Made by a program: the position numbers and the translations under genes
NCBI GenBank assembly: GCA_004022145.1
Contig: RCNU01000025.1
Length of the DNA stretch: 40,125 nucleotides
From: Paecilomyces variotii
Taxonomy: Eukaryota
Reading direction: 5' to 3' (one strand)
The notes under the pieces: model-generated
Seen by the model: only the letters and a program-made list of their open reading frames with translations
What the model was told of the DNA's origin: nothing
Databases searched by the model: none
Shown: one piece after another, positions 1-40,125 of the stretch
Numbering within the stretch: the first letter of the stretch is position 1
How the letters are laid out: each line of letters begins with the position of its first letter

Positions 1-827
1 TGGCCTTGGTTCTGTCCCCTCAGGGTTTGCTTTGCTGGGTAGAGTAGCTGGAATGTTACTGCTGCTAGTTGATGGGTTATATGTTGCTCTTTATTTTTCC
101 ACAGTTCCTATACGGCAATAACATCTATCTTTAGGACTTTCTTGTCCCTAAGAAATGTGGCTATTACCAGCTATGCTTTGTGTGCGTTGTAGTGAATATT
201 TTAAACGACTTTATTAGTGAAGTTGTTTGTCATTGCTCTGCTTGCTGGTCTTATGCTATACTTCATTATTTGGGTCTTCAATTATAGGTGTATCAGTTAT
301 GATCGCGGGAGGGGAGGATCTGATAAGTATTGCCCGTTGTTGGTTATACTTAAGAGTGATGAGTTTCCGGTATTCTGGGCTCTCTGGGTCTAGCTCCTCT
401 AGATTAGGCTCTGGTATAGTGTCAATATTGTTTATCGTTGTAATATCATTGGTAAACTGGGTGAGCTCATCTTTGAAATTATCCTGTTGTAGGATGTTAT
501 ATAGGAGGGCACTCTGTGTGAGCTGGATGTTGAACCAGTTACTGTCATCCAGTTGTTCGTCCATGGTATCCTCCGGCTCTCCTACTCGGCGTTTCTTAGA
601 CACTATGTTGTCTTGTTCGACTCTCTGAGAAGAAGCAGCCTGGGATCTTGTTGACCGCTGCCTTGCCCGAACCACCGAGGATGTGGGTGCTTGTTCCTTG
701 GGCCTAGTTCTGGAACCCTTCGGGCGACCGGGGCCCCTTCTCGGCTTTGTTGGCTCAACCTGCACTTGAGGAGCCCTCTCCGACCTCTCTGGTTCGAGTT
801 CCAGATCTATTATGATCGGTGGTGGGG
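1..827 (-). mobile_element. 5'-truncated Tad1-like LINE (ORF1 C-terminus and RIP-damaged start of ORF2), running off the left edge
   Basis: ORF 256..861(-) aligns by eye with ORF1 C-terminus of the LINE at 4478-11034 (GRPKGSR, SKKRRVGEPEDTMDEQ.DDSNW, ELTQFTN..TTINN); similarity stops near 827. Confidence 0.85.
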
Positions 828-867
828 AGCCAGCAAGATGATACACCAAACTCAAGAACAAAAAGCC

Positions 868-1530
868 ATGGTTGGTCCTTATGTCGCCGTGCTAGTAACT
901 TCAGTGATACGTCGTTCCCCTACCCCCGACAGTCTGTCGGGCTCCGACACCACTTCCAGAAACAAGTTTTCATATATCGCCCCGGTCATTGTGATCTCTG
1001 TTGGACTAACTGCGATACTTCTCTTGAATATTTATTTTCGTCGTCGTTCTTCTCAGCGGGTGACGCCTGTTAATACCCTTCCTGCAAACCAACAACAAAG
1101 CCGCGAGACGAATACAGCAAAAGCACTTCTAGATACCTTTCCCATTGTTAAGTTCAGAGGCCCGCATGATAGCAGTCTGGAAATGGGCGATTTGGCCGCC
1201 GTTTCTCGTGAAAGCAGAGAATTAAGGGCACCAGCTAATCAAGGGCCGCAGCCGTGGGAAACGTCAGAACAAAATACTACGGTGGATGAAAGAGACCTTG
1301 CTCAAGTACATCGGAAAACTTCAAATGTATCACCCACACTTACTCTCGCTTATGCGACGGCAAATGTTGCTTGCTCAATCTGTACCGAGAACTTTACCGA
1401 CGGCCAGAATGTGAGAATGTTGCCGTGTGGTCATCAGTTCCATCCACGGTGTATTGACCCATGGCTTCTCAATCGGTCATATACATGTTCTATGTGCCGC
1501 ATTGATCTCAGTCGGTCTGATCTTGTCTAG
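868..1530 (+). CDS. Single-TM RING-H2 protein (putative E3 ubiquitin ligase), intronless, ~220 aa; may be 5'-truncated by the adjacent LINE
   Basis: Hydrophobic segment IAPVIVISVGLTAILLLNIYF followed by RRR; C-terminal CSIC..LPCGHQFHPRCIDPWL....TCSMC RING-H2 pattern; ATG 868 (838 also possible). Confidence 0.8.
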   Translation: MVGPYVAVLVTSVIRRSPTPDSLSGSDTTSRNKFSYIAPVIVISVGLTAILLLNIYFRRRSSQRVTPVNTLPANQQQSRETNTAKALLDTFPIVKFRGPHDSSLEMGDLAAVSRESRELRAPANQGPQPWETSEQNTTVDERDLAQVHRKTSNVSPTLTLAYATANVACSICTENFTDGQNVRMLPCGHQFHPRCIDPWLLNRSYTCSMCRIDLSRSDLV

Positions 1531-2070
1531 TTGGATAGCTCTAGGGCAAATAATGGGCAACCAAGCTAGGGTTATGACACCTGGATTGCAAAGATAATGC
1601 ATTGTGACTGAAAATCATGTAAAGGATTTCTAGGAGAACTTTGAAATGTCTACGTCAAACTTTGTTAGAATAATCTTCTGTCTCTCGCAGTATGACTAGA
1701 ATTTCTGCCAGAGGGTCCAGGCTGAATGATTTTTAAAAAATGTTGAACCTTATACTCTGATTTATTCCCCAGGCTCTTCACGAACTTCAGTTGTATATAG
1801 CACCCTGGCCAATGTATCCAAGATAGCAATAATTCAGAACATACGATATCCCGGACGGGGTATCCCAGACAACAATGGTGTACTAATCACATGCTTAACC
1901 TTAAAATATCCAGCCTCAAGCGACGGTTGCAAAAAAAAAAGAAACACAACCAAAGAGCTCGGTGTTCAAAGCGGCTCCCGCCAACCCAAATATCATTTAG
2001 GATATAGCACAGTAAGGTGGACATGGACCTTAGCTATACTTTGATGTTGTTGACAGTTGGGTGAGTGTTA

Positions 2071-2113
2071 ACGTATTTCACTACCGAGCGGCCACTACCC
2101 CCGAGTGGCCACC
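2071..2113 (+). repeat. Left terminal inverted repeat of the Fot1/pogo element
   Basis: Exact reverse complement of 3902-3944. Confidence 0.95.
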
Positions 2114-2164
2114 TCACCTAAAACGCGTCAATTAATTTACCCCCTTCTTCTTCAACCACCTACC

Positions 2165-3838
2165 ATGCCACCAATTCGCTCCCGAAGCTCTAGAAATTCA
2201 ATAGAGCAAGAGGGTAGGATCTTATTAGCTATCCAGGCTTTTAAAAATAGAGATATCGGCTCTATTGCTCTTGCAGCAAGCACTTTCAATGTCCCGCGTA
2301 CAACTCTCCGCCGCCGAATTGATGGAGTACAAAACCGCGCGAATTCTCGCGCAAATTCGTCTAAATTAACAGAAATTGAAGAGGAATCGCTTGAAAAATG
2401 GATTCTTTCTATGGATCTACGTGGAGCAGCCCCCCGGCCCTCTATGGTACGAGAAATGGCGGATCTTCTTCTTCAAAAGCGTGGAACTACCCCGGTTCTT
2501 TCGGTCGGCCAAAATTGGGTTACGAAATTCGTTAAACGACGTCCTCTCCTCTCCTCCCGATTCTCGAAACGGTATAACTACGAGCGTGCGAAATGTGAAG
2601 ACCCTAAAATCATTAGGGAGTGGTTTGATTTAGTTCAAAAGACAATCCTTCAATTTGGAATCGACCCCGACGATATCTATAACTTTGACGAGACTGGTTT
2701 CGCGATGGGATTGACTGCAACTACGAAGGTTATTACGCGGAGTGAATACTACGGTCGGAGGCCTGTTTTACAACCTGGAAATCGTGAATGGGTGACAGTG
2801 GTTGAATGTACGAATGCTTCTGGATGGGCCCTTCCTCCGTGTATGATTTTTAAAGGCAAAGTCTTTATTAAATCATGGTTTGACGGCCTTCCGGAGGACT
2901 GGCGCTTCGAAGTTAGTCCTAATGGCTGGACCTCTGATGAGATTGGACTTCGTTGGCTTGAGAAGCTCTTTATTCCTAGTACTTTACGTACGAAGGGGGT
3001 ATACCGGCTTTTGATTCTTGATGGTCATGGCAGTCATTTAACGCCTAAATTTGATGCAATTTGCGAGCAAAATAAGGTGATACCAATTTGTATGCCAGCG
3101 CATTCATCTCATCTTTTACAACCTCTAGATGTGGGTTGTTTTGCAGTACTAAAACGATCGTACGGTCGGATGGTTGAAACTAAGATGCGGAACGGGATCA
3201 ACCATATTGACAAACTTGACTTCCTTGAAGCATACCCTCTCGCACGAATTGAAGCTTTTAAATCGGAGACAATCAAGAATAGCTTCTTAGCTACCGGTTT
3301 AGTACCGTTTGAACCCGATCGGGTTATTTCGAAGCTCAATATCCGGCTTCGAACCCCAACCCCCCCCCCTAGCCGGGGGAGCGAATCAAGCCGAAATTTT
3401 ACACCAAAAACACCAGCTACAGAGAAAGATCTACGTCGGCAGGCTTCGTCAATTAAAGCTCTACTTCGTACAAGATCTCGAAGCCCGCCTAGCCCGTCAG
3501 ATCGTGCATTAAACCAGCTTGTGAAAGGCTTCCGTCTTACAATGCAAGGTGCTATCCTACTCGCCAAAGAAAACAAGGAATTACGCGCCGCCAACGAGAA
3601 GCAGAAGCAAAAGCGTACTAGATCCCGGAGGCAGATACCTGCCGAAGAAGGCCTTTCAGTTCAAGAAGCCTCTGCATTAATTATGCAGCAACAAGAAGCA
3701 ATTGAAGCACCTCTCCCCGGCCCCGGCATGCCTGGAGAATCGACTGTTCAGTCACGTACGCGGCCCCCCCGGGGGTGTGGAATATGCAGATTGCCAGGGC
3801 ATAGGAGAGAAACATGTCCAGATAGACCAGTTAGTTAG
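2165..3838 (+). CDS. Fot1/pogo DDE transposase (HTH_psq, CENP-B HTH, DDE_1, C-terminal CCHC), 557 aa
   Basis: FNVPRTTLRRR HTH; catalytic motifs YNFDETGF, LILDGHGSH, LQPLDVGCF; terminal CGICRLPGHRRETC. Confidence 0.95.
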   Translation: MPPIRSRSSRNSIEQEGRILLAIQAFKNRDIGSIALAASTFNVPRTTLRRRIDGVQNRANSRANSSKLTEIEEESLEKWILSMDLRGAAPRPSMVREMADLLLQKRGTTPVLSVGQNWVTKFVKRRPLLSSRFSKRYNYERAKCEDPKIIREWFDLVQKTILQFGIDPDDIYNFDETGFAMGLTATTKVITRSEYYGRRPVLQPGNREWVTVVECTNASGWALPPCMIFKGKVFIKSWFDGLPEDWRFEVSPNGWTSDEIGLRWLEKLFIPSTLRTKGVYRLLILDGHGSHLTPKFDAICEQNKVIPICMPAHSSHLLQPLDVGCFAVLKRSYGRMVETKMRNGINHIDKLDFLEAYPLARIEAFKSETIKNSFLATGLVPFEPDRVISKLNIRLRTPTPPPSRGSESSRNFTPKTPATEKDLRRQASSIKALLRTRSRSPPSPSDRALNQLVKGFRLTMQGAILLAKENKELRAANEKQKQKRTRSRRQIPAEEGLSVQEASALIMQQQEAIEAPLPGPGMPGESTVQSRTRPPRGCGICRLPGHRRETCPDRPVS

Positions 3839-3901
3839 TTGATTTAATTTAATGGCGTTTTGGTTGAGATAAATGCATTTGAAATTTATACATTTGGGTG
3901 G

Positions 3902-3944
3902 GGTGGCCACTCGGGGGTAGTGGCCGCTCGGTAGTGAAATACGT
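3902..3944 (-). repeat. Right terminal inverted repeat of the Fot1/pogo element
   Basis: Exact reverse complement of 2071-2113. Confidence 0.95.
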
Positions 3945-3946
3945 TA

Positions 3947-4230
3947 AGTCATTCTCTTGTCTAAGATTTTTGAAACTTCCTCCAGAGGCCGGCTCTTCGT
4001 CTCTGGAAAGAGAAAGTAAAAAAATACCAAGAAAATCATGAGACAGCCTACATTGACGCAATGGTAGTTCCAATAGAGCACAAAAAAAGCCACCTGGTTG
4101 ATATATTGGACGAAAAATCCAGCTACAGCATCGATTGAAAACATAGTCGCAAGGCCCTTTGCGTTGTAATATGATGCTCGTGCAACTCTGGAATAAAGCC
4201 GAAACATCGGAAATAATTCCACCACTGTCT
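3947..4230 (-). pseudogene. C-terminal remnant of an MFS sugar porter (lactose/hexose permease-like)
   Basis: VELFP, AGFFVQYINQVA, FYFLFPETKSRPLEEV resemble the sugar-porter PETKG..LEE C-terminus; no N-terminal half visible. Confidence 0.65.
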
Positions 4231-4463
4231 ATACAAAGAACCAAGTTGATTGTAAATCAACCTATATTGTCGTTTTTTATCCCTCAGAAATAAGATTGAA
4301 CTTGTCACAGAAGGTGGCAGGTGGCATGTTTATGTACATGCGGCTGCTGATCTAGCATTTCAACTCATTTCTGATAGAAAGAGCCACTTAGTTCTTGTTA
4401 AGACAGAGATCGGTAGTCTGAGGGTTTGATCCCCCTAACTTGTTAGATTAAGTTTAAACTGAC

Positions 4464-4477
4464 TTGAACACTTAATA
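4464..4477 (+). repeat. LINE target-site duplication, left copy (TTGAACACTTAATA)
   Basis: Identical 14-mer at 11035-11048 directly after the LINE 3' tail. Confidence 0.92.
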
Positions 4478-4610
4478 GAGAGACAACTCTTTCTTGGCAA
4501 AAACGTTTTCTTGAAATATCTCGCCAATCAGAGGTACCAGGATCTCGTGAATTAGTTCATCTTAGTTGTAACTTTACGCGCTGCCATTTGATACCCATTT
4601 TGGGGGTGAA

Positions 4611-6590
4611 ATGGCGGTGATGGTTGCGACTGGTGCAAACGCACAGAAATTGTTCCTGGACGGGAGAGGAATACCGAAAACTATGGTACCCGGTGGCCCA
4701 CCTATATTGATGGACGACATCGCAGAAGGAGCTCACCGGGTGCTAAACTATATTGAGAATAATAGCACAGAGGACCGATATGTCACTGGATATATTCGGG
4801 CTGTCCGCCAATATGCACTCAACGCCTAACGGGGCGATGGCATGGAGATGGCCAAGGTGCTTAAAATGTTGGCCGAGATTAACGCCGATATTAAACGCCT
4901 GAACCAACGTATCAAAACTGTTGAGAAAACAACGAGCACACTATTGATGTCTTTGTCTACCCTTCCTGCTGACTCCGCGGCAGTGTGGCGAGCCTTTTGA
5001 GCTAAAGACTGGCAGCGTGGCTTGGCCCAGGCTGAGACGCCCAACCTCTGTAGCTACGGCACATCGCCTCCGGGGGTCCTGGAAATTGAGCTTTGCGAGG
5101 ACAGGGAATTGATTGTGAAAGTTGGACCCAACTGTGTATAGGTCTGCGCGTTATCACCTAAGGAGCTTGTGGAACGGATAGAGCGACAAAAAGCAATGGT
5201 TACTAGACAGAAGAACTCCACGGCCCTAGCTGGAGGGGCTAGCTTTGTTGTAGCCCGGAAACTGCCATCAGGCGATGTGGTAATGATAGCAAATAGTGCG
5301 GCAGGGGCTAAGACCCTCCGCAGGCACACCGAGTGGCTAAGGGCGTTCGGGCCAGGCTCGATCGTCCAGGAACCGTTATGGGGGGTTGTGGCGTATAATG
5401 TTCCGGTGAAATCGATGAAGCTTACCCCGGAGACGATGACCAACGTCGCAGCTGAACTGCTCGCGCAGAATAACTGGGGAGAAGCTGCCAGGATTCAGTA
5501 TGTCGGCTGGCTGAAGCGGCCGGGGGCACGAGCAGAGGGCTCGGTCCTAATCGAGTTCACTAGCCCAATAGTGGCTAACCACGCGATCGTCACTGGTGTC
5601 GTCTATGGTAAGCAAATCCATCATGCTGTGCGTTTCTGCTGGGAAGGGCGGACAAAGCTATGCAGGAAATGCTAAAAGCCGGGGCATATCCAGTCACACT
5701 GTTCCAATGACTTCAAATGTGGCCACTGCGCCGATGGGCACCCGACCTGGGAGTGCCCATCGACGAAGGGGCAAAAAATACTAGTCAAATGTGCCAACTG
5801 CGATGGAGATCACCGCCCGACTAGTCAAGAATGTCCAGTAAAGAGGGCAGCCATGACCGAGGCTAAACGAGCATTAGCTGATTCATCTACCTACCACCGC
5901 GTGCCTCTGCATTTCCGACATACCGTGGATGGCAGCAAGGCGGCACCTCCGACTACTGGACTTGGAATATCAATGCCTGCACCGGAGAGACAGGCGGAAG
6001 ACGAGTCACCCCAGCAACCCCAACCGGTTGCAATCGACCTGGAAGCGGAACCACATGCTATGGGGGCGCCGGCTAAACAGCATATTGAACTAACAAAGAC
6101 CAGGAGAGGTCTGGGCCGCCCGAAAGGTTCAAGAGTCAAGCCCAAAGATCAGGGACTGCAACCGAGAGACAACATAGCCCCAACGGCAAATCAACGATCA
6201 ACAAGATTGCAGGCCGCCTCTCAGAAAGCGGCCCAGGAACACACCATTTCTAAAAAGCGCCGCGTGGGCGAACCCGAGGACACTATGGATGAACAGCCAG
6301 ACGATAGCAACTGGCTCGATATCTGTCTCCCTCAGGCAGAGCTATTACAGGACTACCCGCAACAAGATCGGTCCGAAATTGAGCTTACTCAGTTCACTAA
6401 CGAAGTTACCACAATCAATAATACTAACAGTCCCGAGCCTAGTCTTTAGAACCTGGATCTAGATAGTCCGGAGTACCGAAAACTAATTACTTTAAAGTAT
6501 AACTGCCTATAATCCATACCAGTCAGATTATCTCCTCCAGTGTTTATAACTGACGCACCTATAATTAAAGATTAAAATAATGAAATATAG
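4611..6590 (+). pseudogene. LINE ORF1 (gag-like), interrupted by a few RIP-type stops
   Basis: CRKC*KPGHIQSHC, CGHCADGHPTWEC, CANCDGDHRPTSQEC knuckles; in-frame pieces 4611-4829, 5169-5675, 5853-6449. Confidence 0.85.
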
Positions 6591-6615
6591 CATAAAACAA
6601 GCGAGCATAGCGATA

Positions 6616-9600
6616 ATGAACAAACATATTAATAAGATTATTCTAATTGCTCTAGTATAATGTACATAAATTGTAGTTAGTAATAGCCACTTTTCTTAGG
6701 GACACAGTGGTCCTTGCGGCGGATATTATTGTAATTTAAGAGCTATGGCGAAATGAACAGCAACATATAACCTACTAGCCAGCGACTATAGTATTTCAGC
6801 TAGTATACCCAGCAAAACAAATCTCCTAAAACTAGAATTAACCTCAGGATCCGGAATCAGACCTATCTCCGCCAGGAATATGCTTCTTCGTCTTGAGGAA
6901 GATTGATCTTAGCACCTGGTCGTGCTAACTGATAATGCAGGATTATCAGCTACTAAAGCTGAGAAAAGCTTATATTAGCAAGGATTAGATAGACCTATTT
7001 ATATATAATATATATAACAGGCCAGGCAGCGATATACTGGTCCAGCTAAAAAATAAATTAGCTAGGCGACTGCTAGCTGAACATATTATAATAGGAGATA
7101 TAAATACTCACCACTTAATATAGGAAGGACTAGGAGTTAGGGCCAATAATAAAGCTAAGCAACTGCTATAGATTATAGATAAGCAAGATCTAGAGCTAAC
7201 TATTGAGCAAGAGAAAGCTATCTAAATATAAAACAATCAATTATTGGTAATTAACCTTATATTTATTAGTTTAAGCCTTAATAGCAGATTTATCTGCTGT
7301 AAGCAAGCGGATAATATTAAGCAAGTATTAGACTATTTTCCTATTAGAATGGCAATTAATATTAAAACACCAATTGCTATATAATAAAGGTAGAGAAACT
7401 AGAAAGCTACTAACAACAAGAAACTAGTCAGAAAAATTGAAGAGGGCCTACAGACTATGGAACAATCTGTGGCCAATTACCTGCAAATTAAAGCGCAATG
7501 TTAAAGACTGATAGAAGTTGTCCAGTCAGCTATTAACTTCTTAACTCTATAGGCGAACCCATTAGTATGGTTAAACCTAGATTTTAATAATAAGTATAAG
7601 GCTGTAGTAAAAGATATCCGCCAACTATAATATATCTACATAAGAATAAAGGACCCTTATAATTGGATATAGTATTCAGAGGCATATAATAAGAAGACAC
7701 GCTTAATTAAGAAAACGCTCTCTAGAGTATACTAACGCCAAGTCTAGCAAGTCATTGAAGACGGGCTATAAGATATGTGGCGCCTTATAAAATAGGTAAG
7801 ACACCGAGATAGGGCATATAAAAAAGGTCTTACTCCTTCCTTAAAAATTTAAGACCCTTAACAGCTGGGTAAGATTGCAGAAATAGTTGATTAAAAAGCA
7901 GAGGCTTTTTAAGCGGCCTTCTTTCTACAACCACTATAAGCAGACCTCTCTAATACTTCGTCCTATTGATATTTATAACTGATCGATTTCCCTCCAATTA
8001 CAGCATAAGAGATACACGATGTAGTAAGGACAGTGAAAGCAGGGAAGGCACTAGGAGATGACAGGATCCTAAACTCCCTGTGGCATAAGCTGATCGGGAT
8101 CCCTAGTGTTTTGCAGGTGCTGGAATATATGTTTAATGCGTGCATCCGCACTAGCTATAATCTAACATATTTTCAGAGGTTAATCACGGTAGTCCTCTGA
8201 AAACAAGGCAAAAGTAACTATTAACTGGCAAAGTCCTACAGGCCAGTTGCGCTTCTCAACACTCTGGGAAAGTTTCTCGAAGCGGTAATTGCACGACGAA
8301 TTAGCTATGCTGTTAAAACCGAAGGACTGCTTCCAAAGACTTATCTCGGCGGCCGACGAGGCATTTCCACAGACTATGCTATTCATATTATGGTCGACCG
8401 AATCAAACTGGCCTGGGGAAAGGGCAAACCTGTAGTGTCCCTACTAATGCTGGACGTGTCTGGAGCATACGACAATGTATCCCACGACAGATTACTCCAT
8501 AACCTCAAAAAGCGAAAACTGGGGCAGCTCGTCCCCTGGGTTAAAGCCTTCCTGTCGAACCGGAGCACAAAAAAAAAAAAAAAAAATTCAAAAAATTCGA
8601 ATGCCGGAAGGCACATCCGATCCGTTTCCGACACACACCCACAGGCATTCCACAAGGGTCGCCAATTTCCCCGATCCTCTATTTGGTCTACAATGCAGAC
8701 CTGATTAAGAACTATAGAAATAGAGTAATAAGCAGCGGCTGGGTAGATAATGCCTATTTTATAATTAAAGGAGATAGCGAGCGGGAGACTATAAGAAAGC
8801 TCTGTTTAGTATGCTAAAAGGCCGACTAATAGGCTAAGACGCACGCTTCGGTCTTTAATCTGAAGAAATATGCGCTCGTGCATTTTATAAATATAAAAGA
8901 GGTCGACCCAAAATATACGGCGCTGAATTTATAAGGTTATATAGTTATAATAATAAGAACGGCCGAGCGGTACTTAAGCTATTAGCTCGATCTAAGCCTA
9001 GACTTCCAACACTACCGCGAGACAGCAGTTACAAAGGCAGGCATATCCCTCCAGGTATTATAGAGCCTGGCCGGCTCTACCTGGGGAAACTCCTTAGCCG
9101 CTATGCGCAGGATTTATTAAGCCATAATTATCCCCCAGTTGCTCTTTGGAGTATCAGCTTAGTACTAGCCTATATTAGCTAATAAAGTGAAAATACGCAT
9201 AATCAGACAACTATTTATAGTTATATAGAAATATGTAGTATACCTAATTAATAGGGCATTTAGGACGACAGCAGTAGAAGTATTAAACATAGAATTATAC
9301 CTACTACTAATTATAATCACTATAAATAAGATAGTTAAAGAAACAGCCCTATAGCTATAAACAGGACCTATATTTACTATACCACCAATAATACTATAAT
9401 GTTAACTAGTGGATAAGAGAGAATAGTCTAGATAATTACTAATAAAGGCGCAAGCCTAAAAAATAAGCAGATGCCTTATAATTCCCTTAGAAACTTTAGC
9501 CAGAGACTAGGAGAGTCGGAAGGTATTTATTTAGGCACTATAATAAGCGCCGCCGGAGGTAACTATTAAAGACAGAGAGACCGCTATAAATTATTATAAT

Positions 9601-10581
9601 AAGACCTTACTTAAAAACTTGCAAGAAAGACCCTTAATACTCTATACTAACAGTAATAGAATTAAAGGAAAGATTAATACAGCGGCGATAGTTAATCCAA
9701 AGAAAAAATATGCTTATAACTAGATAGGCAATAAGGAAATATCTATAGTATATGCCGCGGAGCTCCGCGCTATTAAGATAGCCCTTGCCTTAGCCTTGCA
9801 GAGCACAAAGCTATAGACTGTACTAGCAAAGAATAGGCTCATTATTTTTACAGACAGCTAAGCTATATTAAAGGCACTCTGCCGACCGCGAATATTGTTA
9901 GGGCAAGCCTATCTGGCTGGGTATCTAGACCTGATCTAGCGACTTGCATGCACCAGAGGCATCTAGACAGAGCTTAGGTAAATCCCTGCCCACCAGAGAG
10001 TAACCGGTAATAAAATAGTCAACCAACATATAAAAGAAGCAGCCCAGGAACCTAAAGGATTACAGAATTCTTATAATCAGAATATCCGCCTTACAGCTGC
10101 GGTAAAGCGCTGTATCTACAGTGAGGTAAAGATTAAGTAAGAAAAATTATAGACTAGCAAAAAAACTAGTCGGCCGATAAAATATTTAATTAAAGTATTA
10201 ACCCAGAAGACCCTAGCATATTAGTTAGGCCTAAGGAAAGCAATAACATCAATTCTGATACAGTTTTGTACTAGACAAATTGGGCTATATATATATCTAA
10301 ATTATATTAACAGATATAATTTAGCGCAGTGTAATTATAATTTAGGAAATTAGATAGTTAATTACATTTTGCTGGAGTGCCTGTTACTTTAAAATAAATA
10401 TAAATAGATAAGAAATGCCTTATCTAACTGTAGAGTCACTCTTTAATGCGATAATCTTCTAGAGCGACTAGAGGCTTGCATAATTATAGCGGAATTTGTG
10501 GTTAGAACAGGTCTTTTAGACTAGTTTTAGGCAGTCGACCCAGTCGCTCTTAGTATAGGAGAAGGCGATGAGATAGAATAA
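6616..10581 (+). pseudogene. LINE ORF2 (endonuclease-reverse transcriptase-RNase H), RIP-damaged and frameshifted
   Basis: RT motifs LLNTLGKFLEA, LMLDVSGAYDNVSHDRL, GIPQGSPISPILYL; RNase H-like YAAELRAI; poly-A insertion at 8569-8590. Start coordinate approximate. Confidence 0.88.
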
Positions 10582-11034
10582 CCCCTCAGAATAGTGTAAT
10601 AGAGGAAGAAGGATAGCGCCTGCTAGGAGTGCAGTGCTAGGTCTACTGCACTCCCTTAATCCAAGCAAATATGTAAGCGGAGGCCAACAGCAGAAATAAT
10701 AAAGCAGGAGAGAGTAAGAGAGTAATGCGAAGGCGTAGTGTATATATATCTAGCGAGATAGATCCCGGATTGTGGGAGGATCCAGGGGGAGGATATTTGT
10801 TTTAGGTTAACTGATTTTGTTTATTGTGTTTGCATATCTGCATTTCCTTTATCTTATTTGCATTTGTTCAAGGATAACTAATAAGGAGCTCGCTCTATAA
10901 GCCCCATTAGACAGTTTATCTAGTAAGCAGGCGCCTACTCTATAGCTATCGGCAGGCCCGACAGCACTCCCGCATAGCAGCATATATTTAGAGTAAGCTA
11001 CATCGGGCAAATAAATTCATCATCATTATCATCA

Positions 11035-11048
11035 TTGAACACTTAATA
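11035..11048 (+). repeat. LINE target-site duplication, right copy
   Basis: Identical to 4464-4477. Confidence 0.92.
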
Positions 11049-11056
11049 ATGGCAGA

Positions 11057-12330
11057 CTACCCAATCTCTATATATGTTTCCCCGCTTTGGCTCAGAATAT
11101 CTGCCAGGAACGGTGTCTTGAGGATTTTCTTATTAGCCAACATTATCAATATCCCCTAAAACGTAATAAGCCAAAGCAAAAGAGTGATGCCTGATAGAAC
11201 CTAGCATAAATAAAACAAAGTTAGTGAAAATTTTGTTGAAGACAGTCCGCGTGGATAAGTAACTTGCCGTTGCAAAGATCTTAAAGAATGTTGACGACAG
11301 TTGATTACTGATCATTATTGTTGCCATAGCTAACGTACCTACCAAGTTCAGAATATGCCGCTTTAGTGCACGAAAAAAATTCAGAAAGGATATAATACCC
11401 GTCGGGAATGTTGTACTCCACCAATTGATGTTAAAAGAGACCTTTGCTCTGACTGCTGATGTTGCTGCAAAAAGGAACCACCACAACCCACACGCCCAGA
11501 AAGGGAGGCCGGCTACCAATCCTATCTTGGAGAAAATTTCCTCCGGACCTGGTGCCCTAGAAGGTCTGAGTCTCACGCTGCATAATGGATAAGCTTATAT
11601 GCATCCTACCAGGAGTAACTGATCACCAATTTCTCCCAATCTCATAAGCCTAAAAACACCATTAGTGAAATGTATCGTATGTATTTGGCTGTGAGTTGAG
11701 GTATACCCAAACGCGCCGTATCCAAATGGACCTGTTGGCAGAGCTAACGACACTATATGCTCCTTTGGTGGCATATTGGTCTCCAGTATGTTGTAGACAT
11801 AGAGTATAATGAAAGCCATGGCTGGAAGTATGCCAATACTCCACAGGATATAGCTTGTGATAGCCGTCTGAGTTATCTGACGTTCGCTCGAAAGGACTTC
11901 CGCAATAACCCCACCCGAACTTGCAGAGACAATCGGCGCAAGAAATGGAAATAACCCGCTCGTCGTCATGACCGATGACTTTATACCGTGGGTCCAGAGT
12001 CTGTGGTTGAGATGAGCAGAAAAATAAGAGGAAGCAAGAAGAATAAAAAATAGCCACTTACATATTGAAGGAGACAAGGCAGCAGACCAGAATCGAGAGA
12101 GAGACATCTACCCACCACAGAATCCAAGCTAGTTGAATCGGCCAGCAATTGCAGCTATGCGGTAGAGTGTCCAAGTATATACGGGAAACTCCGCACACTA
12201 TGAGGAATGGGCAATAGGAAAAGGCGAGAGCTATTGCAAGGTCATTTAAGTAGACATCGATTTCTATACTAATCATACCCAGATTCCTGGGTCAGTAATA
12301 TACTGTATGGCGTTGTAATGATGACGTATG
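11057..12330 (-). pseudogene. TDT/SLAC1-family (Ssu1/Mae1-like) anion/dicarboxylate transporter, multi-exon, premature stop in last exon; 5' end uncertain
   Basis: LAWILWWVDVSLS, APIVSASSGG, LALPTGPFGYGAFG, LPFWACGLWWFLFA, FNINWWSTTFPTG motifs; in-frame TAG at 11156-11158; natural stop 11057-11059; no clear start ATG found. Confidence 0.75.
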
Positions 12331-12488
12331 CGTCAAACTGTAACTACTGCAATTGCTATAATGTATTAAGGGTATATACACGCTGGCAACTTTTCAATCC
12401 CAGAGCCTGAACCTCAGAAACTCCGATATAATTACAAATGAAAAACTTTCTTGACCCCTCCGATACAGGCTTGGTCTATTACTACATA

Positions 12489-12562
12489 GCGCTTATTTGT
12501 CACTTCCATCACAACTTTCCAAATACAGTAACTAACTGGGCGTCCCGGTAAGCAGACCCACA
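12489..12562 (+). repeat. Dispersed non-coding element, copy 1 (core plus TCCCGGTAAGCAGACCCACA)
   Basis: GCGCTTATTTGTCACTTCCATCACAACTTTCCAAATACAGTAAC...TCCCGGTAAGCAGACCCACA; matches copies at 12984, 14563, 14638, 26308 (rc) and 28859. Confidence 0.9.
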
Positions 12563-12983
12563 ACGTAACGAGCTAACAGTGATGTTCCAAAAGTTTTTGA
12601 ACACCCCCTGTACGGCGTAACCTACAGTACTCCGTATATGAGAGTCGGTTCCTATTGGGCGACTGACTCCTAATGCAGCTGACTACTTCATGGCGCTAAC
12701 CCGAAGGGGAAGAGAGTCCTTACAACCTACAGCACCTGCCTTAACCGCTCTCACCGCCTGCTGGATACGCCGAACGGAGAAAATGCTGAAATTTCCAGCA
12801 CATCTATTGCAGGCGGTTTCTCGTAGAACTGAGACATTCAGCGAGTCAGAAAGGTTGTATGCGCCATATCAGTATATGTAGAAGGTATTCTGGTCAATAT
12901 ATATAAGCGTTCACACCGGCAGAAAGTTATGTAACCAAGGGGCGTGGGCAGAGTTTTAAACCTTAACTATGAAACATGACTGT

Positions 12984-13023
12984 GCGCTGATTTGTCACTT
13001 CTATCACAACTTTTCAAATACAG
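12984..13023 (+). repeat. Dispersed non-coding element, copy 2 (~160 bp upstream of merB ATG)
   Basis: GCGCTGATTTGTCACTTCTATCACAACTTTTCAAATACAG. Confidence 0.9.
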
Positions 13024-13074
13024 GACTTTCTCGTACTACTCGTAAAATCTGTTTGGCCAAATACGTGTAAAGGT

Positions 13075-13080
13075 TATAAA
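13075..13080 (+). promoter_or_regulatory. Candidate TATA box of merB
   Basis: TATAAA ~100 bp upstream of ATG 13182; it overlaps the upstream ATG 13080, arguing against that start. Confidence 0.4.
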
Positions 13081-13181
13081 TGTTCTGTTCTCGATGCGTC
13101 CGTTGCTGTCGACAAAAAAATTCAACTACACATTTCGTCCGTCCCTCACAGGCCTGCTATTCCCTAAGCCTGAATTCGCCA

Positions 13182-13820
13182 ATGTCACAGAAAAGCTCCG
13201 TCTCGCTTGAATATGAGCAACTTAAGAACCAGTTACTCGCCGACATGATGGCAATACCAGCATTCTTCCCGGCACTTCTCCGACTTGTTAGCAGAGGAGA
13301 ACCAGTACCCATTGCTGCTCTTGCTACCGAAGTACACATACCAATCCACGATATCGAACAGTGGCTCCGTCAACAGCCCGGGACCGACTGGGACAGCCAG
13401 GGACGGCTGCTCGGTTTCGGCCTTACCCAGCGCCCGACAAACCACCGATTTGTCCTGGATGGCCGGACCCTTTACACATTCTGTGCCGCAGACGCCTTGA
13501 TTTTTCCAGCCCTCCTTGGCCAAACCGCAAATGTTGAGTCCAGATGCGCGGATTCAGGCCAGCAGGTTCATGTCAAGGTTGAGCCAAATGCGGTTGTGTT
13601 TGCCGACCCTGGACAGACAATGGTTTCACACATTCCCGGGTCTCTGAGCAGTTGTGACATCAGAAGCACAGTATGTAACCACGGCGTTTTCTATGCCTCG
13701 GTTGAGTCTGCGCTTCACTGGCAAGAGAGACACCCCAACGGGGTGGTCCTTCCAGTTGAAGAGTTCTTCAATATTTGTTTAGCTGGATTGAAGAAGGCAG
13801 GCCTCATTCCATTTACGTGA
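13182..13820 (+). CDS. merB: Organomercurial (alkylmercury) lyase MerB, intronless, 212 aa
   Basis: Colinear with bacterial MerB: ALLRLVSRGEPV, DWDSQGRLLGFGLTQRPT.HRF.LDGRTLYTFCAADALIFPALLG.TA.VES.C, DIRSTVCNH..FYAS; C101/D104/C165 correspond to the MerB catalytic Cys96/Asp99/Cys159. Confidence 0.93.
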   Translation: MSQKSSVSLEYEQLKNQLLADMMAIPAFFPALLRLVSRGEPVPIAALATEVHIPIHDIEQWLRQQPGTDWDSQGRLLGFGLTQRPTNHRFVLDGRTLYTFCAADALIFPALLGQTANVESRCADSGQQVHVKVEPNAVVFADPGQTMVSHIPGSLSSCDIRSTVCNHGVFYASVESALHWQERHPNGVVLPVEEFFNICLAGLKKAGLIPFT

Positions 13821-14562
13821 AAGCCTGCGAAAGCGCAGTCATAACTATCTTATCCTGGGACGCGTCCTCTATTACTAAGTAGAGTCCCATCCGATCGAAT
13901 GGCACATATAACTATCTGAAGCTAAGTCGACTAAGTGTATAGCTACAATATCGGAATCTATGTAGGCTCCCAGCAATCCTAGTAAGCAGACACACACTTA
14001 TATTTAAAGTGGCAGTCAAGAAGCAGGAGTTCGCTTGACATGACATCTCAGATCCCCCGTATCATTACATAGCGACTGGACGCCTTTTTATACTCATGAC
14101 ACTGAAAGTTGTCGACTTCATTTGAGACTTTATCGGAACAAGTTCGTAATATTGGAGAAATTTTCTGAGGCTGGTTAAGGGTAGGGAAGCGTGTGTTGCA
14201 AATATTCTTGGGCGGCGGTGTAGCCTTCGCTTGTCCCATTCCTTATTTCTGAACTGGGTGTAGGGACGGGCAAGAACGATGCTGAAGACTTACCATAACC
14301 ATACAATCCATGATAACAGACTCTTATAGTAATGCATGTCCTTGACTGAATTTAGAATTTAGGGAAAGTGAATGACGAGGAGCAGAATAAGCCCAATCGA
14401 GGTCAATCAGTCAGTCCCTCGTACGGTTCGTTCCTTCTCCCACCAAGTGACTAGCTGAGGTTACCATAACGTTGCATCATCTATGCCTTCAGACTCGAAG
14501 TATTTGTGTGTCTATTTTGCTTTCCGTTAAATTCGTACTCCGTATAGTGCACAATGATGAAA

Positions 14563-14684
14563 CCAACCCTTATTTGTCACTTCTATCACAACCTTTTAAA
14601 TACAGTAACATCCCGGTAAGCAGACCCACATGCAAGGCCAACGCTTATTTGTCACTTCTATTACAACTTTTTAAATACAGTAAC
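14563..14684 (+). repeat. Dispersed non-coding element, copies 3 and 4 (tandem, 75-bp period)
   Basis: CCAACCCTTATTTGTCACTTCTATCACAACCTTTTAAATACAGTAAC at 14563 and CCAACGCTTATTTGTCACTTCTATTACAACTTTTTAAATACAGTAAC at 14638, separated by TCCCGGTAAGCAGACCCACA. Confidence 0.92.
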
Positions 14685-15084
14685 TCTGTACTCCGTACCG
14701 CTATGAACAAGGATTTATAGCCTATTATAGAGGTCAATCAGGATACGCTAGTGCCTTTGCAGAGCACTAAATCCAAAAATTTATAAATTTTATCCAAAAT
14801 TTTTTCGGCCGCTTAGGCTCTTAGCCAAGAAAAACTAATTCTAATTATGTTAATATAAGTGCTTATTTTCCCTTAAAAAGGGGCAAAGCACGGAATAACC
14901 GTGGTAATTTATGTAAGGGACGGTTATATGAGGATGGGACTACTGTTTAAATATGCAGTGTCTACTGCTTTAACTCGAACCAAACCTCATCTACCTTCTG
15001 ACTACGAACGGTCTTCACTGTATTTTGGCTTTCGTCCTTAACAACTCCATCTTTAACTGCCCGCGCCTTTTTCTTCGTGTTACT

Positions 15085-16202
15085 ATGTCGAATTTCGAAG
15101 GAGCTTATCCCGAATTGAGGGGAAAAGAGATGGCTCTCGGGAGTAGTCACCAGGGTATCTTGGAAGGCTCATCCCAGCAGAAACTGTCGACTTTACGTCC
15201 AGGAGAATTCGAGAAAATGTATATGTCGCCCGCGAACAAGGTGGATGGAAATTTGCGACCAATCTTTGGCAACCCCACTCCCCTGTGAGTCTTCATTCGA
15301 CTAGTACACTAGGGCTTCCATATTCTGATTCAAACAAAACCGATAGTGGCTTGTTGGGCATGAATCTCAGTGTGAGCCCTCTTTGCTGCCAGTTAATGGG
15401 ATGGGCTGGAGCTGGCGGTGGAGGTGCTGCAACGGTGTCAGTTTCATCCCACATGTTGAATAAATAGGCTTCAATTCTCTGTGGATCTGACCAGCTTGTT
15501 TGGACAGCGGCGCTTTCTATTTCATAGGTGGGCTCCTTATGACTCTGGCAGGCGTTCTAGAGTTCATTCTCGGCAACACCTTCACATTTGTCGTCTTCTG
15601 TTCTTTCGGTGCGTTGATTTACAAAGTATGTCATGACAATATGTCATCCGACTGATTTAAACAGGTGGCTTCTGGTTTTCTTTCGGGGCGACTCTGACCC
15701 CGGCATACAATGCGACAGGGGCGTATAACCCGTCAAATCCAATGAACCCGGAATTTCACTCATCATTTGGTATTATGTCTCCTGGTGTTATCAATGAGAA
15801 ATTCTAACAGATGATTTTCGACAGCTTTTTTTGCGTTATTCATGGGCTTCCTCTGTTTCGTATACCTTATCTGCAGCTTTCGGATCAACTGCGCCTGCAT
15901 GATAATGTTTCTCTCTATGACACTTGGCTTCTGCTTAATGGCAGGTACTTATTGGCTTATTGCGCGCGGAAACATGGATCTTGCTGAGAAAACGCAAGTT
16001 GTTAGTCCATCTCTTCACTAACCCCGTGTGTCAATTACTGACAACATGCAAGGTAACTGGAGCTTCGCTTTTTGTGACGAGCATGTCAGGCTGGTATTAT
16101 TTCGTGGCAGAGCTGTTCTCAAGCATTGGCATGATGTCAATCCCAGTGGGGGATCTCAGTCGTTTTGCTAAGCGTATCGGCCTTATGGAGAATAAAGACT
16201 AG
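15085..16202 (+). CDS. GPR1/FUN34/YaaH (SatP/AcpA-like) acetate/short-chain carboxylate channel, multi-exon
   Basis: FGNPTPLGLLG, LMGWAGAGGGGAA, LEFILGNTFTFVVFCSFG, GWYYF, IPVGDLS; GT-AG introns (first donor at 15285) keep the frame for the first three exons checked. Confidence 0.88.
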
Positions 16203-16782
16203 ATGGGAAGGCTTGGGCACGTTGGATATGGCTATGTGTGTAACAGATGTTTGATGTAGTGAGAGGTGAGGTTAACTAGGCAGTGGTGTGTTGATGCGGG
16301 TACTGTCGTCGATTTCGACTACATCAAATCATGGTCTTTAGTTTGGGTGAACTCGGCGAGGAAGCAAAGGGAATATGGGCTATTGTTTTTTAGTGCAAAA
16401 CGCCCTGGATAATAAGATCCCGGTTCACTTTCATCTCCTAGGTTGTTGCTTGACGGAATCAATGGAAGGTGGTTGATGAATTCTCAAACAACACAGCCTC
16501 CGAAACCACCACGCTTGCCCCCAGATCTATAAGGATCCGTCAATAATGCTTACACACAACAGAATTTCTATAAGGGTGGCATTGCGGGTAACATTGCACC
16601 TGGCCCGGTTAGACTCAACGTCGCTTTGGGTTATTCCCAAGAATTAGCCATATGATTGCTACTATTCGCTTGTATGCGGAGAAATGGAAAAGTTGCCAGA
16701 ACTGATTAGATCCGCTTATGAGTAGGTTGGTGAACACGTATATTTTCAGTATTGGCCGGTTAAAGAGAATGCAGAAAAGAAA

Positions 16783-17692
16783 CTATTTCACTGAAAGCCT
16801 CTGCTTGCATAAGGTTTTCTTCCTTGCCAGGGTGGCGAAGCCACCGCCGCGTATACATAACATGCTGAGACAGGACACGGTAGTTCTGCCGAAAAGTGAA
16901 TGCGGTGGTTCAGAAAAGAAGGTACTGTAGGCAAACATCAACATGGCAAAACCGCTTGTGTATAAAACTTCAGTCATAAAAGGCTCAGATGTCTCTTCAT
17001 CTTGGAATAATTTTATGCTTGCCAAACGGAAAGCGTTGAGAAGGACTGAATCATTTGAGCTCTTTCTCTCCTTTGAAAAAGGCTCGTTGACAGCAGGCAC
17101 TGTGTTTGATGATGTGCCTTGAGAAACGGCAGTTTCCCTAGCAGCTGAACAGTAAGAAGGAGACGATGTTGGGTCACCATTCTTCTTGCGATCCTCATAT
17201 GAAGTTGTGACAGGCACCGGTGTCCAGTTGAGGTCTTTCGATTTCAGTGTTCCACGAACTTGGAGCTCCCCAACACTGGCATGACAAGAAGTAGCCGTAG
17301 TTGACGAGATATCACAGGACAACAGAGCAGTTCTTCGTTACTAGAGTCAGATTGTTGTGCAACAAAGAAATAGCAGGGTTTACCTTTCCTTGTTGACGGC
17401 GCTTATTAGTTGAAAAGAATCCGGCGCGGAGATTGCAGTCATAGTGTTCTGCCTAGTTTTGGGATTTGCTAATTCTCCAGTTTCCATAAAGGTTACCAGG
17501 TAAGTTCTCGTGTTGTTCTCCTTCTATGACTTAGTTGAGACTCATATCCTTTGAACGGGAAATAGAAAATACCTCACTCAGGATCCCTGCTTGCAACTTC
17601 TGATCATGAATCCCGGGCAAAAGAAGATCCACTTCCGGAAATGCGCATATGAACGGAGAAAAGGCTAGGATTATGTAGAGAAATGAACGCAT
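16783..17692 (-). CDS. Hypothetical secreted Ser/Thr-rich protein (exon structure and intactness uncertain)
   Basis: Signal-peptide-like MRSFLYIILAFSPFICAFP at 17692; downstream S/T-rich ORF 16783..17322 with a hydrophobic patch. Confidence 0.4.
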
Positions 17693-18553
17693 ATTTGGTT
17701 GTGCTGAAGATAACGTCGAATGCTCTAGAAGAGGCGGACGCTTCATTGGCTCTTAAGTCTAAGAGGAAATGTTTTAATAAGTGGCTTCGAATAGCCACGT
17801 GTGCAAGAGAAACTTATCATTCATGTTCCGCAGACGAAATAGTATGTTGAGGCTAAGATAGTCAGCTTGTTTTTCCAGAAGCAAGCCGAGGGAATTAATT
17901 ACGCCTTCGGTAAGAGATCTAAACGTTGGAGAGGATAAACAACTGGTAAACGGTCTTGAAGACTGTTTTCGATAATTAGTACCTTTGTGTTATGAGGCAC
18001 AAAGTTCTGAAAAGTCTAAACGAAATTATTTAGCTGTTGGTCAACTGACAATGTGGCAAGCTCTCGACATGTCGGGTCCTGAAAAAGGGTCACTGGTGCT
18101 GTTAACGAATCAGTTTTCGAACACGTCAAGAAAGGCTTACTGTACAGTTCACTATTGACAAGCTGATCCCATCATTTTCCTTAACCATGAAGGATCCAAG
18201 TCATTATTTAGGCCATAATTTTCTGCCTCCGAAGGCAGATTAACATCCCAAGGTGTCCGCACGACTAATCTGGTGCCCACCTAGTTTATCATACATTCCA
18301 GGACATTAAACTCCAGAAACTATTGGCTTCTTCTGTTTTATCATACATAACGGAAAAGTCCATTTGCAGCAATAACCCTGGCTTATGTAGCGTACCCGGG
18401 CCAAATTCCGTACGAAATACTCAACGGACACATCCACACAGCATGATACAGAACATCCACCGTCATCATTACCACTAGATATTCACGGACATGCTTCCCT
18501 TCTTATCACCATCCCCCAATCTTTCTCTGTTTATGAAGGTGTGACAAAGTGTT

Positions 18554-19089
18554 CTATTTTGCTTCAAGCATTACATGTTTCACTTGCCGACTCTTCTCCT
18601 TGACAAAGGGTCCGAAATTCCGTACGGCTTCCTCGTCGAAGAACCCCCAGGCAATGTGCTCATGCGACACAGTAACGGGAACCTTAGCACCAAGCTGCGC
18701 AACTGATGTGTAATAAACCATCCGCAAGCCCTTGAGCTTGAATGTTCTTCTGTATACAAGCGGAAAAACGGCTTCCGGTGAAACAACTACGCCAATTTCC
18801 TCTTTCGTCTCACGCAAAGCAGTGTACTTCATGGTGGCCTCTTTACCAAGCTCATATCCACCTCCCGGCCCCTCCCAGCTCTCACCCCATGATCCGTAGC
18901 GTCGACGTTGAATGAGAAGGGCCTGTTGATTGGATGAATCGAATGGGTCTTGGCGAAGAATGATGAAGCCAGCGCTGAACCGGTCGATGTCGGGTTCTCT
19001 TTTTGAAGAGCAGGCACAGGTATGTCGACGTCTTCAAGCCTCAGCAAAACGGGCTCAGCAGGTGGCTTGTTGGGCAGCACAGATCTCAT
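18554..19089 (-). pseudogene. NUDIX hydrolase with one frameshift near 18990
   Basis: Frame upstream of ATG 18832 reads DRFSAGFIIL..ALLIQRRRYGSWGESWEGPGGGYELGKEATMKYTALRETKEEIGV (Nudix box) then SHEHIAWGF; N-terminus MRSVLPNKPP..QKENP lies in another frame. Confidence 0.78.
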
Positions 19090-19686
19090 TGTCTCAAACT
19101 CACGAGTGGTCGGGAGAGAACCTTTTTGACTTGGATGATAGATACTTGAGAGAGCTCCGAATGGTTCTCGGAAATCTCCTCACGGCTTCCCTTTATATAC
19201 GACGTATCTGTGTGACTCATTCGTATAGAGCAATGACGTGGCTGGGGGAGAGGGGATAATTGAGCTGGAATTGCATTTTTCAGTAACTGAAGGGCCTGTG
19301 ATCTACCATATCCAGCATTCCTATGTCCTATGGTCTTCCATTGGACCCGCAAAGCTATCGTGCTTCCTGACCCACAGCTCGGCCCAGTGGATCTAGACCA
19401 AAGACATGAAGTTGAAGATGTGATGGCTGATCATCGACCGCATTAGCGGTATTTTACGGTGGCGCTGGAAAATGGCACAATCAGCTCTATTCGAGGCTGG
19501 CGGGCGGGGTGAGTGGATACCAGAAGACGTAAAGTAATTCTTAGTCTCATTCTCTCAGCCGGGATATCCGTATTGAGCAACGCGGGAGATAGCACAGCGT
19601 GACTTGTGCTGGAACCCAGGATGATCCCAATATGAATTACGATCCGCCGAATATCTCCCATGAGCTTGGAGCCATTAAATCTCTAA

Positions 19687-20249
19687 GCAGGTATTGTCAT
19701 CCGACCGTGTATCACGCTGACCAAAAAGATAAACTTGACTCATTGCAACTGTTCTAAAGTGCGATTCGATGATGCACTAGGGGTGGTCTCAGGCGGCATC
19801 CGGTTGGCCTTCGGTCTCTGAGCTGGGTTCTGAAAATTACACGTGTCCGCAATTTTCCGCCCTCTCAGTCGATGACCAACTACAGTTCCTGTCCTGGCTG
19901 TTTGAGGGTGCCGTATCTCATTGCGCTCCCGCGCCGAGCACAAATGACACCTTTGCATCAAGATACATATCGAATCAGGATGAAGACAGGACACCTACGT
20001 CCAGCAACTCAAGCACAAGCGGCGAAACAGCCGATGCAGAACATACACGTTCCTCAAGAGAAGGCCTACCATGGTCCGTGGAAGAGGATCGCCTACTGGT
20101 GAAGCTCAAGGAGGAACAAAACCTCGCTTGGTCGGAAGTGATTAAGCAATTTTGGTCAAGAATTCCCCGGGAGGAGTAACGGCTCCATACATGTGTACTG
20201 GAGCACAACGCTTAGGAAAAAACGGCTATCTTTAGCGAAAGACTCATAG
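19687..20249 (+). pseudogene. Myb/SANT-like domain protein, frameshifted in the T-run at 20150-20153; 5' end uncertain
   Basis: SVDDQLQFLSWLFEGA ... GLPWSVEEDRLLVKLKEEQNLAWSEVIKQF / GQEFPGRSNGSIHVYWSTTLRKK*; missed by the ORF track. Confidence 0.72.
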
Positions 20250-20569
20250 GGAATTGCTATCGGTTTGCTGATGCTGATGTAACTTAAGAAGTGTGCATTC
20301 CGTTTATGTTTACTGTGACCGTAACCACAACGACCCCTGACATTGGCCAGTGTCGGCTATCTCGCTGTTTCGCATACACCGGCCGATGCTTCGTTATGAC
20401 CGTAAGGTGTTCTGCGGCCGCGTCATAACCAATGGAGAACGAATGCCGGCCCTTGGAGGTTATTCTATTACTCAACATGTTCAAGACGCATTATCCTTGT
20501 GACCTCATCTCTTGTCCATTGTTGACTGCCTAAACAGCGGCGAAGGCTTATTCTTCACATGGAGTCTTC

Positions 20570-20781
20570 CTAGCAAAAGTCGTCGAAAATCCAGTTTTCG
20601 TGGATTCTTGTTTTCTCCTCTTCGGTTTCAGCAGCATACAAGCCTGGAATTGTTCATCTGCTTTGGACTGTGCGCGTTCCAGTCGTAGACATTCCGTCAA
20701 TTCGTCATCTGAAATAGATATTGGACAAGGTGTTCTCGCATCACGAGTCAAGTCCGTCCACTTCCTAGACAGTGTAATCAA
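20570..20781 (-). pseudogene. C-terminal remnant of a second APH-like phosphotransferase
   Basis: KWTDL..TPCPISISDDELTECL..QSKADEQ and, in another frame, EEEKTRIHENWIFDDF, typical of fungal APH-family C-termini. Confidence 0.5.
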
Positions 20782-20838
20782 ATTTCTCTTGATATGGTGG
20801 TTCTTTCTACTTGTCTGCTTCTGGGAGACCAGCCTGTT

Positions 20839-22252
20839 CTAATTGTATATTCCGATCACTTGTTGGAGTTGATGATCATTTTGGTAGCACTTCATGGCCT
20901 CTGGCTTCCAGGTCTCCCAATGGAAATCATCAGTGATGCCCATAGCTCCCAGAAGTCCGGCAAAGAGCCCAAGGAATCCTTTCCAATCAGTGAGGTCGTA
21001 GCCGCAACAAAATCGGAATCTGTGGATGAGCCGGCCATTCCTGACAATCGTTGCGAGATCCGGATGCCCTTTTGCTTCAAGGCACTTCGCAAAGAACACT
21101 TCGTCTTCACCGATAGAATTTTCGCCCGCATAAAAATCAGCAACGGGGAGCAGGACAATCGGTGAATTAAATGCTCCTGACTTAGAATCCGTATGCGCCC
21201 ACTCCCAGTCGATGATACCGGTGATATTAAACTCATCGTCGACAAGTATTTGGTCTCCCTTCTCGTTCGCATGCTTCAAGTAGAACTTTCCATCGTCAAG
21301 ATGACTTCGAGAGCAGGCTTCCGGGACTTTGTCCAAGAGAAACCGATGAATCAAAAACGCATCGACTGCTCGATCGACGTACGACTCCTGTCGAATGATC
21401 AAATCCAAAATTAATTGGATATGTGCGCTAAAGTACTCTTTAGTAGAGAAGAAGGGGCCGAGCGCTTTCATCTGGGAACCATGGTACTCTGTCAAGGACT
21501 CTCGAGCAAAGGGTCCAATATCATGAGATCCAGGATGGTGCATAGAACCCGTCATAGCGAAAGGATGAGCATACAGCTCTATGTAGATGTCCGCAAGCTG
21601 ACTTGTCACCTTTCTTCTTTGCTCAGGAGTGGCAAGAGACCAGCGCAAGGAACGTCCAGGAAGCTTCTCCATTAGAATATATCCAACGCCAACAGGGTTC
21701 GGTTCACAGAAATTGAAGTCAAAAACTTTCGGAGCTGGGACTTTAGTTTCACTAAGAAACTGCAGGGTTGAGACCTCGCTGCGCAGAATGTAATCTCGCA
21801 GCTCCGCTGGCGGAGAAGTGGCGTTGGACCTTCGAATACGCGCCAGCCAAGTGATTCCATCATCAAATAATATCTCGATATGATAATTCATCCCCCCCAT
21901 AACTGAGCTTCGTGTTGATCTATCATATTGAAGATCGTGTGGTATGGAACAAGGGAGTCCTCCCCGAAGAGCTGAGGCTCGAGAAATGAGCGCAGAAATA
22001 TCGATTTTATCAACAAGTTTGGTGATCTCATCTTGTTCGGCTTTCCTGGCGGCGGGGTCGTATTCAGCTTCTTCCTGTCCATAGAAATCAGCATGGCCCA
22101 TGACACCTTTATTTTTGACTTACCTCCCATCTTGGACAGGTGTGGTAACTTGACTCCAGATGTTTCGCACAAAGATGACGATTACATAGAACGCATTCTC
22201 CGTATGTCCGAACAGCGGCTTTGTTGCAGTTTTCGATGTCACACAACCACAT
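20839..22252 (-). CDS. Cys/His zinc-finger plus APH (aminoglycoside phosphotransferase-like kinase) protein, 2 exons, 454 aa; catalytic Asp replaced by Asn
   Basis: Exon 1 22252-22124 (MWLCDIENC..ECVLCNRHLCAKHL..YHTCPRWE), 49-bp GTAAGT..CAG intron 22123-22075, exon 2 with MGGMNYH, WLARIR, SEVSTLQFL, YILMEKLPG, HANEKGDQILV, GIIDWE. Confidence 0.85.
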
Positions 22253-22454
22253 CGTCAGTTGCCAATCTTGTCAACCTCTCAAGTAGACTACAGTAGCAGA
22301 AAAGGCGGCCGCGTCTGCTATTTATGTGTTCAGCCCTTACCAGATATATCGCGTGAATTTTGTTGTGTCTGGTGCGGACGTGGAACTAAAATCATGAACA
22401 CACCGCCAATTTGATACGTGGCGTCTGCGCAGAGTTCCAAGATCCCTGACTTCT

Positions 22455-22981
22455 ATGGGGCAACAGCTCGACGATGTGCGGGTCGTTAGCCAGGATGAAC
22501 GGACTCAACACCTTGACCTTACCAAAAAACCAGCACATGAGGTCTTGAATCAAGAGCCGCAGAATTCTGACACAGGAAGCAGGTCTTTTGCGCCCGATGC
22601 CAGACCTCCATCCCCCTCACATGATTTGCGTACGAGCGCCGAATCTGCACCTCAGCCGATGCCAGATTTGAATCGGCCATACATGGCAAAAACTGGCTGT
22701 TTTACCTGCGGTCGTAGAAGAAAAACCTGCGACAAGAAACAGCCGTCATGTACGTAACTATTTTTTCACGCTGAGTGGACACCTGTGTCTCCTGGTAAGT
22801 ATGCCTCGCTGACAGATAACTCCAGGTGGGGTGTGTGGAAGGTAGACCATGTGAGGGCTATAAGCAATCAGCGATTCGGCGGATGCCCAGAGCTTCGAAG
22901 TTCCCTGAGCAAAACTCGGATATTCATGCTCAATCATCGCACCCAAGACCTCAAATACGCGATCAATTTATTGCAATTCAC
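22455..22981 (+). pseudogene. Degenerate Zn(II)2Cys6 transcription factor fragment truncated by a LINE
   Basis: KTGCFTCGRRRKTCDKKQPSC, intron, then PCEGY out of frame; sequence switches to LINE RT at ~22982. Confidence 0.65.
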
Positions 22982-25542
22982 GGGGAAAGGGTAAGCCGGT
23001 GGTATCCTTGCTGAGGCTGGATGTGTCAGGAGCATATGATAATGTATCCCACGAACGATTACTCCATAACCTCAGAAAACGGCGACTGGCCAACTCGTGC
23101 CCTGGGTAAAGGCCTTTCTCTCAAACCGAAGCACGACAATCCGGATACCCGAGGGCAAATCAGACCCCTTCCCGACACCAACCGGCATTCCCCAAGGATC
23201 GCCAATTTCACCTATCCTCTACCTAATCTACAACACAAATCTTATCAAAATCCACGGGAATGAAGTGACTAGCAACGGCTGGGTAAATAACGCCTGCTTT
23301 ATAGCTAAGGGAGATAGCAAGCGGGAGACCATCAGGAAACTCAGATTGGCTTGCTAAAAGGCGGACCAATGGGCCAAAACCTATGCCTCTGTATTTAATC
23401 TGAAGAAGTATGCGCTTATACACTTTGTGAACACCCAAGAGGTCGATTTGTAATACACACCGCTATCTCTCTAAAGATATATAGTGGCCGCAATCTGAAC
23501 AGCTGAACATTATTTGGGATACTGGCTAAACCCTGAGCTAGAATTTAATTATCACAGGGAAAAGGCAACTGTCAAGGCAGACATGTCTCTCTAAGCGTTA
23601 CGGAGCCTAATAGGTTCAATATAGGGAGCCTCTATTTCAGCTATATATAGAATCTACCAAGCAGTAGTTGTCCCCCAAATACTCTTTAGGGTATTAGCCT
23701 AGTACTAACCAATGGTAATTAGCAAGACGAAGGCACGCACAATTAGTTAACCTTTCATAACTATCTAGAAGTAGGCAGCGTGCCTAATTAGTAGAGTGTT
23801 TAGAATAATAGCAGCGGAAGCTCTGAATATTAAATTATACCTACCTCCTATTATAATCTATATAAACCGGCTTATAAAAGAAATAGCTGTGTAGTTATAA
23901 ACAGGACTAACTTTTATTATTCCCCCTATAATGCTATAAAGTCAACCTATAGATAAGAGAGACTGGTCTGGATAGATACTGATAGAGGTATAAGCCTAGA
24001 AGATAGGCAGATATCTTATTAATCTCTTAGATATTTTAGCGAGCTGCTGGGAGAGTTAAAAGGTATTTATTTAAGCGCTATGGCAAGCGCTACTAAAGGT
24101 AATTATCGAAGATAGAGAGATAGCAATATATAATTAGACTAGATCTTAGCCAAAGATTTAAGCAAAAGACCCTTAATACTATATACCAATAGAAGCAGAA
24201 TTAAAAGAAGGGTCGGAGCGGCAGCGATTATTAGCCTTAAAGATTAATATACTCACAGCTAGATAGGCGATAATAATATATCTACTATATATGCTGCCGA
24301 GCTTTACAGCATTAAGATAGCACTTATATTATTCTTAGAGAGCACAGAATCGTGGGCTATATGGGGGAAAAAAGGGCTTGTCATCTTCACAGATAGCTAG
24401 GCGGCATTAAAGGTACTCCGCCAGCCGCGAATGCTATCCGGACAGGTCTATCTAGCAGGTTGTCTAGACCTTATATACCAACTCGGTACAAAAGGCATTC
24501 CGACAGAGCTTAGGTAGATTCTAGCTCATCAAGGAGTAATTAGTAATAAGCTTACAGATTAATATGCAAAAGAAGCTGCGCAGGAGCCCTAAGGACTAGA
24601 GAACCCTTATAATCGATATATCCACCTAGCTACTACAGCTAAACGCTAAATTCACAGCAAGGCGAAGATTGAGTGGGAGAGGGCGTGGGCGAAGGAGAGG
24701 ACTAGCCGACTAATGAAATGCCTAATTGAGGCACCAATAAAAAAGGCGCTGGTATACTGGTTAGGGCTATATAAGGCAACATCGTTAATTCTAATATAAC
24801 TTCGAACTGGGAAAATCAGTCTTAGTGCATATCTGAGTCGCATTAACTAATGCAACTTACCCCGGTGCGACTGCGACCTAGGCAACCAGATAGTGACTTA
24901 TGTTTTACTCAATTACCCGCTGCACCAGGACAAGCGCAATTAGATAAGAAGCGCTCTTTCCAACCAAGGAATCGCTCTCCGCCGGGATAAGATTTTGACC
25001 CGGCCAGAGGCTCGCATAATTATGGCCGAATTCATGGTTAAAACCAGCCTCCTAGGCTAGTTTCAGGTGGTCGATCCAACTACTCTATATGTAGAAGAGG
25101 GTGATAAGAAAGATTAACCCTTCAGAACAGTGTGACAGAAGGAGAAGGATAGTGCCTAAAAGGACTGTAGTGCCAGGTCCACTATAATCCCTTAATTAAA
25201 GCAAACGCGCGAGTGGCAGCCGATAGTCTGGGTGGCTGTGCAGAAGTAGGTGCGAGGGAGGTAATTATGGGGAAGGTGATCCTGGGTTGTAGCAAGAACC
25301 AGGGGGAATGTTCGTTTTGAATTTCCTACTTGTTTATGGTGTTTGCATATCTGCGTTTCTTTTATCTGCATATATTTGAGGACGACCAATCAGGAGCTCG
25401 CTCCGCGAGCCTCATGAAACAGTCGTTCAGTGGGCTGGCAACCACTTTAAAGCTGTCGGCAGGCCGGATAGCACTCCCGTATAGCAGCATAGATTAGAGC
25501 GAGCTACATCGGGCAAATGAATTCATCATCATCATCATCATC
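22982..25542 (+). mobile_element. 5'-truncated Tad1-like LINE (RT to 3' end), diverged relative of 4478-11034, RIP-damaged
   Basis: LDVSGAYDNVSH, PWVKAFLSNRST, GIPQGSPISPILYL; ORF2 stop at 25115-25117; same 3' end GCTACATCGGGCAAAT.AATT followed by (CAT)6; no TSD found. Confidence 0.92.
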
Positions 25543-26307
25543 TTGCTGGCAGGACGGCAGTTGTCAGATTTTAAAATCACAGGTTTTGGGGAGCTGCAGT
25601 ACAGACTCACAGGGTGCGTATTACCCGAAGGTAGAGCCGCCTCACTTTTGAACGAATTCTTGCCGCTCTTCCGGACAGAGTTTGGTTGTCAGTATTTTAC
25701 GCATTAGGTCTGTACGTACGAGTATACGCAACCCAGTTGTGATTCGGAACTACAGTCAGCGAGGCTTTGATTGGATGGGATGCTGAGGAATTACAGGTTC
25801 AGCCTTCGCAGAGATTGCCTCCTGATCGCCACTTGGTTCCAAGGAACATCTGGAACTAGTCGGTCGTAATTCATGAAAGGTTCCCCTCGAGTAGACGCAC
25901 GCCTCGCTCATACCGCTATGGCCCTTGTGTACAGTGGCGCCACAGAAGTCTGCGACCACCCCTTTGACCGCCAGCATCTCCGCCTCCCTATTATAGCCTA
26001 CCTAAAGGTAGTCGCGCGTCGCGTTCTACATTACGTTATTGAAGATAATTTTTTGTGCAGCAGAATTAATGGCAGAAAAAAGCCGTCAATCAGGGGGTGG
26101 TCGCAGACTTTTGCGTCGCCACTGTAGGTCCGCTTGCTACGTACGACAGTACAGTACACTAATTAGGGCAGGGACGAGTACTAGGCAAATTGACAAAGTC
26201 GTGCCATAGAACTGAAGACAAGTAATAGGCCGCTTTAATTCGACCCTGCAAGGTTGTGGGGGTTCCAGGCTGGCTTTGCTAGCGAGTTGCGCACGAGGGA
26301 GTGCTCA

Positions 26308-26342
26308 GAAAAGTTGTGATAGAAGTGACCAATGAGCGTGGG
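26308..26342 (-). repeat. Dispersed non-coding element, copy 5 (inverted)
   Basis: Reverse complement reads CCCACGCTCATTGGTCACTTCTATCACAACTTTTC. Confidence 0.85.
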
Positions 26343-26584
26343 TTTTATCAATGTGCACGATGCGAGTTTAATGGAACACTACAGTTGTGGAAAGTTACTC
26401 CAGTATCCAAAGGGAGAAATCTCTTCATTGGTGATTATTTCGGAGCAGAGACTTGTGGCCAGCCCATAGGAGGATGCACCGTCGTTAGCCGCAATGTCAA
26501 GTATTTAAGCCCTGGATTCTCGAAAGTTACTCCAACCTACCTTGCATGACATTCATGGTACTCTGCCGTATCTTGACCACCGAC

Positions 26585-26860
26585 ATGTGTTGCGAAATCT
26601 TCATCGTTATTATTGCTCTTGTAGCTGCTGCTCGTCGGAGCCACGCGCGAAAGAACCAAGAGGTGGCGCAAGAGACGCTTACAAAGGACACTGCTTCCGA
26701 AACCACACTTGCCCCCAGATCTACCAATGACAGCGACACGACGAGGGGTCTTTCAGAAAAGTCTCCCAAGAGCGCAGCCCCGGATGTAGAGAAGCCATGC
26801 TGGTCGTTCTGTGACCCCTGGCGCAAGTTCAAGCGCGCCAAGCCTTGTCTTGAATATTGA
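26585..26860 (+). CDS. Small hypothetical protein (MCC paralogue A, 91 aa)
   Basis: Starts MCC, hydrophobic N-terminus; shares ASET.TLA, G.SEK..K, SF.D.W.KFKR with 28191..28511(-). Confidence 0.6.
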   Translation: MCCEIFIVIIALVAAARRSHARKNQEVAQETLTKDTASETTLAPRSTNDSDTTRGLSEKSPKSAAPDVEKPCWSFCDPWRKFKRAKPCLEY

Positions 26861-27239
26861 AGGTGTCCAAGCCGACGCGAGGCCGGAGTTTCGGTGCCTG
26901 GCCGACTGTCTGACTTCAAAGGCGCCTCCGTACTGTCGTCAATGGATGAACCGTCGCTGAAATCAAGTCGAGGCCATTCTGGGAGATGATGCAGTTTATC
27001 GTCAGCGTCATCTACTTGCTGGCATGCACGGCCTGTGCTTTGGTGGGAGCCTCTAAGCCACTTACAAGTGGCTCCGTTTCACCAAGACTGGACCAAGAGC
27101 CGCTCCTACTGCTGTATGGTACTTCATTTGCTCGTCTTTTCTCCGCAATGGATTTCAGCTATAGCTGCCCCTGCCCCGCCAGATAGTAAAGTCACAATCG
27201 AATCCTCCACCAAAGCTATTCAAGACTCCTTTCAGTATT

Positions 27240-27538
27240 AGGGCTGGACATTTATTTTTTGGTATCTCTCCCGAACGGAGAACTAACTCTGGCCAGTTAA
27301 TAGAGGTTCGTTGAAATTTTATATCAGGTAAGAACCCACATCCTTGCTTCACAGTGTCTAAGGTAGCTTGGTCTAACGTTGCTGAGTATGCAAACCAAGG
27401 AACATTCTTTCCTAACAATACGCGCAACGGCTGCCTTCGTGCATATTCCGTCCGGAAAGCACGGCCCTAATGCACAACCGAATGTGCCTTATCAACTGCA
27501 ACAAGGCGGCGACGTTCACTGAACTCTGGATGATAGGC
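27240..27538 (-). pseudogene. RecQ-like DEAH helicase fragment, RIP-damaged
   Basis: LVAVDKAHSVVH*GRAFRTEY..LRVLLGKNVPWFAYSATLD (DEAH to DKAH, W to stop, both TpG>TpA). Confidence 0.75.
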
Positions 27539-28190
27539 AGGTGGCAAAGATTGCAGCCATCTGAACCAACGAAATTAGGATCAGACAAGAGCTCTCGTCG
27601 TCACAAATAATTTGATCAACTTCTTGGAGCCGTGCGCCCCTGGTTATCGAGATATTTCAAGAAATCGGTTTTGCCGAGAAAGAGATTGTTTTCCGACGAT
27701 AGCAATATTTGAGGAGCTATCCTCGACTTTCTTCAAGGTCTTTGGTATAGCAAGTGCTTCGCAACCAAATAAACCCTTGAAATCAACAGTTGCTTATGTC
27801 CGCTTTACAAATTCCCGATCCTATCATGCATCACGCTTTTGCCCCGGTTTATCGTAACTATCGGAACAGTTAAAAATAATAGTCAACAAGAAAACACTCA
27901 AGACGACATTTATGGCAGATATGCTGGGTTCAGTGACCAATTCATGTGCCTGGAATGTGCATGACTCTTTAGGGCTCTCATCAATCTTTGGTAGAACTAT
28001 CCATAGCAATATTTCACCACAATTTCTAGGATTCATGACATTGTAGATCTCTTCTCCATTGCCAATATAGTCAAACCGTGGAAACTCAAATGCAGGCAAT
28101 CAGCAACTCGAGCCTGTATCCCGACGCAGGTCCAACTGCAGACCAAGCTAGCTACAACTTGGTGGACTTGGATAGGCGAGCAAGTCGCGA

Positions 28191-28511
28191 TCAACGCAAG
28201 TACTGGCGCTTGAATTTATACCATCGGTCTCCGAACGAACGACGTGATTTCTGCCCCCCATCGACTGTGGACATCTTGTAGACCTTTTCCGAAAAGCCCT
28301 GTTTGGAGTCTCTTCCTTTGGAAGACAGGGAAGCCAGGGTGGATGTCTCGGAGGCAGGTCCATCCAACATGTTCTTGCCTTTGAGCGGAGCGAGCTTTTG
28401 TCTTTCGCGGTACCTGCGGACAGCAGTATCGAGACTGGTCTCACCAGGTTTACTCCAACCCGCAGGACGAGGCACCACAACGTACATCGAGGCGTGCATG
28501 CCACAGCACAT
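28191..28511 (-). CDS. Small hypothetical protein (MCC paralogue B, 106 aa)
   Basis: Starts MCC; shares motifs with 26585..26860(+). Confidence 0.6.
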   Translation of the reverse strand: MCCGMHASMYVVVPRPAGWSKPGETSLDTAVRRYRERQKLAPLKGKNMLDGPASETSTLASLSSKGRDSKQGFSEKVYKMSTVDGGQKSRRSFGDRWYKFKRQYLR

Positions 28512-28835
28512 GTTAGGCGGTCGATGGTGCGTGCCGAAATGTGAGGTTGCACCAGATTAAGGGTGGATTCTTGTTGAGGACGAGGGGCACAGAATCGGAC
28601 AGTGGTGAATAGAAGTAGACTTGAGGGATTGCAAATGTAGGAGGGTGACTTTCGTGCACCTGGGGTGCTTCAATAAATATCGTAGTTACCTACGATGACA
28701 AAGGTTAAGAGTAAAGTTGATGAGTCGAAGTTAGCCACGGCCCCCTCCCCCGCCCAGCGTGTATTGATTATCTCAGATGGTTGATGAATTCCCGTTCACC
28801 CGCGCTACGGGGCGGAAAGGTTGTTTGTGGGAGCA

Positions 28836-28893
28836 GGTAGGCAGACCCGCAACTGGCGCCAACGCTTATTCGTCACTTCTATCACAACTTTTC
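28836..28893 (+). repeat. Dispersed non-coding element, copy 6 (between paralogue B and the ada-like gene)
   Basis: GGTAGGCAGACCCGCAACTGGCGCCAACGCTTATTCGTCACTTCTATCACAACTTTTC matches 14615-14672 over ~58 bp. Confidence 0.9.
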
Positions 28894-29411
28894 TTACCAA
28901 TATCTGTGTCCACCCACACCTCTTTCCGTGGTGGCTGCGCCACATCCTGATCCCAAAAATCCTGGTCACACTTTACCAAAAATCAAGTGACCTGGGGGAG
29001 GCGAACATGGGGTTCTTCACTAAATCTGCGGTCATGTGATGCTTCTTCTGTATTAGTCATCAACACGACCTTTCCTTTTTCGTTACAGTGCGCTCAGACC
29101 ACAGCCAATGATGAGGCCGAATTCTGCCAAATTCTGCCACGCTAACCCGATGGGTTGCTTCATCAGTCTGTCAGCATCGCTGGAAAAAGTAGGCGGTGGA
29201 CGGCCAAATTCACCGCTTTTTGGGGGGCGGCTGGGGAAACTGAGTTAAGTCCGAGTGCTGTTTGACCACTCCTTCAGTTCGTCCTGTTTGACCATTACGC
29301 AGCAAATCTGAACCCCATATATCCACTATATCTTGACTATCCTACCTTGAATATATAAATCACATACCGGGATAATTTTCTCAAGAGCATTTTCTAAAAA
29401 CACAGTGCGAT

Positions 29412-30125
29412 ATGGAACCATCTCCACCACTACCGCTCTTGCCTCCACAACCGACGTCCATGGCGGCGGCTTCCGCAGCATCACGCTGGAAGGCGGTAGC
29501 CGCGCGAGATGCGTCCAACAACACCTTTGTCTACGCCGTCCGCTCGACACGCATCTACTGTCGCCCATCATGCCCGGCGCGCCTCGCGCGGCGGGCAAAC
29601 GTCGAATTTTTCGACACGCCCGCACAGGCCGAGTCGGCCGGGTACCGGGCATGCAAGCGTTGTCAGTTTGACGTCGACGTGAAAGATGATCCACGGAGTC
29701 GACTGGTCCAGCAGGCACGTGACACCATTGCTGCAGCTGTCCTTTCATCATCGCCATCGGGCCGTCGAAGACCTAGACTGCAGGAGCTCGCAGCCGAGGC
29801 GAATTTGACGCCGAGTCACTTTCATCGTGTGTTCAAGAAGATCGCCGGGGTGACGCCACTCCAGTATGCACGGGCCGTGCGAGATACAGCGAGAGCTAGC
29901 AAAGAGGCGGATAATGTGGACATTACGGGAGAGAGTGATGCCTTGTTTCTGCAAGATGCGGACGGTTTAAATCACTGGGTCGATCTTTGCCAGGCACAGC
30001 TAGACGATACGATCATACCGGACAACGATTTCACCATGGACGATCTTATTGACTGGAATCACTTCGATGACATGATAATAGCTGTAAAGGAATCTGGTGC
30101 TCTGGGTCTGGAGTTGGGCACATGA
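29412..30125 (+). CDS. Ada-like (AdaA/methylphosphotriester methyltransferase-type) Zn-binding plus AraC-HTH regulator, intronless, 237 aa
   Basis: RWKAVAARD..FVYAVRSTRIYCRPSCPAR...NVEFF...AESAGYRACKRC (four Zn cysteines); LQELAAEANLTPSHFHRVFKKIAGVTPLQYAR HTH; acidic C-terminal tail. Confidence 0.9.
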   Translation: MEPSPPLPLLPPQPTSMAAASAASRWKAVAARDASNNTFVYAVRSTRIYCRPSCPARLARRANVEFFDTPAQAESAGYRACKRCQFDVDVKDDPRSRLVQQARDTIAAAVLSSSPSGRRRPRLQELAAEANLTPSHFHRVFKKIAGVTPLQYARAVRDTARASKEADNVDITGESDALFLQDADGLNHWVDLCQAQLDDTIIPDNDFTMDDLIDWNHFDDMIIAVKESGALGLELGT

Positions 30126-30414
30126 TTACGCTCGGTGGGCGAAGGCACTATAGTATGGCTTGAGTGCATGACGTGAAAACGGGCAGCGAGTGACGCTGCG
30201 CCGTCATCAGCAACTTGTTATTAATGTTATTAGCATAGTCTGTTTAGCTATCACAAGGCCGAAATAGGCAGTGGCCAGGCATAGACTTGATTTCGAGGTG
30301 TCGGTCAGTTACTAGTGGAGCATGCACTTTCGAAGTCGCGCGCCATGAGACTAGCCCGACGGCAAATATGGCTCTTGGCTATGAAAGGCCGTGACAAGAG
30401 CGGCTAGATTCATT

Positions 30415-31261
30415 TTAGGAAGTAGTGCGTTCTATGTCGACCCAGACCCCTGGACTACTTATAGGAACCCCCAATACTTCTCGTAAAAAACTCGCAAGAC
30501 AGCCATTAAGCTCCAAAATCTCCTTACTCTGGGGCACGTAATGGCCGCCGCAAAACTCATAAATCCATGGATACTTACACCGCCGGGCAAGCTTCTTTTT
30601 CTGAAGAGGGGAAATTGTTGCATCCGCGACGCCGATGGTGTGGAAAATTGGGGTCACAATCTTTGGCGAATAGAAAGATTCGTAGCACCTGTTTTCGAGT
30701 TTGAATCCACTGAGGCATATAGCGAATCTTAATTGCGGGTGCGTCGTCTGAGTAAGACCAGTCAGCCGTAAGATTTATATGGACGCAAAATAAGTGCAGG
30801 GAAGATGATGGTACCCTCAATGTAATGCCATAAATTTTTCCTCTTTTTTCCAACAATGACGCGATGATGGCAGTTATAGCGGCACCAGAGGAAAATCCAA
30901 CTATGCCGATAAAAGGACCGTTTTGTTCGAGTGTATCAAGGATATGCTCGATAGACCTCTGCAAGCCTCTTATCTCATCGTGCTTAGGTTCACCATAGCC
31001 CGAAACCCGCTGATAACTAAAGTTGTCATCATCGGGCTAGACTGGCCATATAGCGGACAGAAATTTGAATTCGAACTCCATCTCGTTTGACAGAGTGCGA
31101 AATATTTTTCGCACATACCTAGTTTTTGGCCTAAAAATGTCTGCAGACTGACCATGTCCTAAAGTCTTATATTAGCACTCACGCAAAAGCGATTCATTAG
31201 GGATTGGACCAAACTCAGCTATACCATGAAGCATCAGCATTTTCTGAGGCTTGGCGGTCAT
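30415..31261 (-). pseudogene. FSH1/DUF341 serine hydrolase, 3 exons, one premature TAG at 31037-31039
   Basis: MLMLHG/HGQSA, GPFIGIVGFSSGAA, TPIFHTIGVADATI, FCGGHYVP (Ser-Asp-His triad positions). Confidence 0.8.
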
Positions 31262-31554
31262 CCTGGAATGACGAGTCCATGAAAGAAGAGTGTATAGCAG
31301 GGATGATATGACTTATCAATCTTTCAAATTGAGGGCGCGTCTTACTTTATAACTAACTACTAACTAGCGAGCGAGGCTTAGTCAGAGCTACTAACTAACG
31401 TATGACGATGACTGAATGAGTTAACCGTTTACACCAGGTCCCTTGGCGAGCCAATAACGCGCAGAACGAAATTACGTTATCGATTTTGGATTGGAATTCC
31501 CAAGCCTAGATTTGTTGAATTTAAAAAGGGGTGGTGAAGAGAAGATGGTGAAGT

Positions 31555-31640
31555 GTTGGTACACGGAAGAGCGTCGTCGTGTTTAGAAGAGCGTTGGTAA
31601 CCGAAACAAGTTGGTAAACGAAAATGCGTTGGTAAACGTA
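31555..31640. repeat. Four copies of GTTGGTA(A/C)(A/C)CG, possible DNA-transposon terminus
   Basis: Copies at 31555, 31593, 31610, 31628; last followed by TA. Confidence 0.5.
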
Positions 31641-32749
31641 TGAATCGCTAAAAGGGAGGGTGCTCACGTGTTGAAAATCCAGAGCTCCTCGAATCAAATG
31701 TAGCTTCCCCTGTTGATCCTTCGAGAGGGCTATTAGCTGGTGGAGCGTAAGCAGTTCATTGCTCCTCGCGTTGCACGATAGTGTCAGTTCTTTTTTTCTT
31801 TGCGAGGTTTCAAGCTCATGATTGGATGCTCGCCTTCGCAATTTTGAGCTTATTCGCTACTGAGAATGTGGAAAGCTCCTGGGAACATAGAGCTATTCGT
31901 AAAAGCAAAAGAAACGTAAAATAATCGGGGATTTGTCGCGTTTTGATGCAAATTTTCCATTCATTCAGAGCAACCGAGGCTGAGATGTGCGAGTGATTGG
32001 CAGAATTCTGTTGGAAATTACAAGTGTTAGGTCATTTTGCTCTAGATACCCTGCCGAGTATGCAAACTTGGTAAGAGATATTACTTGTGATACTATTGAT
32101 TACCGCACTCGCTTTACTGCTAAGAGCAAGGGACCGGAAGCCAAGTGGGTATTCAAAGAGGCTAATGTGATGAACCTGATTTTCTTAACGTAAACATTCG
32201 TTTAAACAACACCTGGGTAACAACTGATGATGATGAGTGGTGGCTGGATATGCCGGAATCGGACCCATCGGTACGACCATTAGGTATTGATTTGAAACAT
32301 ACTCGTTATAGTGATAGTGATACCAGCACAGAAATATATCAATACAAATACGGGTGGCTGTGCGAGACATCTGTGGCTGTGTAAGAAACGGGTTCGATAT
32401 GACAAACTAATACTATATTTTCAGTACAGTATTAATTACAATACTACGACTCCTTGTTCCCTACCTCCTACCTACTACACTCTCTTTCTGTTGCAGGTCT
32501 CGTCTACAAGTGGGTAAAACCCGTGTATAATGGCCCCTTTCATTTGATACTCGAATATAGCAGATATGTTTGAATCAGAACAGTATTCAGGAGAGCTACC
32601 GCCCATGTATATATCTGATCTATTTTACTACCAGTACTGATACATCAAATCACCTTTTTTCAGGAGCTTGCATTTCCTCTATAACTCAATAATTATGCAA
32701 GCAAACTATTGTCTACTAGAGAGGAAGGCGAAGCTAGGGTTAGAAAAAA

Positions 32750-35700
32750 TACACGTGATTTTGGAATTGGTACATATGTTTCTATTTTTTTTTATCCCAG
32801 AAAGCCTGCTATAATGTTGATTGAAATAGAGGATTATAAATAATAATCTCTAACAGGTTATAGTGTTACAAGGCACTGAGCGAATGATTTATGTTACTGT
32901 ATATACTTTGGACTATAACGAGCTCAGAAGCAAGAAGGTAAAAGCCAATTATCTATATAACTACTCTTACTTTAGAGACTATTATTTATAAGCAAGGCCC
33001 TTTATACTCTAATAAATTATAACTAAGTTAAATATAATTAAGGACCTATTAAATGCTAGCTGGACTTCTTATAATAATTTCCCTAAGAAATAATTAATAG
33101 TCCTATAAAATAAAAGCATTAGCTTATTTAAATCTGCTTCTTATATTATAACCTTAAATCAAGCAAGGCTATTAATAGGAAATTCTTTGTCTATAGGTCT
33201 TAATTTGCCAACACCGATTATTTATTATGCCTTAAAATAAATCATATAAAAAGGGCTTATTAAAAAGTGCAGTGCAGAAAAGAGACTCTTTTTAAAAAAG
33301 CCTTTAAATATTCTATATAATATAATGCTGATATTTAGCTTATTATATAGATAAAGAAGACTGGCCAGGTCTTTATTTTAACTTTAAATATAAAAGGGTG
33401 GCCGCTCTTTATAGAAGAGCTAGTATATTAACCTTATAGATACTTTATAATACCTATATATTGGCTATTGACCGAGTAAGGTTTTAAACTATCTATTACT
33501 AATCTAAAAAATAATAGATAAACTTACTAGATAATATAAGAAATAGGGTATCTTTGTTAATAAAACTAATATCTTTAGTTCAGATAATAGCGGCGTCTGA
33601 AGCATTATAAAGAACAGTAATATAGATACTGGCATTATAATTTCTGATATATAAGATTTAAAGTAGAAAGTGCGTGCGAGACTTATTAAGGGAGAATTTA
33701 TACCTTAGCAGAATATAGCAGATTATAATATAAATTTTTTCTTAGCCTATTATAATAGCTAGGCCAGATCTATAATAGATTATAATCTATAATTCCTTAG
33801 TAAACTTGTAGAGTTGTCTATATAGTGTAGGGCATATATATATACCAGGGCCTTAAGTCAATTGTATTAGGGGAATGTGTAGTATTTTAACTACTAAAGC
33901 CAGGTAAGCAAGCATAAGCCCTTAAGGATTCTTAGGAGGTTAATAGCTTCTAGGACTGCTATTAAGTCTCCTGGGAGTATGTTATTAAGGCCTTAGGAAT
34001 ATAGGTTACCTTTTTAGGAGCGATAAGTCTCCCAAGAATAGGAAGGCCTTTTGCCTAGGGTATGCTAACCTATGCTTAGAGTAATAAGGGCCCTCTTAGG
34101 TCATTAGGTAAATATCCCTACTATGCACGCTATACCCTTAGAACTATTTAATATAAGTGCTTTTTATATAGTTTGTTTTACCAGATATAGCAAAGATCTA
34201 CTAAAGATAGTCTTTCATTTAATGTTAGTAAATGTAGTCCATCAGTTGCGGATTTATAATGCCCTCTCAATAAATAATCGGCGCTAAGGTCTTAGCGGTA
34301 GGGCCAGGAAAGAGTAATTGTATACTGGTCAAGCCGATTTCGAGAATAACTATACTTTCCAGTTCGTGAACACAAACTCTATAATACACCACCTAGAAAG
34401 ATTAACATTTCCATATAGTTGCAATGCTTATTAGTGAGAAAAGGGCTAAAGCTCCTAAGTATCTACCGGCCTTTCTATTTATTTCTACTTTAAAAGGTCA
34501 GAGCATGTAATTAAAGCATAGGAGACTGCTCGTTAAATATAACTCTAGTATCTGAATAGATTAACTTCAGAAATATATAACCTCCCGACTTAAAATAGGT
34601 ATAGCACTAATTATATTTATAGTAAAATCTTCGCCACTTAGATTATAGAGTCTATATACTGGGCTAACTACCGGGAGAATTTAATAGATAAATTTTTAGA
34701 ATTTACTAAGGCTTTAAAGTTGGGGATTAATAGGATTCTGCCTTAATAAATTTAAACTAACAGAATTTTTTATAGTATGCAAGGGGTACCTTTAATAGCG
34801 CTTAATATTATTTCTTATATTCTTTAGTTAATAAGACTAGCTTAGCCTCTAGCTTTTTTAGATATTTAAGATGCCGTTTTTTTATTAGCCAAAGAGGCTT
34901 AAGTAGTTTTCCTTACTTAGGGGGCTCTTAGACTACTTTAAGGTCTCCCTAAAATAGCGTTATTTAATTATGCCTAGAGTTCTTCTAAAAAATAAATTAT
35001 AGATATAACTTTATAGTAATTTTTAAGAATCTCTAAGCTTTAATAATTGATAATTATCTTTAATAGTCTATTTCTTGCGCATAATAATTTGCTATGCTTA
35101 TATAGTTATAGCTTATTAAATAAAGTTCTCTATTACTATACTGCTTATTATAATAATACTATATATATATTATAATATTTTAGTTGCAAGCTAAACTATT
35201 ATAAGATTTTCCTTAAGAATATTAGCATCGGTAAGATTATTAGAGAATTTAGCCTTAATAGTATTTAGGCTATAGAAATGCTTTAAATACCTAATTATAT
35301 TTTTAAGACCAGTAAGATAATTATCTAGATAGCTCTCTTCGCTATAGAATAATAAACTTCTAGCTCCTAATTAACTCTTCTATCTTTATTATAAGTTAGA
35401 TATAGTTACTACAGTTAAATTTGGGTATAAGCGGGCTTTTATAAAAGAAATCTTTAGATCTTTTAAAGCGCTCTTCTTTCAGTTTATAATAAATTACCTA
35501 TAATTATATTTACTGCTTTAGATAGTATAATCTTCCTTAAAAATATTAAAGACTCTTATTATCTTAGGTTTATCTAGACTAATTATAAAGGGAGTGCTAC
35601 TAACTTAAAAAGAAGAATAAAATATAATCTCCTTAAGATAGTTAGGATAATTATTAGCGGCTAATATATTGTTATAATAGATATTAGGCGAAATAAATTA

Positions 35701-36250
35701 AGAAAGCTGGCTAATATCTAATGCTAAAGATATTATATTAAATCAAAAAGTATTAAAATAAATATTAAGAATATAACCTACTAAAGTCCTCTATCCTATA
35801 CTCTTCTTATAATATATTATTTTTTAGGCTGTAGTAAGCTGCTTTGTAAGTTTTTCCTAAGGTATTAAGCTGCTCTACTATAATAATAGTCTGGGTATTA
35901 GAGCTAACTGAAGAGTATTCTTATAATAAATTTAGTATTAGCTGCTAGAAGCTTTAATAATCTAGTATTATTATAATAAATAAGAGGATATTTTAATAGA
36001 GGAGAGTTAGAGTAGACAGGATATATAGAGAAAACTGTAAATAAGGTATCTATAGGGATATTTATATTTTAGGCCTTATTATCTCTTTACGCCCGTCCTA
36101 CTATAAAGTAAAACATTAGAAAATTAGGACAGCTTTTAGCTTTATAGTTAATACAATATAGTAATTAGACTATATATTTTATTAGTATAGCTCCTCAACC
36201 TTTTATTATAGCTAATTAAAAAGCTGTTTAATCTTATAATAGATTAATTG
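32750..36250 (-). pseudogene. RIP-degraded long coding sequence of unidentified family (AT-rich block; limits approximate)
   Basis: Strong TpA excess; a minus-strand frame can be followed by eye for ~2 kb (about 35560 to 33540) with mostly TAA/TAG stops; no motif recognised. Confidence 0.5.
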
Positions 36251-36794
36251 TAGGAAGTGTTCCCAGGAGTACTAGCATAATATAGACTATGTAATGGGCT
36301 TCTTGCTCGGAATTGTACTCGGGCTAATGGTTATGTCTCCACTTTGCGTAGCAGGGCGTATCGATGCAGTCGAGGCCTAAGGCAGGGCACGCGAGAATGT
36401 TTGCCCCATAGTATATGGTGGTCCTGGGATCAGGCCAGCCTCGGATTAAAAGTCGACAACCACGAGGGAATTCCTGTTAGGGTTTATACAATGGAAAGCG
36501 AAAAAGATCCTGCATTGTGAAAGACAGATTGAATGGTACAGCTAGAGATGATGAGATGTACGGATGTTCGATCTCACACAAGTTGAAGACCGGTTGAGTC
36601 TCCCAAGTGGAAGTTCGAAGACCGAGACGAACTATACCAACGTGAGAATACGTCATTTCCTGACCTTCGCTCCCAGGAACACGAGTAGGCAGCAGTGCGG
36701 TTATCGTCGGAGCATGTGAAAGAACGGAGAGGCAAGATGAGATCGAATGGGCCGGTCGGCCTGAGCATTGGGGTGAGCGATCAGGCTGCTCAAG

Positions 36795-36851
36795 GAGCAA
36801 GTCAGGGTCGCTCAGGGAGCAGCTCAGGGTCGCTCAGTGAGCAGCTCAGGG
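36795..36851 (+). repeat. 22-bp tandem repeat (GAGCAGCTCAGGGTCGCTCAG(G/T)), ~2.6 copies
   Basis: Units start at 36795, 36817, 36839. Confidence 0.8.
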
Positions 36852-36919
36852 CGGCGGGGTGACTAACTCACCCTGTGCTCCGGGAGCCGATCACTTCCCG
36901 AGGCGGCAGTTTTACCGTC

Positions 36920-39900
36920 ACCATTATTACTTATAAAATATATAAGAAGAAGCTATATTTTAAAGGTAAATATAGATATTATTATATATTTAAATATAAC
37001 TCTATAAATTACTATTACTTTAAGGATAAAATCTCTAATTAATAGCGCTTATTAAGGGATATTTAAACTCTATTAAATTAAAGAAAAAATTACCTTTAAT
37101 CTATAGAAATAAAATAATAAGAAAAAAGATTTTAATAGCTTTATAGGTATAGTAGTTTTAATAATACTTATTTTACTTATTAATTAAATAGTAAACTTAA
37201 GAGTATATAAGAATATATATAATAATAAGTTCTAGTTTATTAAATATAAAGACTTTATTAATAAAAAAGTAATAATATAAATATAATTATATAAATAATA
37301 TTTTAAATAAAAGTAAAGGTAAAAGTATTATTAAACTAAACCTAGAGCTTAATAATAATTATATAAATAATATCTTTATTTACGCTCTATATATATTAAA
37401 GTAAAAATACTATTTATTCTTTATAATTTAAAATAAAATATTATATAAAATATAGTATAACTCTTAAAATAATAAATTAATAAATATAGATATTAATTAA
37501 ATTATTAAATATATATATAAGAATAAAGATATCTTATAGCTTAAGCTTTATAGGTAAATAGCTATATTAATAATATTATTAAAACTTCTATATAAGAGAT
37601 TAAGGTATATTAAAGCTATAAAGCTTAAAGCTATTATTAAATTAAACTCTATAGCTATTTAGCTTATTAAAGATATAAACTTTTACTATAAAGTATATTA
37701 TATAATAAAGGTAAAGTAATTAGTATTTAAAGATCTTTAGCCTTATATATTATATTTAGTAAAATTCTTTTATATAAATACTTAGCCTATAAAGCTACTA
37801 AGAGTTTAAAAATATACTAATTATTTTATTATTATAAATAATACTATAAGAATATAATTTATTTATATATTAAAATTAAAAGATAAAGCTTTAAAATATA
37901 TAATTTCCTTTATTAAAGAGATTAAGAATATCTTATTAATAAGCTACTACTTATAATATTAAAAAATAAATAGTAATAGAGAATTCTTAAACTTTAAATT
38001 TTAGGCTAAAGTTAAAGAACTAAAGATTAAACTAATATCTCTATAAACTCTAGAGAATAATAGTACTTTAAAATATTATAAAAGATATTTTAACTTATTA
38101 GTATATATAATAATAATAGCTTTAAAACTTCTAGAAAATCTCTAGCTATTTATAATTAAGACTATTACTTATATTATAAATAAATTATTATAAAAAAATA
38201 AGATTAAATCTCTTATTATAAAATAAAGAAGATATTTTAATATATTAAATAAAAACCCTTCTTTAAAATATTTATAAGTTTAAGGCTATTAAGTATATTT
38301 CTATATATTTAAAGAAGATAAGAAATAGGAATTTAAAATAATATCTTATACTTAAGTTAATTACTTAATTAAATATAAAAGAGATAATAATTATATTTAT
38401 AAGATTTAAACCCTTAAAATAAGTAAGATTAAATACTTTAAAGATATTATATTCTTTAAAAATCCTAATAATCTATTAACTCCTATAATTATAAAAAATC
38501 CTATATTAAAGAGTTTAGCTATAATTAAGTATAACTATAAAGATATAGGAAGTAAGAATATTAATTACTTTAAACTAGGGGAATATTACTATTAAATAGC
38601 TATTAAAGCAATTTAATACTACTATTATTAAATAAGTAATATAATTATAATAAAGCTATATCTATAATAAAATACTTCTCTTTCTTTAAATAAAGATAGC
38701 GTCTGCGTTAATAGTAAAATACTACTAAATATAAATACTAAAATAATTAAATATATTTATCTTATTCTTCTAATATAAAAGTATTATCTCTTAATATACT
38801 TAAAGTATTAGCTTAAGTAATATCTGCTAGCTAGCAGGTTATATTATTACCTTAATTATTCTTAAATATTATTTATTTTTATTTAATTTAATTCTGCTTT
38901 TATTTCTAATATTCTTAGTTAAATATAATCTTTTAAACTTAGAGTATATAGATATAGTCTTAGTATAACTTTTATACTAGATTTAATAAGCTATTATAAA
39001 AATAATAAGTTAAGAAAAAGATAATATTATTATACTTAATAAATTAATAATTTTTATCTATTAAGTAATATAGCTAATTCTTCTGCTATTAAGTAAATCC
39101 TAGGAGTATTATAATATATAGTAATACTAATAATTCTTATTAATATAGCTATTTACTCTTATTAAAATATTTTTCCTTAGCTTTATTAATAAGAATTCTT
39201 ATTACTACTATAAGTAATTCTTAAGGCTTTATTAAAGTAAAGTATTTAAGTACTAGTTTATAAACTTAAGTTATAAATATAAAAATAAAATATAGTTATA
39301 ACTATAAGAATACCTAATATTATTCTAATTAAATAATATTACTATAGTAATTTCTTAAGATATTAAAGATAATTAAGTCTTCTTATTTTTTTAATATAAG
39401 ATTACTATATATTTCTTTATCTATTATTTTCTCTAACTATAGTTTTAATATAGCTATAGTTAAGTTAATTACTTTATTATTAATAAAGTAATTATTATTA
39501 TAAATATTATTAATTACTTTATTATTAAAAGAGTAAATCTTATTAAAGATATTTAAAGGTAAAAGTAAAGCTAATATCTTTATAGCTACTTTATTTATTT
39601 CTTTATTATTACTTATCTCTTTATTATTACTTATCTCTTTATTATTATTAATTTCTTTATTATTACTTATTTTATTATTAGCATAATAAATATTATTATA
39701 GCTATTATTAGTACTAATATTAAGTTTTTCTATTATTATAATATAATAATATTCTTTTTTAAAGATATATTAATAATATACTTTAATTTATTAATAAAAT
39801 TCTAAAATATTATTTAACTATATTAATATTATTATAATAGCGCGTATTAAGTATATTAATACTAAGTATTTTATTAAGTTTAAGAACTATTATTTTTACT

Positions 39901-40125
39901 TAGCCTTATAATTTTATAATATTTCTCTTACTTAAATATTATAATAAAGTTTTAATCTTTTTTATAGAGTAAGTTATTTTACTAGCTATATATTTAATTA
40001 TATAATTATAATATAGCCTTTATCCTTATTATTAAGTATAAAGATATTTATTAATATATTAATATTTAATAATAATATAGAATAAGTAGTAGTTTATATT
40101 AAATAAGAGAAGTTAAGCTAATACT
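36920..40125 (+). mobile_element. Heavily RIP-mutated Ty1/Copia retrotransposon (integrase region ~37550-38450); sequence after ~39000 may be a different nested element
   Basis: Degraded motifs in Copia order: KLLYKRLRYI (LWHxRLGH), YFIIINNTIRI*FIYILKLKDKA (IVDDxTR.W.Y.LK.K), INSNREF (DGGGEF), LENL*LFIIKTITYIINKL (LPxxLW..A..TAAY..NR), LKYL*V*GY (LxHLRVWGC); extremely AT-rich. Confidence 0.8.
39601..39672. repeat. 18-bp tandem repeat CTTTATTATTACTTATCT, 4 imperfect copies, inside RIP-damaged DNA
   Basis: Units at 39601, 39619, 39637, 39655. Confidence 0.7.

Follow-up and report, generated by a model that had tools for sequence, protein, structure and literature searches.

In fungi, genes that lie close together can be placed under common upstream activating sequences (UAS), two examples being the GAL genes of yeast with their Gal4 sites and the arsenic-resistance promoter of ACR2-ACR3 with its Yap8 site. 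The core sites of the lox, FRT and dif type, which are also short and non-coding, have arms of 11-13 nt. Three further systems bear on the present locus: the Aspergillus fumigatus homologue of Ada (Afmpt) is a proven activator that responds to alkylation and is reported to induce its own expression (PMC3439912), in bacteria MerR binds the mer operator, a symmetrical 7-4-7 dyad (PMC11049809), and TTTGTCA reads as the reverse of a Yap1 response element documented earlier (PMC8450079). Here, we describe a repeated element found in a 40,125-bp stretch of Paecilomyces variotii DNA, which was analysed as a whole and is called the window in what follows. We consider it moderately probable that the core of this element serves as an upstream activating module, independent of orientation, through which part of a horizontally spreading cluster is co-regulated.

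A conserved core and its accompanying blocks

The 34-nt core (M1) is present in exactly six copies in the window, with zero degenerate ones, starting at 12486, 12981, 14563, 14638 and 28859 on the plus strand and at 26309 on the minus strand. A search with the 34-nt consensus, allowing at most 3 mismatches, matched at 14563, 14638 and 28859 (+) and at 26309 (–), with 0 matches expected from 100 shuffles, and a repeat-family search of the window added the copies at 12490 and 12985, which lack the CCAAC prefix and for which the common register is 12486-12519 and 12981-13014. A position weight matrix (PWM) built from the six copies scores them at 48-55 bits, and the next best site in the window reaches 8.7 bits. 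The six intergenic copies of the original prediction are all present. The copies and the blocks around them are the following:

12486..12519, plus strand: core copy A, from repeat and PWM searches; M2 (12521-12532) and M3 (12547-12562) follow, then a second, decayed unit (12563-12626) and M4 (12627-12636)
12981..13014, plus strand: core copy B; part of M2 lies at 13016-13023, and a stretch resembling M4 is also present
13975..13996, plus strand: additional weak block resembling M3, in the 3' region of merB
14535..14697, plus strand: locus C, which has the fullest array and lies upstream of the GPR1/FUN34 gene; in order M4 14535-14544, M5 14547-14564, core C1 14563-14596, M2 14598-14609, M3 14615-14630, core C2 14638-14671, M2 14673-14684 and M4 14688-14697
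26309..26342, minus strand: core copy D, with M5 at 26341-26358 and a distal block in common with A at about 26414-26445
28836..28892, plus strand: locus E, between the divergent genes MCC2 and Ada-like; M3 28836-28851, then, after a spacer of 7 nt, core copy E 28859-28892

A TATAAAT stretch also lies at about 13074, near copy B.

Within the core, 23 of the 34 columns are invariant and pairwise identity is 26-32/34 (76-94%) in all 15 pairs, whereas only 2 of the 28 flank comparisons, with the overlapping C1-C2 pair excluded, beat all 200 shuffles; the core is thus conserved well above its flanks. The earlier statement that the flanks are otherwise unrelated stands insofar as they mostly fail to align, but patchy islands of homology remain: copy A can be aligned with locus C across about 135 bp, locus C with D across about 120 bp, and a further block about 40-65 bp from the core is common to A and D. 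What flank homology remains takes the form of short islands with indels between them. The second block that had been reported as linked to the core three times and once partially is M3 (GGTAAGCAGACCCACA), which is indeed found at 12547, 14615 and 28836 and weakly at 13981, in total 4 matches against 0.02 expected; the weak block (13975..13996) agrees with the locus C block at 18/21 positions, with a z of 3.1, and 5/300 shuffles were as good. The loci also hold three exact copies of M2 (AAATACAGTAAC), and there are three exact copies of M4 (GTACTCCGTA) and two copies of M5 (GTGCACAATGATGAAACC).

Genes and transcripts next to the copies

The copies stand next to the following genes:

11136..12291, minus strand: TDT/SLAC1-family transporter gene of several exons (Pfam; introns from RNA contig joints)
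13182..13820, plus strand: merB (alkylmercury lyase), single exon (MerB E 1.9e-31; HTH_15 E 2e-08)
15085..16202, plus strand: GPR1/FUN34/YaaH-family channel gene of six exons (RNA joints, spliced model, Pfam E 2.9e-07)
26585..26860, plus strand: MCC1, a small Cys-Cys membrane-like protein
28191..28511, minus strand: MCC2, a paralogue of MCC1
29412..30125, plus strand: Ada-like regulator

The identities proposed earlier for TDT/SLAC1, merB, NUDIX, the Ada Zn-binding domain with an AraC HTH and GPR1/FUN34 were upheld by Pfam, the last on its exons. The TDT/SLAC1 profile matches start at position 108/331, the N-terminal part being absent or elsewhere. MCC1 matches no known family and has 5 homologues, none of them named, and its protein is 34% identical to that of MCC2 (E 5e-9). 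The Ada-like protein has a Zn(Cys)4 domain of the N-Ada methylphosphotriester type and a single AraC-type HTH, and its C-terminal tail is acidic; it matches the E. coli N-Ada structures at E 5e-23, with all four Zn-Cys residues conserved. merB and the Ada-type regulator are of bacterial origin. The element does not mark the whole cluster, since it is lacking at a minimum of five genes that are expressed from this region (NUDIX, APH-like, FSH1 and two without a name).

The position of the copies relative to transcripts was determined with RNA contigs from three runs (X15, X16 and X17), of which X15 and X16 are RNA by their spliced contigs with at least 15 canonical GT..AG or CT..AC joints; the depth bins are fully explained by the listed contigs. 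The cores lie 118-409 bp upstream of RNA-contig 5' ends, mostly in DNA without contig coverage. In detail, copy A is 235-324 bp upstream of the TDT 5' end on the minus strand (contig ends 12198, 12162 and 12251), copy B 118-131 bp upstream of the merB RNA 5' end (contigs start at 13132 in X15 and X16 and at 13145 in X17), and copy D, reversed relative to MCC1, 224 bp upstream of the MCC1 contig start at 26566 (X15), while for copy E the distance is 140 bp to the end of the MCC2 contig in X15 and 380-409 bp to the 5' end of Ada-like. For GPR1/FUN34, the depth bins place the likely transcript start at about 14906-14927. None of the six copies is covered by RNA contigs in X15; copies A, B, C1, C2 and E (5/6) are uncovered in X17 and B, C1 and C2 in X16, and by bin arithmetic locus C has zero covering RNA contigs in all three runs. 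The exception is in X16, where one RNA contig crosses copy E and reaches 28960 and another, of depth 4.7, probably covers copy A, so that the exclusion of RNA from the copies is not absolute. With respect to the gene nearest to it, the core has the forward orientation at merB, GPR1/FUN34 and Ada-like and the reverse one at TDT, MCC1 and MCC2. It is found in both orientations, a few hundred bp upstream of transcript 5' ends and, with the exceptions just given for X16, in DNA outside the RNA contigs. RNA contigs cannot rank expression, and co-expression of these genes stays putative.

A diverged relative and the weighing of explanations

A metagenome contig (L001) is 91-93% identical to the window at 27676-28835 and encodes an intact MCC2 protein, with 96/106 residues identical. 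It retains a copy of the element that scores 27.8 bits and keeps 21 of the 23 invariant columns, 361 bp from the MCC2 ATG against 348 bp in the window. This copy is inverted relative to that of the window and belongs to a module of the A type (M1-M2-M3). It is identical to copy E at 24/34 positions, in surroundings of orthologous DNA at about 92%; since it is less like E than the DNA that flanks it, it is a replaced copy and not one conserved in place. The homology ends sharply at 28835/28836, which is the edge of the module and lies 23 nt outside core E; past this break the two sequences are unrelated, with the element just beyond it in both. Near-identical DNA is present in runs with 10 organism labels, each holding at least 0.56 of the sampled words of the region, and on this evidence the region is a horizontally spreading cluster. 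A Starship setting is a candidate one, the single observation in its favour, as seen from within the window, being the same near-identical DNA.

The earlier suggestion of a shared promoter module is supported by the upstream position, the occurrence in both orientations, the conservation of core over flank and the copy in the diverged relative, and the all-or-none quality of the copies, six at 48-55 bits and the rest at 8.7 or below, also speaks for a UAS. The same suggestion had held the element too long for a single typical fungal factor site: a core of 28-34 nt is indeed much longer than one ordinary fungal factor site, which counts against a UAS, but an activating module is still the best reading. 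The 34-nt core would be a cis-regulatory UAS that, together with the islands M2 to M6, forms a loose "billboard" promoter module. An ancestral promoter segment of about 150-200 bp may have been copied before at least five transcription units of one cluster, namely TDT, merB, the GPR1/FUN34 channel, MCC1 and the divergent pair MCC2/Ada-like; its surroundings would since have decayed, with the factor-binding islands retained by selection. The core would be the target of at least one sequence-specific transcription factor, which would recognise it in either orientation at 120-400 bp upstream of starts, and the genes would be switched on together, the probable signal being thiol-reactive or alkylating stress, for example organomercurials.

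The copies could alternatively be functionless relics of a duplicated promoter or segment, alike through recency or ectopic gene conversion. The extended, decaying homology of A with C and of C with D shows an origin by duplication, and paralogous remnants or copies of both TDT and MCC lie within the window, so that segmental duplication accounts for some of the multiplicity. A relic is nevertheless unlikely: the flanks are saturated while the core keeps its identity in every pair, conversion tracts limited to the same 30 nt or so in six copies are implausible, and in the relative, although its locus is rearranged, a copy still stands equally far from the gene. The replaced and inverted A-like module at the MCC2 promoter of that relative, at whose edge homology stops, and the varied combinations in which modules occur would suit a small mobile cassette, MITE-like or a "mobile promoter" of about 50-120 bp, inserting either way near genes. 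We regard this as quite unlikely, because the inverted repeats that involve the copies pair only copy with copy and the repeat search of the window found no terminal inverted repeat (TIR) and no target site duplication (TSD), as had been claimed, because copy number is low, because the excess DNA depth in organism B (X5) is about 13-17 units in the A or B bins and none at D/E, which by arithmetic means a handful of copies, and because the degenerate core has 0 matches in the metagenome and prokaryote collections. On the same grounds (no TIR or TSD, six copies in the window and a small X5 depth excess) a MITE, solo LTR or abundant repeat was rejected. A structured RNA or tRNA-derived element was likewise discarded, with 0 Rfam matches over 11000-31000, 0 ARAGORN matches and fold z values of –1.1 to +1.5.

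The core could also be a recombination or capture site of a tyrosine recombinase, a Starship captain or another, that assembles cargo genes. The modules would then be junctions at which cargo blocks, each a gene with its proximal promoter, are joined in either orientation by site-directed recombination or capture, after which the module supplies regulated transcription. The horizontal spread of the region agrees with this, and so does the one synteny break examined (1/1), which falls at the module edge with the element just past it in both lineages; for the junction reading it also counts that a different module, in the opposite orientation, stands beyond this break. The break, however, is outside the core and not in the spacer. 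The imperfect dyad TGTCA-N6-TCACA that had been noticed in the core does exist, but it is statistically meaningless, as its 5-nt arms are complementary at 4/5 positions and 1701 of 5000 random 34-mers of the window (34%) are as good, and none of the six copies has a hairpin or cruciform tendency by the fold z values given above. Tyrosine-recombinase cores, with inverted arms of 9-13 nt around a spacer of 6-8 nt, do not correspond to what is found here. Among the 38 reading-frame pieces scanned against Pfam, a subset of the frames of the window, there was no recombinase or captain, and the single loose end of the organism B contigs on 11006-30500 is at 14899 and not at a copy, although these contigs are interrupted at copies A, B and C, which has k-mer reasons. 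The tyrosine-recombinase geometry originally proposed thus fails, and both the capture site and the junctions are very unlikely, the single break being what keeps them in consideration. A resemblance to lox, FRT and dif is limited to a short repeated non-coding sequence that lies in a mobile region and allows a weak dyad to be drawn around a spacer of 6 nt; here each arm has 5 nt, with a mismatch between the two, and the pieces scanned include no recombinase nearby. The ends of the Starship Hephaestus (10.1101/2020.03.06.981548) differ too, since its terminal repeat and the ACAACTAG motif have 0 matches each in the window.

Candidate binders and comparison with known systems

If the element is regulatory, its binder may be the Ada-like protein of the cluster itself, a speculative and rather doubtful assignment; such a binder would also regulate its own gene through copy E. 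In its favour, the cluster encodes an Ada-type regulator and copy E lies upstream of its gene. As in the Ada regulon (E. coli Ada; Afmpt, PMC3439912), a Zn(Cys)4 and AraC-HTH regulator has a candidate site upstream of its own gene. Unlike that regulon, E. coli-type Ada boxes are absent from the elements and not enriched, the two consensus patterns giving 8 matches against 9.1 expected and 2 against 1.6, and the neighbours are transporters and merB instead of repair genes for an alkyltransferase or an AlkB-type enzyme. Alternatively, the binder may be a host factor of the AP-1/Yap1 type: TTTGTCA occurs within the core in 4 of the 6 window copies and in L001 and is lost in D and E, and the heptamer is low in information, with 11 occurrences in the window against 4.75 expected. 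The bacterial mer operator is comparable in that the element adjoins merB and M4 overlaps one half-site, exactly so at 14692-14698. A MerR operator was rejected, given that the full dyad is in no M4 site or core and its four matches (at most 3 mismatches) are all elsewhere in the window; no MerR-type protein was seen.

In each new fungal host, horizontally acquired genes have to be expressed and controlled, and this is especially so for genes that came from bacteria, such as merB and the Ada-type regulator. If an upstream activating module is what the core represents, the cluster's own regulator and a long upstream element before transport and detoxification genes would form a portable regulon, in which regulation travels with the cargo, and this would help to explain the immediate function of the region in the many species that hold near-identical copies. 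If the modules instead turn out to be junction sites, they would be relevant to the assembly of cargo and would be a eukaryotic counterpart of an integron attachment site with a promoter, on a horizontally spreading element.

The UAS of the Gal4 and Yap8 type share with this element repeated sites a few hundred bp upstream of neighbouring genes, in either orientation, with one copy upstream of a regulator gene in the same cluster. The differences are that the invariant block is of 28-34 nt here against 13-17 nt there, that extra conserved islands accompany it, that its binder is a candidate one, and that the cluster moves horizontally and has genes from bacteria among its members.

Core copies and anatomy of the module

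All six copies of the core (M1, 34 nt) reported in the original prediction were recovered. A search with its consensus, allowing ≤3 mismatches, returned four of them (14563, 14638 and 28859 on the plus strand and 26309 on the minus strand; 0 expected from 100 shuffles), and a repeat finder added those at 12490 and 12985 (its family D4), with the pairs I4, I8, I11 and I15 tying all to the minus-strand copy.

Core copies in the common 34-nt register
12486-12519, plus strand: copy A
12981-13014, plus strand: copy B
14563-14596, plus strand: copy C1
14638-14671, plus strand: copy C2
26309-26342, minus strand: copy D
28859-28892, plus strand: copy E

Twenty-three of the 34 columns are invariant, and every one of the 15 pairs shares 26-32 of 34 core positions. 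A PWM built from the six copies gives them 48-55 bits, against 8.7 bits for the runner-up anywhere in the window; therefore, the window has six good copies, no more, and none that has decayed. A degenerate 27-nt core pattern had no matches in metagenome contigs or in prokaryote genomes, neither of which is a collection of fungal genomes, so that this result says little on fungi. In a DNA run of organism B (X5), the depth above the listed contigs was about 13-17 units in the bins with A or B and nil in those with D or E, which fits a handful of core copies and not an abundant repeat.

The core is accompanied by short blocks. The second block already noticed, GGTAAGCAGACCCACA (M3), was found at 12547, 14615 and 28836 and, as a weak match, at 13981. 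In addition, M2 (AAATACAGTAAC) has three exact copies within the loci and a partial one following B, M4 (GTACTCCGTA) three exact copies and M5 (GTGCACAATGATGAAACC) two copies, and M6 is a distal block common to A and D. The fullest array is locus C, formed by C1 and C2, in the order M4-M5-M1-M2-M3-M1-M2-M4; its 75-bp two-unit array was not reported by Tandem Repeats Finder. Locus A aligns to locus C across about 135 bp, with its second unit decayed, and loci D and E are M5-M1 and M3-M1, respectively. That merB had been inserted between the M2 and M3 blocks of a module was considered and dropped: copy B forms a whole unit of its own (M1-M2-M4-like, similar to C2), and the match of the M3-like block at 13975 is only modest.

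The statement that the flanks are otherwise unrelated held in that most flank comparisons gave no significant alignment, but not for the further short blocks that recur around the copies. Among 28 comparisons, which leave out the overlapping C1-C2 pair, two beat all 200 shuffles and six more were matched by ≤13 shuffles. Islands of conservation with indels and decayed stretches between them would be expected of one ancestral promoter segment that was duplicated, if selection kept only functional sites.

Neighbouring genes and position relative to transcripts

The predicted gene identities were upheld by Pfam, RNA joints and comparisons. Contigs of three RNA runs (X15, X16 and X17) and of one DNA run were placed on window 11000-30500, and contig ends were taken as proxies for transcript 5' ends; contigs that skip canonical introns (at least 15 joints) show that X15 and X16 are RNA.

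Genes near the core copies, with RNA 5' ends and their distances from the core
11136-12291, minus strand: TDT/SLAC1 transporter (Pfam, RNA joints); 5' end 12162-12251, one adapter-tagged end at 12189, 235-324 bp from A
13182-13820, plus strand: merB (Pfam); 5' end 13132 (two runs) and 13145 (third), 118-131 bp from B
15085-16202, plus strand: GPR1/FUN34 channel, six exons (Pfam, RNA joints)
26585-26860, plus strand: MCC1, a small protein with 34% identity to its paralogue MCC2; 5' end 26566, 224 bp from D
28191-28511, minus strand: MCC2; 5' end 28719 (X15), 140 bp from E
29412-30125, plus strand: Ada-like regulator (Pfam); 5' ends 29272 (adapter-tagged) and 29301, 380-409 bp from E
Minus strand: NUDIX gene
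Minus strand: APH-like gene
Minus strand: FSH1 hydrolase

The cores thus lie 118-409 bp from RNA contig 5' ends, in keeping with the predicted placement upstream of genes; from depth bins, we infer that the GPR1/FUN34 gene starts near 14906-14927, about 235-256 bp from C2. The core is forward with respect to merB, GPR1/FUN34 and the Ada-like gene and reversed with respect to TDT, MCC1 and MCC2. The NUDIX, APH-like and FSH1 genes of the region lack a copy. Coverage calls are based on the depth of every copy-holding bin being fully explained by the listed contigs, and an uncovered stretch, being weak evidence, was used only where two or three RNA runs end at almost one position and the DNA run goes on. 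No core copy is covered by RNA contigs in X15, and A, B, C1, C2 and E are without coverage in X17. In X16, B, C1 and C2 lack coverage, the end of a contig reaching 28960 includes E, and A is probably covered only by a contig of depth 4.7, beside genes at 300-600. Given these contig-end distances and this coverage, the core copies are upstream, largely untranscribed DNA.

The Ada-like protein, which matches N-Ada structures of E. coli (E 5e-23), retains all four of their zinc-binding cysteines. It has a single AraC-type HTH and an acidic, hydrophobic C-terminal tail resembling a eukaryotic activation domain. The MCC proteins (26585-26860, 28191-28511 and positions 608-925 of L001, a metagenome contig locus) start with Met-Cys-Cys, after which MCC1 has a hydrophobic stretch, and form a tiny orphan family with five relatives, none named, among 5.8 billion proteins (50-160 residues).

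The window is 2 bp shorter than X16, X17 and X5 at 12145 and at 29326. Since the gap at 12145 sits in the 5' part of TDT, whose Pfam match starts only at profile position 108 of 331, the TDT copy of the window may carry a frameshift or be truncated at the N-terminus. Each of the three RNA runs has a contig that follows the TDT 5' end to 12147 and continues into sequence foreign to the window, where its 30-nt loose end does not occur; this is probably a second transcript or a paralogous locus sharing the TDT 5' region and, if so, a further copy of the element may lie outside the window. Short remnants resembling the TDT C-terminus are found at 27637-27755, downstream of MCC1, and at 4483-4553, near the left end of the window. 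The distal block is in the same relative orientation at locus D, upstream of MCC1 and a TDT remnant, and at locus A, upstream of TDT; together, remnants and block suggest an old segmental duplication.

Occurrence elsewhere and repeats in the window

Runs with 10 different organism labels have 0.56-0.99 of the sampled words of window 11000-16000, and two lake-water metatranscriptomes about one third. In one lake-water metatranscriptome, X17, transcripts of TDT, merB, NUDIX, MCC2 and the Ada-like gene are present.

When metagenome contigs were searched with the MCC alignment, one locus was returned, L001 (1365 bp), which is 91-93% identical to window 27676-28835 and encodes an intact MCC2 protein (96 of 106 residues identical). 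The homology breaks off precisely at the M3 block edge next to core E (28835/28836). Past the break, at 206-239, L001 has a copy of the element (27.8 bits with the PWM, 21 of 23 invariant columns kept), a variant that the degenerate 27-nt pattern does not match. It is of the A type (M1-M2-M3-like), with 33/36 positions identical to A versus 23/27 to E, and its orientation relative to MCC2 is opposite to that in the window; it lies 361 bp from the MCC2 ATG, compared with 348 bp in the window. Farther out, L001 is unrelated to the Ada-like side of the window and resembles window 1760-1856 (73% identity). Because L001, with a rebuilt MCC2 promoter, still has an inverted copy at the same distance, the comparison argues for a function of the element and for independence from its orientation.

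The window also carries repeats of other kinds. A pogo/Tc5-type DNA transposon at 2068-3947 has terminal inverted repeats of 55 nt that are 96% complementary, and its DDE_1 transposase frame is open over 557 aa. There are also reverse-transcriptase fragments and a very AT-rich end, and one retroelement fragment with reverse transcriptase occurs as two direct copies about 14.5 kb apart (81% identity).

Retroelement fragment copies, direct orientation
8415-8522 and 22982-23089
10922-10988 and 25429-25495

The window differs from organism B by 137 A>G and 144 T>C changes; among the changes listed, all 35 of these types from 23157 on fall in 23157-23547, and contig 25, spanning the retroelement copy at 23-25 kb, has 265 differences. 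The pattern looks like RIP on the retroelement copy of the window after the lineages split. The stretch 33000-40125 (GC 0.13-0.43, mostly <0.3), full of low-complexity repeats, is consistent with RIP-degraded repeats.

A probable shared regulatory module and its alternatives

Of the two readings originally offered, the shared promoter module is favored by transcript position, conservation and L001; the case for a tyrosine-recombinase site is weak. The element is probably a composite upstream activating module, in which one or more transcription factors would bind the 28-34-nt core and thereby co-regulate TDT, merB, the GPR1/FUN34 channel, the MCC genes and the Ada-like gene. The imperfect dyad advanced for a recombinase is matched by an equally good one in 1701 of 5000 random 34-mers, no recombinase or Starship captain was found by Pfam among 38 reading-frame pieces, and the Hephaestus terminal repeat and ACAACTAG motif, as given in a preprint (10.1101/2020.03.06.981548), have no match in the window. 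A recombination or capture site is the least probable reading, kept alive solely by the L001 break at the module edge. A small mobile promoter cassette is improbable; as predicted, the repeat search detected no terminal inverted repeats or target duplications. A functionless relic of duplication, to which the signs of old duplication could also belong, is unlikely, L001 arguing for function. Folding was no better than in shuffles for any of the six copies, no Rfam family matched and the tRNA search found none.

With an organomercurial lyase, two anion/small-acid channels and a cysteine-based sensor-regulator, the gene set points to a response to compounds that are alkylating or react with thiols. 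Among candidate binders of the core, the Ada-like factor of the cluster itself is attractive though speculative, since it is encoded beside a copy and its A. fumigatus homologue is reported to activate transcription after alkylation and to induce its own expression (PMC3439912). A host AP-1/Yap1-type factor is an alternative candidate: TTTGTCA, present in four of six core copies and in L001, is the reverse of a Yap1 element documented in PMC8450079, though such a heptamer match is weak evidence. E. coli-type Ada boxes lie outside the elements and are not enriched. The full MerR operator dyad, as given in PMC11049809, does not occur at the M4 blocks; allowing three mismatches, its pattern has four matches (18611, 20184, 25713 and 26138; 0.65 expected), which are GTAC-rich near-palindromes, none at an element or beside merB.

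A literature search with two 14-nt core strings gave no match, and the element is not described in the accessible parts of the literature on Starships and merB, promoter motifs of Starship cargo and fungal organomercurial lyase. Sites repeated upstream of genes are an already known feature of co-regulated fungal clusters; unusual here are the length of the invariant block, the presence of an Ada-type regulator close by, and the setting in a cluster that spreads horizontally and includes genes of bacterial origin.

Follow-up and report, generated by a model that had tools for sequence, protein, structure and literature searches.

Gene content of the locus

Within the window (the whole stretch of DNA that was analysed, 40,125 nt), an apparently intact coding sequence of merB, a bacterial-type mercury-detoxification gene for organomercurial lyase, at 13182-13820 lies in a 952-nt insert, with 158 nt of the insert before it and 155 nt after it. 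Pfam profiles matched were MerB (1.9e-31, 109.1 bits versus a cut-off of 27, passing the gathering score) and HTH_15 (2e-08, 34.7 versus a cut-off of 27.2), and PDB entry 3f2g was matched with an E-value of 2.9e-31 and with the Cys-Asp-Cys positions aligned. In the alignment with 3f2g_A, counted by hand, the C and D of FCAAD and the C of VCNHG fall on the catalytic positions, which we take to be Cys 96, Asp 99 and Cys 159 in the numbering of the plasmid MerB enzyme. None of the other ORFs of at least 35 aa that were scanned between 12150 and 14900 had a Pfam match above noise; merB is the sole recognisable gene between the repeat units that flank it, as the original prediction had it.

Its naming of the neighbouring genes was confirmed as well, with a TDT/SLAC1-family gene at 11133-12107 (minus strand) and a GPR1/FUN34 gene at about 15491-16021 (plus strand). 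The TDT gene is truncated at residue 113 of a full-length relative, and the cut coincides precisely with where the duplicated segment described below begins on the left: in tblastn with P0080 (360 aa), residues 113-140 matched 12144-12061, residues 141-310 matched 11999-11277 and residues 314-348 matched 11200-11096, and residues 1-112 had no match anywhere in the window. Longer TDT relatives were supplied by a full HMMER search, word-index search having returned none. The window also carries a Tc5/pogo-type transposase, a reverse-transcriptase fragment, and a retroelement fragment repeated at 8415-11035 and 22982-25541. This repeated fragment, the truncated TDT gene and the TDT relic at 27717-27926 show that other parts of the region have been rearranged as well.

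Table 1. Features of the merB locus and of the distant repeat copies, by position in the window
Feature	Position	Strand	Basis
TDT/SLAC1-family transporter gene without 5' end	11096..12144	-	Pfam SLAC1 profile positions 108-293 only
Left arm of duplicated non-coding segment	12147..12485	+	Two contig versions in 4/4 runs
Core a	12486..12532	+	Core-centre matches; six-core profile
Block 2, first copy, exact	12543..12562	+	Pattern match
Unique insert I1, 418 nt, no recognisable gene	12563..12980	+	No other window match; no Pfam match
Core 2; unit homology ends after AAATACAG	12981..13023	+	Comparison with unit
952-nt insert splitting one unit, holds merB coding sequence	13024..13975	+	Pfam and PDB match; single copy
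A + degenerate block 2 (B'), other half of the split unit	13976..13996	+	3 mismatches; z 5.7, 0/500 shuffles
Unique insert I3, 566 nt	13997..14562	+	Sequence comparison within window
Core c, A, block 2, 7-nt linker, core d (1.6 tandem units, 75-nt period)	14563..14684	+	
Right arm of duplicated segment	14685..14899	+	Contig comparison
Distant core, inverted relative to the others	26296..26342	-	Core-centre match; six-core profile; inverted pair I6
Relic of second TDT gene 3' end, between inverted cores	27717..27926	+	Similarity to 11300-11093
Block-2-like stretch, different 7-nt linker, core	28836..28905	+	Direct pair D6; core profile

Repeat units and their arrangement

Two-block units in the same orientation had been predicted on both sides of merB and were recovered: at 12486-12562 a core and block 2 are separated by a 10-nt spacer, and at 14563-14630 a core is followed by A and block 2, so that the two cores start 2077 nt apart and the two block-2 copies 2068 nt apart. 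The core measures ~47 nt and is present six times in the window. Its 23-nt centre gave six matches at up to three mismatches in the window and matches in 0 of 100 dinucleotide shuffles, and a profile built from the six cores recovered those six at E <= 8e-12, the next-best match being at E = 4.2. Block 2 (20 nt) has two exact copies and one 85% copy (3 mismatches, 13977-13996), versus 0.00 expected. An additional core had also been predicted beyond each unit; the one at 14638 was found where expected, but that at 12981-13027 sits inside the merB-bracketing unit, 155 nt upstream of the merB start. New in the present analysis are the two distant cores (the one on the plus strand at 28859-28905) and, 155 nt past the merB stop, the degenerate copy of A and block 2.

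The complete unit reads 47-nt core, A, 20-nt block 2 and 7-nt linker, and is repeated head to tail at a constant period of 75 nt: the cores at 14563 and 14638 are 75 nt apart and 94% alike over 47 nt. Tandem Repeats Finder did not pick up the 1.6-unit array of the window. In all, the array holds four cores and three block-2 copies in the order core, B, core, B', core, B, core; it resides in a ~0.75-kb non-coding segment (12147-12562 plus 14563-14899) and is broken by the three unique pieces listed in Table 1, which are wedged between or inside units. By our own reading, repeat meets unique DNA at seven junctions, of which two lie after unit position 35, one after 43, two after 47 and two after 68; they are spread over four unit positions and lack the fixed crossover point of attC, and two of the seven share the position directly after block 2. 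The last ~22 nt of I3 (14541-14562), taken together with core c, are 84% like the core-adjoining stretch at 26309-26364.

The core pattern ATTNGTCACTTCYATYACAACYTT had 0 matches in collections of metagenomes, prokaryote genomes and viral contigs, and in an Rfam search of 12000-15100 no family was found, the single match (E 0.48) being noise. On the opposite strand, the tail of 2 of the 4 local cores reads as the Hephaestus target TTAC(N7)A; with so little information in the motif, we put this likeness down to chance.

The two distant cores form an inverted, not a direct, pair (41 nt at 88%) with their heads facing inward. Between conserved flanks, the 7-nt linker reads TGCAAGG in the array versus ACTGGCG at 28852-28858, and this differing linker in the distant copy, together with the shared junction after block 2, hints faintly that breaks are favoured at this point. 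The inverted cores enclose 2.5 kb in which 34 ORFs were scanned without yielding a Pfam domain, and the TDT relic, which is 63.7% identical to 11300-11093 over 215 nt (E 3e-14), was all that was found there. The cores are 88-93% alike, versus 64% for this pseudogene, possibly duplicated with one of them; the difference could reflect either constraint on the core or its recent spread.

A merB-less sister copy of the array

Four runs (X1, X12, X13 and X18) were compared in detail and were identical in structure. In X18, a 678-nt contig (record 28) joins the left flank 12185-12530 via an unbroken array to the right flank up to 14790, without merB. Its layout is 12185-12530, 3 nt, 14606-14684, 34 nt and 14569-14790, the 34 nt reading A, block 2, linker and core start. 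This sister copy has four cores and three block-2 copies in the same arrangement as the window, at a perfect period of 75 nt over three successive periods; array length may vary, so the agreement in numbers could be chance. The merB-less contig and a 2606-nt contig carrying merB were of equal depth (41.4 versus 44.8). The outer flanks of the sister copy differ from those of the window, both flank sequences are absent from the window, and a search of the window for a second copy of the arms found none.

The stretch 12185-12515 came in two contig versions in all four runs; in X1 one version had 5 differing letters versus 27 other letters and 17 gap letters in the second. Unlike sequence was found before 12147 in all four runs, and after 14899 in X1, X13 and X18, X12 having no corresponding entry. 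The diverged left arm was present in 4/4 runs and the array uninterrupted from end to end in 1/4 (X18); the other three yielded the left arm of the sister copy only, and X1 also a joint with a 30-nt side, which was not counted and is a hint only. The arm of the sister copy differs by about 7% plus indels. The ~0.75-kb non-coding segment is present twice per genome. The original prediction of merB as a repeat-mediated module holds in that merB is truly present or absent at the repeats, but the merB-less contig of X18 is a diverged second genomic copy, neither an empty TDT-GPR1 allele nor a circle.

Whereas the arms are duplicated and carry RIP marks, merB occurs once and without mutation, differing from other runs at 0-1 places. 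X1 contigs covering 12492-13019, 12994-14596 and 14870-16600 had 1, 0 and 0 differences from the window, and those covering 12185-12515 and 14655-14899 had 5 and 11, the latter all being C/G for the T/A of the window. Overall in X1, 52 of the 70 changed places were A or T in the window and G or C in the run. The depth of the contig covering 12994-14591 (core 2 to core c), which is not copy number and comes from samples that are both mixed, was 23.6 versus 14.2 for its left neighbour in X12 and 48.3 versus 23.7 in X13 (ratios of 1.7 to 2), and could mean that the merB piece also occurs in another context.

Spread of the locus

The locus was recovered in 20 holder runs (10 coded organisms and one metagenome), all of which keep 82-99% of the locus words; merB with both flanks is therefore present in 20/20. 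An empty site, with TDT and GPR1/FUN34 joined without merB, as a mobile module would leave behind, was seen in 0/20. Records named Penicillium rubens, P. chrysogenum, P. antarcticum and Aspergillus niger contain a merB protein that is 93-100% identical; more distant merB loci, such as the P. antarcticum and Hortaea-type genes, stand at about 93% and 80-85% protein identity. For the Metarhizium homologue, function was confirmed by expression and a methylmercury demethylation assay (PMC9704736). Near-identical DNA across species, a mark of Starship cargo, is found here in the 20 runs together with these named Penicillium and Aspergillus merB records. Against metagenome contigs, the merB protein gave 101 pattern matches, 0 of which were confirmed.

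A contig from a lagoon metagenome has a core-like stretch of 36 nt between 16481 and 16491 which is absent there from the window. The observation is weak because its sides measure only 30 and 36 nt; window site 16482 has no significant likeness to the unit.

Origin of the arrangement

We give about an even chance to merB being a fixed, repeat-bounded indel in Starship-type cargo DNA that arose by general recombination or break repair. This reading starts from what was observed: the repeats and how they parse, a sister copy that lacks merB, merB itself in single copy, and how widely the locus is spread. Since the same genomes have a second array without merB, we take the repeats as the trace of an insertion or deletion that happened long ago and not as parts of an integron-like cassette that still works. 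They would constitute a short, region-specific 75-nt tandem array inside the duplicated ~0.75-kb non-coding segment, and merB would have entered this array instead of being excised from the sister copy, because conversion of the window form to the sister form would need three exact deletions. Entry could have taken three events, or a single one that brought in a 2.0-kb block from a similar array at another place, likely through ordinary recombination or break repair in repeat-rich, rearrangement-prone Starship-type cargo, and the arrangement would have been fixed afterwards, moving as one block among Eurotiales fungi. Insertion, excision or amplification of merB through ordinary homologous recombination is possible.

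The position of the cores relative to genes suits another explanation, by which the core would be a shared cis-regulatory (promoter or UAS) module that brackets merB since the neighbouring genes each have an upstream copy. Each of the six cores is found in non-coding sequence 5' to a gene or to the relic of one. From core 2 it is 155 nt to the merB start and ~50 nt to a TATAAAT at 13074-13080; from cores c and d the distance to the GPR1/FUN34 start (15085) is about 400-520 nt, and the core at 28859 precedes an Ada-like ORF by about 470 nt. The TDT gene has core a upstream of it, and the TDT relic has the core at 26296. The core is also conserved above its surroundings. We nevertheless consider this explanation unlikely, as fungal factor sites are usually much shorter than a block of 35-47 nt at ~90% identity, two of the cores (c and d) are also on the 3' side of merB, the upstream regions of merB and GPR1 have no flank similarity past the core (z 0.6), and the 75-nt tandem array and block 2 are left unexplained. 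The same short conserved islands with unrelated flanks on both sides, seen for several copies, could instead be decayed remnants of a small non-autonomous (MITE-like) transposon inserted several times in the region, with which the inverted core pair and the possible presence/absence of a core at 16481/16491 in the metagenome relative agree. This is quite unlikely, given that neither terminal inverted repeats, within the unit or at the ends of 12147-14899, nor target-site duplications were found; the longest inverted pair near these ends is 13 nt at 85% and does not join them, and no flank is duplicated. The total depth of the array, a rough guide, was about 2-6.5x single-copy depth in the four runs, and the family is therefore not dispersed genome-wide, in line with the lack of core-pattern matches in the metagenome, prokaryote and viral collections.

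Another proposal is a dedicated system, integron-like or captain-driven, that would use the units as recombination sites to insert and excise single-gene modules such as merB in Starship cargo. The units do bound merB, a merB-less array exists, two junctions share the post-block-2 position, where a 7-nt stretch varies between conserved flanks, and the raised depth in X12 and X13 (a hint) and the core-like stretch of the lagoon metagenome (weak) point the same way. Cargo swapping between Starships and bacterial-to-fungal transfer of merA/merB have been reported, with no mechanism named in the available text (PMC11623301, PMC10104507). Against such a system, 6/6 units folded as DNA without forming a hairpin (z -0.87 to +1.21 versus shuffles), 0/39 scanned ORFs of at least 100 aa in the 40-kb window had an integrase/tyrosine recombinase or DUF3435 domain, the Hephaestus terminal repeat motif is not in the window, junctions occupy four unit positions and the far core pair is inverted. 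The compared runs do not differ in structure, merB is kept by every holder, and the divergence of the sister arm makes the event an old one. We regard the dedicated system as highly improbable, and an integron-type site-specific mechanism is not indicated; the likeness to an integron cassette that was originally predicted is supported only in part. The split unit around merB, the reused post-block-2 junction and the variable linker would also be the traces of landing pads, that is, of 75-nt units serving as preferred break or crossover sites for the insertion of single genes, merB of bacterial derivation included, into Starship cargo and for their exchange between Starships. Such pads, which we think very unlikely, would be the eukaryotic equivalent of cassette acquisition.

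With merB as a repeat-bounded indel, the locus offers a before-and-after pair in one genome, an intact short array versus an array with merB in a split unit, which locates the break points to single-base precision and suggests that foreign genes settle in non-coding stretches rich in repeats. Should the repeats be preferred sites, cargo acquisition would become testable; otherwise the locus is an ordinary rearrangement scar.

Comparison with known systems

merA and merB of bacterial origin are cargo of the Hephaestus family of Starships according to the available part of PMC10104507. Shared with these elements are near-identical copies across genera, RIP marks, and the Tc5/pogo-type transposase and reverse-transcriptase fragment described in the accessible portion of 10.1101/2020.03.06.981548. 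In contrast to Hephaestus, neither a captain (DUF3435) gene nor the Hephaestus terminal repeat was found in the window, nor was a defined insertion site; the element would extend beyond the 40 kb, and its assignment to a particular Starship is putative. Short repeat units around merB are not described in the available parts of the Starship literature (PMC10104507, PMC11623301, 10.1101/2020.03.06.981548); the ~300-bp internal repeats mentioned there for Hephaestus may or may not be the duplicated arms.

Bacterial integron cassettes (attC, IntI) likewise have a single resistance-type gene bounded by short repeats, and a gene-less version of the array. Here, by contrast, there are no hairpins and several junction positions, the window has no integrase or attI, the repeats are tandem 75-nt units and not a cassette-specific attC, and the 20/20 holders are alike, with no sign of current mobility. 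The ToxhAT nested transposon, in the available text of PMC11623301, is also a small single-gene module within the cargo of a giant transposon, but the merB segment is without a bounding transposase, terminal inverted repeats or a target-site duplication. With minisatellites the present array has in common the constant period, here of 75 nt, unit numbers that vary from copy to copy, and indels that break at or within units; it differs from them in being very short (2-4 units), in its confinement to a single mobile region and in the unique DNA, with a functional-looking gene, that interrupts it.

Repeat units and gene content around merB

Cores and block 2 were found, by sequence reading and by a repeat finder, at the positions of the original prediction, and form a 75-nt unit (47-nt core, one A, 20-nt block 2, 7-nt linker). 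The 23-nt core centre has six matches in the whole window against 0 of 100 shuffles, and a profile search with the six cores recovered those six alone (E ≤ 8e-12; next match, E 4.2). A third copy of block 2 lies at 13977-13996 with three mismatches and is significant when taken with the A before it (z 5.7, 0 of 500 shuffles). The 10-mer GTACTCCGTA adjoins repeat units three times on the + strand (12627, 14535 and 14688; 0.03 expected). Both extra cores predicted to stand on either side of the bracket are present, but that at 12984 lies inside the bracketed stretch, just 5′ of merB.

MerB was aligned to solved MerB structures with an E-value of 2.9e-31, the Cys, Asp and Cys positions being kept. 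No believable Pfam match was obtained for the other scanned ORFs of at least 35 aa in 12150-14900; merB is the sole recognisable gene within the bracket. Its nearest relatives form a 28-member cluster at 90% identity, with records named Penicillium rubens (99.1% identical to the window MerB), Aspergillus niger (98.1%), P. chrysogenum (97.1%) and P. antarcticum (93.4%); further clusters at 80-85% take in Hortaea werneckii, and MerB of Actinobacteria is about 50% identical. Demethylation of methylmercury by fungal MerB homologues is described in PMC9704736.

Features of the window, with strand and supporting evidence
Feature	Position	Strand	Remarks
Core a (~47 nt)	12486-12532	+	sequence reading, repeat finder
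Core 2 (~47 nt)	12981-13027	+	sequence reading, repeat finder
Core c (~47 nt)	14563-14609	+	sequence reading, repeat finder
Core d (~47 nt)	14638-14684	+	sequence reading, repeat finder
Block 2 (20 nt), exact copies	12543-12562; 14611-14630	+	
Distant core centres (23 nt)	26313-26335; 28866-28888	-; +	
merB	13182-13820		Pfam MerB 1.9e-31, HTH_15 2e-08
TDT/SLAC1 gene		-	neighbour of merB
GPR1/FUN34 gene		+	neighbour of merB
Second TDT gene, 3′ relic	27717-27926	+	63.7% over 215 nt to 11300-11093
Tc5/pogo-type transposon, complete-looking	2068-3947		55-nt terminal inverted repeats 96% complementary; 588-codon frame, DDE_1 and HTH_Tnp_Tc5
Retroelement fragment with reverse transcriptase, direct repeat	8415-11035; 22982-25541		74-92% alike
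Ada-type zinc-binding domain fused to AraC-type helix-turn-helix	29376-30125		bacterial-style regulator
AT-rich tail	32000-40125		GC 13-43% per kb

A second copy of the array without merB

Four public sequencing runs (X1, X12, X13 and X18) were mapped against the window for closer comparison. In all four, 12185-12515 occurred in two versions, one near-identical to the window and the other with 27-32 substituted letters plus 17 gap positions. Unlike sequence was found before 12147 in all four runs and after 14899 in X1, X13 and X18 (none being listed for X12). The diverged version is carried end to end by a single 678-nt contig of X18 (record 28, depth 41.4), in the order 12185-12530, 3 nt, 14606-14684, 34 nt, 14569-14790, where the 34 nt correspond to A, block 2, linker and core start with RIP-type changes; in total it holds four cores and three block 2 copies at a 75-nt period, without merB. 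The same run yielded a merB contig covering 12185-14790 with two differences (record 27, depth 44.8). In a haploid mould, two such contigs in one run must represent separate loci. The duplicated entity is 12147-12562 plus 14563-14899, with merB in single copy; the outer flanks and arms of the second copy are absent from the window. The arms of the two copies are about 7% and six indels apart, even in runs without RIP, and the duplication is therefore old.

The window array has the same four cores and three block 2 copies in the same order. It runs from the left arm through core a, 10 nt, block 2, a unique piece of 418 nt (I1) and core 2 up to AAATACAG, and continues with a 952-nt piece that contains merB; after this come A and a degenerate block 2, another unique piece of 566 nt (I3), core c, A, block 2, linker, core d and the right arm. 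Core 2 and the degenerate block 2 are read as a single unit that the merB piece has cut in two, taking the place of four letters (TAAC); I1 and I3 both begin where a block 2 ends, in place of 7-11 linker letters. Since three exact deletions would be needed to turn the window structure into the periodic array, we infer that the array without interruptions is older and later received the unique pieces, either singly or as one 2.0-kb block from a similar array.

merB locus in other public runs

At least 20 public runs, spanning 10 coded organism labels and a lagoon metagenome in 13 studies, contain 82-99% of sampled words from 10800-16600. An empty site joining the TDT and GPR1 genes, as the cassette idea called for, did not appear: among the runs listed, none had an intermediate word share (about 64% expected without merB). 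All four compared runs yielded contigs linking core a with core 2 (12486/12492-13019) and core 2 with core c (12994-14591/14596), with 0-1 differences, and the merB arrangement is therefore identical in the four. Differences between runs and window fell mostly in the flanks (10800-11400, 12185-12515, 14655-14899). For X1, 52 of the 70 changed places carry A or T in the window and G or C in the run, as would follow from RIP of the window's strain in these flank stretches; neither the merB stretch nor the GPR1 side is affected. Positions with T/A in the window versus C/G in other carriers (X1, X12, X13; 10800-12515, 14655-14899) lie only in genome-duplicated stretches. Locally, the picture is one of RIP sparing single-copy cargo.

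Cassette system or fixed insertion

The repeats had been proposed as boundaries of an integron-like merB cassette, a reading that finds support only in part. They do bound the merB presence/absence difference seen in X18, the position after block 2 is common to two junctions, and the 7 letters after block 2 differ in the distant copy. The contig from core 2 to core c has 1.7-2x the depth of its left neighbour in X12 and X13, both of them mixed samples, depth not being equal to copy number. A lagoon-metagenome contig of a diverged relative (X13, depth 31.9) seems to carry a core-like 36 nt between 16481 and 16491, downstream of GPR1/FUN34, where the window has no core and 9 unrelated letters; this is a weak signal, the sides being only 30 and 36 nt. 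Several findings speak against a site-specific system. The units show no hairpin potential, and they meet non-unit sequence at different points: after unit position 35 in both distant cores, 43 at the merB piece, 47 at the first unit and at the end of the array, and 68 at I1 and I3. Furthermore, the distant cores are inverted with both heads inward, the duplication is old, and the structure is fixed in all carriers seen. The scan of 39 window ORFs of at least 100 aa brought up neither a captain (DUF3435) nor any other recombinase domain, and the window lacks the Hephaestus terminal repeat motif. An old, fixed insertion into a short tandem array matches the evidence better than a cassette system of the integron type does.

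The better conservation of the cores (88-93%, versus 64% for the TDT relic adjoining one) leaves room for a function of the core, for example as a promoter module. Each of the six is situated on the 5′ side of a gene or gene relic, and core 2 precedes by some 50 nt a TATA-like box ahead of merB. In the text available of the publications found on merB and Starships, on merB and Paecilomyces variotii, and on mercury, these repeats are not described.

Wider region and possible relation to Starship elements

The wider region is rearranged. The TDT protein is homologous to a full-length relative only from residue 113 onwards; this residue maps to 12144, and the duplicated segment has its left end three bases away. 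At this place (12061-12276, - strand) the TDT/SLAC1 gene is missing ~112 codons with which its relatives begin; upstream of the break the frame continues through unrelated left-arm sequence, which forms a new N-terminus in the public gene model P0079. The gene is possibly chimeric or dead. The second TDT relic lies between the inverted cores, in a 2.5-kb stretch otherwise without a recognisable gene, and the Ada-type/AraC-type regulator follows a core copy by about 470 nt. Besides this Ada-like gene, the window has NUDIX, APH-like and FSH1 genes. A larger unit with inverted arms of about 400 nt (26-438 and 6408-6821) encloses the Tc5/pogo-type transposon, and the AT-rich tail shows a RIP-like dinucleotide bias (TpA/ApT 1.33, (CpA+TpG)/(ApC+GpT) 0.62). 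The retroelement copies are about 14.5 kb apart, on either side of the TDT-merB-GPR1-NUDIX-APH block.

The merB insertion was probably made via general recombination or break repair in Starship-type cargo DNA. PMC10104507 describes merA and merB as bacterial-origin cargo of Hephaestus-family Starships. The retroelement direct repeat may represent the internal repeats reported for Hephaestus.

Follow-up and report, generated by a model that had tools for sequence, protein, structure and literature searches.

The merB gene and its surroundings in the window

The window, which denotes the whole stretch of 40,125 nucleotides of Paecilomyces variotii contig RCNU01000025.1 (assembly GCA_004022145.1) that was analysed, contains a merB-type organomercurial lyase gene on the plus strand at 13182..13820, with the ATG at 13182 and the stop codon at 13818-13820. 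The gene is intron-free and comprises 212 codons and the stop. The encoded protein consists of an N-terminal HTH_15 domain (residues 26-80, Pfam PF12324) and a MerB catalytic domain (residues 81-198, Pfam PF03243). In the alignment to the bacterial structures 1s6l/3f2g, the codons for Cys101-Ala-Ala-Asp104 (13482..13493, plus strand) match the catalytic residues Cys96 and Asp99, and the Cys165 codon (13674..13676, plus strand) matches the catalytic Cys159. The coordinates, the uninterrupted length of 212 residues and the alignment of Cys101, Asp104, and Cys165 with the catalytic set were thus the same as those in the original prediction, as was the description of the gene as intronless, since a single frame spans residues 25-212 in the comparison with the bacterial homologues.

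A TATAAA sequence is located at 13075..13080 (plus strand), about 100 nt 5' of the merB ATG, and is a likely, putative eukaryotic core promoter. An alternative start at the in-frame ATG 13080, which would add 34 residues and yield a 246-aa form, was rejected, because it overlaps the TATAAA and the extension is absent in the relatives. The four full-length near homologues (clusters P0002-P0005, described below) all begin at the residue matching 13182. At the other end of the protein, the last 5-8 codons are variable among the relatives: the C-terminal tails of P0002 and P0003 correspond to the +1 frame of the window, and those of P0004 and P0005 to its own frame. The difference corresponds to a 1-nt indel past the predicted folded domain, and the last block of the structural model of the window protein exhibited a pLDDT of 68. 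In the region 13001-14000, the TpA/ApT value was 0.88 and the composite RIP index was -0.27, indicating that merB is without RIP damage.

The gene adjoining merB upstream is a SLAC1/TDT-family transporter pseudogene on the minus strand (11133..12107). It contains an in-frame stop at 11595-11597, its N-terminal part is out of frame, and the Pfam SLAC1 profile matched two abutting ORFs of one frame (7e-20 and 7.8e-12). Downstream, merB is adjoined by an intron-bearing Gpr1/Fun34/YaaH-family transporter gene on the plus strand (15086..16000, ends approximate), in which PF01184 was matched by two short exons that do not share a frame, and a GT..AG intron was read in the sequence. Further downstream, a gene combining zf-AN1 and APH (kinase-like) domains was observed on the minus strand at 20842..22270, with an APH frame of 426 codons at 20842-22119 and the zf-AN1 exon just upstream of it. 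The best named relatives of the APH protein are from Penicillium sp. IBT 35674x (86%), P. chermesinum (83%), P. hispanicum and P. diatomitis (both 78%), and P. canescens (72%), and further relatives are Aspergillus, Talaromyces, and Sordariomycete proteins. These relatives, the introns of the flanking genes, and the RIP signatures mark the host as a Penicillium-like member of the Eurotiales. Further ORFs in the window encode RING-finger, NUDIX, Myb-like, Ada_Zn_binding plus AraC, and FSH1 proteins and a sugar-transporter fragment. The earlier description of the neighbours of merB as decayed therefore applies to the upstream SLAC1/TDT gene, which is broken by a stop, and does not apply to the downstream side, where the Gpr1/Fun34/YaaH, NUDIX, and zf-AN1 plus APH genes look whole.

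The characterization of the region as transposon-rich was borne out by three elements and an AT-rich block. The first element is a pogo/Tc5 element at about 2068-3947, which contains DDE_1 and HTH_Tnp_Tc5 domains in an open frame of 588 codons and is bounded by 55-nt TIRs (96% complementary) with TA flanks. The second is a RIP-worn non-LTR retroelement on the plus strand at about 6990-11035, with endonuclease (Exo_endo_phos_2) and reverse transcriptase (RVT_1) fragments and a (TCA)n tail. The third, at 22982..25541 on the plus strand, is a 5'-truncated, likewise RIP-worn copy of this retroelement in the same orientation, with its own (TCA)n tail; the two copies are 68% identical over 2625 nt in a self-BLAST comparison. 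These copies bracket an 11.9-kb block that includes merB. The idea that the two copies make up a composite transposon was considered and rejected, because they look like independent LINE insertions, the second being 5'-truncated and each having a (TCA)n tail. The composite RIP index exceeded 1 in the AT-rich block at 33-40 kb, where the GC content falls to 13%, whereas the RIP indices were mildly positive at 7-11 kb and negative over merB.

In addition, a 23-nt motif is repeated in the window, with six matches against an expectation of 0. One copy is located at 12992..13014 (plus strand), 168 nt 5' of the merB ATG. As a 23-nt/75-nt repeat, the sequence is found 5' of merB, of the Gpr1/Fun34 gene, and of the Ada-like gene, and it may be what is left of a transposon or else a shared cis-element. 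The short repeat forms an inverted pair at 26302-26342 and 28859-28899, delimiting a candidate 2.6-kb DNA transposon. No transposase domain was found between these positions in the Pfam scans of the window ORFs, which covered 109 of the 116 ORFs of at least 70 aa and 279 of the 284 ORFs of 42-69 aa, while the remaining 12 overlap MerB, the pogo transposase, APH, or the ORF at 28151-28669 in other frames.

Family assignment, catalytic residues and predicted fold

The window protein matched the MerB family PF03243 with 109.1 bits (cut-off 27; E 1.9e-31; profile positions 1-120 of 126) and PF12324 (HTH_15, the N-terminal helix-turn-helix of alkylmercury lyase) with 34.7 bits (cut-off 27.2; E 2e-08). 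Among the NCBIfam models, the score for the equivalog PRK13239/NF009710 was above its cut-off (196.8 versus 193), whereas that for the stricter NF033555 (lyase_MerB) was just below it (198.5 versus 200). A sequence search of the PDB matched five distinct MerB/MerB2 sequences, the best with an E value of 2.9e-31.

In the HMMER alignment to the solved structure, C101, D104, and C165 fall on C96, D99, and C159 of R831b MerB, and C122 is the equivalent of Cys117, the buried cysteine of MerB. These four residues were unchanged in all 25 aligned sequences, and the 25-sequence alignment, which spans fungal and bacterial sequences, contains 33 invariant columns. Asn166 stands at the position where R831b MerB has a second cysteine, Cys160, which we take to be dispensable in that enzyme; crystal structures of the C160S mutant of MerB exist and are uninformative on the activity of the mutant. 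The canonical MerB is defined by Cys96, Asp99, and Cys159, together with the buried Cys117, according to PMC8261052, in agreement with the catalytic set that the original prediction had given as background.

The AlphaFold2 model of the window protein, for which the 25-sequence alignment was used as input, exhibited a mean pLDDT of 89.6 and a pTM of 0.86. In the Foldseek comparison with the PDB, all 11 matches at E<=0.001 were MerB or MerB2 (TM 0.56-0.84), and the next match had an E value of 0.075. The comparison with the MerB crystal structures 3f2f/3f0o yielded TM values of 0.76-0.84, with a best TMq/TMt of 0.78/0.84. The copper-binding D99S/MerB2 type was not indicated, since the corresponding position is Asp104 rather than Ser and MerB2 (5c17) was matched with an E value of only 2.1e-12. 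Likewise, the score for SaoL (NCBIfam NF040728) was 40.6 against a cut-off of 140.

Judged by its family, predicted fold, and catalytic residues, the window ORF is a canonical MerB organomercurial lyase (EC 4.99.1.2), with enzymatic activity as the predicted property. On the model of the solved bacterial enzyme, methyl-, ethyl- or phenylmercury would be bound through its mercury by Cys101 and Cys165, and Asp104 would give a proton, upon which the C-Hg bond would break. The hydrocarbon would then be released, and Hg(II) would stay on the two thiols until it is passed on.

Relatives and bacterial origin

Among the 5.8 billion clustered proteins searched, the window MerB (P0001) has just five close clusters: P0002 (99% identity), P0003 (85%), P0004 (82%), P0005 (80%), and P0006 (87%, a 122-aa fragment). 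Beyond these five, the identity falls to 56% or less. Going by the identity of 80-99% alone, P0002-P0005 would be fungal proteins from related species. With a profile of the fungal-type sequences, 221 matches at E<=1e-10 were obtained. Twelve of the best 120 of these carried an organism name, and all 12 are bacterial (nine Actinomycetota, two Dormibacterota, and one Steroidobacteraceae), so that no named fungal protein was present among the best 120 of the 221 matches.

When bacterial species were scanned with one genome each, 24 merB loci were obtained, of which the best were those of a Streptosporangiales MAG, Nocardia africana, Mycobacterium celatum, and M. kyorinense, with 52%, 51%, 50%, and 49% identity to the window MerB, respectively. 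A HMMER search over 1.84 billion representatives gave 1610 relatives at E<=0.001, so that the bacterial family is a large one. The best full-length relative in this search showed 52% identity and is identical to the protein of the bacterial locus L001, and the only closer matches were two fragments of about 107 aa (85-87%). As a side observation, the MerB clusters in the ESM Atlas were all bacterial, with Actinomycetota the most frequent.

Two trees were calculated from rows selected by hand from the search matches, with fragments and fused forms excluded. Besides the window protein, the quick tree of 81 rows took in 24 of the 50 cluster-search matches, the complete set of 24 loci, and 32 representatives out of the 113 with a length of 185-260 aa. 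The careful tree contained 56 rows, namely the window protein, 39 cluster and profile matches, 10 of the 24 loci, and six representatives, and was calculated with IQ-TREE (LG+C20+F+G4, 209 columns) and rooted on six distant rows. In the 56-row tree, the window MerB and P0002-P0005 form one clade with a support of 100/100. The stem of this clade is 0.66 changes per site, whereas the values within the clade are at most 0.23. The sister group consists of P0007, P0009, and P0015 (100/96), whose source organisms are un-named and may be bacterial or eukaryotic. Both groups nest in a clade of 36 rows (99/96), in which every named row, i.e. seven named proteins and L001, belongs to the Actinomycetota (Streptosporangiales, Pseudonocardia, Nocardia, and Mycobacterium). 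The 81-row and the 56-row trees agree on the placement of the window MerB. The phylogeny against bacterial MerB that the original prediction had called for thus places the window protein within a clade in which only Actinomycetota occur among the named members.

The base composition of the gene differs from that of its bacterial homologues. The GC3 of merB is 0.535, within the range of 0.40-0.60 for the other window ORFs, whereas that of the bacterial genes L001-L004 is 0.72-0.92. The flanks of merB have a GC content of 43-44% and contain fungal repeats, further copies of which lie in other parts of the window. A tblastn search with 526 ORFs of the 24 bacterial loci against the window matched the merB region and gave two weak matches elsewhere, of about 40 residues each (E about 1e-4 to 7e-4), at 8617-8739 and 21858-21968; no bacterial operon partners appear to have travelled along with merB.

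The nested position in the tree, the identity of at most 52% to bacterial proteins, and the fungal GC3 all point to an old bacterium-to-fungus transfer rather than contamination, in line with the transfer proposed in the original prediction, and the stem of 0.66 likewise speaks against a recent event. These features indicate that the transfer is old and that the base composition and the expression signals, the latter through the putative promoter, are now those of a fungus. The merB gene would accordingly have come from a bacterium of, or near, the Actinomycetota into the common ancestor of a few related fungi. We consider it probable that the locus is explained in this way as a whole, that is, by a resident nuclear gene of a Eurotiales fungus which is derived from bacteria and encodes a canonical MerB. 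MerB is one of the clearest cases of bacterium-to-fungus transfer, and the present locus adds a well-supported example in which the donor group, the Actinomycetota, is fairly well defined and the gene is fully adjusted to its host.

Missing mer partners, mobility and known systems

No merA-like reductase was found in the window, as had been noted originally: the scanned ORFs (109 of 116 and 279 of 284 in the two size classes) contained no Pyr_redox_2 match, and tblastn with the MerA-like ORF of the bacterial locus L006 gave no match in the window. Matches to merR and merT/merP were also absent from the scanned ORFs of the 40-kb window. Among the bacterial loci, L002-L004 have merR directly downstream of merB and no merA within 4 kb, whereas L006 has a merR-merB arrangement with a Pyr_redox_2 gene 2.5 kb off.

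In Metarhizium robertsii, the MerB homologue MMD (MAA_09685), which is of bacterial origin, acts as a demethylase of MeHg in vitro as well as in vivo, as reported in PMC9704736; the Metarhizium demethylase that the original prediction had cited as background is thus confirmed in that source. The same report lists MMD homologues for six further Metarhizium species and for 15 additional fungi, ascribes them to two transfer events, and describes the MerA-like reductases (MIR) as common across fungi, with no linkage to MMD. The absence of merA beside the window merB is unsurprising, because the fungal MIR is described as unlinked to MMD (PMC9704736) and the bacterial loci L002-L004 are also without merA. 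In the window fungus, Hg(II) would be handled by unlinked functions, either a MerA-like reductase such as the Metarhizium MIR or thiol buffering. The organotin or organolead substrates named in the original prediction would be speculative. The locus illustrates that merB can persist in fungi without a linked reductase, and fungal methylmercury breakdown is of practical interest for soil clean-up.

Two alternative explanations concern the identity and function of the ORF. If it were a bacterial contaminant or part of a chimeric assembly, and so lay outside the fungal genome, nearest named homologues that are all bacterial and the lack of an intron would be expected. We regard this as vanishingly improbable, in view of the GC3 far below that of the bacterial genes, the flanks of 43-44% GC with fungal repeats that recur in the window, the intron-bearing fungal genes and fungal transposons on both sides in one contiguous sequence, and the best bacterial identity of just 52%. 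The other explanation holds that merB is an inactive or re-purposed relic, which would not cleave organomercurials and would instead act on other organometals or bind metal. MerB forms organotin and organolead complexes, and SaoL is a relative of MerB whose chemistry is different. The lack of merA, merR, and a transporter of the mer operon beside merB, the NF033555 score narrowly under the cut-off, and the long stem of 0.66, which could mean changed constraints, are also compatible with a relic. In contrast, the four defining residues and the 33 invariant columns are kept, Asp104 is Asp and not the Ser of the D99S/MerB2 type, the SaoL score of 40.6 is far from 140, and the predicted structure is of high confidence (pLDDT 89.6). 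Moreover, the four diverged relatives keep open frames in a RIP-active genome, and the fungal MerB homologues for which assays are reported in PMC9704736 were active. A loss or change of function is therefore very unlikely, and the reading of merB as a resident gene for a canonical MerB is retained.

The remaining alternative concerns the mobility of the gene. The original prediction had merB carried as mobile cargo, and in a more specific form of this idea it would be the cargo of a HEPHAESTUS-family Starship or another cargo element spreading among the Eurotiales, with the window as an internal piece of that element. In PMC10104507, with reference to a Penicillium isolate, merA and merB are listed as HEPHAESTUS-family cargo that passed from bacteria to fungi, and these elements are described as common in Penicillium and Aspergillus. 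The sparse distribution of the gene, with only five clusters of at least 80% identity among the 5.8 billion proteins, is consistent with such carriage, as are the transposons and RIP relics that fill the surroundings and the presence nearby of other stress-related or bacterial-looking genes (Ada_Zn_binding plus AraC, NUDIX, and APH). In contrast, the DUF3435 captain was not found in the scanned ORFs (109 of the 116 of at least 70 aa and 279 of the 284 of 42-69 aa), for which a 40-kb window is possibly too short. The preprint 10.1101/2020.03.06.981548 gives a terminal repeat motif for HEPHAESTUS, which had 0 matches in the window at up to three mismatches, no inverted or terminal repeats enclose merB in the window, and merB is present here without merA. 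The Starship hallmark of terminal inverted repeats with a TTAC(N7)A insertion site was thus not seen in the window. In addition, no anomalously high identity of the kind expected after a recent inter-species transfer was observed, the nearest distinct relatives showing 85, 82, and 80%. The divergence of these MerB relatives is comparable to that of the APH orthologues (87/86/86/80/81/83%; 87-78% in related Penicillium species), which, as a soft argument, would fit descent within a small species group no less than a recent move. With no captain, HEPHAESTUS terminal repeat, or enclosing repeats in the window, the claim of carriage was not upheld. Starship or similar cargo is an unlikely explanation of the locus, although a larger mobile element may extend beyond the 40-kb window. 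Under the preferred reading, merB resides in a transposon-invaded stretch, and nothing in the window shows that merB itself is carried by a transposon.

A still more tentative scenario, which we consider decidedly unlikely, is that the window clade stems from a separate acquisition of merB by a fungus from an actinobacterium, beyond the two events in Metarhizium, Fusarium, and other fungi, and moves without merA on an unrecognised cargo element. The 23-nt/75-nt repeat would then be a footprint of that element or a promoter module for captured genes. Taken by itself, the window clade may be one of the two transfer events of PMC9704736 or a further one. The value of the locus would be greater if the acquisition were independent or if the gene were demonstrably mobile.

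Both halves of the earlier inference, the bacterial origin and the carriage in Starships, are already published as general statements, as found in PMC9704736 and PMC10104507. What is particular to this locus, as far as the sequences indicate, is a putative fungal, Penicillium-type merB clade nested among the Actinomycetota with no merA nearby. The picture obtained from the Metarhizium MMD and the metal-resistance Starships is unchanged by it. For merA and merB in Starships, PMC10104507 cites the work of Chang et al. (2020) on Penicillium sp. DC-F11.

The window merB resembles the Metarhizium MMD in that both are found in filamentous ascomycetes and are homologous to MerB, with a transfer from bacteria, a patchy distribution, and no linkage to a MerA-like reductase, as these features are given in PMC9704736; the likeness is one of description. 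With the HEPHAESTUS merA/merB cargo of PMC10104507, the locus shares the Eurotiales host, the kind of gene, and the proposed bacterial origin, whereas it differs in having merB without merA and no Starship hallmark in the window.

Compared with the bacterial MerB of R831b (1s6l, 3f0o, 3f2f), the layout of HTH_15 and MerB domains, the Cys/Asp/Cys set, and the Cys117 equivalent are the same, and the predicted fold is shared (TM 0.76-0.84) at 32-34% identity. The window merB differs in its location in a eukaryotic genome, its putative TATA promoter of its own, the lack of a mer operon in the 40 kb, and the Asn in place of Cys160. The actinobacterial MerB proteins of the Streptosporangiales MAG, Nocardia africana, and Mycobacterium kyorinense/celatum are the closest named relatives (49-52%) and belong to the same clade, and the actinobacterial loci L002-L004 likewise have no merA within 4 kb of merB. 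In contrast, the actinobacterial genes have a GC content of 63-72%, with merR immediately downstream in L002-L004, and the window clade is set apart from them on its stem of 0.66 changes per site.

The merB 3' end and bacterial merB loci

For the relatives of the window's MerB protein that share 80-99% identity with it, the differences in the C-terminal tail were compared with the frames of the window. The tails found in P0002 and P0003 correspond to the +1 frame of the window at 13800-13830, and those of relatives P0004 and P0005 to the same frame as merB itself (13182..13820, + strand). A 1-nt indel polymorphism, which falls within the last 5-8 codons and beyond the folded domain, accounts for the tail difference.

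For three bacterial merB loci (L002, L003, and L004; ~3900-5020), which are from Nocardia and Mycobacterium and represent the closest bacterial relatives with a name, merR lies directly 3' of merB, and no merA was found at or within 4 kb of merB in any of them. DCC1-like and DUF3556 neighbours are common to L003 and L004, and a phage-type integrase lies 0.8 kb downstream in L002.

Repeats and genes around merB

An 11.9-kb block containing the SLAC1 pseudogene, merB, Gpr1/Fun34, NUDIX, a Myb-like ORF, and zf-AN1+APH is flanked by two RIP-worn copies of a non-LTR retroelement (6989-11035 and 22982-25541), which are in the same orientation, exhibit 68% identity across 2625 nt, and each carry (TCA)n at the end.

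In addition, a 23-nt motif is present in six copies in the window, versus 0 expected by chance: five on the + strand (12497-12519, 12992-13014, 14574-14596, 14649-14671, and 28870-28892) and one on the - strand (26309-26331). The motif is the core of a ~75-nt unit, which is tandemly duplicated at 14541-14690. Four of the copies are located 170-540 nt 5' of genes, in the same orientation as the genes, namely merB, Gpr1/Fun34 (two copies), and an Ada-like gene. The motif could be either a transposon relic or a common cis-element.

The Ada-like ORF (29376-30125, +), which combines an Ada_Zn_binding domain (6.1e-28) with an AraC-type HTH, has the layout of a bacterial-style methylphosphotriester-sensing regulator, and occurs in the fungal genome at a distance of 16 kb from merB.

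The two ends of the window

A 643-nt inverted repeat with 68.6% identity (26-667 and 6185-6821) encloses a RING-finger ORF, a pogo/Tc5-type DNA transposon, a sugar-transporter fragment, and an unassigned 434-codon frame (5142-6449), which is split by a single in-frame stop at 5673-5675. The transposon (2068-3947) has 55-nt TIRs that are 96% complementary, TA at either flank, and an unbroken transposase frame of 588 codons; it is possibly still active.

At the other end, a long block at 33000-40125 is AT-rich (GC 13-33%), with a single island of 43% GC at 36-37 kb. The composite RIP index reaches up to 1.35, CpA/TpG is nearly absent, and just two ORFs of at least 70 aa occur beyond 37 kb, the most AT-rich part. 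The block is repeat DNA heavily mutated by RIP, and is perhaps a compartment boundary or pericentromeric.
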